Shown here piece after piece: positions 1-58,047 of a DNA stretch of 58,047 bases. Each line of letters starts with the position of its first letter. Position 1 is the first letter of the stretch. The notes under the pieces are model-generated. The model searched no databases, was not told the origin of the DNA, and was given only the letters and a program-made list of their open reading frames with translations. The stretch is from Clostridiales bacterium (lineage in GTDB: Bacteria; Bacillota; Clostridia; Acetivibrionales; JBDMZA01). The stretch spans positions 1 to 58,047 of the forward strand of contig JBDMZA010000668.1 of assembly GCA_039770155.1 (NCBI GenBank), given 5' to 3'. The translations under genes and the position numbers were made by a program.

Positions 1-41
1 GGGGTAACTTTGGGGTAACTTTTGCTAGTTTAAAAAGTTAC
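1..41. repeat. Terminal overlap: nt 1-41 are identical to nt 58007-58047, indicating circular closure of the assembly
   Basis: Direct comparison of the first and last 41 nt (ggggtaactttggggtaacttttgctagtttaaaaagttac) gives an exact match. Confidence 0.9.
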
Positions 42-86
42 CTCAGTACTTTAGCCAAGTAAATAAGGGGGTTTATGGGGTAACTT
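1..86. repeat. Origin-proximal iterons (GGGGTAACTT at 1, 12 and 77; inverted AAGTTACC at about 35-42)
   Basis: The 10-mer copies are read directly. This is the same motif family as the cluster at 57549-58047 across the circular junction, and it lies just upstream of the HTH/Rep genes. Confidence 0.75.
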
Positions 87-188
87 TTTTATGAATAAGA
101 AAAAAATAAATAACAAAATGTATTTATGGGGTTGAAAATATATTAATGTATGCTATAATGTATTTAAACTATTTTTGGAGGGAAAACA

Positions 189-377
189 ATGGGAAAATCA
201 ATTAAGAAAACAACCTACTATAAACTTAGTGAGTTCGCAAATTTGGTTAATGTTTCTATTTCGACTTTGCAACGTTGGGATAGAGAAAAAATATTAATTG
301 CGTATAGAACTCCTACGAATAGAAGATATTATACAGATGACCATCTGAAGAAATTCACGACAAAAGGAGTTTGTTAA
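189..377 (+). CDS. MerR-type helix-turn-helix DNA-binding protein (excisionase/AlpA-like small regulator)
   Basis: The sequence YYKLSEFANLVNVSISTLQRWDREKILIAYRTPTNRRYYT matches the MerR-type HTH pattern (TLRrWd..G.L...RT..g.RrY). An RBS (ggaggg) precedes the ATG. Confidence 0.65.
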   Translation: MGKSIKKTTYYKLSEFANLVNVSISTLQRWDREKILIAYRTPTNRRYYTDDHLKKFTTKGVC

Positions 378-2338
378 GCATGGGTAAAACTGTTGTAATT
401 AATCAGTTAAAAGAAATACTTGAATCTGAAATAGAAAAAGAAAAACTACTAAACATGGGAAAAGGCAAGGAAACTTTGTATTATAACGATACAAAGTTGA
501 CTACTTACATAACAGCAGCAACAATTTATGTTTATGTGGATAGTCTAGATAAAACTTTTAACAAAGTAGATATTGAGCAAAAATTAAATCTTATTTTTAA
601 TCGGAGGATAAAGATTAAAGAAACCTTTTATGGATATGTAATTCCAGATAATTTTTTCTATACAAGCAAAGGGATGAGTATAGAAAAAACAAAAAAAGTA
701 AATGGTGAAGAGATAAATTATATTGAAAACATAAGTGATAAATGGATATTTGTTGTATCGAACGTACATTCTGAAGAATCAAACATTTATCAACATGAAG
801 TAAAAACAGTATGTCCAAAAACAAAAAAAGAAATATCTAAACTTTGTAATAAAGAAGTCTTGTGCCAGTTTCGGGCATGTATTACATTCTTGTCAACTCA
901 CATGAATGTAAACATAGAAGAAGGGAAGAGGCAGGATTATACTAAATTTTTCTTTGAATTCATAAAAGAAAATGGGCGTTTTTTAACAAGCAAAAAAACT
1001 ATTCCAACGCTAGGTTGGAACAAAGATTTAACACAATTTGCACCATACTCAAAAGATTTGCATATGGATTATTCCAAGGACAAATATAATTTCCTGGAAA
1101 ATGTTGTTAAGTCTTTTGAGCCTATGGGCGATCTTGATGAATTCAAGAAGAGAATGTTAGCTCATGCAAAAAACCCTTTCGCTGATTTTGCAATTAGTTG
1201 TTCATTTGCTGCCCCACTGCTAAAAATAATTGGTGTTAGAAGTTTTTTATTAAATTATTATGGTCCTTCGAAAATACAGAAAAGTTTATCGGTTCGAATA
1301 GGTCTTAGTATTTATGGGAAGTATGATGATCTTGAAATGTCAGGTGCAGATACAATAAATGTGATAAAATCCAAAATACATTTATTACAAAATTTGCCTT
1401 GCTACATTGACGAGATAGTACAAAAAGGGAAAAAATATAATACAGCTATCAACGGATATGACTTTGGGAATGAAAAGGACAGACATAGATTGACAAAAGA
1501 TTCTGAAATTACAAAATCTAAAAAATGGAGAACAATTGGGATTGCTACAAGCGAAACGTCCATTTTAAAAGAAAATGATATGGACGGGGAAATAAACAGA
1601 AGCTTAGGATTATCTGCTGATTGTAGACCGGTTTGGCTTCAAAAAGATGATGCCGCTTGCCATGAGTATGCTTCTAATTATTACAGATTTTTAGATAATA
1701 ATTTTGGGCTAATTGGTAAAAAATATATTGAGGAAATAATAAAAATCAAACCAGCCTTAATCAAATGGTACAACCAGATAAATCAAAAATTGTATGAAGC
1801 AAATAACGATAATAATTTGACAGATCACATTGCTAGCATAACAATTGTTTGCTTAGGTAATTATATATATAGAAAATTGTTATATGGACTTGATAACATT
1901 TACTATAGCATTGGTTTAGGGATAGGAATACTGAACCATATTAGTTCAAAAAAAGAATTAAATGCTGAACTTAAATTTTTAAATGCTGTATATGAATTTT
2001 ATGAAATAAATAAAACATGTTTTGTCAATCGAGGGGAAACAAACCTCAAATTAATAAAACAAAACCAAATATATGGAGCTGTTGATGTTGAGAGAAATGA
2101 AATAATATTTATTTTAGGTCCATTAAAAGATTATTTATTAAAAAATGATTTTGATTGGAATTATAAGGCAACGTTAATAAATAATTCAAAGATGCAATAT
2201 ATAGCGAAAAAAATTAATGGAGTGGCAGGGAAAAGAATAGTTGTTCCTTTTAAGAGAGTTGATATGCAACAAGAAACAGAAGAAATTGAAGAAAGGGAAG
2301 CTATACAGGAAGAAATGAAAGTTGTACCTTTCAAATAA
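371..2338 (+). CDS. Putative replication initiator / SF3-helicase-like protein (DUF927- or D5-like, unverified)
   Basis: This 655-aa ORF overlaps the stop of the HTH gene and lies directly downstream of the iteron and AT-rich region. It has a degenerate P-loop (YYGPSKIQKS) and a Walker-B-like CYIDEI. The family call is from memory only. Confidence 0.45.
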   Translation: MLSMGKTVVINQLKEILESEIEKEKLLNMGKGKETLYYNDTKLTTYITAATIYVYVDSLDKTFNKVDIEQKLNLIFNRRIKIKETFYGYVIPDNFFYTSKGMSIEKTKKVNGEEINYIENISDKWIFVVSNVHSEESNIYQHEVKTVCPKTKKEISKLCNKEVLCQFRACITFLSTHMNVNIEEGKRQDYTKFFFEFIKENGRFLTSKKTIPTLGWNKDLTQFAPYSKDLHMDYSKDKYNFLENVVKSFEPMGDLDEFKKRMLAHAKNPFADFAISCSFAAPLLKIIGVRSFLLNYYGPSKIQKSLSVRIGLSIYGKYDDLEMSGADTINVIKSKIHLLQNLPCYIDEIVQKGKKYNTAINGYDFGNEKDRHRLTKDSEITKSKKWRTIGIATSETSILKENDMDGEINRSLGLSADCRPVWLQKDDAACHEYASNYYRFLDNNFGLIGKKYIEEIIKIKPALIKWYNQINQKLYEANNDNNLTDHIASITIVCLGNYIYRKLLYGLDNIYYSIGLGIGILNHISSKKELNAELKFLNAVYEFYEINKTCFVNRGETNLKLIKQNQIYGAVDVERNEIIFILGPLKDYLLKNDFDWNYKATLINNSKMQYIAKKINGVAGKRIVVPFKRVDMQQETEEIEEREAIQEEMKVVPFK

Positions 2339-2468
2339 ATAACAAATAGGATTACCTATACTAGGCAACCCTATTTTAAAAAGCAATATTATGATAATAA
2401 AACTACACCACATATTATCATGATACCGCTTCTAACACAAAAAAACAAGAAGGAGGTATTTCAAGGAA

Positions 2469-2831
2469 ATGAAAAAAGCAATAAAAAGCCCGAAAATTAT
2501 AGGTTTGTTTTGTATCTTCTTTTTAATTGGATATGTTATCCTAAATAAAAACTTCCAGATTAAACATCCATTGCTATCATGGGGAATAGTGTATTGTATA
2601 CTCCCAGCATATTTATTTATTTTAGTCAAACATAAGCTGGGAAAAATAAAAGCTCCAGTTAAGAAAGAAATACAAAAACCACCTCCACAAAATTATGATG
2701 ATTATGATAACTTTGATAATTTTCAAGTACAAAAAGTTGATAGGCTCGAAAAGAAAACTACAACAACAAACACAACAACAACTGTAACTACAGAAACTAT
2801 TTATTTTAAGGGGAATGGATATGAAGAATAA
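2469..2831 (+). CDS. Membrane protein with a Thr-rich C-terminal tail
   Basis: Two hydrophobic segments lie in the N-terminal 55 aa. An RBS (aggagg) is upstream and the gene is co-oriented with the operon. Confidence 0.5.
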   Translation: MKKAIKSPKIIGLFCIFFLIGYVILNKNFQIKHPLLSWGIVYCILPAYLFILVKHKLGKIKAPVKKEIQKPPPQNYDDYDNFDNFQVQKVDRLEKKTTTTNTTTTVTTETIYFKGNGYEE

Positions 2832-3051
2832 TAATATAAAGAATAATTTAAGAAAATACAGAGTATGGAAAACTTTGACACAAGAACAATTAGCTATGGA
2901 ATTGGGTGTTTCGCTTGCTCAAATAAGATTGATTGAGAATAAGCACCATTACCCTAGATATCAAACAAGATCAAAGATATGTGTTTTTTTTAATATCAAT
3001 CAAAATCAGATGTTTTATAAAGTAGGTGCGAATGATGAAGTTAATATTTAA
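2815..3051 (+). CDS. XRE-family helix-turn-helix transcriptional regulator
   Basis: LTQEQLAMELGVSLAQIRLIENKHHYP fits the Cro/C1-type HTH pattern. Confidence 0.7.
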   Translation: MDMKNNNIKNNLRKYRVWKTLTQEQLAMELGVSLAQIRLIENKHHYPRYQTRSKICVFFNINQNQMFYKVGANDEVNI

Positions 3052-3253
3052 ACTATTTGAAACGACAGTTATAAAAACAGCTATGGGGATTGTAAAGGTA
3101 ACTATTTGTGGAAACATAATGGAAAGGTTAACGCTAATGTTTTTAATTGTTTTCTTCTTAATTGGATTGAGCAGCTTACAGCCACCATTATATATAGGCT
3201 CAAGTATTCTATTTATATTATATACAAGTTCAAAATCAAAAATTAGAAAGTGA
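3026..3253 (+). CDS. Small membrane protein
   Basis: Two hydrophobic helices are present (LMFLIVFFLIGL, GSSILFILY). The function is unknown. Confidence 0.4.
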   Translation: MRMMKLIFKLFETTVIKTAMGIVKVTICGNIMERLTLMFLIVFFLIGLSSLQPPLYIGSSILFILYTSSKSKIRK

Positions 3254-3262
3254 GGGAGAAAG

Positions 3263-3634
3263 ATGAAAGATAATCAAAGTGTAGAAATAGTTGATACAGT
3301 GATGTTTAAAAAGAAAAACTTCATGATTGGAAAAGATGAAATTAGTAAAAAGGCTAGAAAATATCATATTACATCAGCTATACATGAATTAGATAATTTA
3401 TTGTTACAATATAAATTCAACCACGAATACTCATTTTTATGGCTATACAGAGAGCATTACATAAATAAACCTTGGCTATATAATAATGCTTTTAATTGTT
3501 TAGAGATATTAGTGTACATTCTAACTGATTCTGTATTTGGTTCACTTACAACAATAGAAAGAATAATAAAAACGCAAAAACAAGCAGACTTTAAATTATT
3601 TGAAAATTTTTATAAAGAAATTATGGAGGGTTAA
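3263..3634 (+). CDS. Hypothetical protein
   Basis: An ORF with an RBS (gagggag) upstream and no recognisable motif. Confidence 0.5.
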   Translation: MKDNQSVEIVDTVMFKKKNFMIGKDEISKKARKYHITSAIHELDNLLLQYKFNHEYSFLWLYREHYINKPWLYNNAFNCLEILVYILTDSVFGSLTTIERIIKTQKQADFKLFENFYKEIMEG

Positions 3635-3638
3635 AAAG

Positions 3639-3893
3639 ATGAAAGATTTTAATGTTTTTGAAGTTTACATGAAAAGTGGTAGAAGTTTTAAAATTAAAAT
3701 GCCTGATGAGGGCAATGGACTAATAGATGTACATGAAAAGTTGATACCAAGGGCTGTGGACGAAAGAGAAAGAATCTGGCAATGCGTAAAGGACATAAGT
3801 AATAATGAGTTAGTATTTGCTTCTGATGAAATAGAGGCAATAAAGTATTTAAACTATTACAAGGAAGATAAGGGGGAAAACAAAGATGGATGA
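3639..3893 (+). CDS. Hypothetical protein (start moved to the ATG after GGAGGG)
   Basis: The track ORF 3600..3893 begins at a TTG. The internal ATG at 3639 has a strong RBS (ggaggg) 8 nt upstream. Confidence 0.5.
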   Translation: MKDFNVFEVYMKSGRSFKIKMPDEGNGLIDVHEKLIPRAVDERERIWQCVKDISNNELVFASDEIEAIKYLNYYKEDKGENKDG

Positions 3894-4134
3894 AAGTATT
3901 GAAAAAATGATTGGACATATAATGCCTATAGCCTATGGCATAATTGTTTTTATCGTTGTCATAGGAATGGCGCAACTTATACTGAAGGGCAAATATAAAG
4001 AGTTACCGTTTTTTATCGTCATTTGCAGTGTTGCAATAGCGATTGTTGCAGCACCACTGACATTCAAGAATATAGGTGAAAAAATAATAAAAATAGTAAT
4101 GGCGTTTATAGATATGTTTTTGGGAGGATTTTAG
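3886..4134 (+). CDS. Small membrane protein (2-3 TM helices)
   Basis: The protein is highly hydrophobic (IAYGIIVFIVVIGMAQLIL, FFIVICSVAIAIVAAPL). It lies immediately upstream of the FtsK-like gene. Confidence 0.5.
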   Translation: MDESIEKMIGHIMPIAYGIIVFIVVIGMAQLILKGKYKELPFFIVICSVAIAIVAAPLTFKNIGEKIIKIVMAFIDMFLGGF

Positions 4135-4136
4135 GA

Positions 4137-5429
4137 ATGAAAATGAAAATAGAAGATAGATTTAACAGTTTAATACTAAGTTTAATAAAAAAACTCTGGT
4201 TAAATATATTAAATATAAAAAATCAGAGTAAAAGGGAGAATGTAATTCTCTGTGTATGTATTTTTTCAGTTTTGGCATTTCTATTATATCACAAACAGAA
4301 GAATGTTTTTGTTTATGTTTTACTTGCTCCAGCATATATCTATATAAAATCTATTTTCCAGGTCTTAGCTTCAAAGTTTAAGACCTGGAAATACAGAGAC
4401 TTAGCAAGAATTCTTAATGATAAAGTTCAAGTTATAGAAGTAGATAATTGTAAGATAAAGTTAAATTCTTATGTAACAGTTGAAAGCATTAGGAAGAAAA
4501 AAAATGAATTAGAGCATTTTTTTAATAGGGGGATAGGATCTATAGAAAAGCATAAAAAAAGTTTTAGAATAGTAACCATAAAGTTTGAAGATGAAGAAGA
4601 TGGATCTGCTGAAACTAAAAAAACATATCATCTTTCTGACTACATAAAAATTGCTCAAATTAAAAAAAAATCAGTTCCTTTTTTATTTGGAGTGAATACA
4701 AAAGGAAAAATAATTGTAGAAGATCTGAAAAAATTAAAAAATATATTGATATCTGGGGAAATAGGTGGAGGAAAATCAACTTTATTACACGTAATAATAC
4801 AATCATTAATGTGGTATAACGACTTAGCCTTCTTTTTAGTTGACTTTAAACGTGTTGGGTTAAGCCCATACAAAAACTTTAAGAATTGCAGTTTTGTTAA
4901 AAGTTTAAAAGAGTTTTTTTCTCTAATTGAAAAGTTAAACACTGAAATGGAAAACAGGTATGATAAGTTTGAAGAAAATGAATGTGACAACATTGATGAT
5001 TACAATAAAATTGCACCAGATAAAATCTCAAGAATCATAATAGTTATTGATGAAATTTCAAGTATTAAGATGTCAAAAGAATCTGGAAAAATGGAGGAAA
5101 TTTTAACAAATGTAGCTTATCTAGGGAGAGCAGCAGGTATACACATTATTGCAGCTACGCAGAGACCTTCGGCTGTTAGGTTATCAACTGAAATTAGAGA
5201 TTCTTTAATTTCGAAGATGTCTTTTAGGGTTTTCCACCCACGGACACAGGAAATGACAGGGGTGTTAGGAACTGAAAACTTAGAAACTGGTGAATTTATG
5301 ACTGCTCATATTGTTGGGATTAATGAGAATGATGTATTTAAGGGGTTTTATGTTGATAGAAGGAAATCAAATAGAACTTATGAAGAACTGAAAGAAAATA
5401 AAACAATCAAAGATTATATTAATTTTTAA
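4137..5429 (+). CDS. Membrane-anchored FtsK/SpoIIIE-family DNA translocase (T4 coupling-protein / TraB-like architecture)
   Basis: Two N-terminal TM segments are present, followed by Walker A GEIGGGKST, Walker B IIIVIDEISS and the AATQRPS motif. Confidence 0.8.
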   Translation: MKMKIEDRFNSLILSLIKKLWLNILNIKNQSKRENVILCVCIFSVLAFLLYHKQKNVFVYVLLAPAYIYIKSIFQVLASKFKTWKYRDLARILNDKVQVIEVDNCKIKLNSYVTVESIRKKKNELEHFFNRGIGSIEKHKKSFRIVTIKFEDEEDGSAETKKTYHLSDYIKIAQIKKKSVPFLFGVNTKGKIIVEDLKKLKNILISGEIGGGKSTLLHVIIQSLMWYNDLAFFLVDFKRVGLSPYKNFKNCSFVKSLKEFFSLIEKLNTEMENRYDKFEENECDNIDDYNKIAPDKISRIIIVIDEISSIKMSKESGKMEEILTNVAYLGRAAGIHIIAATQRPSAVRLSTEIRDSLISKMSFRVFHPRTQEMTGVLGTENLETGEFMTAHIVGINENDVFKGFYVDRRKSNRTYEELKENKTIKDYINF

Positions 5430-5485
5430 AAGCTACAATTTTAAAAATGATTTAAATAAGATAATTTCAGAGGGAGCGTAATAAA

Positions 5486-5812
5486 ATGAAAAATAAAATT
5501 TATAGTAAAAAAGAAATTGAAAGTATTATTAAACGTGACATTTATCATATATGTGCCAATATAGAAATGCTTGGAATTAAACATGTTGATATTGTCTTAG
5601 ATAAGGACATAAAACAGTCTAAACTAAAATTAGAAGGAGCAGATATGCAATGTTTTTTATATACTATTCAGGATATATTAAAATTTGATGAAATTAGATT
5701 GAATTGGTATGTTGATACTCCAGGCAATTATATCTATTTAGAGAGTTGCTGTTGTACCTCTTGGTATGATAACCCACCGTTTAAGAAACCATTTGATGAA
5801 AAAATAAAATAA
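5486..5812 (+). CDS. Hypothetical protein
   Basis: An ORF with an RBS (gagggag) and no motif. Confidence 0.5.
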   Translation: MKNKIYSKKEIESIIKRDIYHICANIEMLGIKHVDIVLDKDIKQSKLKLEGADMQCFLYTIQDILKFDEIRLNWYVDTPGNYIYLESCCCTSWYDNPPFKKPFDEKIK

Positions 5813-5846
5813 TAAAAAAATATATTAATTTTTAGGAGATGAGAAC

Positions 5847-6098
5847 ATGAGTGAAAATAAAGAAACAAAGACATATGTAGATATAGATTTAGGTGGAAAA
5901 GAAGTAGTCACGCTTGATCAGCAGCATTGTGAAATTTGTCCTAACTGCAAAATTAGAATGAACAGAAATACTGCCGATATAGACACAATTGTTCAAGAGG
6001 AAAATAAAAGCTTAGGTGGAAGCTATCATGATATTAATGTTTCTGTAGAAGTTCTTTGTTGTCCTAAGTGTTATTTAACATTAGTAAGAGAAAGATGA
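5847..6098 (+). CDS. Zn-ribbon protein (two CxxC pairs)
   Basis: The Cys pairs are CEICPNC...CCPKC. Confidence 0.5.
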   Translation: MSENKETKTYVDIDLGGKEVVTLDQQHCEICPNCKIRMNRNTADIDTIVQEENKSLGGSYHDINVSVEVLCCPKCYLTLVRER

Positions 6099-6108
6099 GG
6101 AGGAAGAT

Positions 6109-6372
6109 ATGAATATTAAAAAAAATATAGTAAAAGGTGAAATAGAAGTAAAAAGATTTTATTTGGAGGGTGTCAAGCTATCGGCACCTTGTCCAAAATG
6201 TAAGAAAGTAATTCAATTTGATAACAGCCAGTATATAAGCTATCCAAAGCTTAACAAAAAAGAAATTATAAATATTTTTTGTGAGAAATGTGATGATTTT
6301 TTTGAAGTAGAAATAAAGTTAATCCTGAAAGTTGAAAAATATGAAAGAAAAAAGGTGGAAAAGCATGATTAA
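6109..6372 (+). CDS. Zn-ribbon protein
   Basis: The Cys pairs are CPKC...CEKC. Confidence 0.5.
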   Translation: MNIKKNIVKGEIEVKRFYLEGVKLSAPCPKCKKVIQFDNSQYISYPKLNKKEIINIFCEKCDDFFEVEIKLILKVEKYERKKVEKHD

Positions 6373-6601
6373 ATATGTAAAGCTTGCAAAATCAGGGAAC
6401 AAATATTTATACTTTAAGGCTTACGGTTTTAATTGCTGCATATTCGAAAATCAAACTGAGTTGATCGATAACATTCTTGAAAAATTAAATATATCTGACC
6501 CAGGGAATGTTGTTGATATGGATTATCTTGAGGATAAACTTAATATTAATACAGTTCAAGTTTTCTTCAACTGCTGGTCAGAATTTAATAGTAAGGAGTA
6601 A
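6365..6601 (+). CDS. Hypothetical protein (start placed at ATG 6365 after aaggtgga)
   Basis: The track ORF 6332..6601 overlaps the upstream gene. The internal ATG has the better RBS. Confidence 0.45.
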   Translation: MIKYVKLAKSGNKYLYFKAYGFNCCIFENQTELIDNILEKLNISDPGNVVDMDYLEDKLNINTVQVFFNCWSEFNSKE

Positions 6602-6603
6602 TC

Positions 6604-6897
6604 ATGAATAAATGCATTAAATGTGGAAGCTGTTGTGGGAGTTTAGTTCCCATAACACTTTCAGAAAAAGAAAAAATTGAAGAATACATAAAGAGAAATA
6701 ATATAATACCTGCAAAAAAATGTTTTCTTGAAAAGCTTATTGATTGCAAATTCTTAGGAGATGACAATCAATGTATGATTTATGAGGTTAGGCCAAGTAT
6801 ATGCAGAAATTATCAATGTGGTAAAGATTTTTCAGAACTACATTTGCTAGACGTGCATAAAAACAAATATAAATATTTTATTAAGGATATAAAATAG
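6604..6897 (+). CDS. YkgJ-family cysteine-cluster (CxxCxxCC) protein
   Basis: It has an N-terminal CIKCGSCCGS motif and downstream C...C residues (CMIYEVRPSICRNYQC). Confidence 0.6.
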   Translation: MNKCIKCGSCCGSLVPITLSEKEKIEEYIKRNNIIPAKKCFLEKLIDCKFLGDDNQCMIYEVRPSICRNYQCGKDFSELHLLDVHKNKYKYFIKDIK

Positions 6898-6903
6898 TAA
6901 GGA

Positions 6904-7113
6904 GTGATTAAAATTAATAATTTACATAAATTAATTTCAGAAAAAATAATTCAATTAGACAAAAATAATGAAGATCAAAGAAAAGATGTAAAATTAGAAG
7001 ATTTCAGAAGAACATATGAAGAGGGCTATGTTGAAGGCGTAGAAGATACCTTGATGGAAATTAGAGAAGTTTTAAGAGATTATATAATTATAAACAAAAT
7101 GGAGGGAAAATGA
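6904..7113 (+). CDS. Hypothetical protein (GTG start)
   Basis: An RBS (taaggag) is followed by a GTG start. The protein is acidic and helical. Confidence 0.45.
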   Translation: MIKINNLHKLISEKIIQLDKNNEDQRKDVKLEDFRRTYEEGYVEGVEDTLMEIREVLRDYIIINKMEGK

Positions 7114-7304
7114 TGAATAGAGATAATTTAAGGAAAGTTAAATATATAATTTTGAAAGATGGGAAAGATGAAATAATTAATGCATATTTTCATGGATTTT
7201 TCCAGTATGCAGATGAGGACATGGCTGAGGCTAACGCTGTGATAGAATTTGAAGATGGCAAAATTGATAGAGTTCCTGTTTTTGCTATTCAATTTTTAAC
7301 ATAA
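7110..7304 (+). CDS. Hypothetical protein
   Basis: It is translationally coupled (ATGA overlap) to the upstream ORF. Confidence 0.45.
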   Translation: MMNRDNLRKVKYIILKDGKDEIINAYFHGFFQYADEDMAEANAVIEFEDGKIDRVPVFAIQFLT

Positions 7305-7328
7305 AAAGAAAAGGAGAATGATAAAACA

Positions 7329-7694
7329 ATGTTAGGATTATTTGGATATACATCATCAAAAAAGAAAAAAAACAGTGGTTCAAAATGTGGTCCTGAAGTG
7401 GAACCACTAAAAATAAGAACCACCTCAACCGCAGTTATAACGCTAATTCAATATTTTGAAAATGGCGAAAATAATACATTTGGTTCTACGGAACCACAAA
7501 ATGAGAATGATATATATAATACCTTTCTTAGCTTCATAAGAGCTAACAAAAATGGTAAAAAATTGCCACAAGCTAGACTAATAGAGGAACACCTTTCAAT
7601 TAAAACAAAAAAGAGAAAAGAGCTTGCGAAAAGAGCTTTTGAAGCTGGAATACTTAGAAAACCAACCCCAAATTCATATGAATTCATAGATTAA
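7329..7694 (+). CDS. Hypothetical protein
   Basis: It is the last ORF of the plus-strand block and is followed by a terminator. Confidence 0.5.
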   Translation: MLGLFGYTSSKKKKNSGSKCGPEVEPLKIRTTSTAVITLIQYFENGENNTFGSTEPQNENDIYNTFLSFIRANKNGKKLPQARLIEEHLSIKTKKRKELAKRAFEAGILRKPTPNSYEFID

Positions 7695-7708
7695 AACAAC
7701 ATATAAAA

Positions 7709-7747
7709 ATAACGCCGTATTTTTCGATTTACGGCGTTATTTTTTTT
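7709..7747 (+). terminator. Rho-independent terminator
   Basis: An 11-bp perfect stem (ataacgccgta / tacggcgttat) is followed by a T7 run. Confidence 0.8.
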
Positions 7748-7813
7748 ATAGTATAATTATCAGTAAAATATTTTCTGCTTCAAAAATGAACGTATTGAGC
7801 CTTAAAAAACAAT

Positions 7814-7857
7814 AAAAAAAATGAAAGCTTTTCCGATCAAGTGCTTTCATTTTTTTT
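7814..7857. terminator. Bidirectional rho-independent terminator
   Basis: The stem atgaaagc / gctttcat is flanked by an A-run and a T-run, between convergent genes. Confidence 0.7.
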
Positions 7858-7931
7858 GGATAATTGAACATCATCACATTAATTATATTTATATAATATG
7901 CATCAACTATATATTACATTATTTCGTATGG

Positions 7932-8387
7932 TTATTCAAGTTTATCAGGAGTATATGTTGATGTTTTCATTCTAACTGAATCATATTCTCCCTGCACATA
8001 TATCATAAATGTCCACACTTCATTTTTTTTTAGATTTGTTGCTATGTCTACATCATCAAATATTTGTTCATTTTTTGAATTATAGAAAATCGCTTTGATT
8101 TCAAGGTATTTAATAGTTTCCCCAGTATTGTTTTTTATTTTGCCGATTAAGTCATTTTCGCCTATTTGCTCAATTTCATATATTTCTATATTTTTTAAAG
8201 TTTCAACTGGTGTCCTTAATTTAACAGAGTTGATCGGGTTAATTGTTGTGTTTTCTTTAACTGGTCCTTTTATCTTTTCTAGTTTTGATTCATCTACAAT
8301 CATTATAAATACAGAAAATAATAATATAAATACAGTTCCAGCAATCAGAATACTCATTATGGATATCGTTAATTTTTCACCTTTCAT
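7932..8387 (-). CDS. Membrane-anchored extracytoplasmic protein (FxLYD/DUF4352-like beta domain); moron candidate
   Basis: A single N-terminal TM segment (ISIMSILIAGTVFILLFSVFIMIV) is followed by a beta-rich domain. The gene is flanked by terminators. The family call is tentative. Confidence 0.45.
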   Translation of the reverse strand: MKGEKLTISIMSILIAGTVFILLFSVFIMIVDESKLEKIKGPVKENTTINPINSVKLRTPVETLKNIEIYEIEQIGENDLIGKIKNNTGETIKYLEIKAIFYNSKNEQIFDDVDIATNLKKNEVWTFMIYVQGEYDSVRMKTSTYTPDKLE

Positions 8388-8492
8388 TTCAGCTGCTTAC
8401 TCCCTTACTATTAATTATAACAATTATATAATACATAGCTGATTAACAGCAACAAAAAAAGGCTATTGAAAGCCTTATATTATTTCACTATT

Positions 8493-9002
8493 TTATTTTC
8501 TTCGCAATCTTCCATTTGTTATCGTTGCGGTTTCTAGTAGATCAATTATTTTAGCCCATTTTCTTTGTTTTTCAATCCCAAACTTATCTTTTATTTCTTT
8601 AGCTTTAATCAATTCATCCTGGTTATAGCTTATTACAATGTATTGGTCTATTGTCCTCGCTATTCCAACAAGTTCAGAGTGCTTGTTATGTTTGTAACTA
8701 GCTTTAGTTTTTCTTTGTTCATTATTTCTTAACCCAAGGACATTATAATCATTCTCAGAGTCTAATAATTTTATATAGTATGATTCGAGCTTGCCCATGT
8801 CTTCAATGCTACAAATATCTAATATTTCAAACATAAAGCCGTTATAACCATACTTATTGAAATCTTTCTGCAAAATAATATTTGTATGTCTATTACCGAT
8901 TAAATCTGAAATATGAGTGTTTAACCGATTAAATAAATTACTGCTTTTCCCTACGTATTTCCTATCGTTTTGTTTGTTTACTATTTGGTATATCCCTATC
9001 AT
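8493..9002 (-). CDS. GIY-YIG nuclease (homing-endonuclease-like)
   Basis: The N-terminal IGIYQIVNKQNDRKYVGKSSNLFNRLNTH matches the GIY-(10)-YVG ... R ... N pattern. Confidence 0.7.
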   Translation of the reverse strand: MIGIYQIVNKQNDRKYVGKSSNLFNRLNTHISDLIGNRHTNIILQKDFNKYGYNGFMFEILDICSIEDMGKLESYYIKLLDSENDYNVLGLRNNEQRKTKASYKHNKHSELVGIARTIDQYIVISYNQDELIKAKEIKDKFGIEKQRKWAKIIDLLETATITNGRLRRK

Positions 9003-9120
9003 CCACGTATCCCTCCATCAATTTTATTAAAACGTTTGTCATTGTCCTTCCATCACATGATTTTATGAAATTTTCTTTTAACTTTTTTGAAACTAAAAAA
9101 CTTATTCTTTCATTTTCCAA
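8962..9120 (-). CDS. Small ribbon-helix-helix-like protein (TTG start; below the track's 60-aa cutoff)
   Basis: Hand translation gives (M)ENERISFLVSKKLKENFIKSCDGRTMTNVLIKLMEGYV..., a beta-strand plus two helices. An RBS (ggaggtg) lies 8 nt upstream. Its end overlaps the GIY-YIG start. Confidence 0.4.
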   Translation of the reverse strand: MENERISFLVSKKLKENFIKSCDGRTMTNVLIKLMEGYVDDRDIPNSKQTKR

Positions 9121-9172
9121 TGCTTACACCTCCATACCAATATATTAACATAGTTTAACATTTATTGCAACC

Positions 9173-9288
9173 AGTTTAAGGACAAAAGTTTAAAGATAAA
9201 AAGTTAAGGATATCTTTAAACTAAAAAGTTAAGGATAAAAAAAAGTTAAAGATATCTTTAACTTTTTGGGTTAATAATATCCTTAACT
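9173..9288. repeat. Cluster of AGTT(T)AA(G/A)GATA repeats, including a perfect 20-bp palindrome AGTTAAAGATATCTTTAACT (9244-9263)
   Basis: Five direct and three inverted copies were read directly. They lie between the 354-aa gene and the RHH/GIY-YIG genes. Confidence 0.7.
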
Positions 9289-10322
9289 TTATTAAGATTA
9301 TTTTTGTATGATTTTTTCCCTTTAGTCATTATGATATCTTTATCTTTAAGATACTTTCTTAATTTTTTAAGATTATATTCATCTTTTATTTCAAACAAAT
9401 CTTTAATTTTTGTCCACGAAATTAACTCTCCATCACTGAATTCATCAGTAATATACTTAGCTATTTCGATAAATCTCATATCAAAAACTTTATGATTTTT
9501 TTTGCTAGTGTTAAGATTATCCTTAGCTTTATCTTTAAGATTTTCTTTAGTATTGTCCTTAACTTTTTCTTCTTTTATATCCTTAACATCTTTAACTTTA
9601 TCCTTAGAAATATCTTTAACTTGTATAATATCTTTATCCTTAATATCATTAACTATATCTTTAACTTTTTCTTCTTTTATATCCTTATCTTTTTCTTCTT
9701 TAACTTTTATATCCTTAAAATTTCTAAAAGATTGAACATTATTCTTCATATCATTTTTCAGAGCTATCAACTTTATTGTAACAATGTCCAACCCTGCACA
9801 TATTAATGCAGTAATAATAATTTCTAGGATAGACATTTCCTTGAAGTACATCATAAAAAACCTGAAGTTATAGTATATACTGCTAGCAACAATCAAATAC
9901 TGAGCAATCTTAAAGCCCCAGTAGTGATTGTAGTATCTCTCTTTTATAACTGATTCTCGCGAAGTCGCGATAAATACGATACTTTGCAAAAATCCAATTA
10001 TAGCTATATATGTAATGTTTGCAGTATTTAACGTATCAATATCAAAAAAATCAATCTTTTCTGTACCTGCCAAGGTTAAGCACACACTTGTGAAAAAGCC
10101 AAAAAAAGAAAAAAATGTTAAAAGCTTTGTTTTTCTTAGCTTCTTTTTATGCCTTAGTTTTATTTCTAAATCCTGAATGTTATCTTTTATTTCTAGTTTA
10201 TCGATATCATTTTTGAGTGTAGTCAGTTTTATTTCGTTTATATCTTTGTTCCCTTTGCTGAATGTTTTTATTAACTGAATTCTTGCATTAAACAAAAATT
10301 CAATTGGTGATAGTATTTTCAT
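9258..10322 (-). CDS. Polytopic membrane protein with a charged KD-rich repeat linker and a C-terminal winged-helix-like domain
   Basis: About four TM segments lie in the centre. The repeats are KDIKEEKVKD / VKDVKD. The C-terminal region FIEIAKYITDEF...KKLRKYLKDKDIIMTKG looks like a wH domain (inference). Confidence 0.5.
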   Translation of the reverse strand: MKILSPIEFLFNARIQLIKTFSKGNKDINEIKLTTLKNDIDKLEIKDNIQDLEIKLRHKKKLRKTKLLTFFSFFGFFTSVCLTLAGTEKIDFFDIDTLNTANITYIAIIGFLQSIVFIATSRESVIKERYYNHYWGFKIAQYLIVASSIYYNFRFFMMYFKEMSILEIIITALICAGLDIVTIKLIALKNDMKNNVQSFRNFKDIKVKEEKDKDIKEEKVKDIVNDIKDKDIIQVKDISKDKVKDVKDIKEEKVKDNTKENLKDKAKDNLNTSKKNHKVFDMRFIEIAKYITDEFSDGELISWTKIKDLFEIKDEYNLKKLRKYLKDKDIIMTKGKKSYKNNLNKVKDIINPKS

Positions 10323-10522
10323 AATATTGCGCCTCCCCTACAATATGTTTAACCAGGGATATTTCACCCCAGTTAAAACAAAATCATTATCTTAATTCTA
10401 ACTTTCTCCTTTATTTCTTTTTGAATGTTTCTTTAACAGTTTTTTTATTTTCTTCTAATCTTTTTAATCTGTCATTTCTGTCATTTTCTTGTTTTTTTTG
10501 AACTTTATTTTTCTTTTCCATT

Positions 10523-10711
10523 TTATATTGTCACCTCCTCACAAGGGATGTCGCCATCCCATTCGGTTATAAAAGTGTTGTACTCTTCTTTTTTGCAGGT
10601 TACTAAGTATTCTTTATTACCGCCGGGTGTTATTCCGGCAATAGACATTTCCTTATTAAATTCGCAATTTTGGCACTTTATAAATTTACCGCTCCCAAAG
10701 TACTTTCCCAT
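10523..10711 (-). CDS. Small Cys-containing (Zn-finger-like) protein
   Basis: It carries CQNC ... C ... C residues. Confidence 0.4.
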   Translation of the reverse strand: MGKYFGSGKFIKCQNCEFNKEMSIAGITPGGNKEYLVTCKKEEYNTFITEWDGDIPCEEVTI

Positions 10712-10754
10712 TTAATTTATCCTTTCATTTCTTTTATTTTCTAATGATACAAAA

Positions 10755-11594
10755 TTACAAGTTCATAGATATTTGATTATCATATACTTTTTCTTTCTTT
10801 GTTTCACTTATCCACCAATTCATCACATCTTCCCCAGTTTCCCAAGTTGTTTTCATAGTTTTTTTCTTTCTTTGTATTAACATTTTTTCAAATGCTAATA
10901 TATATAATTTTCTAAATTTAGGATATTTAGAAAATTCTATTTTTTGTCTTTTGCAACCTGCCATAGGACAACCAATGCAACCTAATCGCTTATATCCTTC
11001 ATCATATAATTTACAGTATTTCAAAGGCTCATTGTATATAAAATTCCAAACTTCTTGATCTGTCCAATCAACAATTGGATTTAATATAAATTTTCCTTTT
11101 TTTATGCAATTTTCTAACATCATTCTGCCTTCATCATTGTCATTTGTATGTATTTGATATTTTTTATTTTTATGGAAGTTTTCTATCATTGATCTATTCT
11201 TTTTTCTTTTATTTGATTCTGCCCATCTTACTCCAGTTATAACAAATCTTCCTTCTCCTCCCCTTTCTTTTAATTCAGAACAGCAATACCTAACTAGTCT
11301 GGTCGGTGGCATTAATTTTTACTCTATTAATCTCCACATGCTTTTTTCATGCATGTTAAAGTTAACATTTTTATAATTTTCTTTTATAAAATAATATAGT
11401 TCTGGATTATCTATTCCAGTTACATTATAATTTGCCGAAATTTTTACCTTTGCTAATTCTGCTAGGCGGTGGATTACGATTGAATCTTTACCGCCTGAAA
11501 AAGCTAGCCAATAGCCTTCTGGTGGTTCAAATGTTTTTATTCTTTCAATAGCTGTTTCAATATGATTATTTTTAAACATAGATATTTGATCCAT
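10755..11594 (-). pseudogene. PAPS-reductase / PP-loop family gene (DndC/IbrA-like) interrupted by a single in-frame TAA at 11319-11321
   Basis: The N-terminal half has the PP-loop FSGGKDS. The C-terminal half has PPTRLVRYCCSELKE and a CIGCPMAGC cluster. Both ORFs are in the same frame, separated by TAA-AAA-TTA before an ATG. Confidence 0.7.
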
Positions 11595-11652
11595 CGTAAT
11601 TACCTCCGTTTTTTTTAATTTTACAATTGAACAAAATTACTGTTTTGTATCA

Positions 11653-12186
11653 TTAATATTGACATCCTTTTTCACAAACTTTTTGTTCATGTTTTTTTAA
11701 TTTTTCAACATTTTTCCAAGTTAAAGCAACATATCCTTCGAAACCAGTGCCGCAATCATCAAAATCACAAGTCGTTGATGTTGAATATCTATAAATTCCT
11801 GGCTCAATCATTTTATAATGGCTATAAAATCCATAATCACCACCATTATCAGAATGTCTTCCTGAAATTACATCTGTAAATTCAAAATCACCTTGTGCCA
11901 GTTCATCAGGATGATAATTTTTTATATATTCTCGTACTTCTTTTATTTCTTTATTTTCTTCATATTCTTTTATTTTATCTAAAACTAATTGCAAATTATC
12001 ATTTATTAATTCCCAATCTCCAAACCAATTATTATTTTCTTTATTGTATTTATAGACCATTAAAAACCCATTTATATTCCATCCGCTAGTTGCATTAATG
12101 TTGGTATCTTCAAAAAAATATGCAAAACCTTCTTGAAAATTAAAGCCTAAATATTGTTCATTTTTATGAAAAATTTTTATTTTCAT
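11653..12186 (-). CDS. Hypothetical protein
   Basis: A long ORF in the operon with no motif. Confidence 0.5.
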   Translation of the reverse strand: MKIKIFHKNEQYLGFNFQEGFAYFFEDTNINATSGWNINGFLMVYKYNKENNNWFGDWELINDNLQLVLDKIKEYEENKEIKEVREYIKNYHPDELAQGDFEFTDVISGRHSDNGGDYGFYSHYKMIEPGIYRYSTSTTCDFDDCGTGFEGYVALTWKNVEKLKKHEQKVCEKGCQY

Positions 12187-12278
12187 AATTTAAAATTCCT
12201 CCTTTTAATTTTTTTTAGAGTGTAATTACTCTATGCAACCTACCTTTTTAGATAGACTGCAACAATAATTAGCTATCA

Positions 12279-12572
12279 TTATTTAAATCTTATAAATGCG
12301 TTTTCGTCGTACCAGTCAGCTTTATCGAATATTTCTGCGATTACATCGCCTCTAAAACTTAATTCTTTCCACATTGGTTCTGTCTCTATTGTTTTTATAT
12401 TTTCGCCACAATCTACTTTCATCCATAAATTTTTATTTATGAAACTTTCATTTTTTTCAAAGTCAATTACTTTTATGTTGTAGGTACTTAATATTTTTAG
12501 GTACTCTTCGTGTGTTTTCCCGATGGCTTTTTTCGGTAAAAACTTAACGTTTAAATTTTCTAATATTCTCAT
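12279..12572 (-). CDS. Hypothetical protein
   Basis: An ORF with an RBS and no motif. Confidence 0.5.
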   Translation of the reverse strand: MRILENLNVKFLPKKAIGKTHEEYLKILSTYNIKVIDFEKNESFINKNLWMKVDCGENIKTIETEPMWKELSFRGDVIAEIFDKADWYDENAFIRFK

Positions 12573-12639
12573 AATAATTCCTCCGTTTTTTTATTTCTTC
12601 TAATGAGACAAAATTACTGTTTTTTCTCATTAGAGTTAA

Positions 12640-12843
12640 TTACTTTACGCTTGTATTATAAAATGTAATTTTCCCATTTTTACAATCGCATTTCCCATAT
12701 TGAGATTCGCCAATTCCCTTACATTTATAGCAATTCTCAATTTTCTTCTCAATTTTTATCTTATTTACTGGCATGCCGCATTGCATGCAATTCCCAGCAA
12801 ATGATGATACTTTATTTGAACATTCTGGACAACGAATAATCAT
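12640..12843 (-). CDS. Zn-ribbon protein
   Basis: It carries CPEC...CMQC plus CYKC...CDC. Confidence 0.5.
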   Translation of the reverse strand: MIIRCPECSNKVSSFAGNCMQCGMPVNKIKIEKKIENCYKCKGIGESQYGKCDCKNGKITFYNTSVK

Positions 12844-13424
12844 TTGTTACACCTCCAAGTAAATTTTTTTTTAATGTTTTTTAGAAATGATTTTATTTTT
12901 ATTTTATTTTTATGTTTCATCACAAATATACTGCATAAGCAGTCATAGTAAGGGTTGTGTTGTTTAGGTTTTCTGCTTGCAATATCATGTAAGATATAAC
13001 TTGCATTGTACTTAGTATAATATTTTTCTCTGTCTATAGATGAATCAACAAAATTACATACATCCATTAAAGGATAAGGCATATTAAATTGTCTTTCAGT
13101 CAAATTATCTTTTGCCACATCTGACAAAAAGTTTGTTTCTACGGGATAATTACAATCACTGTATACATCACAATTATCTTTATATTTTAAATAAAAGTTA
13201 TAAAATTTATTTCTTAAAACTTCTAATGATTCAACAGTTTTTATTCCTTTTAAACTGGGTAAGACATTTTCCTTTACCCAATCAACGGATATTTCTATAT
13301 CTGTTTTTAGCGTAAGGGAATCAATTAGATTCCCTTTTTTATCAGCAACTACAGCGGAAAAACAAAACGCTTTTCCATATAGCCCGTCACTTTCAACATC
13401 AAACATAAATATATTTTTTTTCAT
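12840..13424 (-). CDS. DEDD-family 3'-5' exonuclease (DnaQ-like fold)
   Basis: Exo I is MFDVESDG and Exo III-like is HNPYYDC. The gene sits in a replication/recombination context. Confidence 0.55.
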   Translation of the reverse strand: MKKNIFMFDVESDGLYGKAFCFSAVVADKKGNLIDSLTLKTDIEISVDWVKENVLPSLKGIKTVESLEVLRNKFYNFYLKYKDNCDVYSDCNYPVETNFLSDVAKDNLTERQFNMPYPLMDVCNFVDSSIDREKYYTKYNASYILHDIASRKPKQHNPYYDCLCSIFVMKHKNKIKIKSFLKNIKKKFTWRCNK

Positions 13425-13449
13425 GATATTTCCTCCAATAAATTTTTAT

Positions 13450-13773
13450 TTAATCATCAAACAAGTTTCTCTGGTTATCATAAGTTTCTGATTTTTTATA
13501 CACCAAGCTGCACTTTTCGCATTTAAATATTGTAATCCCTAATGAGAAATTCGTGCCAATGAGTGTGTCTTTACACTCCACACATTCTATTGTATCAATG
13601 CTTTTGCAGGTTAATTTTTTGTTACAATTGTCGCATGTTTTAATGTTAAATTCTTCTGTTATTTTAATTTTATTTTTTTTGTTACAACAAGGGCAAATTA
13701 ACATTTTACCCTCTTCTTGTTGTATTTGTTGTCTTGTGTCGTAAACATAAGACACTTCAAAATATTTTTTCAT
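13450..13773 (-). CDS. Multi-CxxC Zn-ribbon protein
   Basis: It carries CPCC, CDNC, CVEC and CEKC pairs. Confidence 0.5.
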   Translation of the reverse strand: MKKYFEVSYVYDTRQQIQQEEGKMLICPCCNKKNKIKITEEFNIKTCDNCNKKLTCKSIDTIECVECKDTLIGTNFSLGITIFKCEKCSLVYKKSETYDNQRNLFDD

Positions 13774-13842
13774 GGTTATTCCTCCATTTTTTTATTTTAA
13801 TTCTTCTACACAGCCTACCTATTAGATAAGCTGTACCAAGAA

Positions 13843-14166
13843 TTAAACAGTTCTTACAAGAAGTTTGAAGCTATATCCTATTTTTTCAAGGTCTTCTTTT
13901 GATAATATTTCGCCTTCTGGAGGTCTTCCATTTAGCTTAAAGCATAATGCTTGCTGTTCTTTTTCCTGAGAAAATAATATTCTATTCACAGGAATCTCAA
14001 CATCTAATAGACTTGTTAATATTTGAGCTGTGCTATTATGTCCAACCGCAGACAATATTTCACTTTCACTAACAAGTTTTTTTGCTTCTTCTAGAGATAT
14101 AGTTTTTAAACTATAATCTCCGTCGTTTGTAATTATTGTCGTATTTAATATTGCTAATTTTTTCAT
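13843..14166 (-). CDS. DUF1874 (STIV B116 / YddF-like) protein
   Basis: The full-length pattern ILNTTIITNDGDY...ISLEEAK...SAVGHNSTAQILTSLL...PVNR...GRPPEGEILS...IGYSFKLL matches the remembered family consensus. Confidence 0.7.
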   Translation of the reverse strand: MKKLAILNTTIITNDGDYSLKTISLEEAKKLVSESEILSAVGHNSTAQILTSLLDVEIPVNRILFSQEKEQQALCFKLNGRPPEGEILSKEDLEKIGYSFKLLVRTV

Positions 14167-14208
14167 AATAATTCTCCTTAAATTTTATTTTATTTTTCTG
14201 TTTCCAGA

Positions 14209-14234
14209 GAGCCACCGAGGGACTCGAACCCTCG
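14209..14234 (-). other. tRNA 3'-end-like fragment (T-arm plus acceptor strand), not a complete tRNA
   Basis: The minus strand reads CGAGGGTTCGAGTCCCTCGGTGGCTC. This gives a 5-bp stem GAGGG/CCCTC with the canonical TTCGAGT T-loop. No matching 5' acceptor strand or anticodon arm is found upstream. Confidence 0.4.
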
Positions 14235-14248
14235 TATACCATTGTGAC

Positions 14249-14680
14249 TTATTTTTCGCTTAATAACTGTTTTAATATTGCTTCTGCTTCTCTTCCACCT
14301 AGACTTGCTAAATGATTATTTATTAATGCTTCTGTAGTTTCAACATATGATTCACTTTTCCCACCATCTTTTATTTTATTTACTCTTTTCATAATCCGTT
14401 CATTTTTTCTTATTTCTTCAATTTCTTTTTCAATTTCAATTTTTCTATATCTTTCAATCAACAAAGATGCTGAATCAAATCTCATTTTTATAAAAGTTTC
14501 TGCTTTATCAATTGCTTTTATATTTTCTAATGCTGTTTTCATATCATTTTCTTTAAATCCAGCCATTCTTAGTTGTTTTTCAGTTCCATATGCGTTTTCC
14601 ATTTTTCCAATTATTTTTGTCCTTATATTATCCGCCCATTTCACTTGTTTTTCAGTTCCTTGTAATTTTTCCATAATCAA
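14249..14680 (-). CDS. Hypothetical protein with duplicated GTEKQ motifs
   Basis: The ORF carries GTEKQVKWADNIR and GTEKQLRMAG, and a consensus promoter lies upstream. Confidence 0.5.
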   Translation of the reverse strand: MIMEKLQGTEKQVKWADNIRTKIIGKMENAYGTEKQLRMAGFKENDMKTALENIKAIDKAETFIKMRFDSASLLIERYRKIEIEKEIEEIRKNERIMKRVNKIKDGGKSESYVETTEALINNHLASLGGREAEAILKQLLSEK

Positions 14681-14732
14681 TCTCCTTAAATTTTATTTTT
14701 TATTTTAGTTTATTAACTTAACTTCTAATACT

Positions 14733-14761
14733 ATTATAATCCCTAGTATATACTTTGTCAA
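14733..14761 (-). promoter_or_regulatory. Consensus sigma-70-type promoter (TTGACA-17 nt-TATAAT)
   Basis: The minus strand reads TTGACAaagtatatactagggatTATAAT. It is part of a repeat of about 50 bp that is also found at 15434-15483. Confidence 0.7.
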
Positions 14762-14844
14762 TACTTTGTTAATACTTTTATTATTACAAAATGGTTACAA
14801 AGGTTAAAGAGATCCAGTTAGAAGAAACCAAAAAAAAGAACTTC

Positions 14845-15075
14845 CTAGAATGGAAGATCACTTTCAATTATTTCTTTTTCAATTTGGTTTTGCCTTTCAA
14901 TAAATTTTTCGATTCTCGTTGAATCCTCTTCTGTCAGTACCCAGCTATTGAGCTGGGTATCAAAAAATTCTGTGAAATCTTCATTTGTGTTTCCTTTCTT
15001 AACTGAATCTTTTTTTCTCTTTTCAGTATTTAAAAATATACTAAATAATTTTGACATATTGTTTATTCCCTCCAT
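14845..15075 (-). CDS. Hypothetical protein
   Basis: An ORF in the operon with an RBS (ggaggg). Confidence 0.45.
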   Translation of the reverse strand: MEGINNMSKLFSIFLNTEKRKKDSVKKGNTNEDFTEFFDTQLNSWVLTEEDSTRIEKFIERQNQIEKEIIESDLPF

Positions 15076-15085
15076 TTTTTTATTT

Positions 15086-15427
15086 TTATGCTTCTATATC
15101 TATAGAAATAGGCTTATTGAAATCCCTACTATCTGTATATTTGTATCCATTCTCTTTGTTTCTTCCTGCAAAGCCTACGTATTCAGCTTTACAATTAGTG
15201 AAGTCTGGCGTAAACCTGACTTCTTCTTCTTCGTAGTAATCAACAGTTATGTCATCGGTCAATGTTACGATATAACAATGGCCTTCGCCTCTATCATCTG
15301 TAAAAAAACATGTTTCAATTGCTTCAAAGAAATCTATTAATTCATCACTTTTATGGTATAACTTTGTTCCTTCTTTTAATATTCTTGTATCTGTTTGCTC
15401 TTCTAACCACATAATTAAGCTCCTCAA
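15086..15427 (-). CDS. Hypothetical acidic protein
   Basis: It is the first ORF downstream of the consensus promoter at 15449-15477. Confidence 0.5.
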   Translation of the reverse strand: MRSLIMWLEEQTDTRILKEGTKLYHKSDELIDFFEAIETCFFTDDRGEGHCYIVTLTDDITVDYYEEEEVRFTPDFTNCKAEYVGFAGRNKENGYKYTDSRDFNKPISIDIEA

Positions 15428-15448
15428 ATTTATTTAACTTCTAATACT

Positions 15449-15477
15449 ATTATAATCCCTAGTGCATACTTTGTCAA
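15449..15477 (-). promoter_or_regulatory. Consensus sigma-70-type promoter (TTGACA-17 nt-TATAAT)
   Basis: The minus strand reads TTGACAaagtatgcactagggatTATAAT. Confidence 0.7.
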
Positions 15478-15513
15478 TACTTTTTATCTATTTAGTATTG
15501 ACAAAGTATGCAC
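15462..15513. promoter_or_regulatory. Perfect 20-bp inverted repeat (GTGCATACTTTGTCAATACT / AGTATTGACAAAGTATGCAC, 12-nt spacer) covering the -35 boxes of divergent promoters; candidate operator
   Basis: Both arms were read directly and are exact reverse complements. Confidence 0.7.
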
Positions 15514-15527
15514 GAATTTGGTATGAT
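15498..15527 (+). promoter_or_regulatory. Sigma-70-type promoter (TTGACA-18 nt-TATGAT) for the small plus-strand gene
   Basis: The plus strand reads TTGACAaagtatgcacgaatttggTATGAT. Confidence 0.6.
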
Positions 15528-15565
15528 TATTGTAGCAGCAAAATTTATTTTTAAGGAGAAAAAAT

Positions 15566-15748
15566 ATGTTAAAAGAAAAAATAAACATTGAAGATATAAT
15601 AGGGCACGAAAAAAAAACAAACAGAGGTTATAAAATAGAGCCTTCATTTTACTTCGAAGTTAAGGATCTTATTAAAAGGAAAACAGGAAAGCCAATTGGA
15701 AGCTTCATCTACGAAAAGTTATTAGAATTCGTAAAGGAGAATCAATAA
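15566..15748 (+). CDS. Small DNA-binding-like protein (possible ribbon-helix-helix regulator)
   Basis: This 60-aa ORF is divergent from the minus-strand operon at the palindromic operator. Its C-terminal half has a beta-helix-helix-like pattern. The call is tentative. Confidence 0.4.
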   Translation: MLKEKINIEDIIGHEKKTNRGYKIEPSFYFEVKDLIKRKTGKPIGSFIYEKLLEFVKENQ

Positions 15749-15755
15749 CTAAAAA

Positions 15756-15780
15756 AAGCTGTAAATTTACAGCTTTTTTT
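15756..15780. terminator. Bidirectional terminator hairpin
   Basis: The stem aaagctgtaaa / tttacagcttt is flanked by an A-run and a T-run, between convergent genes. Confidence 0.6.
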
Positions 15781-16243
15781 TAATGTATTGTTCAAATATC
15801 TTTATCATAAATTCTGCCGTATTTTCCTTTTTGCCAAAATAAATTTCTGCAATCAACCCTTTTTCTTTCCAACTTTTTAAGGAAGCCAAGAAGGCGTTTG
15901 GGTGAAACTTACTTCTATAATTATGCATTTTTATATTTTTGTAATTAGACTCAACTAAAAGAATAATGTCTTGGTTCCTGTTTTTAGCCCTGTTAAATTC
16001 TTCTTTAAAAGTTTTTCTTGTTTTTGTAAAATTTAAAGCTAGTTCATCCAAGGAAGCTTTTCTCTCAATTGAAAATATGTTAGAATAATCTTTATCTCTA
16101 AACCAAAATGAGTAATCACCGGAATCAATTTTTTTTATTTCAAATTGGATATTATTTTTTTTTAAGTATTTTAAGATATGGTATATTTTTTTCTCTCTAG
16201 TATCTATAATTACTTTATCTATGTTCATATCCTTCAGCTCCAC
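15767..16243 (-). CDS. ERCC4-type (XPF/Mus81/Hef-like) nuclease domain protein
   Basis: The sequence IIDTREKK ... SGDYSF ... IERKASLDEL matches the GDxn-ERKx3D signature. Confidence 0.6.
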   Translation of the reverse strand: MELKDMNIDKVIIDTREKKIYHILKYLKKNNIQFEIKKIDSGDYSFWFRDKDYSNIFSIERKASLDELALNFTKTRKTFKEEFNRAKNRNQDIILLVESNYKNIKMHNYRSKFHPNAFLASLKSWKEKGLIAEIYFGKKENTAEFMIKIFEQYIKKKL

Positions 16244-16326
16244 TACTCATTAATATTTCAAAACAATACCTATATACAAAAGATATTAATACAATTGCAA
16301 ATACAAAAGCAAAGTAAATCATGGAA

Positions 16327-16623
16327 TCACCTCATTTCTTCAAAAATTTGAATAAGTTTATTTGCTTCTAACTGGAATTCTTTTTCGTCTTGTATTGCCC
16401 TAAAAACAAACCCTGTACCAGCTTTATTTGCTTCATATATATTAATTGCTTTCAGTCCGAGCAAGAGGTTCCGAATTAAAATACTAATCTTAATTAAATT
16501 ATATATGTTTATATCCCTTTCTTTAAGTGTTTTTGTCATTTTCTTGTATCTTTTTTTTATATATTTACTTTCACTTTCTTTTAGTTCTGTTATACTTAAA
16601 TTGCTTGTTTGTTTTTTATCCAT
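16327..16623 (-). CDS. Hypothetical protein
   Basis: An ORF between the helicase and nuclease genes. Confidence 0.45.
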   Translation of the reverse strand: MDKKQTSNLSITELKESESKYIKKRYKKMTKTLKERDINIYNLIKISILIRNLLLGLKAINIYEANKAGTGFVFRAIQDEKEFQLEANKLIQIFEEMR

Positions 16624-16647
16624 ATAAACAATTTATAAAAAGAGTGC

Positions 16648-19053
16648 TTAAACAACACTCTTTTTATTATCCTCACTTTCTTTATTTTTATCCTTACATT
16701 CAATTAACCTTTCTTTAAGAAAAGTATTCCTGGAATGCAAATTATTTCTGGAAACAACTTTTTCAGTGATGCCTTTTTCTGTTAGCAGAATAACTGTTTG
16801 TTTTCCCCTTGTAATCCCTGTGTACAATAACCTTGAATCGCACAAAGGGGAATCAGTTGAAAGAACTAAACAGATATACTTAAATTCTGAACCTTGTAGC
16901 TTATGCACTGTACAACAGTACGATAACATAAACTTATTGATATTTTCTGTAGTTTTAATGTACTTAATTTCCTTATGAAGATCCTGAAAATATACTGTAA
17001 ATGTATTACATGAAATATCAATAACCCTTCCAAATTCCCCGTTATAGATGTCATTTTCTTTATCATTTTTGATATTCATAACTTTATCGTTAATATCAAA
17101 AGGAAATTCAACCTTTTTGAAATTATTTATAAACATTGATCTTGGTATTGTAAATTTCATGTTATTATCTGTTTCAATTGTTAGTCCATCATTGATGAAA
17201 TTTACAATTTTGTATTTATTGCCTTTTTTTATTTTTGTAGCAAAATCAATATTTATATCATTTTCTGAAATGAATATATCCCCTGCATTAAGCCCAGATT
17301 CCTTGGGGTTAAACTGTTTCTTTATGAGTTCGTTTACAGCATTTACGCCAGTTTCCCCTTTTTTCAGTGGACTTATAAACTGAACTTCATTATAAAAATC
17401 GTCCAGATTGTCATACTTATTATATAAATGCTTATACATGTGATAAACTTGACTCTGGTACTCATCTCCGTCAATGCATTCTCTAACAAAAAAATCAGGT
17501 TTTTTGATAAAATCAAACATTTCATTATTCCTTATTGATGAAGCAATAGGAATAATATTTGATTCTTTACCCTGTCTAAAAGTTTTTTGAAGCTTTATGA
17601 CTGGATAAACATTTGCTTCGATTAAGTCATGTAATACATTCCCAGGCTGAACGCTTGGAAGTTGACCAGGATCACCAACCATAATTAATTTTGTAAAACT
17701 TCCTTGGTCCATCATGACTGATAATAATTTATAAAACAAAACTATGTCAACCATTGAAAATTCATCAATCACCATTACAGATTTTGTATAATATTGATTG
17801 TTTTGAAAGTTTACTTTTTCTGATTCATTCATAATAAATCCAACTTCGTCAATATCCTCTTTTGCTTCTTGGTATATATAACTGTGGATGGTTGAAGCTT
17901 CAATGCCTGTGGCCTGGTTCATGTGTCTTGAAGCCTTGCCAGTCGGAGCGGTTAGAACATTTACATGATTCAATCCTAATATAAACAATACGCATTTTAA
18001 AATTGTTGTTTTCCCAACTCCGGCACCGCCTGTTATAACGCTTATCGGAGCTGTTGCGCTTGTCGTAATTGCCTCTATTTGTGACTTGTCGAATTTTATT
18101 TTATTTCTAGTTTCAAATTTTGCAATGAGCTTTTCAATATCTTCAGAGTTATCAATTTGTTCTTTCCTTAACTGATTCCCTTTTTCATTTAAGAAATTCA
18201 ATATCTTGGGGACCTCTGTTTCAGCAGTATATATTTTTTCTGTATATACTTTTATTCCGTCCACAACTAATCTTTCGTTATTGTCCAAAAGATCAGCTAA
18301 AGGAAACTTACTTGATAGCCCATATTCCCGCAATTTATTTGACAATATATCATACTCTATATAGCAATTTGATTTACATTCAGCGTATACAATATATTCA
18401 GTCAAGTATTTGTTCCTAATATAATTATCTTTTGAAATCCCCATTTTAATAGCGATTTCATCAGCTTTTTTAAAGCTCATTTCAAGGTAATTTATAAGGA
18501 GCTCATAAGGATTTTTCTTAAAGTCTTCTATGGTAGATTGCTTAAATTCCATAACTTTATTTATTTTACTAATATTTTCTTTGGAGCATTTTCCACCTAA
18601 TAAAAGATTTAAATTTTTGAATAATACCATTTTATCAAGCTTTTCAAGCCCTTCTCTTATCAAAATTAAGCGAGCTTTACCTATATCCTTAATTTTAGGA
18701 TAATCATTAGTCCTAAAAATATTAATATCCTCTACTTGCTCCATTATCTTTTCTGCTGTTCTTTCTTTTATTCCATCTATTGAGCAGAGCAAATTAAACT
18801 GAGCTTCCTTTGAAGTATTATCAAATTCCTCGTAACTGCAATTGAAGGTTTTTTGACCGTTGTATTCTTTCCCCCAGTAGCCGACCAATGTTTTAGGACC
18901 GTGGGGCAGGTCGAAGCCATTAACCTTGACCGATATTTCTTCGTGTCCAAACCCAGCTATATATATTGCGAAATCATCTTTCCGAAATATTTCTTTAAAA
19001 ATGTTTACTTTAATTGTAACTTCCTTAAATTGCTGTTTCATAACATCCTCCAT
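16648..19053 (-). CDS. RecD/RecD2-like SF1B DNA helicase
   Basis: Walker A is GGAGVGKTT and Walker B is VIDEFSMV. The motifs VGDPGQLPSV and CTVHKLQGSEF are also present. Confidence 0.85.
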   Translation of the reverse strand: MEDVMKQQFKEVTIKVNIFKEIFRKDDFAIYIAGFGHEEISVKVNGFDLPHGPKTLVGYWGKEYNGQKTFNCSYEEFDNTSKEAQFNLLCSIDGIKERTAEKIMEQVEDINIFRTNDYPKIKDIGKARLILIREGLEKLDKMVLFKNLNLLLGGKCSKENISKINKVMEFKQSTIEDFKKNPYELLINYLEMSFKKADEIAIKMGISKDNYIRNKYLTEYIVYAECKSNCYIEYDILSNKLREYGLSSKFPLADLLDNNERLVVDGIKVYTEKIYTAETEVPKILNFLNEKGNQLRKEQIDNSEDIEKLIAKFETRNKIKFDKSQIEAITTSATAPISVITGGAGVGKTTILKCVLFILGLNHVNVLTAPTGKASRHMNQATGIEASTIHSYIYQEAKEDIDEVGFIMNESEKVNFQNNQYYTKSVMVIDEFSMVDIVLFYKLLSVMMDQGSFTKLIMVGDPGQLPSVQPGNVLHDLIEANVYPVIKLQKTFRQGKESNIIPIASSIRNNEMFDFIKKPDFFVRECIDGDEYQSQVYHMYKHLYNKYDNLDDFYNEVQFISPLKKGETGVNAVNELIKKQFNPKESGLNAGDIFISENDINIDFATKIKKGNKYKIVNFINDGLTIETDNNMKFTIPRSMFINNFKKVEFPFDINDKVMNIKNDKENDIYNGEFGRVIDISCNTFTVYFQDLHKEIKYIKTTENINKFMLSYCCTVHKLQGSEFKYICLVLSTDSPLCDSRLLYTGITRGKQTVILLTEKGITEKVVSRNNLHSRNTFLKERLIECKDKNKESEDNKKSVV

Positions 19054-19069
19054 AATTTATATTTTAAAA

Positions 19070-19118
19070 TACTACTTACTATTTAAATTATACTACAAGT
19101 ATAAAAAATAGTAAATAG
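19070..19118. repeat. TACTACTTACTATT-family operator/promoter repeats upstream of the helicase gene
   Basis: The region contains atactacttactattt, tatactacaagtat and the inverted aatagtaaatag. The same family occurs at 20511-20559. Confidence 0.55.
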
Positions 19119-19235
19119 ATTTATGTTCGAAAACTAAAAAAAAAATAAAAAAATATAAGGCTAAAACCAGCCCTATATTTTTTGTGTTTTCTGAATAAGA
19201 GAATAACCAAAAATCAAAAATTTTCTGTATCTATT

Positions 19236-19421
19236 CTATTCTATCACATTTTTCTTTTTTGGATTCCATTTTTTGATTACTATTTCAGAATCCTTAAGCT
19301 CCAACTCAACCAAATCTCCTTTGTTTAATTCCATTTCCTCTAAAAATTTTTTTGGAATTACGATGTATGAAGAATAAGTGCCTGTTAAGGTAATCTTCTT
19401 TATTATGTTATTTTGTGGCAT
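19236..19421 (-). CDS. AbrB/SpoVT/MazE-type swapped-hairpin DNA-binding protein
   Basis: The sequence is IVIPKKFLEEMELNKGDLVELELKDSEIVIKK. Confidence 0.6.
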   Translation of the reverse strand: MPQNNIIKKITLTGTYSSYIVIPKKFLEEMELNKGDLVELELKDSEIVIKKWNPKKKNVIE

Positions 19422-20493
19422 TTTTCTTATCCCCCTTGGCTTTATCCTTTTCTTTTGCTTTTGTATTAGCTGGTTTGGCTGTTTTATCTTCTGGCAAAGG
19501 AAGGCCTTCTTCCTTTTCTAGTTCATCAATAGATTTAAATTCTTCACTTGTTTTTTCTTCAGTTCTTTTTATCCCATTCTTTTTGTTCCAATCATTTTCT
19601 TTTTGTATAACTGTCTTTTTTACTTCTGCTAGTACTTTATCAAAAATATTTTTTGGAATTTCTTTTTTACTTGGGCTTTCTAAAAAACCATTATTGTATA
19701 ATTTTGTCATTACAAAATCAAGTAAAGCATCAGGTTGATATGATTTTGCAATTGCTTCATCTTTGCTTTTTGCGCTTGCACAGAGTAGTGTTAATTGTGC
19801 TGATGTTATTGGTTCTAATTCTTTTGGTTGTGTCTGTTCTTTTGGTTGTGTCTCATTTGGGGTTACATCAATAGCATCCTTTAAAAGCTTTTCCTCTATT
19901 CCAAGTTCTGATGCCTCATACATGCCTCCAAATTCTTCAGGAAAAACATTCCTAACTGCTGCAACCGTACAACATTTAGTAATCATAACGCCAGGCATTG
20001 TCCCCCACAAACCCATAGGTAAAGTTTTCCCGTCCTTATAATATGTTCGGAAATAATCAGATAACCGAACTGTCCATTTAAATTCTTTTTTCCATCCGCT
20101 TCGTTCGATAATGCAATAAGCACCAACTAATTCTTCATTAGGAAGAAAAAAAGTGCCAACTCTTTCAATTACTTTTTTATCTGATTTATCATATAGAATT
20201 AATCCACTTTCCCATCCCTCGCATAAAGGGTTTTTGTTAAGTCTTTCAGTAAAAACGTCTTTACCTACAACCATTTGGACTTTATCTTTAAACTTAATTA
20301 GATGAGCTTGCCCTAGAAAAGGATTAAGCTTGCGATAAAAACATAATTGCATAAAATTATGTATTTCTGCATCTGAAATATCTTTTCCTTTTGCGATTTG
20401 GTTTCTAACAATCTCAAGAGATAACTTTACTTCACCGGAATCCGTTTCAATTTTCATAATTTCGTTTTTATTCATAATTTTCATTTCCTCCAT
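19408..20493 (-). CDS. recT: RecT/Bet-family single-strand annealing recombinase with a long low-complexity C-terminal tail
   Basis: The core reads NFMQLCFYRKLNPFLGQAHLIKF...VVGKDVFTERL...TKCCTVAAVRNVFPEEFGGMY, which is RecT-like. Confidence 0.7.
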   Translation of the reverse strand: MEEMKIMNKNEIMKIETDSGEVKLSLEIVRNQIAKGKDISDAEIHNFMQLCFYRKLNPFLGQAHLIKFKDKVQMVVGKDVFTERLNKNPLCEGWESGLILYDKSDKKVIERVGTFFLPNEELVGAYCIIERSGWKKEFKWTVRLSDYFRTYYKDGKTLPMGLWGTMPGVMITKCCTVAAVRNVFPEEFGGMYEASELGIEEKLLKDAIDVTPNETQPKEQTQPKELEPITSAQLTLLCASAKSKDEAIAKSYQPDALLDFVMTKLYNNGFLESPSKKEIPKNIFDKVLAEVKKTVIQKENDWNKKNGIKRTEEKTSEEFKSIDELEKEEGLPLPEDKTAKPANTKAKEKDKAKGDKKNATK

Positions 20494-20510
20494 AATATAT
20501 TTTTTTTATT

Positions 20511-20559
20511 TACTACTTACTATTATTATACTACTTACTATTGAAAAAGTAAATAGTAT
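20511..20559. repeat. Two tandem TACTACTTACTATT boxes plus an inverted AGTAAATAGTA; operator/promoter region between recT and the divergent small gene
   Basis: The copies were read directly. A TATAAT lies between the boxes on the minus strand. Confidence 0.55.
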
Positions 20560-20617
20560 TTAAAAAAATAAATAAAATATGATATAATCAAAGCAAAGGA
20601 ATGATAAAGGTGTGAAG

Positions 20618-20785
20618 ATGGAAAAAATTTGTTGCAATGTGAATACTAAAATAGATAAGAATATTTATTTTAGTATTAAAAAAATAAAAGCAATAGAAGG
20701 TAAAAAGATCTCAGAAATTACGGAATCAGCATTTTTATTGTACATAAATGAGTATGAAAGAAAAAATAATATAAAACTAGACTAA
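20618..20785 (+). CDS. Small ribbon-helix-helix (CopG/Arc-like) protein (below the track cutoff)
   Basis: Hand translation gives MEKICCNVNTKIDKNIYFSIKKIKAIEGKKISEITESAFLLYINEYERKNNIKLD. An RBS (aaaggtg) is upstream. Confidence 0.45.
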   Translation: MEKICCNVNTKIDKNIYFSIKKIKAIEGKKISEITESAFLLYINEYERKNNIKLD

Positions 20786-20809
20786 TAGTCTATAAAGGAG
20801 TTTTTTAAT

Positions 20810-21382
20810 ATGAATGAAGTTTTTGCATGGCTGTATTTATGTTTATTAATAATTATTGGAGGAGCTATAACAATATTTCTCTGGTATATATATCAAAGAA
20901 TTACAAAAATAAAAAAAGCATTTGATTCTCTAGATCAATCAATACTAGAGCAAACAGATGTACTTAAAGATATAGAAGAAAAAGAAGATTCAGTTAAGAA
21001 GACACAAAAAAATATTCTGGAAATGAACATTGAATTTTCGCGAAAAATTAGGCTGATATTGTCAAAATACAAAGGTGAAGAATTTGATACTAGGGTACTG
21101 AAATCACTAAGTGATGAAATAGATTATGAATTAACTAATCGCTCTGATGAAACTGAAACATCAAGTGTTAATGATGAACCTGAATTTTGCAGCGATCTTG
21201 AGTATAAATCGATTGAACTACTTGAAAACTCAAGTGCCGAAATGTTCAAAAACATTATTCCAGATGAATACGCAAATAAAGAAGTAAATAATAAAACAAA
21301 AGACAACATAAGTGACTTTGGAAAGTTTAAACTTCAAGATGTATTCAAAAAAATGAGCAAAAAAGGTGGTGGGATGAAGTGA
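20810..21382 (+). CDS. Membrane protein immediately upstream of the endolysin (holin candidate, atypically long)
   Basis: It has one N-terminal TM segment (AWLYLCLLIIIGGAITIFLWYIY) and overlaps the endolysin start. Confidence 0.4.
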   Translation: MNEVFAWLYLCLLIIIGGAITIFLWYIYQRITKIKKAFDSLDQSILEQTDVLKDIEEKEDSVKKTQKNILEMNIEFSRKIRLILSKYKGEEFDTRVLKSLSDEIDYELTNRSDETETSSVNDEPEFCSDLEYKSIELLENSSAEMFKNIIPDEYANKEVNNKTKDNISDFGKFKLQDVFKKMSKKGGGMK

Positions 21383-22227
21383 GTAAGAAAGTATATTTAA
21401 GTCCATCTACTCAAGAGAAAAATATTGGTGCTAATAACTATAAATCTGAAGAATATCGAATGAATTTAGTATGTAACATAACTGAAAAAATACTTAAACA
21501 ACATGGGGTTACTGTATATAGAAATAAGCCTACAATGAGTTTAGGTGAAGTAGTAAGAGATAGTAATAATAAAAATGCTGATATTCATTTTGCAATACAT
21601 TCAAATGCGTATAATTCAAAATGGAAAGGTTGCGAAATCTTTTGTTACAAAAAAGGTGGAGAAGGAGAAAAGCTTTGTAAGGCAGTGTACAAGTATATAT
21701 CGAAGTTAACACCTTGGGCAGATAGAGGAATAAAAGAAGGATATAACTTTTACGGGAAAGGGAAACATATGTATGAGGTTGCCTATACAAAAATGCCTGC
21801 GAGCCTTATAGAAATTGATTTCCATGACAACCCAGAATCAGCAAAATGGATTATTGAAAATATTAGCATAATTGGGGAAAATATCGCACATGGAATTTTG
21901 GATTATTTAAATATTGAATATAAACCAGAATCAAAAGATGTATTCCCAGTTACAAAGGAAGCTAAGATGATAATTGAATCTATTACTAAATATTCAGATG
22001 TTGTTATTGACCACTTAGAAAAAAACACACATATCAATCTATCTGGACTTTTTGAAAAAATATGGTTAGCGAAAATTGAAGCTGAGAAAAATTATAAAAC
22101 CTTAATTCTTACAACTCATGTGTTTATGACAAATTCATCCAAATTAATTCAAGATACAAGTAAAAAAACAATTGAAGTAAAAAAACAATTAGAGGAATTG
22201 CAGAAACAGATAGATAAACTTAAATAA
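21379..22227 (+). CDS. N-acetylmuramoyl-L-alanine amidase (Amidase_3) endolysin with a coiled-coil C-terminal region
   Basis: The sequence VYLSPSTQEKN...ADIHFAIHSNA...ASLIEIDFHDN matches the Amidase_3 Zn-ligand pattern. Confidence 0.8.
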   Translation: MSKKVYLSPSTQEKNIGANNYKSEEYRMNLVCNITEKILKQHGVTVYRNKPTMSLGEVVRDSNNKNADIHFAIHSNAYNSKWKGCEIFCYKKGGEGEKLCKAVYKYISKLTPWADRGIKEGYNFYGKGKHMYEVAYTKMPASLIEIDFHDNPESAKWIIENISIIGENIAHGILDYLNIEYKPESKDVFPVTKEAKMIIESITKYSDVVIDHLEKNTHINLSGLFEKIWLAKIEAEKNYKTLILTTHVFMTNSSKLIQDTSKKTIEVKKQLEELQKQIDKLK

Positions 22228-22237
22228 AAAAAAATAA

Positions 22238-22290
22238 AAGATCAGTTAAAGAAAGCAAATTATTGGTTTTTCCTTAACTGGTCTTTTTTT
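22238..22290. terminator. Bidirectional terminator between the lysis and tail genes
   Basis: An imperfect 13-bp stem (agatcagttaaag / ccttaactggtct) is flanked by an A-run and a T-run. Confidence 0.6.
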
Positions 22291-24016
22291 ATCTTGATTT
22301 TACAACCGGAGTAATAACAATATAGCTCCTGCCTAACATCGTTGTATCGCTTGGGTGGGCTATATTTTGCGCCCATTGCAACTGAAGTTTTCCTCCGTTT
22401 TCATATATTTCTATCATGAAAGTTTCCCAAATAAATGTTACTTTTGCAGTTTCAGTTCCGAACGCAACTGCTGTTGAATAGTTTTCATTTTTCATCTTCA
22501 CATCAGTATTATCAAGGTCCGTTGTTGCGGTGTCAGGTCCTAACAGATTCCTGGAAGTCCTAAAGTCCCCATTTGTTAACGACCATGCAGTTTTCACATC
22601 AGGAGTTGCACTAACAACGTTACTCACAGCTAAAAAAGCCTGTATATGGTAAAGTCTATTCCCCTCAAGATTTGCCCAAATTTCTGCGTCATTTATCAAA
22701 ACATTAGAGTTATTGACAACTTCTAGCAATCCTTTTGAGATATATAGAGGGGTATTAGACTCTTTCAGTTTCATTATTTGAGTATTAGATATTATAAAGT
22801 CAGTAATAAGCCCAAAACCAGTTGTGCCATTCCAACCTATGTATATTGACCCAGCACTTGAAAGTGTTGTTTCAAACTCTAATATGCTAGGAGCTTCATT
22901 TCCTTTATTCATAATCACTCGCATAGTATCATTATTTTTTTCTATATATAGCAAGTATCTTTCTTGTTTTTTCAGTGCATTGTTTAAAGCTTTTGAAACT
23001 GTTGTTCCTGCTGCTGCTTTGTACTCATAGATATATAAAGTGTCTGAAGCCACGTATATTTCAATGTAATTTGATGCATCAATCCTCCATGTTATCGAAG
23101 GGCCTTCTCCATCTGCTTTACAGTATATCTCAAATTTTGATATAAAGTTAGAAATATCTTCATAAATCAATAATGACCTAGAACTGTTTACATATGAATA
23201 CTGGTCTAACTTCATTAAGCCAACTCGCTCTATTGCATTATCTCGATACAAGCCAACTGCGTCAGACAAGATCGTAAATACATTTTCCCAGCCCGTTACA
23301 GAACCTTTGTATAATTGGAATGGATTGTAATATCCACTATAAACAGGGTCTTGTCTATATAAATAACATAATTGTACACTAAAATATTCATTAATCGCGT
23401 TTATGACAGATTGTGCATTCACTCTAATGTAGGTTATATTGCTCCATGCCGGAGGTACGCCAACACTTGTAAAAGAGCTTTTCGCCGCATAAACAGCGTT
23501 CCAGCCATTCCTTAATGCGGCTGGGTTGTAAGCTATAGCATAATAATTTGATGCATCTTGCCCTAGCCTCAAGTCAAAATAAGTGAATTTAGCAATATCT
23601 GATATGTAAAAATATAACATAACTATATCACTTGTAGTTGATGCATCTTCTCCATTCTCAAAAAGTGTCAGGTCTAACGCACTTATTGTTTTGTACATCC
23701 CCATCCAGCCAGCAACATTATCAGATTCGGCCATTTTTACAGAAGCCTCACCAATCGGGTTATTCGTTGTGTCGTCTGATAGAGTTGTGCTTGCTGCTGC
23801 TGTCCAAAGAGATGAATCCGAAAACAAATCGATTATTTTTGAATTTCTACTTTGGAAGTATTCGATATAATCAGAAAAACTAACAGCCTGGCTCCGGCCT
23901 AGTTCTTCATCCGTTATCTCCAGCAAATCTTCTATGGCATTGAGATTTATGTCATTAATCGCTGGAACTCCACCATTTGAAAAAGTTACCGGAACAAACT
24001 TTCTGAAATCAGCCAT
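22289..24016 (-). CDS. Tail fibre / receptor-binding protein (by position)
   Basis: It is the last large ORF of the tail module. The start is placed at the ATG after GGAGGGG. No catalytic motif is recognised. Confidence 0.5.
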   Translation of the reverse strand: MADFRKFVPVTFSNGGVPAINDINLNAIEDLLEITDEELGRSQAVSFSDYIEYFQSRNSKIIDLFSDSSLWTAAASTTLSDDTTNNPIGEASVKMAESDNVAGWMGMYKTISALDLTLFENGEDASTTSDIVMLYFYISDIAKFTYFDLRLGQDASNYYAIAYNPAALRNGWNAVYAAKSSFTSVGVPPAWSNITYIRVNAQSVINAINEYFSVQLCYLYRQDPVYSGYYNPFQLYKGSVTGWENVFTILSDAVGLYRDNAIERVGLMKLDQYSYVNSSRSLLIYEDISNFISKFEIYCKADGEGPSITWRIDASNYIEIYVASDTLYIYEYKAAAGTTVSKALNNALKKQERYLLYIEKNNDTMRVIMNKGNEAPSILEFETTLSSAGSIYIGWNGTTGFGLITDFIISNTQIMKLKESNTPLYISKGLLEVVNNSNVLINDAEIWANLEGNRLYHIQAFLAVSNVVSATPDVKTAWSLTNGDFRTSRNLLGPDTATTDLDNTDVKMKNENYSTAVAFGTETAKVTFIWETFMIEIYENGGKLQLQWAQNIAHPSDTTMLGRSYIVITPVVKSR

Positions 24017-24017
24017 T

Positions 24018-24344
24018 TTACACCCCTCCAATTTCTGAATTTATTGGAGTTGGTGCTTTGGTTATTTTTGTAACTGATTCTTTTTTTATGTTTTTCGATA
24101 ATTTTGGCATATCAATTGAATATACTTTTGTGATATATATTTCTTCCTTTATTTCTCCTTCTACGATTTGAGCAGAAACAGTTGTTTCTTTTTCTGCTAT
24201 GGTCAAATTTAACGCTTTTTTAAGCATATTTACATAATCTACACAAAAATTTGCATAAGCATTTAGTTCTAACTGTTGTTTTTCTTCATTTGTTAACTTA
24301 TTTTTTTTTGGATATATGTTGTACTCTAATACTTGTTTTCCCAT
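24018..24344 (-). CDS. Hypothetical tail-module protein
   Basis: It is tightly coupled to the flanking tail genes. Confidence 0.45.
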   Translation of the reverse strand: MGKQVLEYNIYPKKNKLTNEEKQQLELNAYANFCVDYVNMLKKALNLTIAEKETTVSAQIVEGEIKEEIYITKVYSIDMPKLSKNIKKESVTKITKAPTPINSEIGGV

Positions 24345-24364
24345 TTACAAAGAAACTCCTTCCA

Positions 24365-24931
24365 TTATACTCTTGAAAATAAATCTGTTCTAGTGAATTG
24401 AAATTCTTCTGTAGCTACTTTTGCCTCAGCGGTAATTACAATTCGAGAAATCATTAAGCCTGTGTCTTTTCCTGCTCCACCGTTCCATGTCAACGCGGCA
24501 CTACCACAAAAAATGCCTATTTCCCGAACTGTACAAACCCCATTGTAAGGCGCATAGTCTGGCTCATCAGCTAATAACAACGCAGTACTTTGTAATTGTC
24601 CTGTACCTGTTTTTGTTTTTGCCAAAATTGGGACTCTAAATATTTCATTATCCAGGGTTGTCTGGCTTGCTGCTTCAGCCAGACTGCTATCCCCAATCGC
24701 CAGATAGGCCAATTGCATATCTATACCACTGCTCAAAGCTTTTATTATTTCATCCAGGCCTAAATTTGTAATTAGATTTTTTACATTTATTACTTTTATA
24801 ATTTTGCCAGTCACTACATTTTTTTTGATTATAGTATATTCCCCAGACCAACCAAACTTATTATTTAGTTCTTCAGGATGTAGCTTCAATCCATGGTCTT
24901 CAATATTTTTCATTTTATCACCTCTAATCAT
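24365..24931 (-). CDS. Tail/baseplate protein (an alternative start at 24913 is possible)
   Basis: The call is by position in the tail module. Confidence 0.45.
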   Translation of the reverse strand: MIRGDKMKNIEDHGLKLHPEELNNKFGWSGEYTIIKKNVVTGKIIKVINVKNLITNLGLDEIIKALSSGIDMQLAYLAIGDSSLAEAASQTTLDNEIFRVPILAKTKTGTGQLQSTALLLADEPDYAPYNGVCTVREIGIFCGSAALTWNGGAGKDTGLMISRIVITAEAKVATEEFQFTRTDLFSRV

Positions 24932-26450
24932 TGTAAGTAGTTGTTTTATTCAATGTCCCAGGATACAAAATATTACTGGGAAATAGCGCATTGCTTGGAA
25001 ACAAAGCTGTAAATTGTTTCAACTGTGTTTGCCCACTCCATTCCAGCTCTTCACTTGTTGCAATTGGAACCGATACAATGGCATCTTCTCTAATCGTAAA
25101 GCTAATTTCCTTATCTATCCACTTTTTGAAAAACTTTATCCATCCCCCGATCGCAGAACCATCAACGAACGTGTATTCCTTCAATAAGTGTGCTGACCCT
25201 ATATCTGTTGTTTTTTTACTTACCAACAAATAGCCATTACCTTCTGAAACAAGTGAATTAAGCTGGAAACTTGGGAGTATAACATCAACTACTTGCCCGA
25301 TATCATATTCCATCGTATAGCTTGAAAATAACAATTGTTTTGAAATGGTAGAATGTTTATCCACCAATGCTTGTGCTTTTTCCTCAGCTACAACAAGGGA
25401 TTCAATGTAAGAACCATCTGAAATCGAAGAATAAACCCCTGTTCCACCTTCGATCGCAGCTCTTTCTGCTATTGCCGCTGTATTTTGCTTGACTACATCT
25501 ATTTTATATTGACCGATATATTTTGCAACTAGGAAATAACTTGATGGGATAGATTCAAGGAGATCCTGTGCAATGATGTTCGAATTTTTACTCCAGTAAT
25601 ATTTTAACCCTGTGTCTAGCCCACTAATACCAACATATCTAGAGTCCACAACCTCAGAAGATAATGGATTGTCTATGTCTTGTGTTATATATAGCGTAGG
25701 CTTACTATTGAAGGGAAAGCTAACAAAAAATGATTTATCATCATCCGGTGTGGGTGTGCATTTTTCGGTCAATTCATCGGTTAAAGCGTTTACATTTTGA
25801 AATATTTTTTTATTAAAATATTCACTTCTATCATCACTTATACTTAATGTTCCTGGCAGATAATTTGAAACATTTTCCCTAATCTCTGCTCCTTGGAAAT
25901 AATCTCTTTCCCTAAAGTAAAATTTTTTGTCTGGTCCTATTTTCCATTGCCAGTTTATAAGTGCTGCAAATTCATCAAAAACAGCGGCCCCCTTGCTATA
26001 TGGGCAATTTATTGACACATAACTAGTTGTAGTTTTTATACTATCTGAATCATACCAAATCCCATATGAGGCAAAATAGGTATCTAATATATCTTTCAAT
26101 ACCTCTGAAATTAGATCTTTTGCATATGAATTATTTATATCCACCGTATCAGCTATATAGTGCCAGTCAACTGCATATATTTTTGTAGAAAGTTTGGGAT
26201 GGTTGTCTACTTTCCTAGTCGCAGGCTCGTCTAATTGTCCCCCAAATTTTAACACACCATCCTCATACAATTCTATTTTTTGGCCAATCAGAAGATCCCA
26301 AGTATAAGGAATTCCAGACAAATTCCGATCAATTAAAGCAAACTCTAAAACGGTTATTTCTCCAGGTTCACCGTGATTTATTTTCACACTTTGATTCTTA
26401 ACTTGTACTCCACTTGGAAGATATTCTCCATTTATTTTTATGGTAAACAT
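24924..26450 (-). CDS. Distal tail / baseplate hub protein (Dit/Tal position)
   Basis: This 508-aa ORF begins at the tape-measure stop. Confidence 0.5.
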   Translation of the reverse strand: MFTIKINGEYLPSGVQVKNQSVKINHGEPGEITVLEFALIDRNLSGIPYTWDLLIGQKIELYEDGVLKFGGQLDEPATRKVDNHPKLSTKIYAVDWHYIADTVDINNSYAKDLISEVLKDILDTYFASYGIWYDSDSIKTTTSYVSINCPYSKGAAVFDEFAALINWQWKIGPDKKFYFRERDYFQGAEIRENVSNYLPGTLSISDDRSEYFNKKIFQNVNALTDELTEKCTPTPDDDKSFFVSFPFNSKPTLYITQDIDNPLSSEVVDSRYVGISGLDTGLKYYWSKNSNIIAQDLLESIPSSYFLVAKYIGQYKIDVVKQNTAAIAERAAIEGGTGVYSSISDGSYIESLVVAEEKAQALVDKHSTISKQLLFSSYTMEYDIGQVVDVILPSFQLNSLVSEGNGYLLVSKKTTDIGSAHLLKEYTFVDGSAIGGWIKFFKKWIDKEISFTIREDAIVSVPIATSEELEWSGQTQLKQFTALFPSNALFPSNILYPGTLNKTTTYND

Positions 26451-29400
26451 TAGAAAGGATTCCTCCCCCCATGCCTTAATATAGTACTTCTCATTTCTGC
26501 CATAAATCCAGGTATATCCTTGATTCCTTCAAAACTGAAGTCACCATAAAAATTAATATTCCCTTTATTAGAACTGTTAGAACCACCTAAATCTAAATTA
26601 TTGCTTGTCAATCCTTGCATAATCGAATTTCCAATTTCATCCATAGGCATTTCTATAATACTTTTAGCTCTTTCAAGGCTACTAGCAATAGGCCTTGCAA
26701 AATCGATTTTATCTAAATCCCTTAAAGGCCCTTCTTTAGCAGGGGAAAAAGGCAACCTGTTACGAACAATTGAAGCCATGTCATTTGCTACTTTTTTTAA
26801 TTGACTTAGCTTTTCTTTTATCCCATTTATAAGTCCTTGCACTATATTTCTTCCAGCACCTTTTAAGTCAATTTGCTTTACTCCTGTCAATACCCGTTTT
26901 ATAATTTCTCTACCTGCTGCAATCAACGCAACCGAGGCAAATATAACAGCACCTATAGCAACATCTACGATAATCTTTCCTAATTTATCAATAAACTCCT
27001 GTTTTTTTTCTTCATTCCCTTTTGATACTTTATCTATCATTTTTTTACCAGCATTTTTTATTTCTTTTTTTTCAGACAAATTAATAAACCAGTCCTTAAT
27101 TGTCTTCCACCATTCCTCTAGCTTTGTTTCAATTGCTTTTTTTGCAGTATCAAATGATTTTTTGATAGTTTCCCAAACATTATTAAGCGATTTTTCAAAT
27201 TTTTCTGGGAGGGAATCAAACCAATTTTTGATAGTTTCCCACCAGCCTTCTAATTTTGTTGATATAGATTCTTTCGTATCATCAAACCATTCTTTAATCG
27301 ATTCCCACCATTCTTCTAATGATTTCGTTATTTTTGCTGGAATACTCCCGAACCATTCTTTAATCGATTCCCACCATAGCGAAAATTGTCTTATATTCTC
27401 CTCGTTTTGTTCGGTTGCCCAAGTTTCCATGGCCTCGCCCCATTTTTCTAACCGTTCTGTTATCTTTTCAGGCATAGATTCAAATGAATTGATAATAGCT
27501 TCTTCCCATTTTTTTAATTGTTTTTCTATCTTTTCAGGCATAGTCTTAAAAGCATCAATAATTGCAGTATTGATTTCATCTATTTTAGTATCAATAGCGG
27601 TCTTTATTTCATCAAATATATTTGTAATATAAGTTTTTATTTCATCAAATTTAGTCATAATATAAGTTTTTATTTCATCAAACTTAGTTCTAAAAATTTC
27701 AATTATTTCATCAAGTTTTGGAGAAACTATTGAAATAATTTTATCTAAATTTTTACTTACTAAATTTTTATATCGCTCCCAGGCCTTTCCCCAGTCTCCT
27801 TCTATTATGCTTGTCATAATTTTAAAAATTCCGACTAATTCTTTCATTCCATTTTCAGCCATAAATAGTATTATCTTAAAGATTTTTTCCATTATTGAAA
27901 TAACTGAGTTACCGTGTGCCTCCCAGAAGGACTTTATGTGGTTAAAGGCAATCATTACAATTTTACGAATTTCATCAAAAATTTCCAATGCGCTTTTCTT
28001 AACTGATTCCCATGTTTCGACTACTTTATCCCGAAATTCTGTGTTAGTATTCCACAAGTAATAAAAAGACCCGACTACAAGCCCTATTGCAGCAGTGATT
28101 CCAGCAGCCAAAACAGCAAATTCCGCCGCGGCAACTACAGCAGCGATTGCAAGCGCACCTAAGACTGGAAGACCCACAGTTGAAATAACTGTAGTTAACG
28201 TTGTTATAATCGTTGCTACAACAGCAATTATACCACCTAAAGTGGTTATAGCTATACCAACAGCCCCAATCACAGGGCCTACGACCCCAAGCAGCCCAGC
28301 AATAACAACCATACTTGTTTTTACGTTCGCCGATAATCCTTCAAATTTTTTCGAAACAAAATCGAGTACCTTAATAAACATTTCAAGAACTGGAATCATA
28401 GCTGATTTGACAATATCAAAGAATCCGATTAAGACAGACTGAACCTTTGCAATAGCTGCATTCCACTTGAAATCGAGGGTTTCTGAAGCTGCTTCAAAGG
28501 CTTTGTCGAGGGAACCTGTCGAATTTTTTACAGCCTCAAAGGTTTTTATGTTGCCTTCTAGGTTACTACCCATGAGGTCCAAAACCCCCATTAATGCTCG
28601 GATATTAGGGAAAACTCTTGCCATTGCTTCCTCTCCATACTTGTTTGTCATTTCCCTAAGTTCCATCAATGCACTAAGTAAACCATCTTCTCTGATAGCT
28701 TTTCTCATCTTAGCGCTCGATGTTCCCATCGCGTCAAGTTGCTCCTCAGCTTGTTTCGAGGGCTTTATAAGCCCTGCCATAATTGATTTAAGCTGTGTTG
28801 CTGCCTCACTTGCATTTGTCCCAGTCCTTGTCATTGCCGCCTGTGTTGCTGCGACTTGGTCAAATGTAACTCCTAGTTCACTAGCCAAGGGCAAAACCTG
28901 ACCCATACTAGCGGCCAATTCTGAAGCCTCTGCCTTCCCTTCTCTTACAGCAGCAACTAAAATATCCGTGGCTTTGGAGGCTGAAAGATTTTTTTGGCCA
29001 TAGGCGTTTATTGCAGATGTTACCAAGTCCGCAATAGTTTTTGTTTCTCCAAGCCCTGCTGTACTTGCTTTCGCTGATGTTGTCAGAACGTCCATTGCCG
29101 CAGCTCCGCGTAAACCTGCTGACGTTACAAAAAACATTGCCTCTGCCAGTTCTTTAGGAGCTTTTCCCAATTCTGGAGCAATAGAAATTATTTCTTTTCC
29201 CCATAAATCGACCTGATCTTTTGCCACTCCAACAAGCCCAACAACCTTAGACATCTCGCTTTCGAAATCTTTACCTAGCTTAAACACTGCGATACCAGCA
29301 CCAACCAAAGGCAATGTTATTGATTTTGTCAGTGTTGCACCAACGTTTTTTAACACGCCGCCAAAATTTTTCATTCCTGCCCCAAGTCTTGTGAAAGCTG

Positions 29401-29494
29401 TTTCGCCCATAGACCTGGTGTCGTTTATTGACCGTTGGAATGGCCTTGTATCGCCGCGTATAGGCGCGACGACTTCACCAACTATTATAGACAT
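26450..29494 (-). CDS. Tail tape measure protein
   Basis: The protein is 1014 aa. It has an Ala/Gly-rich N-terminal TMP core, a central hydrophobic block, and W-rich periodic repeats (EEWWESIKEWF and similar). Confidence 0.85.
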   Translation of the reverse strand: MSIIVGEVVAPIRGDTRPFQRSINDTRSMGETAFTRLGAGMKNFGGVLKNVGATLTKSITLPLVGAGIAVFKLGKDFESEMSKVVGLVGVAKDQVDLWGKEIISIAPELGKAPKELAEAMFFVTSAGLRGAAAMDVLTTSAKASTAGLGETKTIADLVTSAINAYGQKNLSASKATDILVAAVREGKAEASELAASMGQVLPLASELGVTFDQVAATQAAMTRTGTNASEAATQLKSIMAGLIKPSKQAEEQLDAMGTSSAKMRKAIREDGLLSALMELREMTNKYGEEAMARVFPNIRALMGVLDLMGSNLEGNIKTFEAVKNSTGSLDKAFEAASETLDFKWNAAIAKVQSVLIGFFDIVKSAMIPVLEMFIKVLDFVSKKFEGLSANVKTSMVVIAGLLGVVGPVIGAVGIAITTLGGIIAVVATIITTLTTVISTVGLPVLGALAIAAVVAAAEFAVLAAGITAAIGLVVGSFYYLWNTNTEFRDKVVETWESVKKSALEIFDEIRKIVMIAFNHIKSFWEAHGNSVISIMEKIFKIILFMAENGMKELVGIFKIMTSIIEGDWGKAWERYKNLVSKNLDKIISIVSPKLDEIIEIFRTKFDEIKTYIMTKFDEIKTYITNIFDEIKTAIDTKIDEINTAIIDAFKTMPEKIEKQLKKWEEAIINSFESMPEKITERLEKWGEAMETWATEQNEENIRQFSLWWESIKEWFGSIPAKITKSLEEWWESIKEWFDDTKESISTKLEGWWETIKNWFDSLPEKFEKSLNNVWETIKKSFDTAKKAIETKLEEWWKTIKDWFINLSEKKEIKNAGKKMIDKVSKGNEEKKQEFIDKLGKIIVDVAIGAVIFASVALIAAGREIIKRVLTGVKQIDLKGAGRNIVQGLINGIKEKLSQLKKVANDMASIVRNRLPFSPAKEGPLRDLDKIDFARPIASSLERAKSIIEMPMDEIGNSIMQGLTSNNLDLGGSNSSNKGNINFYGDFSFEGIKDIPGFMAEMRSTILRHGGRNPF

Positions 29495-29508
29495 ATGTTT
29501 TCTCCTTT

Positions 29509-29790
29509 CTATAGATTCTCTATTTCATCATACTCAACAAAATTTCTGTTTTCTTTATTCCTGATGAAAGCATGAAAAGCTGATTCTTCAGGGAGACTTT
29601 TTACAAAATTTATAAACCTTCTCCAAGTAATTTCATTGTTAAAAACTGCCATTACTAGGTCTATTTTGTAATATCTCCAAAAATCAGCTTCTAGATACCC
29701 AAACCCCCATATTATAATTCTCAGATCACCCGTATTTTTTTTTTGCTTGATTTTTGTTATCTTTTGATACCCCATAGCCCCATTCGTCAA
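29509..29790 (-). CDS. Frameshift extension of the tail assembly chaperone (gpT-like part of a G-T fusion)
   Basis: It overlaps the 3' end of the gpG-like ORF in the +1 frame and has no credible RBS or ATG of its own. The A10 tract at 29735-29744 lies in the overlap. Confidence 0.6.
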   Translation of the reverse strand: MTNGAMGYQKITKIKQKKNTGDLRIIIWGFGYLEADFWRYYKIDLVMAVFNNEITWRRFINFVKSLPEESAFHAFIRNKENRNFVEYDEIENL

Positions 29791-30205
29791 GAATTGGGGT
29801 TGCTAGTTTGTCCATTATCATGTCAAATTCAAACTGTTGTTTGCTACTCTCCAGCGAATTCAAAAACTGCTTACCAAGCATTAATTCAATAAATCTGGCA
29901 AATTTATCTTCTGGAATATCAATAACTTGTTTCCCATTTTTCCTTTTCAAACACCATCGAAAAAAAAACATTGAGAAATCAAGAGGCATGGAAGCTGGTA
30001 TTTCATAGAACTTATCTTGAAATCGGATAGTAAAAGGTTTGGATTTATGCTCCTTTACAACTTCATCAAAGTCTATCAGTAACCTTTCCTCTTGCTCTCT
30101 TTTTTCATCTTCCAATTTTTGATCAAGCAATTCAAGTTTCTCAATATTACTCTCACTTAATTCATTAGAAGGTGATAATTCCTCTATATTATCCTTATTA
30201 TCCAT
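29726..30205 (-). CDS. Tail assembly chaperone (gpG-like)
   Basis: It is acidic, lies between the major tail and tape-measure genes, and ends in an A10 tract. Confidence 0.65.
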   Translation of the reverse strand: MDNKDNIEELSPSNELSESNIEKLELLDQKLEDEKREQEERLLIDFDEVVKEHKSKPFTIRFQDKFYEIPASMPLDFSMFFFRWCLKRKNGKQVIDIPEDKFARFIELMLGKQFLNSLESSKQQFEFDMIMDKLATPILDEWGYGVSKDNKNQAKKKYG

Positions 30206-30242
30206 TTTATATTTCCTTTCTAACTGGTTCTTTTTTTATTTT

Positions 30243-30692
30243 TTAGCTACCTGGTACTATTGCGGATAATGAGTTTATCCTAAAAGTCCCTTTAAACTTA
30301 TACGTTGACGTGGTTGATGCCGCCTCTTCATATGATGTAAAAAATCCTGTGCAAATATCCCCATATCCGTTCTTTTTTGTATGTCGAACAGTTACGATCT
30401 TCCCTGTTGTAGCCGCGTCCTTTAGTTCACTTTGGCCATCATCCAGCCCTGCGGCGGCGGTTTCAATTGATATACCTTCAACTTCAGCAGTTTCCCCGAC
30501 TGCCAGCGGTGTGAATTCCTTATGAAGAACATCAGTTCCGGCGATATAGTCCTCTGCACCTGTGATATCTTCCTCGTCAATTGATACATTTCGTTTCCAT
30601 GATGTTACTTTTGCGACAGGTTCAGAGTCAACTGTTATTATCGTTCCGGCGAATTTTACCTCACCAGCTACATTTGTTGACATATATTTCAC
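30243..30692 (-). CDS. Major tail protein
   Basis: The call rests on position, size (149 aa) and a strong RBS. Confidence 0.55.
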   Translation of the reverse strand: MKYMSTNVAGEVKFAGTIITVDSEPVAKVTSWKRNVSIDEEDITGAEDYIAGTDVLHKEFTPLAVGETAEVEGISIETAAAGLDDGQSELKDAATTGKIVTVRHTKKNGYGDICTGFFTSYEEAASTTSTYKFKGTFRINSLSAIVPGS

Positions 30693-30716
30693 CTCTTTTT
30701 TTTATATTTTTTATAC

Positions 30717-31130
30717 TTACAATCTATTTTCACTTACTCCAACCAACTCAGTTCTTGCTATATAATGAGTAGTCCATTCATGTCTGTTTTTTGAATCTAG
30801 CCCTATGAAATAAGGAGAGTTTACAACTGTCATATAACTTACAATATCATTTCCAGTTACAAAGGAACCGCCTCCAAAACCTGCTAGTATATTGTGTATT
30901 TCTTTGATTGTTGCTGCTGCTGAAACTGAACTTGCATTTCTTACTAAAACCTGAATCCCATAATTATCAACAGCTAGACAAGACGACTCCGGCAAAACTG
31001 GAGCTGATTCATCATAAACAGTTATGCAGTTATCAGGACTATCTTTTTGAAAATTTAAAAATAAATTTGTGTTTTTTACAGCTATTCCCCTACTATCTAA
31101 GTAAGTAACAATGTCATTTGCTATCATCAC
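30717..31130 (-). CDS. Tail completion / tail terminator-like protein
   Basis: The call is by position upstream of the major tail gene. Confidence 0.4.
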   Translation of the reverse strand: MMIANDIVTYLDSRGIAVKNTNLFLNFQKDSPDNCITVYDESAPVLPESSCLAVDNYGIQVLVRNASSVSAAATIKEIHNILAGFGGGSFVTGNDIVSYMTVVNSPYFIGLDSKNRHEWTTHYIARTELVGVSENRL

Positions 31131-31501
31131 AGAACCGCCCCCAATCTCTGTCTTAATGCCCTCTCATACGTTGTAACTACTAATCGGTTAAATGGATCTC
31201 TTACATATTTCCACTTTCTCCCGTGCTGAAAATTGGCTTGTGTTTCATGCCATCTGACCGCGTATGGTACAATAGGAAAGCCAGTTCCATGACCACCACC
31301 AAACGAAACTACGATAACAGTTGCCCCTTCATCTTCTACACGAACAATTGTTCCACTTTTTTGTAATGTAGATTCATCAAGAGGAACTTCTTGCTTTGCA
31401 GCTCCAAGGATAACTTCTCCTGTATCATTTTGAGCTAATAAAACAGCAGCCTCAACAGCCCTAACAACCTCGTCACCATTCCAATTTTGCCATACACCCA
31501 T
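31127..31501 (-). CDS. HK97 gp10-like head-tail joining protein
   Basis: The call rests on position and size. The family call is tentative. Confidence 0.4.
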   Translation of the reverse strand: MGVWQNWNGDEVVRAVEAAVLLAQNDTGEVILGAAKQEVPLDESTLQKSGTIVRVEDEGATVIVVSFGGGHGTGFPIVPYAVRWHETQANFQHGRKWKYVRDPFNRLVVTTYERALRQRLGAVL

Positions 31502-31503
31502 TA

Positions 31504-31851
31504 TTATATCACCGCTAACTCATAATGATGGATTTGGCCGCTTCGCTTGTCAATAATCGGATCAATGTTAATAACTTCCAACTTCGATATAATTTGTGGA
31601 GCTGTTTGTTCTACTTCCCAGCCCTCATGTTCCACATCAATTACAGCATCATCCTTCAAAAAAACTATTGCCTTTGCAAGTAAAGTTTCACCAGGGTTAT
31701 CTTTTTTTTCTATTATGAGATTACTTCCAAACTCTACACAACCCTTTAGAACTTGGAAAGAATCCACGGATAGTTCGCCCTCATAACTTCTTACCATTTT
31801 TTTCAAAATAACATCATGGTTCATCAACGCGTTGAATTCAGCCATACTCAT
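31504..31851 (-). CDS. Head closure / head-tail adaptor protein
   Basis: The call is by position. Confidence 0.4.
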   Translation of the reverse strand: MSMAEFNALMNHDVILKKMVRSYEGELSVDSFQVLKGCVEFGSNLIIEKKDNPGETLLAKAIVFLKDDAVIDVEHEGWEVEQTAPQIISKLEVINIDPIIDKRSGQIHHYELAVI

Positions 31852-32270
31852 GCCATTTTCACCGCCCTGTTGATTATCCCTGACGAAATTAAGATGGAAT
31901 CGGCAAAGCTTAGTTGTTCTGGCAGTTGGCTTAAAGCTGCGCTAGCCCCCATGTTTTTTCCTACGCTGAATCTCCCTAGTCTTATGTTGTTCGATTTGTT
32001 AGGAGGTAAATTATTATTATCAGTTAGAAAAGCAACCATTTGAGATACCCATAATTGCACTGCATCTTTTTGCGATAATGGGACATCTGTCAATACGCCT
32101 TTCCACCAATATTGCCAGGTCGAGGAATTTATTTTATATCCATCTGACTGCACTAAATAATTCCCGATTCTGCTATCTAATAATTTACATGAAACTAAAA
32201 TCCTATATGTGGTTGCTTCTGTAACTGGTCTTCCTGTTATTGCGCCGTATTCCGTGGATGTAATATACAA
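31848..32270 (-). CDS. Head-tail connector (gp6/SPP1 gp15-like)
   Basis: The call is by position. Confidence 0.4.
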   Translation of the reverse strand: MYITSTEYGAITGRPVTEATTYRILVSCKLLDSRIGNYLVQSDGYKINSSTWQYWWKGVLTDVPLSQKDAVQLWVSQMVAFLTDNNNLPPNKSNNIRLGRFSVGKNMGASAALSQLPEQLSFADSILISSGIINRAVKMA

Positions 32271-32302
32271 AATAATTCCTCCTTTCTTTTTAAAAAAAAT
32301 AA

Positions 32303-32620
32303 TTAAGACAAATTAATTCCTGGACCCTCTAAAACTTCAAGTTTCCATGCTTTTTTATATTTCTCTTCTCTATCAGCTACGACTGAAGAAAAGTCACACT
32401 TACCTATGCCATTCCAGACAGATAGAGGCTTAACTATGTTATAGTAATATACTGTTCCATTAATTGTTGTAGGTTTCATTTCCTCTATTCTGCATAATTT
32501 TATAGGCTTCCCTTTCCATTCTGATAATTTTTGTTCAATAGAATCTAGCGCCGCTTTAGCTTTGTCATGCGCTTCTTTTTTTGTTTCTCCAGTGAATAGC
32601 AATCTATCTTCAAACAACAT
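32303..32620 (-). CDS. Hypothetical virion-module protein
   Basis: An ORF in the structural operon. Confidence 0.45.
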   Translation of the reverse strand: MLFEDRLLFTGETKKEAHDKAKAALDSIEQKLSEWKGKPIKLCRIEEMKPTTINGTVYYYNIVKPLSVWNGIGKCDFSSVVADREEKYKKAWKLEVLEGPGINLS

Positions 32621-32629
32621 ATTAACCTC

Positions 32630-33481
32630 CTATAAGCCTTGGTTTACAAAATCATTATATTTTAGATATTCGTTTGAGCTGAAAAGTAACACAGTTTTTA
32701 TATTGCCATCTAGCCAAACACTTACAGATGAACAATCAACTGCATTTGACCTAGCCCCGATCGTTACATTTGGCCTGTTCGTAAGCGTAACGCCAAGCGT
32801 GTGAGTATACTCATTGAGCAATGTATGAGTTAAAAAACCATTTGCATTTTTATCTCGCCAAGTAGTCATAATTTTATTTATAGCTAATTCTGTCCATGCA
32901 TTATTTATTTCAAAATTTATATTTTTGTGCCAGAGTTCAATTCTATGTTCGTAGTGTGCCAAGAAGTATTGTGCATTTATATGACTATTTAAACATTTCG
33001 AATAAATAGCCTCTCCTACCCCATACGCAATTGCGTTTGAATAAGCGCTATATGGCGGTTCTGTAATTTGTATTGCTGCATAATCATTGATTCTCAGCCA
33101 ACTATTACTGCCATCATAATACAATCCATTGCTCTGAAATACATTCGAGATTGTAATAGCTGGCATATCTGCTAATGTATTCTGGTACGCCTCATTACTA
33201 TCTTGAAGTTGATTTGCTGCTTTTTTCACAACTCCCTCTGAAGCCCCGAGCCATGCCAAAACATCAGCTTCCACTATATTTCCATTATAATCTGCATAAA
33301 AATAACGTTCTTCTAAATCATCAACTCTTACAACCAGTACAAGATAATCGTCATAAAGAAACGTTAATCGCTTATAAGGAGCTACACCTAACGCACAATT
33401 ATCTACATTACCAAGCTCGTCCAAAGGGCCAGAATATCTTGCCCCAACCTGTTTATTTATGTTTACACCAAGCCCCAACAT
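32630..33481 (-). CDS. Hypothetical virion-module protein (283 aa)
   Basis: An ORF between the capsid and connector genes with no motif. Confidence 0.45.
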   Translation of the reverse strand: MLGLGVNINKQVGARYSGPLDELGNVDNCALGVAPYKRLTFLYDDYLVLVVRVDDLEERYFYADYNGNIVEADVLAWLGASEGVVKKAANQLQDSNEAYQNTLADMPAITISNVFQSNGLYYDGSNSWLRINDYAAIQITEPPYSAYSNAIAYGVGEAIYSKCLNSHINAQYFLAHYEHRIELWHKNINFEINNAWTELAINKIMTTWRDKNANGFLTHTLLNEYTHTLGVTLTNRPNVTIGARSNAVDCSSVSVWLDGNIKTVLLFSSNEYLKYNDFVNQGL

Positions 33482-33819
33482 TACGCCACCCCATAATACA
33501 GGATCGCAGTTCCAGTATGTACAGTAACACTAGTAAATTTCCCATAAAACTTTCCGTTTACTTCCAATGTTCTAGCGGTTATGTTTGATACGTTCCCCAC
33601 CGCAGTAACGGAGCTTTCTGTTCTTGCTTCAATCACACGAATAACCTTACCCGACGGGGGTGTTCTGGGTGTTGCTGTTGTTACATATATACCGCCTTCT
33701 CCGCCCATCGTCTCATCTAAGACACTTTTAATAGTATCAATTATATCAGCGGTATAGACAACCGTACCATCTGACTTGTACTTTTTCCCACTATCAGGTG
33801 AATAATTATCATTCTTCAT
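33481..33819 (-). CDS. Hypothetical head-associated protein (possible decoration protein)
   Basis: The call is by position downstream of the capsid gene. Confidence 0.4.
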   Translation of the reverse strand: MKNDNYSPDSGKKYKSDGTVVYTADIIDTIKSVLDETMGGEGGIYVTTATPRTPPSGKVIRVIEARTESSVTAVGNVSNITARTLEVNGKFYGKFTSVTVHTGTAILYYGVA

Positions 33820-33822
33820 TAT

Positions 33823-34125
33823 CTAAGCACCTTCTTTTTTTTGCTCATTTTCGCCAAGGTCAAATTTTCTTAAGGCTTCTATCATATCTTCTCTTTTCCC
33901 GACCGCAGCGATCCCATTTTTCTTACATAATGTTTGAATTTCTTTATATGAAAGATTATCATAATCAGTATTCTTCTTAACTGTTTTTTTTTGGACAATC
34001 TTACCAGCCCTAAACTCCACATAAGCGGTTGTGTCAGAGTGTGGCATTTCTACAATTTCACCGGCTTTGTATAACGTCCCCTTATAATATCTATCTTTAA
34101 GAAATTCCAAATTAACTTTCTTCAT
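33823..34125 (-). CDS. Small head-module protein with a C-terminal SAP/HeH-like motif
   Basis: The motif is LSYKEIQTLCKKNGIAAVGKREDMIEALRKF. Confidence 0.45.
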   Translation of the reverse strand: MKKVNLEFLKDRYYKGTLYKAGEIVEMPHSDTTAYVEFRAGKIVQKKTVKKNTDYDNLSYKEIQTLCKKNGIAAVGKREDMIEALRKFDLGENEQKKEGA

Positions 34126-34197
34126 ATAATATTCCTTTCAAAAATAAATCCAATTAAAGGAAACTAACTTTTCATCTGTTAGCTTCCTATTTTAATT

Positions 34198-35181
34198 TTA
34201 GCTCCCAGCAGGGCCTAACACAGCAAATGGGTACCTTTCTTCTTCATCTTCTTCTAAGCGGTTGATTGGGTTTGGCACCTGCCATCCAATCCTCATGGAC
34301 GCTCTTAGGGCAATCATATTTTGTTGGGCTAAATTGATCACAATTGCTCCTGTAACTGGATCTTGGATAACTGACTCAGTTAATATTTTCCATGTAACAT
34401 CTTTTCTGATCGCATAAACAAGCTGTTTCCATTCCCCAGAAATTAACAAACTTCTTGTTGGGATTATAGCCCCATTTCTAGGGAAAAACATTTGTTCTCC
34501 GTCCAATTCATACCTTGTGGCTCCTTGGACTCCTTCCTTATACAGCGCTTTGAAAATAGGATTCCCGGCACTATCCCTTAAACTTCTTAATCTAGCTTTC
34601 ATTGAAGTTGCAGCAACATGGCCGTCTACCATAAACCCATCTTCTTCAACCTTAGAAATTACCCCACCTTCTGCCATTATGTCATTGTAAATATCTCCCA
34701 ATGAGCCAAGTGTAACAAAGTTACCTGCTCCAGTTGCCGCCGCAACTATGTTTGTAGGCCAAACCGCTGGCGCATTGATACCATAAAAAACAGCTTGGTC
34801 AAATGCAAGTCCAAAAGCCTCAAGTAATTTTGGTTTAGCTTCATCCCAAATGTTATAATCAGCGTCATCAAAGACCGCTTCTGGGATTGCGACGATTACA
34901 TTTAATTCTTCTGCATCAATATATTTATTTTCCCATTGAATTTGTGTTATTCTCTTATATCCGGCATCTCCTGTATCTCCAGGGCCTGGGTTTGTAAAAT
35001 ATGCGGTTGGGAGTATACTAAGTACTGGGATACGCTTTTGTGCGCGGGACATATTTGGACCCCTATATGCATATCGCATTACAGCGGACATTTCAGGGAC
35101 GTTTTCAACGATTTCACGCTGGAACTCTTCTGGCATCAACGCTTCTACGTTTGAGCGTGGAATATAACTCATATCATTCAC
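34198..35181 (-). CDS. Major capsid protein (HK97 fold, no delta domain)
   Basis: The N-terminal region ...PEEFQREIVENV...IPVLS...AYF... and the segment ELNVIVAIPEAVFDDADYNIWDEAKPKLLEAFGLAFDQAVFYG match the remembered HK97-family pattern. Confidence 0.8.
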   Translation of the reverse strand: MNDMSYIPRSNVEALMPEEFQREIVENVPEMSAVMRYAYRGPNMSRAQKRIPVLSILPTAYFTNPGPGDTGDAGYKRITQIQWENKYIDAEELNVIVAIPEAVFDDADYNIWDEAKPKLLEAFGLAFDQAVFYGINAPAVWPTNIVAAATGAGNFVTLGSLGDIYNDIMAEGGVISKVEEDGFMVDGHVAATSMKARLRSLRDSAGNPIFKALYKEGVQGATRYELDGEQMFFPRNGAIIPTRSLLISGEWKQLVYAIRKDVTWKILTESVIQDPVTGAIVINLAQQNMIALRASMRIGWQVPNPINRLEEDEEERYPFAVLGPAGS

Positions 35182-35258
35182 CTCTTATTTTTTTTATATA
35201 TATTTCTTAGATTTATTCATACTCAAGAAAAAACAAAAATACTTTTATCTCCCTGCTG

Positions 35259-35933
35259 CTATCTTCCTGCTGCTCGTCTTATTAAACTATTCATGTCAAA
35301 TCCACCAGTTTTTTTCCCTTTACCCTGCTGATCGTCACCAACAGTTTGAGTTTGAGAAGTTCCAGGTGTAGATTTAACTAAATATGTTTTATTTTTTATA
35401 AGTTCTTCGAGTGCTTCTTTTACTCCAGTAATATTTCCATTTTCATCAACTTCTATATTTTCTTTATTCATCAATTGATAAGCTCCATCACCATCAACTA
35501 TATTGAGTTCTACAGCAATTGTTTTTACTTCTGCTTTTATAAGTCTTTTATTTGCAGCTTCAATTTTCGAATTAGCATTTTTTTCTGTTTCTTCTTTTTC
35601 TGCTTTAAGCCTTTCATTCTCTGTCATTTCTTCTTTTTTCTTGTTGTTCTCGAATTCTTCACGAACTTTTTTCTCTATTTTTTTCCGTTCCCTTGCATAC
35701 CTTTTTTCAATTTGTTCTGTGAACTCTTTTTTAGTGTATATTTTGTCCTCTTCTTCAGTTGAGCCGGATTCTCCATCCGTGTTTGAATTATTTTTATCTT
35801 GCTTATCATCATCATTCTTTCCATCATCATTTCCTTGATGATCACCAGCTCCGTCACCATCACCATCTGGGATTCCTATTATAGGGAATATAGGCAGCAA
35901 TAAAAATATACTCAATAATTTTCTTAATTTCAT
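35259..35933 (-). CDS. Scaffolding protein (start moved to ATG 35933 after AAGGAGAG)
   Basis: It is rich in coiled coil and E/K residues and lies immediately upstream of the capsid gene. The N-terminus is hydrophobic and is followed by a D/G/N-rich tract. Confidence 0.6.
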   Translation of the reverse strand: MKLRKLLSIFLLLPIFPIIGIPDGDGDGAGDHQGNDDGKNDDDKQDKNNSNTDGESGSTEEEDKIYTKKEFTEQIEKRYARERKKIEKKVREEFENNKKKEEMTENERLKAEKEETEKNANSKIEAANKRLIKAEVKTIAVELNIVDGDGAYQLMNKENIEVDENGNITGVKEALEELIKNKTYLVKSTPGTSQTQTVGDDQQGKGKKTGGFDMNSLIRRAAGR

Positions 35934-36081
35934 AAGACTCTCCTTTTTTATTGTCTTTGTTGACATATCCGTTTCACAACGTAATTTTATTATATAGTGA
36001 CATGACAAAAAACGCAATCTTTCGCCATTTTATGCTACTTAGTAAAATAAAAGCAACATTTTGTTGACTATAAAAGAATAC

Positions 36082-36106
36082 AAAAAAAAATAAGCCTTAA
36101 GGCTTA
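36082..36106 (-). terminator. Rho-independent terminator
   Basis: On the minus strand, a taagcc-ttaa-ggctta hairpin (which includes the stop codon) is followed by a T9 run. Confidence 0.7.
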
Positions 36107-36379
36107 AATATCAGATTCTATCGCATATTTTATATAGAGGATTTTAATGTATTTAAATTTTTCTTCACATATAGATTTTTTATTTTTTTCTCTTTTATTT
36201 TTTAATTCATTGTATTTTTCACTAATCAAAATCTTAAATAATTCAAATTCTTCATCATCTATTATATGAAGTTCAATATTTTTAGCTAAAACCGAACAAT
36301 CTATTTCGGTCCCATTGTCATATACTATCTTTTTAATATTTTTTTCGCTTCCATTGAATTTAATCATTTTTCTCTCCAA
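36104..36379 (-). CDS. Hypothetical protein
   Basis: The last ORF of the primase cassette. Confidence 0.45.
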   Translation of the reverse strand: MERKMIKFNGSEKNIKKIVYDNGTEIDCSVLAKNIELHIIDDEEFELFKILISEKYNELKNKREKNKKSICEEKFKYIKILYIKYAIESDI

Positions 36380-36398
36380 TCTAACACAATATATTGCT

Positions 36399-36740
36399 TT
36401 ACACTACCTTAAAAAAAATTATAATATGTTTTAACACATCTATAAATTGTGTATTACAAAATTCACAAAACTCATAATTTTCTATTTCTTTAATTGATTC
36501 ATAACAGTCATCTCCAAAGCTATTACAATCAGTGCAATAAATTTTGTATGTTTTCTTTAATATGTGTTGCTTTTCTAATAAAAACATTATCTTAAGTACA
36601 GTTGATTTACTTAAACAAAACTTCTCTTCCAAGAGATCAGTATATAAATATTGCCCAACCTTCATAGTTTTTATGTATGATTTAATTTTAACCAATATAT
36701 TTTGATCTATTTTTTTGTTATTATTATTTGTATCGTCCAT
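36399..36740 (-). CDS. Winged-helix plus Zn-ribbon small protein
   Basis: It has an HTH-like segment FCLSKSTVLKIMFLLEKQHILKK and the Cys pairs CTDC...CEFC. Confidence 0.45.
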   Translation of the reverse strand: MDDTNNNNKKIDQNILVKIKSYIKTMKVGQYLYTDLLEEKFCLSKSTVLKIMFLLEKQHILKKTYKIYCTDCNSFGDDCYESIKEIENYEFCEFCNTQFIDVLKHIIIFFKVV

Positions 36741-37752
36741 TTATAATATTCCTTTCTATCCAATTTAAACTAACCTTAAAGGCTTTTTTATTCTTTACAT
36801 AATACTCATTTATATCTTTATACCCATTTTTGATAGATAGGTTGAAGGCTTTTAATCCCAGCCCTTTCAACTCATCAATAATTTTCTTTGCTGCTGCTTT
36901 CCCATATTTATCTGCATCTAAGGATACAAAAAATATAGTATTTTCAAGATTTGTTATGTTTTCTTTAACTGAATCTATAAAACGATTCTTCATTGAAATA
37001 CTATTCAAGGCAATTGCTTTATATCCTTCATTTTCAAACGATAAAGCATCGAAAACACCCTCAGTTAGAAATAAACATTCATGTGGTTCTTTTAGATAAT
37101 CAATATTAAATATAGTTAGTTTTAAATTTTTTAGATTTAATATTTTTTTGTTTTTAATTGATTTTTTATCATTTCTTCTGAGAATCAAATTTACAACTTC
37201 ACCAGATTCCCAAACTGGAATAATATACTCATAAGCATATATATTATAAAGGTTTGGTAACAGCTCTTTAGGCAATATTTTTTCAGGATTTCTTACTAAG
37301 AATTTATACTTTCTAAAAAGCCCTATATTAGTTATCCCTCTACTATAAAAATATAAATATTCTCTCTTCTTTGCTTTTTTAAATTCTTGTGATATAATTT
37401 TAGTTAAGTTTATAATTGTGCTTGGATTTTTTTTGTTATTTAAATCAATCCTTTTCTTCTTCAAACCTCTGTAATTGCGTACAGAGGTTTGATTATTTAA
37501 TATTTCCATTCCTTTTCTAATGATTTCAGGGAAATCTTTTTTTGTATCTAAATTTTCTAAAAATCCAATTACACTTATAGAATCGCCCTCAATACCACAG
37601 TGACAGCAACATAAGCCATTTTTTACACTCAAATCAAAGTTTGGTGTTTTGTGCCTGCCTGGTATACATTGCCAATTGTGGACCCCTGGTTTAGCTCCAT
37701 AATATACAAGGATCCTTGATAAATTGTTTTTTATTATTTCTTTATTATCCAA
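36724..37752 (-). CDS. DnaG-type DNA primase (CHC2 zinc finger plus Toprim)
   Basis: The zinc finger reads CIPGRHKTPNFDLS...CCCHCGIEGDSISV. The Toprim residues are LTEGVFDALS and VSLDADKYG. Confidence 0.75.
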   Translation of the reverse strand: MDNKEIIKNNLSRILVYYGAKPGVHNWQCIPGRHKTPNFDLSVKNGLCCCHCGIEGDSISVIGFLENLDTKKDFPEIIRKGMEILNNQTSVRNYRGLKKKRIDLNNKKNPSTIINLTKIISQEFKKAKKREYLYFYSRGITNIGLFRKYKFLVRNPEKILPKELLPNLYNIYAYEYIIPVWESGEVVNLILRRNDKKSIKNKKILNLKNLKLTIFNIDYLKEPHECLFLTEGVFDALSFENEGYKAIALNSISMKNRFIDSVKENITNLENTIFFVSLDADKYGKAAAKKIIDELKGLGLKAFNLSIKNGYKDINEYYVKNKKAFKVSLNWIERNIINGRYK

Positions 37753-38026
37753 TAGTTTCCCCTTCTTCCAATAATTTTTTCAAATTTTTAGTTTTCAAAT
37801 ATACAGTTTTTTCTGTGTTCCTTAATAAAAAAATGATAACAATCGCTTGATTATCATTTAATTTTACAACTTCTTTTGGCCTTCCTCCGTGTCCCTGACT
37901 TGATGGAACTTGCTTTAACTCAAAATCACCAAATTCCTTCAATACATATTTATATTTACATGCTAGCTTAACTATAGAAGCATGGTTGATATTAGTTTCT
38001 TTTGCAATATCTACAGAAGATATCAT
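37745..38026 (-). CDS. Rha-family phage regulatory protein (N-terminal domain only)
   Basis: The sequence ISSVDIAKETNINHASIVKLACKY...GRPKEVVKLNDNQAIVIIFLL resembles the Rha pattern. Confidence 0.45.
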   Translation of the reverse strand: MISSVDIAKETNINHASIVKLACKYKYVLKEFGDFELKQVPSSQGHGGRPKEVVKLNDNQAIVIIFLLRNTEKTVYLKTKNLKKLLEEGETIG

Positions 38027-38063
38027 ATTGTCACCTCTTTTTTTTAGTTTTCACACATAAGTT

Positions 38064-38092
38064 ATTTTACTATGTTTTCGAACTTATGTCAA
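38064..38092 (-). promoter_or_regulatory. Sigma-70-type promoter (TTGACA-17 nt-TAAAAT) bracketed by a 9-bp inverted repeat (ACATAAGTT / AACTTATGT)
   Basis: The minus strand reads TTGACAtaagttcgaaaacatagTAAAAT. The inverted-repeat arms are at 38055-38063 and 38081-38089. Confidence 0.65.
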
Positions 38093-38104
38093 CAAACGAT
38101 AATA

Positions 38105-39247
38105 TCATAAACTTTTTTTAATTTCCATCAAGGCTTTTGCTGCTGTTTCTCCAGCTTTACCCCTCAAATGGCTTGGGAAAATATCTTCCATAAACGCTTT
38201 TTCTTCATCCTTCATTCCATCAACTAAGGCCTTCTCTATCAATTGATTTAAATGTGGCATATCCTTCGCATGATAGCCTATTTTTTTTTGATATATCATA
38301 TATTCAAGATTTTCTGTATCTTTCCTGAAATGGCTGATAACATCCTTTGCACATAACCAGTCAGGGAAAATTACAGGTTTGCCTAACGCCCACGCCTCGT
38401 ATAGCGTACTTCCAGCGTCGGCAATAACTACATCAGCGTCGACAAGCTCCTTTAGTGTAGGCACTTGCTTTACATTATTATTCATCTTCGAAGTCGGGTG
38501 TAAACATAGCTTTACATCATAAATAGATGAATCGATTTGGTTTATTAGCTCCAAACACTGCGGATAACTAGACCTTCCACGATTTTTATTGTTATAGCCA
38601 TGAGTCGGACACCATACAATGTATTTTTTATTCCTCTCAGTTCTTTTGTATAGACCATCAAAAAGTGGATCTAATTTTGTGTATCCAACTTGAAATATTT
38701 CTCCTTTGTAACCGGTCTTTCTCATTCTTTTTTCCCATGTCGGCCCTGGACAAAAAGCATATTTGAAATCTTTTATCTTGTCCCCTGTCCAATAGTTTTT
38801 ATCAGCAATCCCGTGCGAAATAAAAACGTCATACGGGCCAACAGGGCATTTTGCCTGTTGATTAATCCTCAAGCTCGAAAAAAAGCGACAATTTACTCCT
38901 TTCCCGTCCGGTCCTGGTACCGGACGGTTAATAAAACCAGATTTTTTTTGTGATAAATGTTTTAAGATAGGTTTTCCTAAAGCTTCAATTGCGTATAAAT
39001 ACGCAGCTCCCGCGTGCTGAGAAACAATATCATAGCATAGATTAAAATCTCTACCTTTTTTCAATTTATGTTTTTCTATGTAATATTGATTATTTAATTT
39101 TCCAACTCTCAGGCTACTGCAACTCCTAATTAATTTATGGGTATAATCGCAAGCCCCTACATTTACACGTACCTCTTCATAGGGTATAAATGTATGTTCG
39201 CCTATTTCTATGATAAAGTGGTCCTTATTCATTACTGTAACAAGCAT
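38105..39247 (-). CDS. Putative TagF/TarL-like CDP-alditol phosphotransferase
   Basis: The sequences YIVWCPTHGY and VVIADAGSTLYEAWALGKPVIF resemble the TagF-family WAPTxR and ITDYSS...P.I motifs. CDP-ribitol genes are adjacent. The call is tentative. Confidence 0.4.
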   Translation of the reverse strand: MLVTVMNKDHFIIEIGEHTFIPYEEVRVNVGACDYTHKLIRSCSSLRVGKLNNQYYIEKHKLKKGRDFNLCYDIVSQHAGAAYLYAIEALGKPILKHLSQKKSGFINRPVPGPDGKGVNCRFFSSLRINQQAKCPVGPYDVFISHGIADKNYWTGDKIKDFKYAFCPGPTWEKRMRKTGYKGEIFQVGYTKLDPLFDGLYKRTERNKKYIVWCPTHGYNNKNRGRSSYPQCLELINQIDSSIYDVKLCLHPTSKMNNNVKQVPTLKELVDADVVIADAGSTLYEAWALGKPVIFPDWLCAKDVISHFRKDTENLEYMIYQKKIGYHAKDMPHLNQLIEKALVDGMKDEEKAFMEDIFPSHLRGKAGETAAKALMEIKKSL

Positions 39248-39707
39248 TATTCTGTTCCTTTCTGTATTTTCCTAAATTTGTTTTTGCTTCCCAAGGATTA
39301 AATGAATACCATTTATCCCTATTGTTCACGCTAGAAATAAACTCAGTTAAAGAAAACATAATAAATTCTGTCAGGATAAAATCTGGAGTATTGCAAGAAT
39401 TTTCAATCGAATAGCTGTTAATAAGTTGTTCTAGCTCTTTTTTAAATCCGTCAAAATCAACCTTATCAAAAGTAAACTTATCATTTTCATCTTTATGTAT
39501 TTCTTTTTCTTGATCTTGAGTTTCAGTTTCTTCTTTTTCTAAAGCCAAATAATCAATAATAAAGCAGATTGCTTCTAATAAAGTTATTGTTTCCTTTAGC
39601 AGTTGATCTTCTGTTTTTTCTAGTTTTCCACTAAATTTTAGGGTACCTATTCTTTTATATATGCTACCTCTATACAACTTAAATGTTTCTCTTGTAGATA
39701 TATCCAT
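39225..39707 (-). CDS. Hypothetical acidic protein within the glycan operon
   Basis: An ORF overlapping its neighbour with no motif. Confidence 0.45.
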   Translation of the reverse strand: MDISTRETFKLYRGSIYKRIGTLKFSGKLEKTEDQLLKETITLLEAICFIIDYLALEKEETETQDQEKEIHKDENDKFTFDKVDFDGFKKELEQLINSYSIENSCNTPDFILTEFIMFSLTEFISSVNNRDKWYSFNPWEAKTNLGKYRKEQNNACYSNE

Positions 39708-39740
39708 AATTACCTCCTAATATAATTTTTTTTAACCTCA

Positions 39741-40169
39741 TTATAAATCTTTTTCAACCATTTCAATTAAGCTAATACAAACATTATTTATAAAAGCATC
39801 TAAATCAATAAAATCATCTTTCCAACTGTCAGAATTAGCAATATCAAATCTACTAACAAAACTAAATTTACTTCTTTTTGAATCATTAACTGATATATTA
39901 TTTTCAAATTCAGTTTGTGATAAATTCAAATTTTTAAAATCTTCAATTTGCATTAATAAGCTATATATATATTTATTTATAATTTTTGGTTCTAGTTCAA
40001 TAGAAATAGAATAAAATTCATTAAAATTTTCAGCATTTCCCCTAAATAATTCAACAACTTTTGAAATTATTTTTTCTGCATTTCGTGGGTGTCTGTTTGG
40101 TGCTTGGCTGTACAACTGCCCAGCAATACAGTATATTAAGTTACATTCTGAAATTATTGCAGTTTTCAT
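39741..40169 (-). CDS. Hypothetical protein within the glycan operon
   Basis: An ORF with no motif. Confidence 0.45.
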   Translation of the reverse strand: MKTAIISECNLIYCIAGQLYSQAPNRHPRNAEKIISKVVELFRGNAENFNEFYSISIELEPKIINKYIYSLLMQIEDFKNLNLSQTEFENNISVNDSKRSKFSFVSRFDIANSDSWKDDFIDLDAFINNVCISLIEMVEKDL

Positions 40170-40175
40170 ATTTTT

Positions 40176-40847
40176 TTACCTCCTAATATAAATTATCTGA
40201 TTATCCAAAAAACTACCCTCATCTTTTATTATTTTATCCATAATAAATTTTGCTATTTCTGAAGGTTTTAACATCTTTTCAAAATTATCATCTGGAGCTA
40301 TTGCCCTTCTTAAATCACTGTCAAAGGCCCCAGGACATAAGCAATATACTTTTATCCCATACTCTTTTAATTCCTGTGCCATGCTAAGACTTAAGTTTAT
40401 TACAGCTGCTTTTGTAGCTGCATAAATAGACCTCCCAGGCCTAGCAGACATACCTGCTGTACTTGCAATATTTATTATTTTCCCAGGTATTTTATTTTTT
40501 ATGCACAACTGTGTATAAAGTTGTGAGCAATTTAAAACACCTAAAACATTTGTTTCAAATTGTGAGCTGAAATGATCTTGCTTAAATTCTAATATATTTC
40601 CAGGGATACAAACACCAGCATTATTGATTATTGCAGATGGAAATAATACATGTTCAGTTTCATTCAAATTTGAAAAGAACTCAGTTAAAGAAAAACAATC
40701 TGAAACATCAAGATCGTTCCATTTCGAAATTCCATAGTAAAAATAATTTTCTTTACATGCCGCTCTTGCTATTTCTAGCCCTAACCCTCGGTTAGAACCT
40801 GTGATAATCACTGACTTTCTAGCAGCTAATTCATCATTATTATTCAT
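40176..40847 (-). CDS. Short-chain dehydrogenase/reductase (candidate ribulose-5-phosphate reductase, Bcs1 C-domain-like)
   Basis: It has TGSNRGLG (TGxxxGxG), NNAG and YAATKAA (YxxxK). It is adjacent to an IspD/TarI-like gene. Confidence 0.75.
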   Translation of the reverse strand: MNNNDELAARKSVIITGSNRGLGLEIARAACKENYFYYGISKWNDLDVSDCFSLTEFFSNLNETEHVLFPSAIINNAGVCIPGNILEFKQDHFSSQFETNVLGVLNCSQLYTQLCIKNKIPGKIINIASTAGMSARPGRSIYAATKAAVINLSLSMAQELKEYGIKVYCLCPGAFDSDLRRAIAPDDNFEKMLKPSEIAKFIMDKIIKDEGSFLDNQIIYIRR

Positions 40848-41547
40848 TCTTCCCTCCATACTTATAACCATAAATAGCTTCAGCGATTTTTATATCTAGA
40901 GGAGTAGTTATTTTTATATTTTCTTCTATTCCTTCAATAGACTTAATTCCATTCCCTAAAACACGATTTACTAAATCACAATCATCAGTGCAGTCTTCTA
41001 GCTTTAAACTAGTAGCAGTTTCAATTTTTGTATAAGCTTCTTTCAATAACTTAGTTTTAAATTTTTGTGGCATCTGAACTTCCCCAATATCTTTTCTGCT
41101 ATATGTCATCCCATATTTTTTGTTTATCAATGTTGCCTTCATTTTTGAAACTGGGGTAATAATATCATTATCATTTTCTAAGACCTGGTACACTAATTCT
41201 TTAGTAACAAAAGGTCTTACAGCTTCAGAAATTAAAACATAATCTGTTTCAACTTCTTTAAGTGCATTTTTAACCGATTCTTGCCTTGATGCTCCATTTT
41301 CAACAAAAATAATTAGATGTGGATCATATTTTTTTGTTAAATATCCATATGATTCAAGATAACCAGTTATTTTTTCTCTATCTGCTGTTGGAATTATTAT
41401 ATTGCGAATTTCTTTTATTTCAAACAAAACATCTAGACCATAGAGAAATAAAGGCTTTCCCCCTAAATATACGAATTGTTTAGGATAACCTAATTTCGCT
41501 CTTTTTCCTATACCTCCCATTAAGTAAATACAATCAATCATTTTCAT
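40840..41547 (-). CDS. IspD/TarI-family cytidylyltransferase (candidate ribitol-5-phosphate cytidylyltransferase)
   Basis: The sequence is LMGGIGKRAKLGYPKQFVYLGGKPLFLY (the A-G-G-G-x-R ... PKQ motif). Confidence 0.7.
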   Translation of the reverse strand: MKMIDCIYLMGGIGKRAKLGYPKQFVYLGGKPLFLYGLDVLFEIKEIRNIIIPTADREKITGYLESYGYLTKKYDPHLIIFVENGASRQESVKNALKEVETDYVLISEAVRPFVTKELVYQVLENDNDIITPVSKMKATLINKKYGMTYSRKDIGEVQMPQKFKTKLLKEAYTKIETATSLKLEDCTDDCDLVNRVLGNGIKSIEGIEENIKITTPLDIKIAEAIYGYKYGGKNE

Positions 41548-42982
41548 TTTCTTCCACCTCATCTATTTTTTCTAAATTTTCATCTGTAAAAATACCTGTT
41601 GACTCATCATAACTTGACTTCATTGGACTATAAATATTTTTTTCAAATTCTTCATTTTCAATTATTTTTGCATTCTTCTCAAGTTCACTTTTAAAAGCTG
41701 CTGTAATATCTCTTATGTTATGCATAAATAAATATTCTTGTAGATTAAAAAGAAATACTTCAAGTAATCTTTTTTCAGGTTTAAATATTTTTATTTTTTC
41801 TATTGCTTCTTTAATTTCAATAAGATCTTTTACTTGATAACAGCTAGGAGCATATTGATGGAATATATTTCCAAATAATAAAGTTTGTTTGCCTCTCAAT
41901 ATTGCTTCCCATCCGGCAGAGCCAGTGACGTTAGCGACACATAAGCAGTTATCAATCATTTTATAATTATCTGTTTTTTGAGAAATTAAATTAACGTATT
42001 TTAAGTTATATATTCTTTTGTAGAAAGCTAAGCTCCTATTTTTGCTCATTCGAGGGTGTTCTTTTACATATATAGTAATTCCTATACGAGCTAATAACTC
42101 TATCATTAGAAGTTGATCGTTGAAAACCCCACCTAAAGGGCATGTTGTGGCTTCAAACTGGAAATGTAAAGGGACATAGATGTATTCTTTTTCTAACTGA
42201 GGTTTTACACAATGATTCTTATACCACAACAATATCCCTTTATGCCTAGCCAGCAATGTTTTTTGTGTTCTTCTTTTCTTTGCCGGAACAACAACAGGTA
42301 TTTTTGCAGGTCTTTTTTTATTCCAATGATTGTCAATTAGTTCCTTTAATTGTGGAATCAATTTTGGACCTTGTTGTAACTCTCCATTTAAATAATCGAT
42401 AAATTTTACATTATTGGCTATTACCTTTTTATTGAAATCTGGGAAAGGATTTTCAATTGTCCGAGACAAATATGCCATTCCTGGATGGAAAGGGCCAAAC
42501 AACCATATAGGTATATTTAAAACTCTACATAAGCCATATATAACCATGTCGTAACCTTCATGAGGAGGCGCACACCTGTAAAATACGTTAATATTGTGGG
42601 CTTTAATTACGTGCATCCAGTATCTTAGGTTATTCATGTAGTAGTTTTTTCGAGTATCATAATTTACCTTAACCGGAGGTATTCTTTCAACCATTTTTAG
42701 TGTTGTGGATTCATATGGTAACATTTTTTCTACTATAGACCCATCTAATGGCTGAACCTTTTGCCAGTCCATTTTAGGGAAATACCTCCCTCTTTTTAAG
42801 CTTCTATGGGAATAACAAAATACATTTTTCCCTATTGTATAACCTTTTGGGCATTGTGAAGGAGAAACTTTTTTTGTTGTAATAAAAATATATTTATCCG
42901 CTTTGATTGTCTTCATCATTTGAACTGCTGTCCCAACATTAACCAAGGCCAAAATGTTTAGTTCTTTTTTAGCTTTATCCAT
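41534..42982 (-). CDS. Putative capsule-polysaccharide-type transferase (Capsule_synth/KpsS-like, tentative)
   Basis: This 482-aa ORF carries PLHFQFEATT... and VANVTGSAGWEAILRGKQTLLFG, which resemble capsule biosynthesis transferases. The comparison is from memory only. Confidence 0.35.
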   Translation of the reverse strand: MDKAKKELNILALVNVGTAVQMMKTIKADKYIFITTKKVSPSQCPKGYTIGKNVFCYSHRSLKRGRYFPKMDWQKVQPLDGSIVEKMLPYESTTLKMVERIPPVKVNYDTRKNYYMNNLRYWMHVIKAHNINVFYRCAPPHEGYDMVIYGLCRVLNIPIWLFGPFHPGMAYLSRTIENPFPDFNKKVIANNVKFIDYLNGELQQGPKLIPQLKELIDNHWNKKRPAKIPVVVPAKKRRTQKTLLARHKGILLWYKNHCVKPQLEKEYIYVPLHFQFEATTCPLGGVFNDQLLMIELLARIGITIYVKEHPRMSKNRSLAFYKRIYNLKYVNLISQKTDNYKMIDNCLCVANVTGSAGWEAILRGKQTLLFGNIFHQYAPSCYQVKDLIEIKEAIEKIKIFKPEKRLLEVFLFNLQEYLFMHNIRDITAAFKSELEKNAKIIENEEFEKNIYSPMKSSYDESTGIFTDENLEKIDEVEENEND

Positions 42983-43535
42983 GTGTTATATCTCCTTTTT
43001 CCCCATTACTAGATTTATCCCACTTTTGATCACATTCATATTTATTAATATTGAAATATAATGAATTATAATAGTTTCCATCCCAGTATTTACGACCAGG
43101 AAGAGTCACTTTAGTTGCATTATACATCCCACAAATTCTATCCCAAAATTTTATATAATTTTCGTTTAAGGTATAACATTCTCCGTAAATATTTGTTAAA
43201 TTTAATTGGTTGAATCCAGCATCTAAAAGTAACTCAATTGAATTCGTCCCTTTTCCTTTTCCTCTTTGATTAGGTGCGATAATTATAGATATTTCGCCTA
43301 ATCTATTTTCCCATTCAATATTTACAAGCCCCACCATTCCAAAAAAGTCTATTCCAGAAGGCCCTCTAACTGCCCAAAATCTACAATTAGAATTTCTATT
43401 ACAAATTTTGTTCTCATAAAATTCTTTTTGCATTTCTTCAGTTAAAAAAAATGGAGTTCTGAGTGATTCAATATTGTTATTTCTCCATATCCTCACTTTT
43501 TCTACATCTCTTAAAGTTAAGCAGTCTAATTTCAT
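42975..43535 (-). CDS. GNAT-family N-acetyltransferase (PseH-like by context)
   Basis: It has a PseH-like N-terminus LRDVEKVRIWRNN... and an acetyl-CoA motif QRGKGKG. Confidence 0.6.
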   Translation of the reverse strand: MKLDCLTLRDVEKVRIWRNNNIESLRTPFFLTEEMQKEFYENKICNRNSNCRFWAVRGPSGIDFFGMVGLVNIEWENRLGEISIIIAPNQRGKGKGTNSIELLLDAGFNQLNLTNIYGECYTLNENYIKFWDRICGMYNATKVTLPGRKYWDGNYYNSLYFNINKYECDQKWDKSSNGEKGDITHG

Positions 43536-43543
43536 ATCACTCT

Positions 43544-44272
43544 TTATCCTTTCATTTTCATTAGATTTATGATGTCACTAATCTTTTCAAAGTCTTCTTT
43601 TGTATCAATACTAAGTTTTGTTTTTATATCAGACCAAAATAAATTGGTGTCATTACAACTTTGGTTTAGTATATTATATTTATCCTTATTATTTCTGATG
43701 TACAAAGTCACATGTTCCTTTTCTGCCCCAGTTAAACTATCTATATTAAGATACATTTCCTCTAATATTTTTGTCTTAAAGACTTCAACATCAAGCCCAG
43801 AAGGCATAAAATTATTGTGTCTATTCCACGAATAATCATATTCATTGACGCAATGATCGTAAATAATAGAATCGATTATATGAGGGAAAAACGCTAATAA
43901 CGGGCAATCAGATGTGATACGAACAATATTATCTATCCTGTTGTTTTTTGATATTTCCTTGTAACATTTGTAATACCTCGATAGAACATCGTTTTCTGGC
44001 ACATCATAAACAAGAATATCATCTTTTGCAAAATATTCAGATTCTTTGTGAATGTCGATTAAGGGTTTATCCTGCTCAGTTAAAGGAACAATTATTTTTG
44101 TCAGCGGGATGTAATGGCTGTTTTTTGCCGCTTCTAAAACGTAAGCCAATACAGGCATTCCAGCTATTTTTTTCAAAACTTTACCTGGTAACCGAGTACT
44201 CCCCATCCTAGCCTGGACTATGCATAAAACATTAATAAATCCATCTGTTTTTTTATGTTTTCTCATTTTCAT
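43544..44272 (-). CDS. CTP_transf_3 / SpsF-type cytidylyltransferase (candidate CMP-nonulosonate synthetase, PseF-like)
   Basis: The sequence is CIVQARMGSTRLPGKVLKKIAGMPVL. Confidence 0.65.
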   Translation of the reverse strand: MKMRKHKKTDGFINVLCIVQARMGSTRLPGKVLKKIAGMPVLAYVLEAAKNSHYIPLTKIIVPLTEQDKPLIDIHKESEYFAKDDILVYDVPENDVLSRYYKCYKEISKNNRIDNIVRITSDCPLLAFFPHIIDSIIYDHCVNEYDYSWNRHNNFMPSGLDVEVFKTKILEEMYLNIDSLTGAEKEHVTLYIRNNKDKYNILNQSCNDTNLFWSDIKTKLSIDTKEDFEKISDIINLMKMKG

Positions 44273-44553
44273 TCACTTCTTTCATAAATATTTTTATAAA
44301 ATCTTTTTCCTAATACATCAAATCCTTTTGAATATGCATATAATTCATATTCAGAGTATTCAAATCTTAACCCTTTACAATACAACATAAATCTTTTAGT
44401 ATAATATTTTTTATCAGTATTAAAAACATAATAAGGCTTTAGTAGTTTCCCATTACTGTTTTTTATCATCAAATATTTCCCATATATTTTAATTTGATAT
44501 ATTCTTTCTCTTTTGATTACTACATCTAAAAAATCTAATTTATTTTGATTCAT
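44269..44553 (-). CDS. Hypothetical basic Tyr-rich protein within the glycan operon
   Basis: An ORF with overlapping stop/start on both sides. Confidence 0.45.
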   Translation of the reverse strand: MNQNKLDFLDVVIKRERIYQIKIYGKYLMIKNSNGKLLKPYYVFNTDKKYYTKRFMLYCKGLRFEYSEYELYAYSKGFDVLGKRFYKNIYERSE

Positions 44554-44562
44554 GATATCCCT

Positions 44563-45189
44563 TTACAGTATTTCTTTTAACTGAGCTGGTGTTCTTGCAA
44601 AATTACCAGAATCCAGACCAGTTGAATTCTCTAACTTATAATGCCATTCAATTTTTTCAGGTTTATATTTACGATATAAATCAAAGTTTGATGTATGGTC
44701 AGAGATATAACGTAATTGATTTTTATTAAAGTTTTTTTCATAATCACCTAATTTTGCTGGATATTTTGATATGCAACAAAACAGCTTTGTATCATAGTAA
44801 TAATGTAATCCTGTCGTATAACTAGCATATACAGTTATTCCACGAGGGATAAGGTCTATTAATGGGTAATATTTCTTATTATTCGCAATTTTAACAAAAG
44901 GAAGATCCGCTTTAAACCCTAATAAAAAATTTAGTGAATCCTCATCAAAAACACTAGCTGTTGTTTTATATCCTTTTGTTTCTGCATATCTCATTGCAAA
45001 TACAAAAACATTTTGGTTGAGCGGAATATTTTCCCCAGCCTTTTCAAATAGTTGCCATTTTATTATTATTTTATATTTTCCGGAATCAATCGCTTTTAAC
45101 TGGGCAATCATTTCTCTAACAATGTCTTTATCGTTCTTGCAAGTATTTCCACTCCCAAAATCTAAAATAATTTCATTTTCTATTTGCAT
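44563..45189 (-). CDS. NeuB/PseI-family nonulosonate synthase TIM-barrel domain, lacking the C-terminal SAF domain
   Basis: It aligns by eye along the barrel of remembered C. jejuni PseI (MQI..., KWQLF vs KIQT, FVKIAN vs YKIAS, ISDHTS vs LSDHS, IEWHY vs IEKHF). It ends at 208 aa. Confidence 0.5.
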   Translation of the reverse strand: MQIENEIILDFGSGNTCKNDKDIVREMIAQLKAIDSGKYKIIIKWQLFEKAGENIPLNQNVFVFAMRYAETKGYKTTASVFDEDSLNFLLGFKADLPFVKIANNKKYYPLIDLIPRGITVYASYTTGLHYYYDTKLFCCISKYPAKLGDYEKNFNKNQLRYISDHTSNFDLYRKYKPEKIEWHYKLENSTGLDSGNFARTPAQLKEIL

Positions 45190-46283
45190 TTATCAATTAC
45201 CTCCAGTATTTTATTAGATATATAATTAACATCTTTTTCAGTTAAGGCACAATAAATTGGGATACTCAATATGTTATTCTTTATTTTTTCAGTGTTTAAG
45301 CATTTTACATTCTTATCAATGCTTTCTCCCAGGTTGCTTGAATGCTTAAGATAATAATAAGGGTGGTCGTAAACAGGGACATAGTGTATCTGTGTTTGTA
45401 TCCCATGATTGAGTAATTCTTGTCTAACTTTATCCCTATTGTTTACTTTTATAATATATAGATGGCAGGCGTTCGAAACTGGGAATTTTAATTGGTTTAA
45501 CGAATATTTTTTTAGTTTATAATAATATTCGCTAAAAATAAAATTTCGTCTAGATATAAAGTGGTCCATTTTGTAGTATTGGCTAATACCTAACGCTGCA
45601 TTGATATCAGACATTTTGTAATTATACCCAAGATAAACCATTTTGTTCTGGACCATCCCATGGATTCTTAAACATTTCATTAATTCATATGAAAAACTGT
45701 CATCCGTCAATATCATGCCACCTTCACCAGTTGTTATATTTTTGACTGGGTGAAAACTGAAACATACAAAATCCGGCTTTTCATTTTCATTAAAATAGTT
45801 GATTCCAAACGAATGACAAGCATCTGAAATTAGAATTAAATTTCTAGTTGTACAAATTTTCTTTAATTCTTTATAATTGCACAATTGCCCAGCCATATCA
45901 ACAGCTATAACAGCTTTTGTGTGCTTTGTTATTTTTCTTACTACATCTTTTGTATTAATCAGAAGCGTGTCTTCTTCAACATCAGCAAAAACAACTTTTG
46001 CACCACACATTTCCACAACATTTGCAGTTGCAACGAATGTTATGGCTGGTACAATAACTTCATCATCTTTTTTAAGGTCCAGAGCTTTTAAAACTAAATG
46101 TAATGAAGCAGTCCCAGAATTAACAGCTATAGCATAACTAAAAGAAAAATTATCCTTGATTAAGTTTTCAAACTTTTCTACGATAGGACCTTGGGTTAGA
46201 CACTTACTTTCAAGTGTCTTTATAACCGCGCTTATATCGCTTTCGTCTATGTAATGTTCTCCATATCGATATTTTTTATCCAT
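45180..46283 (-). CDS. pseC: DegT/DnrJ/EryC1-family PLP aminotransferase (PseC-like)
   Basis: The fold pattern is typical (LTQGP..., AVNSGTASLHL, PAITFVAT, FSFHPVKNITTGEGG with the catalytic Lys). The gene is adjacent to pseB. Confidence 0.8.
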   Translation of the reverse strand: MDKKYRYGEHYIDESDISAVIKTLESKCLTQGPIVEKFENLIKDNFSFSYAIAVNSGTASLHLVLKALDLKKDDEVIVPAITFVATANVVEMCGAKVVFADVEEDTLLINTKDVVRKITKHTKAVIAVDMAGQLCNYKELKKICTTRNLILISDACHSFGINYFNENEKPDFVCFSFHPVKNITTGEGGMILTDDSFSYELMKCLRIHGMVQNKMVYLGYNYKMSDINAALGISQYYKMDHFISRRNFIFSEYYYKLKKYSLNQLKFPVSNACHLYIIKVNNRDKVRQELLNHGIQTQIHYVPVYDHPYYYLKHSSNLGESIDKNVKCLNTEKIKNNILSIPIYCALTEKDVNYISNKILEVIDKCK

Positions 46284-47247
46284 TTAGAATATTCTCCATT
46301 TCTGAAACTGATAGCCGCTCAGTATTATTATCTGAACTATATGAAAAATCACCATCAACCTCTGAAAAATCAGCAAATGGCACTTCATAATTAAGCCAGT
46401 CAAAAACAGGTTTAATTATGAAAAATTCTCCACAATTTAATACATTTCTACTTTCTTCATTTGATATCAATGTTTCATGAAGCTTTTCCCCTTGCCTAAT
46501 TCCAATCATATCAATCTTACACTCAGGTGCAATTGCTTCAGCTAGTTCAACAACTCGCATTGATGGAATCTTAGGGATGAAAATTTCTCCACCTTTCATG
46601 TATTTTAGTGCAGTCAGAACAAATTCAACACCCTGATCAACTGTTAGCCAAAATCTAGTCATTCTATTATCTGTAATCGGAATCTTTCCTGTTTTCTTAG
46701 CTTCCTTAAATACATTGATAACAGATCCCCTTGAACCAATAACATTCCCATACCTAACAACAGATATACGAACATCTTTAGAGCCAACATAACTTGCCCC
46801 TGAGATTGCAAGCTTTTCCATGCATAATTTTGTAGCACCATACAAATTTACAGGATTTACCGCTTTATCTGTAGAAATAAAAATAACTCTTTTTACTTTA
46901 GTATCAATTGCAGCTTCAATTATGTTTTGCGCTCCAATTATGTTAGTTCTTATAGCTTCATACGGGTTATACTCACAGGATGGGACTTGTTTCTGAGCTG
47001 CAGCATGTACAACTATATTGATATCAGTGAAAGCCCTTTTAAGTCTGTTATAGTCTCGAATATCACCAATTAGAAAAGAAATCCTATCTTCATCTTTATA
47101 AAATTTTTGCATTTCAGATTGTTTTAGTTCATCTCTTGAAAATACATATATTTTTTTAACCTCATGTGCTAGTGCCTGTTTTACAAATTCTTTTCCAAAT
47201 GTGCCAGTACCCCCTGTAATTAATACTTTTTTATTTTTTAAGTACAT
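46276..47247 (-). CDS. pseB: UDP-N-acetylglucosamine 4,6-dehydratase (inverting), PseB/FlaA1 type
   Basis: It carries LITGGTGTFGKEF, FSRDELKQSEM, HAAAQKQVPSCEYNPYEAIRTNIIGAQN, STDKAVNPVNLYGATK, VRYGNVIGSRGSV, MTRFW and GIRQGEKLHE. The start is placed at the ATG after GGAGG. Confidence 0.9.
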   Translation of the reverse strand: MYLKNKKVLITGGTGTFGKEFVKQALAHEVKKIYVFSRDELKQSEMQKFYKDEDRISFLIGDIRDYNRLKRAFTDINIVVHAAAQKQVPSCEYNPYEAIRTNIIGAQNIIEAAIDTKVKRVIFISTDKAVNPVNLYGATKLCMEKLAISGASYVGSKDVRISVVRYGNVIGSRGSVINVFKEAKKTGKIPITDNRMTRFWLTVDQGVEFVLTALKYMKGGEIFIPKIPSMRVVELAEAIAPECKIDMIGIRQGEKLHETLISNEESRNVLNCGEFFIIKPVFDWLNYEVPFADFSEVDGDFSYSSDNNTERLSVSEMENILNG

Positions 47248-47401
47248 CTTAACCTCCAACCGTTTTTATACATATATTATAATACTAAAAAAAACAAAAA
47301 AAAAGATAACTTTGGAAACTATCATCTTTTTTTCTTTTTTCTTTCTAGAATATTTAGAAAGAAGGCAAAACCACCATGACAATAATATTATAACATACAA
47401 C

Positions 47402-48037
47402 TTAATCCCTAAACCAGTCTATAGAATTGTCAAATAAATCTTCAGAGATAGATTCTTCACCTCCTTCATAATGTCTATATTCTCTTATATCCCAACCATC
47501 AGGAACAACAATTAAATTCCAATTAATAGAGTAACTCTCAATTACTGAAGGCTTATCCATCCATTTTATTTTCCTGCCTACTATTTGTTTTTCAAAATTT
47601 TGTTCATTGAAGGGAATAGGATGTTCATGTATTTCAATCATTATCTTTCTAGCCTTTGCAATCCCATATTCAATGTCTCTAACTATAAAGTCATAGAATA
47701 TTTTATCATTTCTAGTTATTTCAAATTTTACAATATCATTCATTTCTGTTTCATTCCATTTTGTTTTTATAAAATTTGATTCATAGAATCTCATCCCCCA
47801 TGAACAGATTACCCCTGAAAACTCAATTAAATTATCATACGTTGGTTTTTCTCCTCTTGGAGATGCCCAATAATTATTATTTCCCCATTTCCCACCAATA
47901 CTATGAAAATGATTTTCAATTCTATAGACATCATAATATTCTTTATTTGAATAAGTGTCCCATTTCATTAACTCCATTTTTAACTTTGTAAAATCAGTAT
48001 TTTTGTCAATTAATTTTATTTCTGCCATTGTATACAT
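47402..48037 (-). CDS. Hypothetical protein (211 aa)
   Basis: An ORF between the head genes and the glycan operon with no motif. Confidence 0.5.
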   Translation of the reverse strand: MYTMAEIKLIDKNTDFTKLKMELMKWDTYSNKEYYDVYRIENHFHSIGGKWGNNNYWASPRGEKPTYDNLIEFSGVICSWGMRFYESNFIKTKWNETEMNDIVKFEITRNDKIFYDFIVRDIEYGIAKARKIMIEIHEHPIPFNEQNFEKQIVGRKIKWMDKPSVIESYSINWNLIVVPDGWDIREYRHYEGGEESISEDLFDNSIDWFRD

Positions 48038-48055
48038 TTCCTTTCAACAAAATAT

Positions 48056-48274
48056 TTAAAATCTGTCTATATCTTTTGGATTATTTAAGATTCCAAAACT
48101 ACCCAATGACACAATTATAAATGTCAGTGTAGCAGCTACAACCTTTTGATCGACACCAATTTTTTCATATACACCCCATAACCCAAGTATTACAACCAAT
48201 TCTGTTACAAAACTCAGCCAAACCACAGGACTTTTGACCCTATTATTCCTTTCCATTAACCTCATTCCTTTCAA
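48056..48274 (-). CDS. Small two-TM membrane protein (holin-like topology)
   Basis: The two hydrophobic segments are VVWLSFVTELVVILGLWGV and VVAATLTFIIVSLGSFGIL. Confidence 0.45.
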   Translation of the reverse strand: MKGMRLMERNNRVKSPVVWLSFVTELVVILGLWGVYEKIGVDQKVVAATLTFIIVSLGSFGILNNPKDIDRF

Positions 48275-48498
48275 TCATTATAATATATTCTTTTCGTTCT
48301 CATATATTCTTTCTCATTTATTTCCTGCCAATTCTTTGCATTAACTTCATCTAATCCAACAATACTATAAACCCCTTCTGGCGACTCAGCGACAAGCCCC
48401 AGCCCATAAACTTTAGTGTTTGCTAAGCCGCACATGTATAACTTTCCACCGCCCGAATGTTCATAAAATTTACCTAGTTCAAATTTCATTATATACAA
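48271..48498 (-). CDS. Hypothetical protein
   Basis: An ORF coupled to its neighbours. Confidence 0.45.
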   Translation of the reverse strand: MYIMKFELGKFYEHSGGGKLYMCGLANTKVYGLGLVAESPEGVYSIVGLDEVNAKNWQEINEKEYMRTKRIYYND

Positions 48499-48509
48499 TC
48501 AACGCCTTT

Positions 48510-49700
48510 CTACCTAGCTTTTTTAATCTGTTCTCTTTCATATTTTCGCCTTAAAAATTTGTTTTCCTTTAAATGATCTCTTTGCTTAGCTTGCCATTCT
48601 CTAGTTTTTTTATTATTATATTCTTCAGTTTTTTTGTCAAGTGAAGTATTTGACCTTCTTTTGTATGCCCTAATATTCCTCTCTATTGCTCTTTGTCTTA
48701 ACTGAGCCTGATATGCAAGCCTTTGAGCTTCTTCATACCCGTACTCATCAATTAATTTTTGCTCACGAGGATGAGTTCTAGTTTCAAGAGGCTTCGACAC
48801 ACCTTCAATGTATACAGATATGTCATGTAAACAGTTCGGATGAAATAACCCTTGTGTTTCAGCGTCGGCAACACTTTCATAATCTGGATGCCTTCCATCA
48901 ACTGATAAAATCTTACCTTCGTAAGGAGTGCAAAGCGGACATGCCCTAAAATGAGCCGATACGACGCATAAGGGATAACCAGTTTCAACAAAACGATTTA
49001 AGGAAGCTTGAACCGCTGCGCGGCCTGTTATTGTCCGGCCTAGCATTTCAGAATATGTATCAATTGACACATTTCTGCCATCTTTATATCTTATAGCCTG
49101 TAATCCTTTTTTGGAATATTCATTCAATAGAGCCTGGCTCATCCTTCTTCTTGTGAATATATCAGATTCTTTATAGCTTTGCTCTCCAACCATTATCGAA
49201 ACATCCCGATATAAGTCGTTTCCAGCTCTCAATATCTGTAAAGGCTGTTTATCTATCGAGTAATAAGCTGCATTCCTAAAAACTCCAAAAAATTGTGTAT
49301 GGTTTTGCCATCCTTCAAAAAATGCCAATTGCTGGCCTGTAATTGGCGGTATTGGTGGAATTGGAGGCGGTGATTTAATTAAAAAACTTCCAGTTAAGAC
49401 AGAATTAATATTGCTAGTCTTTAGGTTATTAGCGCGTAGTATGCTATTTGAATGTGTTAAACCTGCTATATAAGCTTTTGCCACGTCTTCATTAATCCAT
49501 TTTATTGCAGATTTTTTATATTTTTTTATTGCCTTAGTTAACCCAGTCTCATACTTTTCCCTAGCGGCAACAACTGCACCAGGATTATTTATACCTAGTT
49601 TATTTAATTTTAATAACAATCCGCCTACTTCCCAGACTAGTAATTCAGCAGCAAAAACTAATTCACTTGATAAATTTTCATACGTTGATTGGTTTATCAT
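48510..49700 (-). CDS. Head morphogenesis protein (SPP1 gp7 / Mu F family)
   Basis: The sequence CPLCTPYEGKI ... HPNCLHDIS is typical of Phage_Mu_F. The start is placed at ATG 49700, just after the upstream stop. Confidence 0.7.
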   Translation of the reverse strand: MINQSTYENLSSELVFAAELLVWEVGGLLLKLNKLGINNPGAVVAAREKYETGLTKAIKKYKKSAIKWINEDVAKAYIAGLTHSNSILRANNLKTSNINSVLTGSFLIKSPPPIPPIPPITGQQLAFFEGWQNHTQFFGVFRNAAYYSIDKQPLQILRAGNDLYRDVSIMVGEQSYKESDIFTRRRMSQALLNEYSKKGLQAIRYKDGRNVSIDTYSEMLGRTITGRAAVQASLNRFVETGYPLCVVSAHFRACPLCTPYEGKILSVDGRHPDYESVADAETQGLFHPNCLHDISVYIEGVSKPLETRTHPREQKLIDEYGYEEAQRLAYQAQLRQRAIERNIRAYKRRSNTSLDKKTEEYNNKKTREWQAKQRDHLKENKFLRRKYEREQIKKAR

Positions 49701-49701
49701 G

Positions 49702-49926
49702 TCAATCAGTACCTTTCTGTATAAAATGTCTAATTTCATCAATAACATTTTTCTTAATAGTTGATTGACTACAAATACTAAATTTTTCTAATTCTGGGTG
49801 GCTGTCCCCATGTAACAATATTTTATTAAATAAAGTACACCTATGGTTTAGCCCAAGAGCCTTAAAGCAATTCTGTTGTTTTTCGGTTAAAGATAAAAAC
49901 TGACAATTTCCACAAGTATCTTTCAT
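49702..49926 (-). CDS. Small Cys-rich protein
   Basis: It carries CGNC...C...C...H. Confidence 0.4.
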   Translation of the reverse strand: MKDTCGNCQFLSLTEKQQNCFKALGLNHRCTLFNKILLHGDSHPELEKFSICSQSTIKKNVIDEIRHFIQKGTD

Positions 49927-49954
49927 TTTATCACCTCATTTTTTTAAAATTTAA

Positions 49955-50356
49955 TCATCTGCTTTCACATATTTCAACAGCTTCAGCAATTCTTATCTTT
50001 GATATTTCTACCCAACAGTTACCTTCATTGATTAAAGCTTGGGCTTTATAAATATGCTTAGCTTTTCCTTCGCTAACTTTTGTACTTTCTTGCAAATTCT
50101 TAGCTGCTGCTAAATAACATTCAACACCAGTTAAAAGAAAACCATTTACTTTCATGTATATCTCAGGAACATTACTTCCTTCCAAGGCTTTTAATAATCT
50201 TGAAAATATATTAATTGCTTTAACATAATTAGGTATTTTCATTTGTGCCTGACCAACTATTTGAGTTAGACCAAGCTTAATTTCATTTGATAACTTTGAA
50301 GTGCATATCCTATAGTTATATTCTTTATCATTTTCCCATTTGTATCTATTATCCAT
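49955..50356 (-). CDS. Hypothetical protein
   Basis: An ORF downstream of the portal gene. Confidence 0.45.
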   Translation of the reverse strand: MDNRYKWENDKEYNYRICTSKLSNEIKLGLTQIVGQAQMKIPNYVKAINIFSRLLKALEGSNVPEIYMKVNGFLLTGVECYLAAAKNLQESTKVSEGKAKHIYKAQALINEGNCWVEISKIRIAEAVEICESR

Positions 50357-50399
50357 CTTTTATCTCCTTAAATTATTCTTATTTTCCACTTACAAATAC

Positions 50400-51899
50400 T
50401 TATACTAAAATTTCAGAACTAATTCCAGATTCCTTATTGATTCTGTCAACTTCTTCTTTTATTTCTGTTTCTGTCCAATCCGGATGTTGAGTTGTCACTT
50501 TCATAAGAGTTGATATTGCTCTAGCCTGTTCAAGGTTTCTTATAGTTTCAGACTGCTCCCTACTATCCGTAACTATACTATCCTCAAGCTCAACAGAAAC
50601 CGTTTCAGGGGTATAATTTTTTGCGGTTGTCGCTATATGCATGCGTTGTGCCTGGTTTATAAGTTCTTTTATTGCTACTTGCCAATATCGGGATTTTTTT
50701 TCACGAGTTAAAAAACTTTTTCGTTCCCTTATCCTTAGAGCTGTTCCACTTTCAGCACGCCCATCCGCATTTATCCCAAACGTTGCTGGGCTGTAACCGG
50801 ATTGTACAACAATTTGATTAAACCAATATTCACAGGTTTTTAAATGTTCTTCGACTCGCATTTCGAACTGAACTGGCTCGATTGGCTTTACATTGTCACC
50901 TCCCATTTTTGCGTTAGATAGGTTGATATTCAAAAAACACCGCTGGAATTTTGAAAATCTATTAAGTTTTACTGTTTCGGTACCACCTAAACTTGTGTCA
51001 ACTTCTCTAGTCGTCAATTCCTCGTCAATAAACACTTGACCCATTCCAAGTTCAATGTCGCGGACCCATGATGTATAAGAAAAATCCAAACTATCCATTA
51101 ATGGTATACATTGTGACCAATCATTGTTACCTAAGTAACTCCCAGGTGCCAGTTTGTTGGGCTTTTTGTTAGGGATATAAATACAACCTAAACCATTTAT
51201 ATTACTCATTTTCAAAGAATTTAAATTCAAGGTTGCTGTTTCCTCTATTGAATTTACATCAACTTCTATCCCTATTTTGTCATCGGAGCCTTTCATAAGT
51301 TTATACTCTATGATTAAGTCATTTCCAGCTCTTTTCCTATTTTCAAACAGCCGATAGACACAACTCCTTGAGTCATTCTCTTTCACTTCTCTATAGAATA
51401 ATATTTCCCATAACCGGCCTCTAAAAAAACTAGGGAATGCCTGTGTTGGCGTTATTATTGACACTATGGCAAGTTCTGACAATTCAGGTTGTATGTCCAA
51501 TTTTAGAAAACAGCCTGATAAAGCAGCGGTCAACTCTGCGCTCTCTAACAATACTGAATTCAAGTTATTTTCTTCTATGAATTCAGTTATAACTTTCCCT
51601 GAATCGTTTTCCTTTTCATACTTCAACCTTGGACTTTCAGAGAATAACAGGTCCGCTGATGTCCCTGCGATATCACCAGCGACAGGTAAATGACAAACAT
51701 TGGCCCTATCTTCTTTCTCTATCCTGATCCAAAATCTTGATTCAGCATCTAATTCGTTGTCCAGCTTATTTGCATAATATTTCAGCAATTCTTCTATATC
51801 TCCAGAGTACCAGGCTGCATATTCAGCATATTTATCATACCAAAAATTCCAATTTTTTGGTGGGAATGATGACCTTTCAGGTAGAAACATAAATTTCAC
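50400..51899 (-). CDS. Portal protein (SPP1 gp6-like by size and position)
   Basis: This 499-aa ORF lies directly downstream of TerL. Confidence 0.65.
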   Translation of the reverse strand: MKFMFLPERSSFPPKNWNFWYDKYAEYAAWYSGDIEELLKYYANKLDNELDAESRFWIRIEKEDRANVCHLPVAGDIAGTSADLLFSESPRLKYEKENDSGKVITEFIEENNLNSVLLESAELTAALSGCFLKLDIQPELSELAIVSIITPTQAFPSFFRGRLWEILFYREVKENDSRSCVYRLFENRKRAGNDLIIEYKLMKGSDDKIGIEVDVNSIEETATLNLNSLKMSNINGLGCIYIPNKKPNKLAPGSYLGNNDWSQCIPLMDSLDFSYTSWVRDIELGMGQVFIDEELTTREVDTSLGGTETVKLNRFSKFQRCFLNINLSNAKMGGDNVKPIEPVQFEMRVEEHLKTCEYWFNQIVVQSGYSPATFGINADGRAESGTALRIRERKSFLTREKKSRYWQVAIKELINQAQRMHIATTAKNYTPETVSVELEDSIVTDSREQSETIRNLEQARAISTLMKVTTQHPDWTETEIKEEVDRINKESGISSEILV

Positions 51900-51942
51900 T
51901 CCTTTTTAATTTTTTTTAAAATATATCCAGTTAAAAGAAAAC

Positions 51943-53307
51943 CTAACCAACCTTACCAAGAATTGATGTTCTACTCGCCGCCCATGCTATCAGTGCATCA
52001 GGGTAATGGTCGTCCTCTTTTGCTATTATTTCCTGCTCTACATTTTTATAATGAAACTTTTTTAATTTATCCTGTAAAACCTTATCTTTTATATTAATAA
52101 GATCTCTTTCAAGTAAAAACCTAACAACATCTATTGCAGTTGTTTTCCACTTATTGAAGGCAATCGGGACAACTTGAACCCAGGTCGCCCTTTTCTTCTT
52201 CAAAATTTTTCGTAGTGTAATTGTAGCATCCTTTGGATTAGAATCGCAGTATATCACGGAAATCTTATATTCTATACACATTTCTGCTATTTCATTACAG
52301 CGATCAGTTAATTCCCAGTATTCCCAACTTTTCGATATAGGAACATTGAAATATTCTTTGCAATTTTGGATTATATTTAGTACTGTACAAGTATGACCCC
52401 AGTCAATCCCTGCTTCTGTTTGGATTTTTGGTATATATCTTTCGAGTAATCCGCGCCTATAGGCTCTTTCGACTGACTCAAAATCAAATATTGATTCGCC
52501 TAGTTTTGGCCTTAAGCATAAAAATTCAGATTTCCACATAGCTTTAGTTATTTGCCTTTTTTTAGTTTCTATTTCTTCATTTGTCCAAAAACCATGAGGC
52601 TCCTTAACTTCTTCTATGCACCATTGATATAATTTAGCTTTTGTTTCATGCCTTTTGTCAATTATTTCACTCATTAACCCGAATGGCACATGTAAAGTTG
52701 AAGACACAATTACATTTTCAGGTATCCCATGCATTGACTTTGGTTGTCCTAACGCGGCCTGGTAAACTTTTTCGTCAAGCTCGTCACACTCATCAATTCT
52801 TAGTTTAGGTTGATGGCTTCCTCTAACTGATTTACTGCTCGCTGCCAATGCCCTAATCCAAGACCCGTTAGTCAGCTTACACCCACGCCCAGCTACTTCC
52901 CTATTGATTAACATGTGCTTTGGAGCTTTTTCATTTTGCCAAAATTCGCTTAAATATGCAATTGTTTTTTGGCTCTGTTCTAATGATCCACCAACAACAT
53001 TGATACCACAGTTAGGCTTAAACAATGTTTCAATATATGACAATGTCGATAAATCGTATGTTTTACCACCTGAACGATTTGCGTACCATATTGAAAATGG
53101 GGTTTGTTCAGAGTATGCATCCCACATTGCATCTAGTGGATACGAATGTGTTTTGCATTGTTTTTCCCAATCCCATGGTATTTTAAATTTAAAAAATGCA
53201 TCAATCCAGCTTGCGAATTGTTCTTTTGTTCGCGGAGCAATAGACAAAGGAGAATCCCAACCAGGGATATTTTTCACTATATCATTTAAATTAACAGATG
53301 GCTCCAT
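51943..53307 (-). CDS. Terminase large subunit
   Basis: Walker A-like is NRSGGKT and Walker B-like is LRIDECDEL. Acidic residues of a nuclease half lie in the C-terminal region. The gene follows TerS. Confidence 0.75.
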   Translation of the reverse strand: MEPSVNLNDIVKNIPGWDSPLSIAPRTKEQFASWIDAFFKFKIPWDWEKQCKTHSYPLDAMWDAYSEQTPFSIWYANRSGGKTYDLSTLSYIETLFKPNCGINVVGGSLEQSQKTIAYLSEFWQNEKAPKHMLINREVAGRGCKLTNGSWIRALAASSKSVRGSHQPKLRIDECDELDEKVYQAALGQPKSMHGIPENVIVSSTLHVPFGLMSEIIDKRHETKAKLYQWCIEEVKEPHGFWTNEEIETKKRQITKAMWKSEFLCLRPKLGESIFDFESVERAYRRGLLERYIPKIQTEAGIDWGHTCTVLNIIQNCKEYFNVPISKSWEYWELTDRCNEIAEMCIEYKISVIYCDSNPKDATITLRKILKKKRATWVQVVPIAFNKWKTTAIDVVRFLLERDLINIKDKVLQDKLKKFHYKNVEQEIIAKEDDHYPDALIAWAASRTSILGKVG

Positions 53308-53310
53308 GGC

Positions 53311-53880
53311 CTAATTCTCCTTTTTTCTTTTTGGATATAATTTATTAAAGGCTTCTTCAAATATTTTATTAGAATAACTTACCTTTTCATCATAGTTTGC
53401 TAAGGCATCTTTTATATCTTCAATAACTTCTTTGTCAATCCTTTTCCAATTTGGATCAAGATTACAAACTGCAAAAATTAAAAGATTTGCATTCCCTCTA
53501 ACTTTTTTCTTTGTTTTTTTTCTTTTAATTTTCTCTATTTTATGTTTTTCTACAACTTTACCATCTATTTCTTCCTCATATGGAGACAATTCAAGCTCTT
53601 CTGTCACTTCATCATATTCATATCCCATTGCCTCTTTGTATAATGCATTTTTGAGATTATTTACCAATCTAGCCTTGGATGCCTTCAAAGCTTCCGCCAA
53701 TTCTGGATATTTAGCTTTGTACTCAGATAAAGTCGAGTATCCGACATTTAATTCGTCTGCAACCCACTTTTCAGAGTATCCCTCTTTTCTCCATCCTTCA
53801 ATTAAATCTAGCTTAGGTTTTACTTTTTCATCATACCGGCATTTTGGCCCTCGCTTATTCCCTTTTTTCTTTTCTGCCAT
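53311..53880 (-). CDS. Terminase small subunit
   Basis: It has a basic N-terminal HTH region (GPKCRYDEKVKP...GYSEKWVADELNVGYSTLSEYK). The call is also supported by position. Confidence 0.6.
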   Translation of the reverse strand: MAEKKKGNKRGPKCRYDEKVKPKLDLIEGWRKEGYSEKWVADELNVGYSTLSEYKAKYPELAEALKASKARLVNNLKNALYKEAMGYEYDEVTEELELSPYEEEIDGKVVEKHKIEKIKRKKTKKKVRGNANLLIFAVCNLDPNWKRIDKEVIEDIKDALANYDEKVSYSNKIFEEAFNKLYPKRKKEN

Positions 53881-54187
53881 AACTCCACCTTCAATTTATT
53901 TTATACTAAATACCTCTTGTAATTAACTTTCTATATTCTTATTATAATACTTAAACAAAAAAACGCCAAATCGCTGACCGATTTAACGTTTTTTCTTGGA
54001 TATTCTAAACAAGAAGATTGTTTTAACTTATACATCATTTTTAAGCAAATCTGCAATAAGGCTTATTGCATAACAAAAAGTTGTTAACTTTTCTTCGCTT
54101 ATTTTGTTTGTTTCAAAAAGTTTTACTTTATCAGAGATAAAAAGCCTAAGAGATTTATTTGTATTTAGTCTCCTTTTTGTACCATTA

Positions 54188-54421
54188 TTATTTTTTTGCA
54201 CTTTTAAACCCTCCTTTTGATTTATTTCTTTTTTTTAGTATTGTGACTGTTTCACCCAACAATGATAAAATTTCATCAGGTGTTTTCGAACTCCCTTTAA
54301 TTACTTTGCCTTTATACATAAAGTCCGATGTAGCCAAAATAGTCATTGCTGCTATCAAATACTTTCCTTCTACCAAAGATGTATCGATATCCCCAATATC
54401 CCCAATATCCCTCATATCCAT
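54188..54421 (-). CDS. Hypothetical protein with an N-terminal DIGDIGDID repeat
   Basis: The ORF exists. The repeat is encoded by a 9-bp tandem DNA repeat. Confidence 0.4.
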   Translation of the reverse strand: MDMRDIGDIGDIDTSLVEGKYLIAAMTILATSDFMYKGKVIKGSSKTPDEILSLLGETVTILKKRNKSKGGFKSAKK

Positions 54422-54589
54422 TATTTTATAACGTCCTTTCCATCAAATTTATTATTTTTTTTGATTTACCTTATTTCTTGTATTTAGTATTGTAACTATA
54501 CTAAATACAATCCCAGTTACAGAAAAACCAATTACAAGACCCATAATCAATACTTCCATTTAATAACCATCTCCATAACTTATTTTTTT

Positions 54590-54817
54590 TTATATATTTC
54601 TATTTTTTTTTAACTCTTTTTCTAATTTCATCATATATTCATCATTTCCTTTTCCATCAAACAAATCCTCAAGCCCATCACCAAGGTCAGCCTTTAAAAA
54701 TTCCTCTAAATTAAAATATAATAAAAAATATATAAAACGTAGATAATTACTAATATTCCTCAATATAACTACAATTAATATCAATAATAGAACTATGGTA
54801 AATCCAATGTATATCAT
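54590..54817 (-). CDS. Small membrane protein
   Basis: It has an N-terminal TM segment (IYIGFTIVLLLILIVVIL). Confidence 0.45.
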   Translation of the reverse strand: MIYIGFTIVLLLILIVVILRNISNYLRFIYFLLYFNLEEFLKADLGDGLEDLFDGKGNDEYMMKLEKELKKNRNI

Positions 54818-55845
54818 TATTTCACATCCTTATCGAAAGTGTAAATAAGCCTTTTAAGTAATCTAAAATTTTCTTGTAGTTCTCTATTTTTATTTTGCAA
54901 AAAAATTAATTCTTCACTTTCAATAATTGACACTTTCCCATCATTGTTTTCTTTTTTTAACTGTTCATTTTCTTCCAATAATTCTTTGTACTCCTGTTTT
55001 AACCCATCATTTTCTTTTTCTAATTCATCATTGACTGTTTCTAAGTTCCCATTTAATGCAAGTAAATTTTGTTTTTCTACTTTTAGTGTGAAATTTTCTT
55101 TTTTTAACTTATCATTTTCATCTGATAATTCTTCATCTCTTTCATTTGCATTGGTACTTTTTATAATTAACTTAAATTTTAAATCTTCAATTTCCTTTTT
55201 TAGTTCGATGTTTTCTGCTTTTAAATCTGAGTGAGCATAAAATAAATTTTTGTAATCTACTAATTTCTCTAAAATAGATTCATGTGTCTCATAAGATACA
55301 TAAATTGGTTCTGCTGCATTTCCTACCATACGTTTTATGTTTCCATTAACAATTTCAATTAATGTTTCTATCTCCTTTATTTCTTCACTTTTATCATTCG
55401 CTGGTTGTAAATAAAACTCATCTTCACTCATTTTTGCTAATTCATCCTCAGAAACATAATTAGATAATCTGTTTTTTATTCTTCTATTTTCATATTCTAC
55501 TTTGTTTTTCTCATGAGTTAACTTTTTAGTATTTTCTTTTAACTGCCTATTTTCTTCTTTCAATGATTCAATCGATACCTTTAAACCATCTTTAGATTTT
55601 AGGGAATCTTTTAATTCAGCATTTTCCCTATGTAGCCTAGAATTTAAATCTTTTAAATACGAAAATAAATCAATTAAATTTTTGTAGTTTTCTAACTTTT
55701 TAGCAATAGTTTCAATTAAGGAACAATCTGAATCAATTGATTCCACTTCTAATGTTTCCGCTTGCTGCAATTGCCCAAGTAATATATTTATTTCTTTTTT
55801 TTCTTCTGAACTATTATCCTTTTTACTGTTTTCCATTTCTAACAT
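54817..55845 (-). CDS. Long coiled-coil protein (E/K/N-rich)
   Basis: Heptad-like low-complexity sequence runs throughout. The function is unknown. Confidence 0.5.
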   Translation of the reverse strand: MLEMENSKKDNSSEEKKEINILLGQLQQAETLEVESIDSDCSLIETIAKKLENYKNLIDLFSYLKDLNSRLHRENAELKDSLKSKDGLKVSIESLKEENRQLKENTKKLTHEKNKVEYENRRIKNRLSNYVSEDELAKMSEDEFYLQPANDKSEEIKEIETLIEIVNGNIKRMVGNAAEPIYVSYETHESILEKLVDYKNLFYAHSDLKAENIELKKEIEDLKFKLIIKSTNANERDEELSDENDKLKKENFTLKVEKQNLLALNGNLETVNDELEKENDGLKQEYKELLEENEQLKKENNDGKVSIIESEELIFLQNKNRELQENFRLLKRLIYTFDKDVK

Positions 55846-56005
55846 TTCATCAACCCTTTCTTAATTTCTCGCTTAGCGGCTCTATATCTTCTATCATCCT
55901 CTAAGCAAAAATTACATCTTACTCGATTTTTTATTGATTTTCTAACTTTACAGCCTGTGCATATATTTTTTTCTTTTAAATATAAATATCTAATTTTATC
56001 ACTCA
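55838..56005 (-). CDS. Small Zn-ribbon protein (hand-called, 55 aa)
   Basis: Hand translation gives MSDKIRYLYLKEKNICTGCKVRK...RCNFCLEDD... It overlaps the downstream start by 8 nt. Confidence 0.35.
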
Positions 56006-56014
56006 TTTTTTTCT

Positions 56015-56182
56015 TCTAAATCTTTTTATATTGATATGTACAAAATAAGATACTATCGAAACTGTAAACAATATTTCAAAAACATCAACAGTTCCCATTG
56101 CAATGCTCCGGATGAAACTTGTGGCTATCAGAGCAAATAAAATATATGTAGCTATACAAAATAATAAATTGTAACCTTTCAT
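56015..56182 (-). CDS. Small two-TM peptide (hand-called, 55 aa)
   Basis: Hand translation gives MKGYNLLFCIATYILFALIATSFIRSIAMGTVDVFEILFTVSIVSYFGTYQYKKI. Confidence 0.35.
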
Positions 56183-56332
56183 TTAATCATCACCTTTCTC
56201 ATTTTTTTCTTTCTTTTTTCTAATTGAATCTAAAAGATAGAAAATTGAAATCAACATTAATACTGATAAGGAAAATTTAAAAATTGTTTCAGCAATCATA
56301 AGCAAGTCGACAAGTATATTATAGCGGTCCAT
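56183..56332 (-). CDS. Small one-TM peptide (hand-called, 49 aa)
   Basis: Hand translation gives MDRYNILVDLLMIAETIFKFSLSVLMLISIFYLLDSIRKKKEKNEKGDD. Its stop abuts the next ATG. Confidence 0.35.
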   Translation of the reverse strand: MDRYNILVDLLMIAETIFKFSLSVLMLISIFYLLDSIRKKKEKNEKGDD

Positions 56333-56374
56333 TTATATCAAATCCTTTCATTTCTTGTTATTTTCTAAATATTA

Positions 56375-56490
56375 CATATAATAGAGTGTGTCCAAAGGTG
56401 TCCAATTTCACTTTTTCTTTTTACCTATAATACCTTATAATAAAAGGCATTCAAGACATATAATAAAGACTGTCCAAAGGTGTCCAATTT
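56375..56490. promoter_or_regulatory. Two 34-bp direct repeats (56375-56408 and 56457-56490), each containing a tandem TGTCCAA-AGG-TGTCCAA; operator/promoter candidates
   Basis: The copies read CATATAATAGAGTGTGTCCAAAGGTGTCCAATTT and CATATAATAAAGACTGTCCAAAGGTGTCCAATTT. Confidence 0.6.
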
Positions 56491-56839
56491 ATATCCTTTC
56501 ATTTATCCTTTTTATTTTTTCGAAAATTTCAGGAGGTAGTTTTTCTTTAATTGAGTTTAATTCAGTTAAGGAAAGATACTCTTCGTGGAGTTCATACCCA
56601 CCGTCATAACCTCCATATGTCCGTAAGTCATACCCTAGAGACAATATAGTTTTTTTCCAATTGCTTATCACCCTGGTCTTAACTCCAAGGCTTGCTGCAA
56701 TTTCTGGCATTTTCATTCTTCTATCTTTGTTTTCTCTTAACAGTTTAATCATCTTTATCGCGTTGTTTTCTACTCCCATACTACTCACCTTTCTTCGAAT
56801 ATATAATCCTGTCATGGTAGTCATACTTTTGTATATCAT
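56489..56839 (-). CDS. HTH_11/DeoR-N-like winged-helix regulator
   Basis: The sequence is IKLLRENKDRRMKMPEIAASLGVKTRVISNWKKTILSLGYDL. Confidence 0.55.
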   Translation of the reverse strand: MIYKSMTTMTGLYIRRKVSSMGVENNAIKMIKLLRENKDRRMKMPEIAASLGVKTRVISNWKKTILSLGYDLRTYGGYDGGYELHEEYLSLTELNSIKEKLPPEIFEKIKRINERI

Positions 56840-56963
56840 TACGACTACCTGTCAATAAGTCATATTGAAACTCTATTTCTTTGTAATTACCAAGGAGATC
56901 CTTATAAATTACAATATCTTTCTTTTCATCAAACTTGTCTTTCATTTCATCAAATTCTTTCAT
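56781..56963 (-). CDS. Hypothetical small protein
   Basis: The first ORF downstream of the non-coding origin region on the minus strand. Confidence 0.4.
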   Translation of the reverse strand: MKEFDEMKDKFDEKKDIVIYKDLLGNYKEIEFQYDLLTGSRNDIQKYDYHDRIIYSKKGE

Positions 56964-57038
56964 TGATGTACAAATCCTTTCTCTTTATCTTTCTTCTATT
57001 ATACTATATAGCATAAGATAAGTAAAGACTTGAACACT

Positions 57039-57072
57039 AAAAAAAGACTCTTTTCCAAAAGTCTTTTTTTTT
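57039..57072. terminator. Bidirectional terminator-like hairpin
   Basis: The stem aagactctttt / aaaagtctt is flanked by an A7 run and a T9 run. Confidence 0.6.
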
Positions 57073-57363
57073 GGTTCAATACCTCAGAAATATTGAACAT
57101 TGAAACGATAAACTTAAGCTTATTACTGTTTTTTTCGATAAGGAACTACAATGAAACGTATTACTTTATATAAATTTATTATGGAAAATAATGTTGCCTC
57201 TATTATAACATAAGTTCCAAAACTCTGCAATGTACAAAAATAAAAAAAGTATAAAGCTGGTCAAAACTTTATACTTTTAGTTTATCATTTTTTTCATTGA
57301 TATAACAATCATAAAAACATTATATTTTATTTTTGGAAATACTTCAATATATTATTTTTTCAA

Positions 57364-57459
57364 AATTTACATTCCATTATGGTCAGATTAATCTTTTCCT
57401 TTTTAACTGAGTCTTTTTCTGCATTCTTGCCAATTTACATTCCAATATGGTGGGATTAA
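57364..57459 (-). CRISPR. Candidate mini-CRISPR array: two 28-nt repeats (25/28 identical) separated by one 40-nt spacer
   Basis: R1 (57364-57391) is AATTTACATTCCATTATGGTCAGATTAA. R2 (57432-57459) is AATTTACATTCCAATATGGTGGGATTAA. On the minus strand both end in GGAATGTAAAT(T), like clostridial type I-B repeats as remembered. Confidence 0.45.
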
Positions 57460-57548
57460 ATACAACTCTTGTTAAGGTTCAAGTAATTATGTCTTAAATT
57501 ATATTTTATTTTTTGAAATACTTCAATACTTCAATATTTTTTTCTAAA

Positions 57549-58047
57549 GGTTAACCTGAAAAGTTTAGGTTAACTTAATCTAAAAAAAGTTAACCAGTTA
57601 AAGAAAACCATCTATCAGGCTCTAATAGATTGAAAATAGGGTTAACTTTTTGGTTAACTTTTAGGTTTTCCTTAACTGAAAAATGATAGGGGGTAACTTT
57701 TTAAATTTTAAAAAAGTTACTTTAATATATCAAAAAGTTACCCCACTCAAACCAAGTTATATCAATGACTTAAAACTACTTTTTTTAAATCGGGGTAACT
57801 TTTGCAGGTTACCCCCTCTAGCCCACTGATAGACTTAAAAAATGCATTTTTTTGATAGGGGTAACTTTTTTTTTGAAATATAGATATATATATGTAATAT
57901 ATTTATTATTATTACTTATATATATATATAATATTATTATTAAAAGTTACCTTATAAATAAATATATATATATAGTACTAATAGCCTAAAAACAGGGGTA
58001 ACTTTTGGGGTAACTTTGGGGTAACTTTTGCTAGTTTAAAAAGTTAC
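57549..58047. repeat. Iteron array of the replication origin (GGGGTAACTT / GGTTAACTT, direct and inverted)
   Basis: GGGGTAACTT occurs at 57690, 57792, 57858, 57995, 58007 and 58018. GG(G)TTAACTT occurs at 57568, 57639 and 57652. Inverted copies occur at 57588, 57733 and 57807. A palindromic GGTTAACC is at 57549. Confidence 0.75.
57875..57985. other. (TA)n / AT-rich tract; candidate DNA unwinding element
   Basis: The sequence is almost pure A/T with tatatatata runs and is embedded between iterons. Confidence 0.6.

Follow-up and report, generated by a model that had tools for sequence, protein, structure and literature searches.

Why would a tailed phage carry a packed set of glycan genes in the middle of its head operon? 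The window analysed here, a stretch of 58,047 nucleotides, holds such a block between the MuF-like gene and the scaffold and major capsid protein (MCP) genes. The answer we favour, with confidence a little better than even, is that the block's enzymes glycosylate virion proteins in the cytoplasm, using a ribitol-phosphate or pseudaminic-acid (Pse)-type glycan.

Layout and integrity of the locus

Twelve co-directional ORFs fill positions 38105-47259 of the minus strand, tightly packed with stop/start overlaps of 4-32 nt (Table 1). A sequence-only reading of the same DNA had counted 14, and its picture of a packed co-directional block between these head genes is borne out by the ORF map. Direct reading likewise confirmed the gap it described upstream of PseB, with a TATAAT and an inverted repeat: the gap holds TGTTATAAT, a second TATAAT and a 9-bp inverted repeat (TTCTTTCTA...TAGAAAGAA), and no 11/12 promoter match among the sites listed. 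The promoter it placed at 38064-38092 does exist as an 11/12 match (TTGACA-17-TAAAAT, 38092-38064), in AT-rich DNA where such sites stand only about 2 s.d. above shuffles, but it was assigned to a separate Rha-Toprim cassette rather than to the block. This cassette lies between block and scaffold gene, with the promoter-like site at one edge and a terminator-like site (36106-36091) at the other. Minimal relatives lack it and carry the TagF-like gene immediately before the scaffold gene.

The contig was deposited within a 'Clostridiales bacterium' MAG, as might be expected if host DNA had been mis-joined into a phage contig or if a prophage had been recovered with flanking host genes, but the probability of such an artefact is close to nil. 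An assembly of SRR25010665 is 100% identical over window positions 31534-52982 (21.4 kb), both block junctions included, and a second run, SRR14699983, yielded a relative with the same block and both junctions at 84-93% nucleotide identity. GC content and strand skew run on unbroken over the junctions, and the block synteny recurs in about 60 diverged viral or MAG loci from many samples at 40-75% protein identity. Related contigs of 55-61 kb fall into bins of unrelated phyla, as free phage genomes typically do. The independent assemblies and the conserved synteny refute the chimera that the sequence-only reading had wished to see excluded.

Table 1. Features of the block and its surroundings in window coordinates
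Feature	Position	Strand	Basis or remark
MuF-like gene	48510-49748		PF06152
Non-coding gap upstream of PseB	47260-47401	minus	142 bp, read directly
PseB, UDP-GlcNAc 4,6-dehydratase (inverting)	46276..47247	minus	TIGR03589, 447.8 bits (cutoff 407.75)
PseC-like DegT aminotransferase	45180..46283	minus	PF01041, E 1.6e-96
Short NeuB/PseI-family synthase barrel	44563..45189	minus	208 aa, without SAF domain
94-aa ORF, no assigned function	44269..44553	minus	in close relative L069
CTP_transf_3 cytidylyltransferase, CMP-nonulosonate synthetase (PseF) role	43544..44272	minus	PF02348, E 1.3e-21
GNAT N-acyltransferase (PseH role)	42975..43535	minus	PF13302, PF00583
KpsS/KpsC-like (Capsule_synth) CMP-ulosonic-acid glycosyltransferase	41534..42982	minus	candidate Pse transferase
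IspD/TarI-family cytidylyltransferase (CDP-alditol synthesis)	40840..41547	minus	PF01128, E 8e-32
SDR (Bcs1-type ribulose-5-P reductase role)	40176..40871	minus	PF00106, E 6.5e-34
Tad5 homologue (type I Thoeris inhibitor, anti-Thoeris)	39741..40169	minus	PF25190, E 5e-32, 111 bits
160-aa ORF, no assigned function	39225..39707	minus	PHROG 31227 (function unknown), E 2.7e-9
TagF/TarL-like alditol-phosphate transferase	38105..39247	minus	fold, profile, motifs
Rha-Toprim cassette	36091..38092	minus	separate from block
Rha	37745-38026		within cassette
Toprim/primase-like	36724-37752		within cassette; two further small ORFs
Scaffold gene	35259-36017		between Rha-Toprim cassette and MCP gene
Major capsid protein	34198..35181	minus	PF05065
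Protein in major-tail (tube) slot	30243..30683	minus	ends ...IVPGS; candidate second acceptor

Constant core and variable arm

Far from being confined to this phage as an insertion, the block is clade-wide: IspD, SDR and the TagF-like gene form an invariant ribitol-phosphate core, and the nonulosonic-acid genes and glycosyltransferases are its variable part. Where MCP identity is at least 60% and enough upstream DNA is available, 17 of 18 loci carry the full trio upstream of scaffold and MCP genes, and in the 18th the TagF-like gene sits at the cut edge; below 60% the trio occurs in 0/25 loci. The same synteny was found in about 45 further loci. One relative (L059) keeps the whole window gene order at 42-57% identity, and in another (L108) the linkage survives although the genes run MCP, GT2, IspD, TagF-like. 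The glycosyltransferase and tailoring slot varies among close relatives, and so looks like one that diversifies an exposed glycan; tailoring enzymes in relatives include methyl-, pyruvyl- and formyl-transferases and a deacetylase. No cultured phage of the reference collection has the module, and searches of 50,697 phage records are consistent with the earlier remark that no tailed phage with this arrangement has been described.

Within the core, the IspD-like gene is kept in all clade members, and its product matches IspD and the ribitol-5-P cytidylyltransferase TarI (6xhp, 4jis) about equally in the PDB, so that sequence cannot settle the substrate. The SDR gene of relatives always adjoins IspD and the TagF-like gene. 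The TagF-like protein, 48-67% identical across the clade, has 427 homologues, none annotated, and cellular ones that reach PF04464. Its AF2 model (pLDDT 90.5) gave TagF 3l7m (E 4e-10), Cps3D and TarL with CDP-ribitol (8va1) as top Foldseek matches, and TarL was the sole PDB match of a broadened profile (E 1.3e-4). By Bcs1 logic, IspD and SDR would make a CDP-alditol, most plausibly CDP-ribitol, from which the TagF-like enzyme would move alditol-phosphate onto an acceptor; its N-terminal beta domain (about 85 aa), which is phage-specific, may serve acceptor recognition.

In the variable arm, the PseB assignment of the sequence-only reading is upheld by a score above the equivalog cutoff (PF02719 E 2.6e-99). 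The gene caller gives 323 aa, and the start, read directly, is the ATG at 47247 with GGAGG just upstream. The DegT/PseC-like, CTP_transf_3, GNAT, IspD-like and SDR enzymes named in that reading were all recovered by profile search. The sugar can be named only to the pseudaminic-acid-type level, since three enzymes fall below their equivalog cutoffs: the aminotransferase (best NCBIfam TIGR03588 PseC, 329.9 bits, cutoff 423.5), the GNAT (TIGR03585 PseH, 25 bits, cutoff 93) and the CTP_transf_3 enzyme (PseF, 32 bits, cutoff 205.7), whose top PDB match is a cytidylyltransferase (6oew, E 1e-22). The NeuB/PseI-like barrel of that reading held up only once profiles and structure were brought in. It belongs to a family of 448 homologues of about 200-228 aa, most with PF03102, whose profile finds PseI 8h2c first in the PDB (E 5.5e-9) and which keeps K44-x-Q46, S163-D164-H165 and E181-x-H183 invariant; its AF2 model (pLDDT 95) matches NeuB/PseI in Foldseek (TMq 0.73-0.75). 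The neighbouring 94-aa ORF has no Pfam, NCBIfam or PHROG match, and distant relatives lack a detectable copy.

Two of three large ORFs previously listed as transferases or unknowns are transferase-like, at 38105-39247 (TagF/TarL-like) and 41534-42982 (KpsS/KpsC-like), and the third, 39225-40169, is no transferase. The KpsS-like protein itself scores 19.7 bits against PF05159, just under the cutoff of 20, most of its 222 homologues carry that domain, and PDB searches gave weak KpsC matches. The KpsS/KpsC superfamily takes in the Pse transferase KpsS1/GT118 (PMC12887879). A GT29 sialyltransferase-like gene occupies this slot in L011. The arm (PseB, PseC-like, GNAT, short NeuB and CTP_transf_3), present here and in many relatives, would yield a CMP-activated pseudaminic-acid-type sugar for a donor-matched transferase, KpsS-like here and GT29-like elsewhere. 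No PseG was found in 38105-47259, and that step would come from the host or from an unrecognised ORF. What had been proposed as two activated precursors plus transfer holds for the CDP-alditol pathway and the donor-matched transferases, and for most of the CMP-Pse-type pathway, PseG being missing.

Candidate acceptors and competing targets

The MCP ends in a serine (codon at 34201-34203), which with an NPGP loop is a candidate acceptor feature. A C-terminal Ser is present in 40/40 distinct MCPs of TagF-bearing loci, with 24 different last-four tails, vs 2/26 of those from loci without the gene, a correlation that is phylogenetically non-independent because it comes from essentially one clade plus the outlier L108. 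In a module-free related lineage (48% MCP identity) the C-terminus carries an extension of about 75 aa with a weak CarboxypepD_reg match, suggesting that this end is surface-exposed. An unrelated protein, also Ser-ended, is encoded between the tail terminator gene (PF12691) and an overlapping chaperone pair plus tape measure; it has no Pfam or PDB match, and is therefore called tail tube by position alone. All 44 homologous ORFs recovered from related loci end in ...[G/A/N]S, in a set that holds no module-free controls.

Self-glycosylation of virion proteins was one of three roles raised earlier and is the one we favour, with the MCP and tail-tube-slot protein as acceptors instead of the head-proximal ORFs or fibre then suggested. 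The phage-encoded module would be expressed late, the conserved C-terminal serines would receive the glycan, and variable transferases and tailoring enzymes would diversify it between relatives. Head and tail would then wear an anionic, teichoic-acid-like coat capped with nonulosonic acid. Against this, the acceptors of TagF-family enzymes are, to our knowledge, glycolipids or glycans and not proteins, and we know of no ribitol-phosphate-modified protein in bacteria or phages. No obvious protein-priming glycosyltransferase was seen in the window phage. Freeman et al. 2023 reportedly found glycans on the C-termini of capsid and tail-tube subunits. Mycobacteriophages Che8, Corndog and Myrna, whose capsids are glycosylated by phage-encoded transferases (PMC12363180, PMC11256854, PMC13445384), provide a precedent.

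The main rival, which we hold to be unlikely, is that the block remodels the host envelope late in infection, altering or feeding a host glycopolymer (wall teichoic acid, capsule, S-layer or flagellin glycan). Receptors could thereby be masked, sparing progeny from loss on cell debris, or rival phages kept out. All characterised TagF/TarL-like and KpsS-like enzymes do work on wall and capsule polymers, and cellular homologues lie in small TagF-like plus nucleotidyltransferase cassettes of Clostridia (Anaerovorax, Syntrophomonadaceae). Pse glycosylation of flagellin, widespread in Clostridium (PMC13317340), would also explain the need for host PseG. However, every block protein lacks a membrane segment, and a lipid-carrier priming enzyme, flippase, ABC exporter or LCP ligase did not turn up in any tested ORF, a set made up of the block's twelve plus others of roughly 90 aa or more. 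The genes sit in a late head operon, and no integrase was detected in this set, which makes lysogenic conversion unlikely. Envelope remodelling also leaves unexplained the invariant C-terminal Ser of the MCP and tail-tube-slot protein and the strict linkage to the MCP in two gene orders.

More doubtful still is another intracellular target, whether hypermodified phage DNA, a protein such as MuF that is ejected or internal, or the scaffold's acidic N-terminal part, or a metabolic or decoy role in anti-defence. Accessory genes for anti-defence and DNA-related functions tend to land in the MuF-scaffold interval (Tad5 here, Dam methylases and TnpB in L003/L006), and the scaffold N-terminus is conserved and hydrophobic, followed by a D/N/S/G-rich stretch. 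An annotated CDP-glycerol glycerophosphotransferase of Bacillus phage SP-15, a phage with hypermodified DNA, matches weakly in structure (E 3.1e-4). Yet nothing ties the module to DNA, and the ORFs tested yielded no hydroxymethylase, thymidylate-synthase-like, DNA glycosyltransferase or base-activating enzyme. Tad5, a recent insertion missing from the closest relative, is uninformative about block function.

Tad5 and a 160-aa ORF inside the block

The supposed transferase at 39225-40169 resolves into two ORFs, the Tad5 homologue and a 160-aa ORF. The Tad5 match spans profile positions 2-122 of 123; the homologue is a strain-specific insertion outside the glycan machinery, window positions 39728-40176 being missing from the close relative L069 and every other relative. 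Tad5 binds ThsB (PMC13402655). The 160-aa ORF is 97% identical in L069, and its homologues recur inside the block, between SDR and the TagF-like gene in L070 and between NeuB and CTP_transf_3 in L082/L106.

Position of the glycan block and its recurrence in relatives

The window is a siphophage-like genome of ~30% G+C with a long minus-strand late operon, and the glycan block lies within that operon between the MuF-like gene and the scaffold and major capsid protein (MCP) genes (table). Genes for an amidase, RecT and a RecD-like helicase lie further left than the distal tail genes. A tRNA scan found no tRNA in the window, and no integrase or recombinase family was detected among the ORFs tested there (roughly 90 aa or more); the contig was deposited as part of a 'Clostridiales bacterium' MAG. 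The sequence-only reading had counted 14 ORFs in the block, for which our count is 12, all co-directional, with stop/start overlaps of 4–32 nt or gaps of 6–33 nt at their junctions. The 142-bp gap that it described upstream of PseB was confirmed by reading, with a 9-bp inverted repeat and two TATAAT boxes, one preceded by TG. The promoter that it placed just after the block is likewise present as a site, but the head operon does not end there: this site and a terminator-like hairpin bracket a cassette that separates the TagF-like gene from the scaffold gene and consists of genes for a Rha-like regulator and a Toprim/primase-like protein plus two small ORFs. Promoter- and terminator-like sites in the window showed no clear enrichment over shuffles, so these operon boundaries are tentative. 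The Rha-Toprim cassette is present in many relatives and missing from minimal ones.

Features of the window
Feature	Position	Strand	Remark
Small terminase	53311-53880	−	late operon
Large terminase	51943-53307	−	late operon
Portal	50400-51899	−	late operon
MuF/minor-capsid-2	48510-49748	−	late operon
72-aa hydrophobic ORF	48056-48274		
Interval MuF to scaffold	12.4 kb	−	contains the glycan block
Glycan block	38105-47259	−	
KpsS-like ORF (482 aa)	41534-42982	−	
Tad5 insertion	39728-40176		between SDR gene and 160-aa ORF
Tad5 homologue	39741-40169		
160-aa ORF	39225-39707		
TagF-like ORF (380 aa)	38105-39247	−	
Rha-Toprim cassette	36104-38092		
Promoter-like site	38092-38064		TTGACA-17-TAAAAT
Terminator-like hairpin	36106-36091		
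Scaffold	35259-36017	−	late operon
MCP	34198-35181	−	late operon
Connector genes, tail terminator, 146-aa tail-tube-slot protein, chaperone pair	after MCP	−	late operon; tail-tube-slot protein at 30243-30683
Tape measure	26450-29494	−	followed by distal tail genes
STIV B116-like ORF	13843-14166		
PAPS-reductase-domain gene	10755-11594		two adjacent ORFs
GIY-YIG endonuclease gene	8493-9002		

We found the block well beyond this contig. An assembly of SRR25010665 was 100% identical over both block junctions, and a relative from SRR14699983 (L069, 84–93% nucleotide identity) had the same block without the Tad5 insertion and the region of a 211-aa ORF. Scans of IMG/VR and GTDB genomes yielded ~60 related loci, many on 55–61 kb contigs binned to unrelated phyla. 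The trio of IspD-like, SDR and TagF-like genes stood upstream of scaffold and MCP in 17 of the 18 loci with MCP identity of at least 60% and enough upstream sequence; in the remaining one the edge cuts the trio, with the TagF-like gene present. None of 25 loci with more distant MCPs had the trio, and ~45 further loci showed the same gene order. Locus L059 reproduced the complete order of the window from MuF through PseB to the TagF-like gene and MCP, at 42–57% protein identity. The trio forms the invariant core across relatives (TagF-like identity 48–67%), with a degree of conservation close to that of the portal protein, and the nonulosonic-acid (NulO) arm was found in many relatives, not in all. 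Three minimal relatives (L026, L021 and L023) had MuF, one glycosyltransferase, the core, scaffold and MCP, without NulO genes, and in one divergent locus (L108; MCP 57%, TagF-like 40% identity) the order differed, running MCP, GT2, IspD, TagF-like. An assembly chimera was rejected, as an independent assembly and diverged relatives reproduce the block, and it is exceedingly improbable that the block is an artefact that does not truly belong to the phage genome. Single-sequence queries with the KpsS-like and short NeuB proteins gave no match in viral contigs, and alignment-based scans were needed for them.

The conserved core and the variable nonulosonic-acid arm

The IspD-family cytidylyltransferase matched PF01128 at 111 bits, with PDB matches to IspD and TarI about equal, a result that sets the family rather than the substrate. 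The SDR gene adjoins it in every case, as in the Bcs1 fusion, and at family level its product is a candidate for the NAD(P)H reductase that would form ribitol-5-P. The 380-aa TagF-like ORF belongs to an unannotated family (n=427). Foldseek with its AF2 model (pLDDT 90.5) returned TagF, the Cps3D TagF-like domain and TarL as the top 14 PDB matches (E 4e-10, TM about 0.5), the best including TarL with bound CDP-ribitol, and gave generic GT-B matches, nothing more specific, in a viral structure library. The window protein itself fell below PF04464, with weak matches to TarB (E 0.0066) and Epimerase_2; cellular TagF-like homologues at 35–41% identity reached PF04464. A profile of close homologues (A1) had no match in the PDB, and a broadened profile with cellular homologues added (A3) matched TarL alone (E 1.3e-4), in an alignment that pairs the APT and DxSSxxYE motifs. 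PF04464 enzymes share a catalytic His within an xHG motif, (Y/F)APT and D-x-x-S-x-x-(Y/F)(E/D). SHGxxDK is invariant in the phage family, and H145 presumably corresponds to the TagF catalytic His. The first ~85 residues of the phage protein are missing from cellular homologues. We also considered the 380-aa protein as a PseG or hydrolysing epimerase and rejected this, because relatives without NulO genes keep the protein and because TagF and TarL fit it better than epimerases do.

More distant TagF-like homologues (L111-L141; 31–43% identity), without the N-terminal domain, were seen on other viral contigs, some very large (68–224 kb for some, including L112 at 224 kb, L136 at 104 kb and L135 at 90 kb); some have IspD and SDR beside the TagF-like gene in differing orders. 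Clostridial genomes (Anaerovorax odorimutans DSM 5092 and Syntrophomonadaceae MAGs) contain cassettes of a short TagF-like gene and a cytidylyl- or nucleotidyltransferase, with or without SDR or GT4 (L066 9953-12103, L067 9950-11481, L065 9782-12580, L064 1267-2160). No obvious teichoic-acid machinery lies close by, and the L065 cassette adjoins a DUF2680 repeat protein. These cassettes may modify glycans or proteins on a small scale, and the phage core may have come from them.

In the variable arm, the PseB assignment stood in full (equivalog TIGR03589, 447.8 bits against a cutoff of 407.75, full-length match). The other families named by the sequence-only reading (DegT/PseC-like, CTP_transf_3, GNAT, IspD-family and SDR) were recovered by profiles, but the PseC, PseH and PseF equivalog cutoffs were not reached. 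The aminotransferase is a clear DegT member whose best NCBIfam match is PseC (329.9 bits, cutoff 423.5); the GNAT in the PseH position scored 25.4 bits to TIGR03585 (cutoff 93.1), and the CTP_transf_3 protein (family E 1.3e-21) scored 32 bits to the PseF equivalog (cutoff 205.7). No PseG-like or hydrolysing-epimerase enzyme was found among the ORFs of the block or of three relatives (L058, L059 and L061); the TagF-like enzyme is the sole GT-B protein, and is also kept in relatives that lack any NulO gene.

The 208-aa ORF alone matched NeuB below threshold. PF03102 was found in most of its 448 homologues of 200–228 aa, the family profile matched Campylobacter jejuni PseI best in the PDB (8h2c, E 5.5e-9), the AF2 model (pLDDT 95) superposed on NeuB/PseI barrels with TMq about 0.74, and K-x-Q, SDH and E-x-H are kept throughout as invariant motifs. 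On these grounds the ORF is, by profile and model, a predicted compact and atypical NeuB-family synthase without a SAF domain, its specificity for Pse, Leg or another product aside. The 482-aa KpsS-like ORF scored 19.7 bits to Capsule_synth (PF05159; GT99/107/118; cutoff 20); most of its 222 homologues carry PF05159, and matches to KpsC in the PDB were weak (E 0.014–0.06). Donors in the Capsule_synth superfamily are CMP-ulosonic acids, and the KpsS1/GT118 member moves Pse5Ac7Ac (PMC12887879). The slot between GNAT and IspD varies among relatives, holding KpsS-like, GT29 sialyltransferase-like (37.5 bits), formyltransferase-like, PIG-L deacetylase, methyltransferase, pyruvyl transferase, GT2 or DXD transferase genes. 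The alternation of KpsS-like and GT29-like genes in this slot from one relative to another supports a CMP-nonulosonate donor. Polysaccharide pyruvyl transferases were observed in this slot at L009 290-1303, L006 12592-13344 and L061 5362-6366. SLH domains bind pyruvylated glycans, and one might speculate that a pyruvylated virion glycan engages S-layer or wall proteins of the host.

Candidate acceptors and rival readings

No protein of the block has a membrane-spanning segment, and no lipid-carrier priming enzyme, flippase or exporter, or wall ligase was found among the ORFs tested. Aligned with module-free relatives, the module-bearing MCP clade was distinguished by two insertions, one an NPGP loop and the other of 4 residues, and by a short tail at the C-terminus with a final Ser. 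A C-terminal Ser was present on all 40 distinct MCP sequences from TagF-bearing loci, across 24 different last-four tails, and on 2/26 from loci without a TagF-like gene, a correlation that covers essentially one clade plus L108, whose MCP ends ...PEGS. In a module-free group at 48% identity the MCP C-terminus is extended by ~75 aa, with a weak CarboxypepD_reg match, which suggests that this end faces the capsid surface. The tail-tube-slot protein, unrelated to MCP and placed in the tube by its position, with the PF12691 tail terminator on one side and the chaperone pair and tape measure on the other, has ...IVPGS as its C-terminus in the window, and 44 of 44 homologous ORFs found in related loci end in ...[G/A/N]S; its profile had no match in the PDB. 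The scaffold-like protein has a conserved hydrophobic start (KD19 2.0, 'LLSIFLLLPIFPIIGIP'), then a D/N/S/G-rich acidic low-complexity stretch and then the scaffold domain, an architecture unusual in scaffold proteins that recurs in three relatives (L011 9275-9976, L018 9273-9968 and L059 14358-15041). This N-terminal part could serve as another acceptor or as an anchor.

Enzyme families, conservation, linkage to head genes and the C-terminal Ser signature are the observed basis for the reading that we favour by a little over even chances, in which the phage decorates its own virion. IspD and SDR would make CDP-ribitol or a related CDP-alditol, and the TagF-like enzyme would attach the alditol-phosphate. 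PseB, the PseC-like aminotransferase, GNAT, short NeuB and CTP_transf_3 would make a CMP-Pse-type sugar, with the hydrolase (PseG) step supplied by the host or by an unrecognised ORF, and the KpsS-like enzyme would move that sugar. The acceptors would be the C-terminal Ser of MCP and of the tail-tube protein. We know of no protein modification by TagF-type enzymes. A bolder form, which we consider doubtful, would have the N-terminal domain of the TagF-like enzyme read the C-terminal ...[G/A]S of capsid and tail-tube subunits to form a Ser-ribitol-phosphate phosphodiester, onto which KpsS-like, GT29-like, DXD and GT2 transferases add Pse-type and other sugars, giving a polyanionic coat akin to teichoic acid, by which the virion mimics or engages Gram-positive wall chemistry. 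If true, it would be the first protein-linked ribitol-phosphate beyond animal alpha-dystroglycan and would give the TagF family its first protein acceptor.

The main competitor, that the enzymes remodel a glycan of the host wall, capsule or flagellin, seems to us unlikely. Phages are known to carry genes whose products modify teichoic acid or other surface glycans: TarP of Staphylococcus aureus prophages and the modifiers of O-antigen-modifying temperate phages are lysogenic-conversion genes expressed from the prophage. Unlike these, the genes here lie in a late structural operon and no integrase was detected; the block does not have the character of a lysogenic-conversion moron, being co-directional with and embedded in the late operon, with no integrase among the ORFs tested. 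Ribitol-phosphate polymers are made by TarI/TarJ/TarL for wall teichoic acid in S. aureus and by Bcs1/Bcs3 for the Hib capsule (PMC10901376, PMC10299916). The block resembles both in its IspD-family cytidylyltransferase, reductase and TagF-fold CDP-alditol phosphotransferase, the SDR type fitting Bcs1. In contrast to teichoic-acid systems, genes for TagO/TagA/TagB priming, TarGH export and LCP ligation were not found here among the ORFs tested. The phage enzyme further differs from TarL and TagF in its length of 380 aa, the lack of a detectable membrane-association segment, a phage-specific N-terminal beta domain and a score below the PF04464 threshold. Action on other intracellular targets, DNA among them, is less probable again. 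DNA hypermodification was rejected as the main reading because the ORFs tested yielded no enzyme that would activate DNA bases to take up sugars.

Comparison with known systems and accessory genes

To our knowledge, virion glycosylation in tailed phages is documented for a few mycobacteriophages only, with simple transferases and host sugars. Phage-encoded transferases glycosylate the capsids of mycobacteriophages Che8, Corndog and Myrna (PMC11256854, PMC12363180, PMC13445384). The likeness to the virion decoration predicted here lies in transferases of the phage that work on its major structural proteins while these are in the cytoplasm. Che8-type phages bring glycosyltransferases only and use host nucleotide sugars, whereas the present block also encodes precursor pathways (CDP-alditol and most of the CMP-nonulosonate route). 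Freeman et al. 2023 reportedly place glycans on the C-termini of capsid and tail-tube subunits, the same two slots that carry a conserved C-terminal Ser here. In Maravista (cluster F1, a Che8 relative), the transferase genes are found towards the genome's 3' end (PMC11256854), outside the head operon, whereas the glycan genes here lie between MuF and scaffold. The conserved transferase here also differs from the Che8 type in being a TagF-like phosphotransferase, which implies a phosphodiester-linked alditol.

The arm shares with the PseB-C-H-G-I-F pathway of Campylobacter, Helicobacter and Clostridium flagellin loci (PMC13317340) a PseB equivalog, PseC-like, GNAT, NeuB-family synthase and CTP_transf_3 genes in pathway-like order. 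It departs from the CMP-pseudaminic acid pathway in that PseG was not found in the block, the synthase has 208 aa without SAF, and PseC, PseH and PseF stay under equivalog cutoffs; unlike in Pse flagellin systems, the transferase is KpsS-like (GT29-like in relatives) rather than of Maf/FlmG type. The retaining pseudaminyltransferase KpsS1/GT118 and the KpsC/KpsS Kdo transferases (PMC12887879) belong to the Capsule_synth (PF05159) superfamily, to which the window protein is a borderline Pfam match; its donor and acceptor are putative, and it occurs in a subset of relatives only.

Megablast of the block and the capsid-tail region, and tblastn of the terminase and the tail-tube-slot protein, gave no match in 50,697 phage records. 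In the same records, PseB matched at up to 41% identity, several times in records resembling host contamination and never in this context, and the TagF-like protein had one match, in Thermobifida phage P1312 (33% identity), after the tail genes and outside the head module. The statement that no described tailed phage has this arrangement is consistent with these searches, no cultured phage among the records having the block, and we found no description of phage-encoded Pse/NulO or CDP-ribitol modules in the literature. The enzyme families and virion glycosylation are already known; what is new is how the genes are combined and placed, together with the SAF-less synthase, the N-terminal extension of the TagF-like enzyme and the predicted acceptor motif. 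An uncultured clade with genomes of ~55–61 kb, seen in many metagenomes, encodes the precursor pathways of two unusual building blocks in complete or nearly complete form. Should the predicted target hold, the block would represent a new virion-decoration chemistry (alditol-phosphate plus nonulosonic acid), along with a nonulosonic-acid synthase that is compact and SAF-less and a member of the TagF family that may act on a protein. It would also bear on how stable phages are, how they adsorb, how they are recognised by immune systems or lectins, and how glyco-decorated particles can be engineered. The C-terminal Ser on two structural proteins is a simple and testable candidate for the acceptor motif.

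The stretch 39225-40169, earlier taken for a transferase or unknown, resolved into two ORFs, one of them a Tad5 homologue (PF25190, E 5e-32; 111 bits against a cutoff of 27, profile positions 2–122 of 123). The Tad5 family blocks the active site of Thoeris ThsB (PMC13402655). The insertion is very recent, since L069 and all other relatives lack it. Accessory and anti-defence genes seem to be exchanged at the MuF-scaffold interval, as is further supported by the interval between MuF and PseB/PseC in two relatives (L003 11675-16444, L006 6890-8242), which holds TnpB/IS605 OrfB, PAPS-reductase-like and Dam-type DNA methyltransferase genes. The 160-aa ORF, whose C-terminal part matches PHROG 31227, lies within the block at two positions in relatives (L070 ~9604; L082 and L106 ~2969) and may contribute to the module's function as an accessory instead of being a random moron.

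Elsewhere in the window, a PAPS-reductase-domain gene appears split into ORFs of 91 aa (profile positions 3–56) and 185 aa (101–174); possible causes are a frameshift, an intervening element and decay of the gene. A GIY-YIG endonuclease gene is located in the vicinity. Another ORF strongly matched the STIV B116-like family (PF08960, E 4.6e-30), first described in an archaeal virus. Downstream of MuF, with one small ORF between, a 72-aa ORF with a strongly hydrophobic stretch (KD19 2.26, possibly two segments) is kept in L069. The MuF-like proteins of some relatives are much longer than that of the window (739 aa at L006 4569-6788 and 857 aa at L021 442-3015, against 412 aa), and in L006 the homology to the window protein is interrupted by an insert of ~1 kb, perhaps an intein or an additional effector domain.

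Follow-up and report, generated by a model that had tools for sequence, protein, structure and literature searches.

The circular phage genome analysed here (58,047 nt, referred to below as the window) carries on its minus strand, beside an origin-like region, a short unit that we regard with high confidence as a CRISPR-derived mini-array: two repeats of a type I-B-like family (family A) enclose a single 38-nt spacer and are preceded by a fused repeat of a second I-B family. We are similarly confident that this unit is not only CRISPR-derived but also built for expression, and the central claim of an earlier sequence-only reading of this DNA, namely that the phage carries an orphan mini-CRISPR array whose repeats resemble those of clostridial type I-B, is supported. 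As for its role, we tentatively favour a guide that would borrow the Cas proteins of the host.

The phage genome and its counter-CRISPR potential

The first 41 nt of the window are identical to its last 41 nt, the contig being circular, and its G+C content is about 28-30%. By its gene content, the window represents a phage-plasmid or tailed phage whose host is Gram-positive: it encodes a small and a large terminase subunit, an SPP1-type portal, a minor capsid protein, a RecD2-like helicase, RecT, an amidase endolysin, an FtsK-like ATPase and a DUF927 replication protein. The repeats had been placed next to a replication origin, and the adjacent stretch indeed looks origin-like by its density of GKTAACYT iterons, with 18 of them in 596 nt as opposed to 8 in the other 57 kb, and with a (TA)n tract in addition. 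This stretch is located upstream of the genes for a MerR-like protein and the DUF927 protein, and the repeats are found approximately 100 nt from the iteron-rich region.

The absence of cas genes, as reported earlier, holds for those of type I-B. In tblastn comparisons with the window, the eight I-B Cas proteins encoded at L151, a metagenome locus described below, gave nothing below E 0.07, and PADLOC models detected no core Cas protein among 59 window ORFs. Nevertheless, one ORF (13843-14166, minus strand) matches the Pfam family STIV_B116-like/DUF1874 over its full length (E 4.6e-30), as well as the PADLOC model of Csx16. DUF1874/Csx16-like proteins constitute the AcrIII-1/Crn2 ring-nuclease family (10.1101/778746, PMC8284326). 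The presence of this ORF, which is not a I-B gene, suggests that the phage also counters type III CRISPR systems.

Two family-A repeats and one spacer

The window positions 57364-57391 and 57432-57459 had been described as two 28-nt repeats that start 68 nt apart and are identical at 25 of 28 positions, and sequence comparison confirms this. A 20-mer derived from the copies, searched with up to 3 mismatches, finds 2 matches in the 58-kb window, only at these sites, against 0.06 expected from shuffled sequences (2 matches were reached in 0 of 100 shuffles), and a looser scan of the window (up to 5 mismatches in 18) revealed no further close copy. Since the true repeat in host arrays is 30-31 nt long and ends in ...GTAAAT, the repeat boundaries in the window are shifted to 57433-57463 and 57365-57394, with the spacer at 57395-57432 (minus strand, 38 nt, TGGCAAGAATGCAGAAAAAGACTCAGTTAAAAAGGAAA). 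The 68-nt period is that of a 30-nt repeat plus a 38-nt spacer. The I-B-like spacing recognised in the sequence-only reading therefore stands, but its geometry of 28+40 has to be replaced by one of 30-31-nt repeats with a 38-nt spacer; likewise, the segment between the repeats, given as 40 nt long (57392-57431), does occur only once in the window, but is 38 nt in length.

The upstream repeat, R2 (57433-57463, minus strand, 31 nt, GTATTTAATCCCACCATATTGGAATGTAAAT), is the better preserved one, whereas the downstream repeat, R1 (57365-57394, minus strand, AGATTAATCTGACCATAATGGAATGTAAAT), has a degenerate 5' end and an intact 3' part of 19 nt. The differences between the two are mainly concentrated in the first 5 nt and two more 5' positions, and R1 is degenerate over its 5' third. 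Their 3' 19 nt are a single base apart, and the variant found in R1 is also present in host arrays: TTAATCTGACC of R1 recurs in the host repeats of L145, L160 and L172, and its ATAATGG variant in the host array of L085. Each copy contains a short palindrome, CCAnnnTGG. Neither R1 nor R2 is predicted to fold stably on its own, and unstable folding is usual for clostridial I-B repeats. With only two family-A repeats and one fused repeat of another family, the locus falls below the threshold of at least three repeats that CRISPR detectors usually apply, and should be considered a mini-array rather than a standard array.

On the minus strand, the end of both copies is formed by the 18-mer CCATAWTGGAATGTAAAT, which is the repeat 3' end of many CRISPR arrays. 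An exact scan for this 18-mer in one genome per species yielded at least 119 loci, with more than 60 regularly spaced arrays among the matches listed, in Romboutsia, Peptacetobacter, Clostridium, Longibaculum, Acetobacterium, Fusobacteriaceae, Finegoldia and others. Approximately 25 more arrays were obtained from metagenomes with a stricter repeat pattern, bringing to more than 85 the number of arrays that share the 3' 18-19 nt exactly. The same 18-mer scan of IMG/VR retrieved a viral contig (L006) with a ten-repeat array (repeat ATTTGAATTTAACCATATTGGAATGTAAAT, spacers of 34-37 nt) followed by a terminator.

The sequence-only reading had allowed that the repeat might match no host CRISPR repeat. 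In fact, R2 is identical at 29 of 31 positions to GTATCTAATCCAACCATATTGGAATGTAAAT, the repeat of a Clostridiales genome bin (L135) and of the metagenome contigs L143, L151 and L154. In L151, a complete cas6-cas8b1-cas7-cas5-cas3-cas4-cas1-cas2 operon, coding for Cas6, Cas8b1/Cst1, Cas7/Cst2, Cas5, Cas3, Cas4, Cas1b and Cas2, is followed by the GTATCTAATCCAACCATATTGGAATGTAAAT array in the same direction. In L085, the second of the two loci at which the cas neighbourhood of family-A arrays was examined, a repeat near-identical to GTATCTAATCCAACCATATTGGAATGTAAAT and with the ATAATGG variant lies beside genes for Cas8b1, Cas7/Cst2, Cas5t, Cas3 and Cas2. The assignment of the repeats to the clostridial type I-B kind is thus well founded, both on the 3' 18-mer found exactly in many arrays and on the 29/31 repeat beside a complete I-B operon. 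The spacers of family-A host arrays are 34-39 nt long (n=1521), 5% of them being 38 nt, and the window spacer is within this range. Among the matches listed, no host array has a repeat identical to that of the window, 29/31 being the best, and a comparison of about 1500 spacers from family-A host arrays with the phage gave no match longer than 23 nt.

A hybrid repeat behind a predicted promoter

The unit is preceded by a predicted promoter, P1 (57498-57526, minus strand; TTGAAG, 17 nt, TATAAT; 10 of 12 consensus matches), which points towards the repeats. A copy of it, P2 (57319-57347, minus strand; again TTGAAG, 17 nt, TATAAT), is predicted downstream of the array. The two are contained in the two copies of a flanking direct repeat of 42 nt with 86% identity (57319-57360 and 57498-57539). 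The 32-bp repeat previously noticed on either side of the unit is accordingly real; however, it represents a duplicated promoter, only one copy of which is upstream, rather than a leader. The idea that RNA from downstream of R1 might target the duplicated promoter was dropped, as the two promoters do not line up at the positions with which the seed would have to pair.

Downstream of the array, a terminator-like hairpin (GTATAAAG...CTTTATAC, followed by a T run) is located at 57236-57274 on the minus strand, with a folding energy of -12.4 kcal/mol (z -4.0 relative to shuffles). The consensus scan passed over it, as it has too few G-C pairs; it is likely to form the 3' end of the array transcript. 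A second hairpin (-13.4 kcal/mol) is found further downstream on the same strand, at 57075-57044. The orientation of the array is supported by the same-strand predicted promoter upstream and terminator-like hairpin downstream, and by the arrangement of the L151 array, which comes after cas2 in the same direction, and of the L006 array, which ends at its terminator.

Between P1 and R2, we found a third CRISPR-like repeat, missing from the sequence-only reading. This element, RB (57454-57483, minus strand, CTTGAACCTTAACAAGAGTTGTATTTAATC), resembles Rfam CRISPR-DR3, a second I-B repeat family, and begins some 7-10 nt downstream of the predicted transcription start. The Rfam match was obtained at a permissive threshold (35.9 bits, with a gathering score of 41; E 0.016 over 1.1 kb) and would lose significance on a whole-window basis. 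The hairpin of the CRISPR-DR3 model is preserved in RB by a change on both sides. A Pseudalkalibacillus plasmid (L189) carries a genuine array of three repeats with which RB agrees at 26 of 30 positions, and in Clostridium phage CWou-2020a (L190) a promoter is immediately followed by a solitary GTTGAACCTTAACACGTGGTGTATTTAAAT that RB resembles. At gathering thresholds, Rfam gave no match in the window; it detected nothing in four relatives either. No tRNA genes were found in the window, and the exact RB pattern had 0 matches in IMG/VR.

RB has an altered 3' end that is fused with R2, the two sharing 10 nt (GTATTTAATC) that are the last of RB and the first of R2. Owing to this overlap, the transcript would open with a hybrid of two I-B repeat families, and we infer that the RB-R2 fusion arose by recombination at the shared GTATTTAA. 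Together, RB and a possible gene pair for a small protein and an HTH protein just downstream are reminiscent of anti-CRISPR loci, which counts against a guide; neither PHROGs nor PDB supports the small ORF and HTH pair as an anti-CRISPR operon.

The spacer and its possible target

The sequence-only reading had proposed to look for a target of the spacer in phage and plasmid databases. Against GenBank phages and PLSDB plasmids, blastn returned nothing better than E 0.5, and IMG/VR pattern scans with spacer positions 1-23, 4-26 and 13-35, in which every sixth position was set to N, gave 0 matches. Local BLAST against the window and about 1.4 Mb of other loci, including relatives of the phage and candidate host cas loci, revealed no protospacer. 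Partial matches in L022, L094, L166 and L091 were discarded, as they dropped to 16-24 of 38 positions once extended. We also scanned host loci with weight on the seed, using the first 23 spacer positions: no relevant match, such as one of 9 or more PAM-proximal bases to a cas or toxin promoter, was found in L151, including the 240 nt upstream of cas6, nor in L085, L143, L135, L160, L172 and other candidate I-B loci, and no similar spacer was seen in the family-A host mini-arrays compared.

The best spacer-like site in the window itself (30212-30249, minus strand) matches at 28 of 38 positions without gaps. It covers a tail-gene junction just upstream of the tape-measure gene, with the stop of ORF 30243-30692, the intergenic stretch and the ribosome-binding site that belongs to ORF 29726-30205; its mismatches to the spacer include the seed positions 2, 5 and 7. 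A score of 28/38 was reached by 1 of 400 shuffled spacers and by 7 of 1500 random viral 38-mers; this self-similarity is only marginally significant (p ~0.003-0.005), and the sequence concerned is A-rich. The 3' 22 nt of the spacer belong to a motif, AAAGAYYCAGTTARAAAGGAAA, that occurs upstream of phage genes (4 matches in the window, 0.02 expected). A 28/38 self-match with seed mismatches would be expected of a guide acquired from a related phage at the orthologous site; the site at 30212-30249 may be a diverged counterpart of the protospacer, which hints at a target in a related phage. In three relatives, L191, L192 and L194, the spacer does not match the orthologous tail-gene junction; the junction in L191 is identical to that of the window, and those in L192 and L194 are devoid of the motif.

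Turnover of the unit in a phage lineage

Homologues of the large terminase define a lineage of phages of about 55-62 kb in metagenomes. A sister phage, L177, comes from a different sequencing run, has 97% terminase identity and carries the unit at the same place. Its promoter P1, hybrid repeat and R2 are identical to those of the window and the terminator-like hairpin is kept; the spacer has a single change (G3A) and R1 two changes, in its degenerate 5' part. Just downstream of the unit, the two genomes have diverged with insertions and deletions. The change at seed position 3 would fit a sequence-independent role just as well as co-variation with a target.

In more distant members of the lineage, the unit is either missing or replaced. 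In L178 (58.5 kb, terminase identity 69%), the genes are arranged in the same order and the unit is absent; L179 and L180 (68% terminase identity) possess a different mini-array elsewhere in the genome, consisting of ATTTATATTAACTATGTGGTATGTAAAAT, a 39-nt spacer, a repeat with a degenerate 3' end and a terminator. The repeat of this mini-array matches multi-copy CRISPR arrays of C. difficile phages. The unit is an accessory cassette in a lineage that has repeatedly carried host-specific I-B mini-arrays.

Outside the lineage, units of one to three family-A repeats are found directly after promoters on other viral contigs and in Bacillota genomes, some of them with 'spacers' of 17-27 nt. Neither the repeat family of the window nor, in blastn comparisons, the 1.1-kb region is matched in GenBank phages. 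No relatives of the DUF927 protein were detected in IMG/VR, and exact-protein look-ups retrieved only the same virus, from run SRR25010665.

Possible roles of the mini-array

The explanation that we tentatively prefer, with a confidence that approaches but does not reach an even chance, is that of a phage-encoded, cas-less type I-B mini-array that uses host Cas proteins and whose guide is aimed at a competitor. The sigma-70-type promoter at 57526-57498 would drive a short minus-strand transcript composed of the CRISPR-DR3-family remnant, the 31-nt repeat, the 38-nt spacer, the second repeat with its intact 3' half and the hairpin terminator. In I-B systems, crRNAs are processed by Cas6b, which cuts 8 nt before the repeat 3' end. 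In a host with a matching I-B system, such cuts in both family-A repeats would release one crRNA, in which the 38-nt guide is preceded by the 5' handle AUGUAAAU and followed by a repeat remnant at the 3' side, and this crRNA would be loaded into the host Cascade. The guide would most probably direct Cascade and Cas3 of the host against a competing related phage or mobile element, resulting in superinfection exclusion, and the crRNA would also draw Cas proteins away from host crRNAs. This reading is favoured by the full-length spacer with intact handle-forming repeat ends on both sides, by the phage-like character of the spacer together with its mismatches to the phage itself, and by the precedent of other viral mini-arrays, whose spacers, where targets are known, mostly match related viruses (PMC11656645, PMC6858448).

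Nearly as likely is a role as an anti-CRISPR RNA, which we consider a real if less favoured possibility. The transcript could be a Racr-like repeat mimic that occupies Cas6b/Cascade, or a Cracr-type, crRNA-like regulator that silences a host cas or defence promoter by partial pairing without cleavage. A mimic would suit the position of RB, which begins a few bases past the predicted transcription start, as solitary viral repeats do (PMC10651486) and as is also the case in CWou-2020a; the unit as a whole, however, is not a solitary repeat, since R2 and R1 flank a 38-nt spacer. This spacer is of full length, whereas the documented phage copies of I-B regulators are shortened; conversely, the family-A units on other viral contigs with 'spacers' of 17-27 nt are too short to provide normal guides. 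Clostridium phages are known to copy I-B regulatory mini-arrays (10.1101/2023.03.03.530964), and viral crRNA-like RNAs are reported to silence cas genes, type I-B being among the types concerned (10.1101/2024.10.29.618823). Yet the seed-weighted scan found no match upstream of cas6 in L151, nor in the other I-B loci taken as candidates, and no host mini-array with a similar spacer is found among those compared. An anti-CRISPR function would also be consistent with the way in which both family-A repeats have kept the Cas6/handle half while the rest drifts, with the seed-position change in the sister phage L177 and with the co-encoded protein of the AcrIII-1 family.

A more elaborate version, which we consider unlikely, views the locus as a composite RNA module directed against two type I-B variants at once. 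A decoy of the DR3 family would be fused via GTATTTAA to a guide mini-array of family A, beside a protein anti-CRISPR of the AcrIII-1 family, in a lineage of ~58-kb phages that swaps host-specific cassettes as it changes hosts (family A plus DR3 in the window and L177, the C. difficile type in L179). Were the two-family hybrid functional, it would be a case in which two CRISPR variants are addressed by a single viral RNA.

It is rather improbable that the unit is a decaying remnant, that is, a piece captured from a host array or an older mini-array that is carried along without function. The degenerate 5' third of R1, the fusion of R2 to a fragment of another repeat family, the lack of a target in GenBank phages, PLSDB and IMG/VR and the existence of a relative without the unit (L178) are all compatible with decay. 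On the other hand, a near-consensus promoter lies directly upstream and a terminator downstream, and both R1 and R2 have kept intact the 3' 19 nt that are critical for function. Furthermore, the unit is almost unchanged in L177, from another sample, while the adjoining downstream sequence has diverged, and the other host-specific mini-arrays in relatives suggest recurrent selection.

Two further readings are effectively excluded. The sequence-only reading had itself considered that the copies might be binding sites for an origin or regulatory protein, in keeping with their distance of about 100 nt from the iteron-rich origin-like region and with the palindrome CCAnnnTGG in each of them; this is very improbable, as the copies are CRISPR repeats and share nothing with the GKTAACYT iterons, an exact 18-19-mer common to more than 85 CRISPR arrays is beyond coincidence, both the distance between the repeats and the length of the spacer correspond to I-B arrays, and an Rfam CRISPR model matches the locus. 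Least probable of all is an assembly artefact in which a host CRISPR fragment was mis-joined to phage sequence: although the assembly is of the metagenome type and contigs from the same run break at the nearby iterons, the same junctions are found on both sides in independent contigs from two runs (L176, L177), a duplicated phage promoter flanks the unit, and there are no more than two repeats, of which one is degenerate.

Significance and comparison with known systems

Phage mini-arrays and repeat mimics are recognised means of exploiting or blunting host CRISPR-Cas systems, and few type I-B cases have been described in uncultured Clostridia. Virus-borne mini-CRISPR arrays are already known, the window adding another example, and the current picture of the field is unchanged by these findings. 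What is new is the presence of a family-A repeat on a complete phage genome (GenBank phages having yielded none), the joining of repeats from two I-B families behind a single promoter, and the evidence of a single phage lineage exchanging host-specific mini-arrays, with cassettes being gained, lost or replaced by host-specific versions. The repeat also links an uncultured phage to hosts with one particular I-B repeat family, which is of use for host prediction, and the locus, with its promoter, hybrid repeat, 38-nt guide and second repeat, represents a testable construct for distinguishing between guide, decoy and regulator.

Among the systems described so far, the mini-arrays of the Sulfolobales portogloboviruses SPV1 and SPV2 (PMC6858448; review PMC11656645) are similar in that a viral array with one or two spacers and without cas genes has repeats matching those of host arrays and relies on host Cas proteins. 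At the cognate site, guide and carrier genome are not identical in SPV1/SPV2, a feature that in the window is only suggested by the 28/38 self-match. These viruses are, however, archaeal, whereas the window represents a bacterial type I-B case with a Clostridia-like host; in addition, the window spacer matched no protospacer of a relative among those compared, and its nearest host repeat is 29/31 rather than identical.

The I-B regulatory mini-arrays of the phages c-st and phiSM101 (10.1101/2023.03.03.530964) and the Cracr RNAs (10.1101/2024.10.29.618823) resemble the unit in being two-repeat I-B units of Clostridia phages with one divergent repeat, their own promoter and a possible anti-defence context. 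Unlike the full-length spacer of the window, their spacers are shortened and have a seed in common with the host mini-array upstream of cas6; the window spacer lacks similarity to the cas6-upstream regions and host mini-arrays examined. The solitary viral repeat units known as Racr (PMC10651486) are repeat mimics that directly follow a promoter and have no cognate cas genes, a description that RB fits. In contrast to Racr, the 3' end of RB is altered and fused to the next repeat, and the family-A part of the unit is a repeat-spacer-repeat, which the pipeline of PMC10651486 would class as a mini-array. Finally, C. difficile phages and prophages such as CDKM15 and phiSemix9P1 likewise have I-B repeats, ending in ...GTATGTAAAT, and no cas genes. 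Their arrays contain multiple spacers and their repeat family is different from that of the window; the type they represent is the one that L179 carries within the same phage lineage.

Repeat units in related phages and other genomes

A mini-array that differs from that of the window is found in a relative sharing 68% terminase identity with it (L179, 296-410), and the same unit recurs in a second relative (L180, about 1128-1240). In the L179 mini-array, the 39-nt spacer is preceded by a repeat of the C. difficile I-B type and followed by a 3'-degenerate repeat and a terminator; a search for a target of its spacer found none. The window's own repeat family is also present in numerous further contigs of viral origin and in genomes of Bacillota, with one to three copies located right behind promoters (loci L002, L008, L019, L003, L009, L016, L010, L018, L014, L017 and L022, as well as L028, L045, L079, L095, L126 and L141). 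Repeat spacings at these loci range from 46 to 106 nt, so that some of the 'spacers' are only 17-27 nt long, and several of the units are followed by terminators. Such promoter-proximal units of one to three repeats are candidate repeat mimics or crRNA-like regulators. At the candidate host locus L151, a metagenome contig with a complete type I-B cas operon, two divergent sequences resembling repeat ends (AATTTACATT and ATGTAAAG), with a short palindrome between them, lie upstream of cas6 (1690-1740); this pair may be the remnant of a host regulatory repeat.

Other features of the phage genome

The motif AAAGAYYCAGTTARAAAGGAAA is matched four times in the window, the spacer of the array included, against 0.02 matches expected. 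The other copies lie at 2649-2670 (plus strand) and at 14991-15012 and 30212-30233 (both minus strand), and the two minus-strand copies terminate in a ribosome-binding site right ahead of start codons.

Two further small non-coding units were observed 3' of the array on the minus strand (57044-57347). In the first, about 45-75 nt separate the downstream promoter copy P2 from the terminator at 57274-57236. The second opens with a TTGCAG-17 nt-TATAAT promoter (about 57232-57204), followed by about 130 nt, within which a hairpin (GTTCAATA...TATTGAAC) is found, and by a bidirectional terminator (57075-57044). This second unit, which may encode a small RNA, is well conserved in the sister phage L177.

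The origin-like region (57541-58047 and 1-130) contains 18 GKTAACYT iterons, in both orientations, surrounding a (TA)n-rich palindromic tract, with a MerR-like gene and a DUF927 gene downstream. Breakpoints of assemblies of the same virus fall within this region.

Within the structural gene block, a minus-strand cluster (about 43500-48100) for biosynthesis of a pseudaminic acid-type sugar contains, among others, genes for PseB (E 1.8e-134) and PseC (E 1.9e-98), along with short-chain dehydrogenase genes and one for a cytidylyltransferase. The cluster is shared with the more distant relative L178 (15647-19946), and virion proteins may be its glycosylation substrates.

Genes with possible links to CRISPR immunity

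A minus-strand ORF of 107 aa (13843-14166) matches Pfam PF08960 (STIV_B116-like/DUF1874) over its full length (E 4.6e-30) and also the PADLOC Csx16 model (E 5e-18), which by sequence places it in the AcrIII-1/Crn2 ring-nuclease family. Because of this family membership, the phage carrying the array probably also encodes an anti-type-III-CRISPR protein.

Directly after the non-coding region, a 60-aa ORF (56963-56781, minus strand) is immediately followed on its 3' side by a 96-aa helix-turn-helix ORF on the same strand (within 56489-56963, probable start 56779), and a TTTACT-17 nt-TATAAT promoter is predicted ahead of the pair. PHROGs and PDB gave no support to an anti-CRISPR reading of this pair, the layout of which resembles that of an anti-CRISPR gene accompanied by its regulator.
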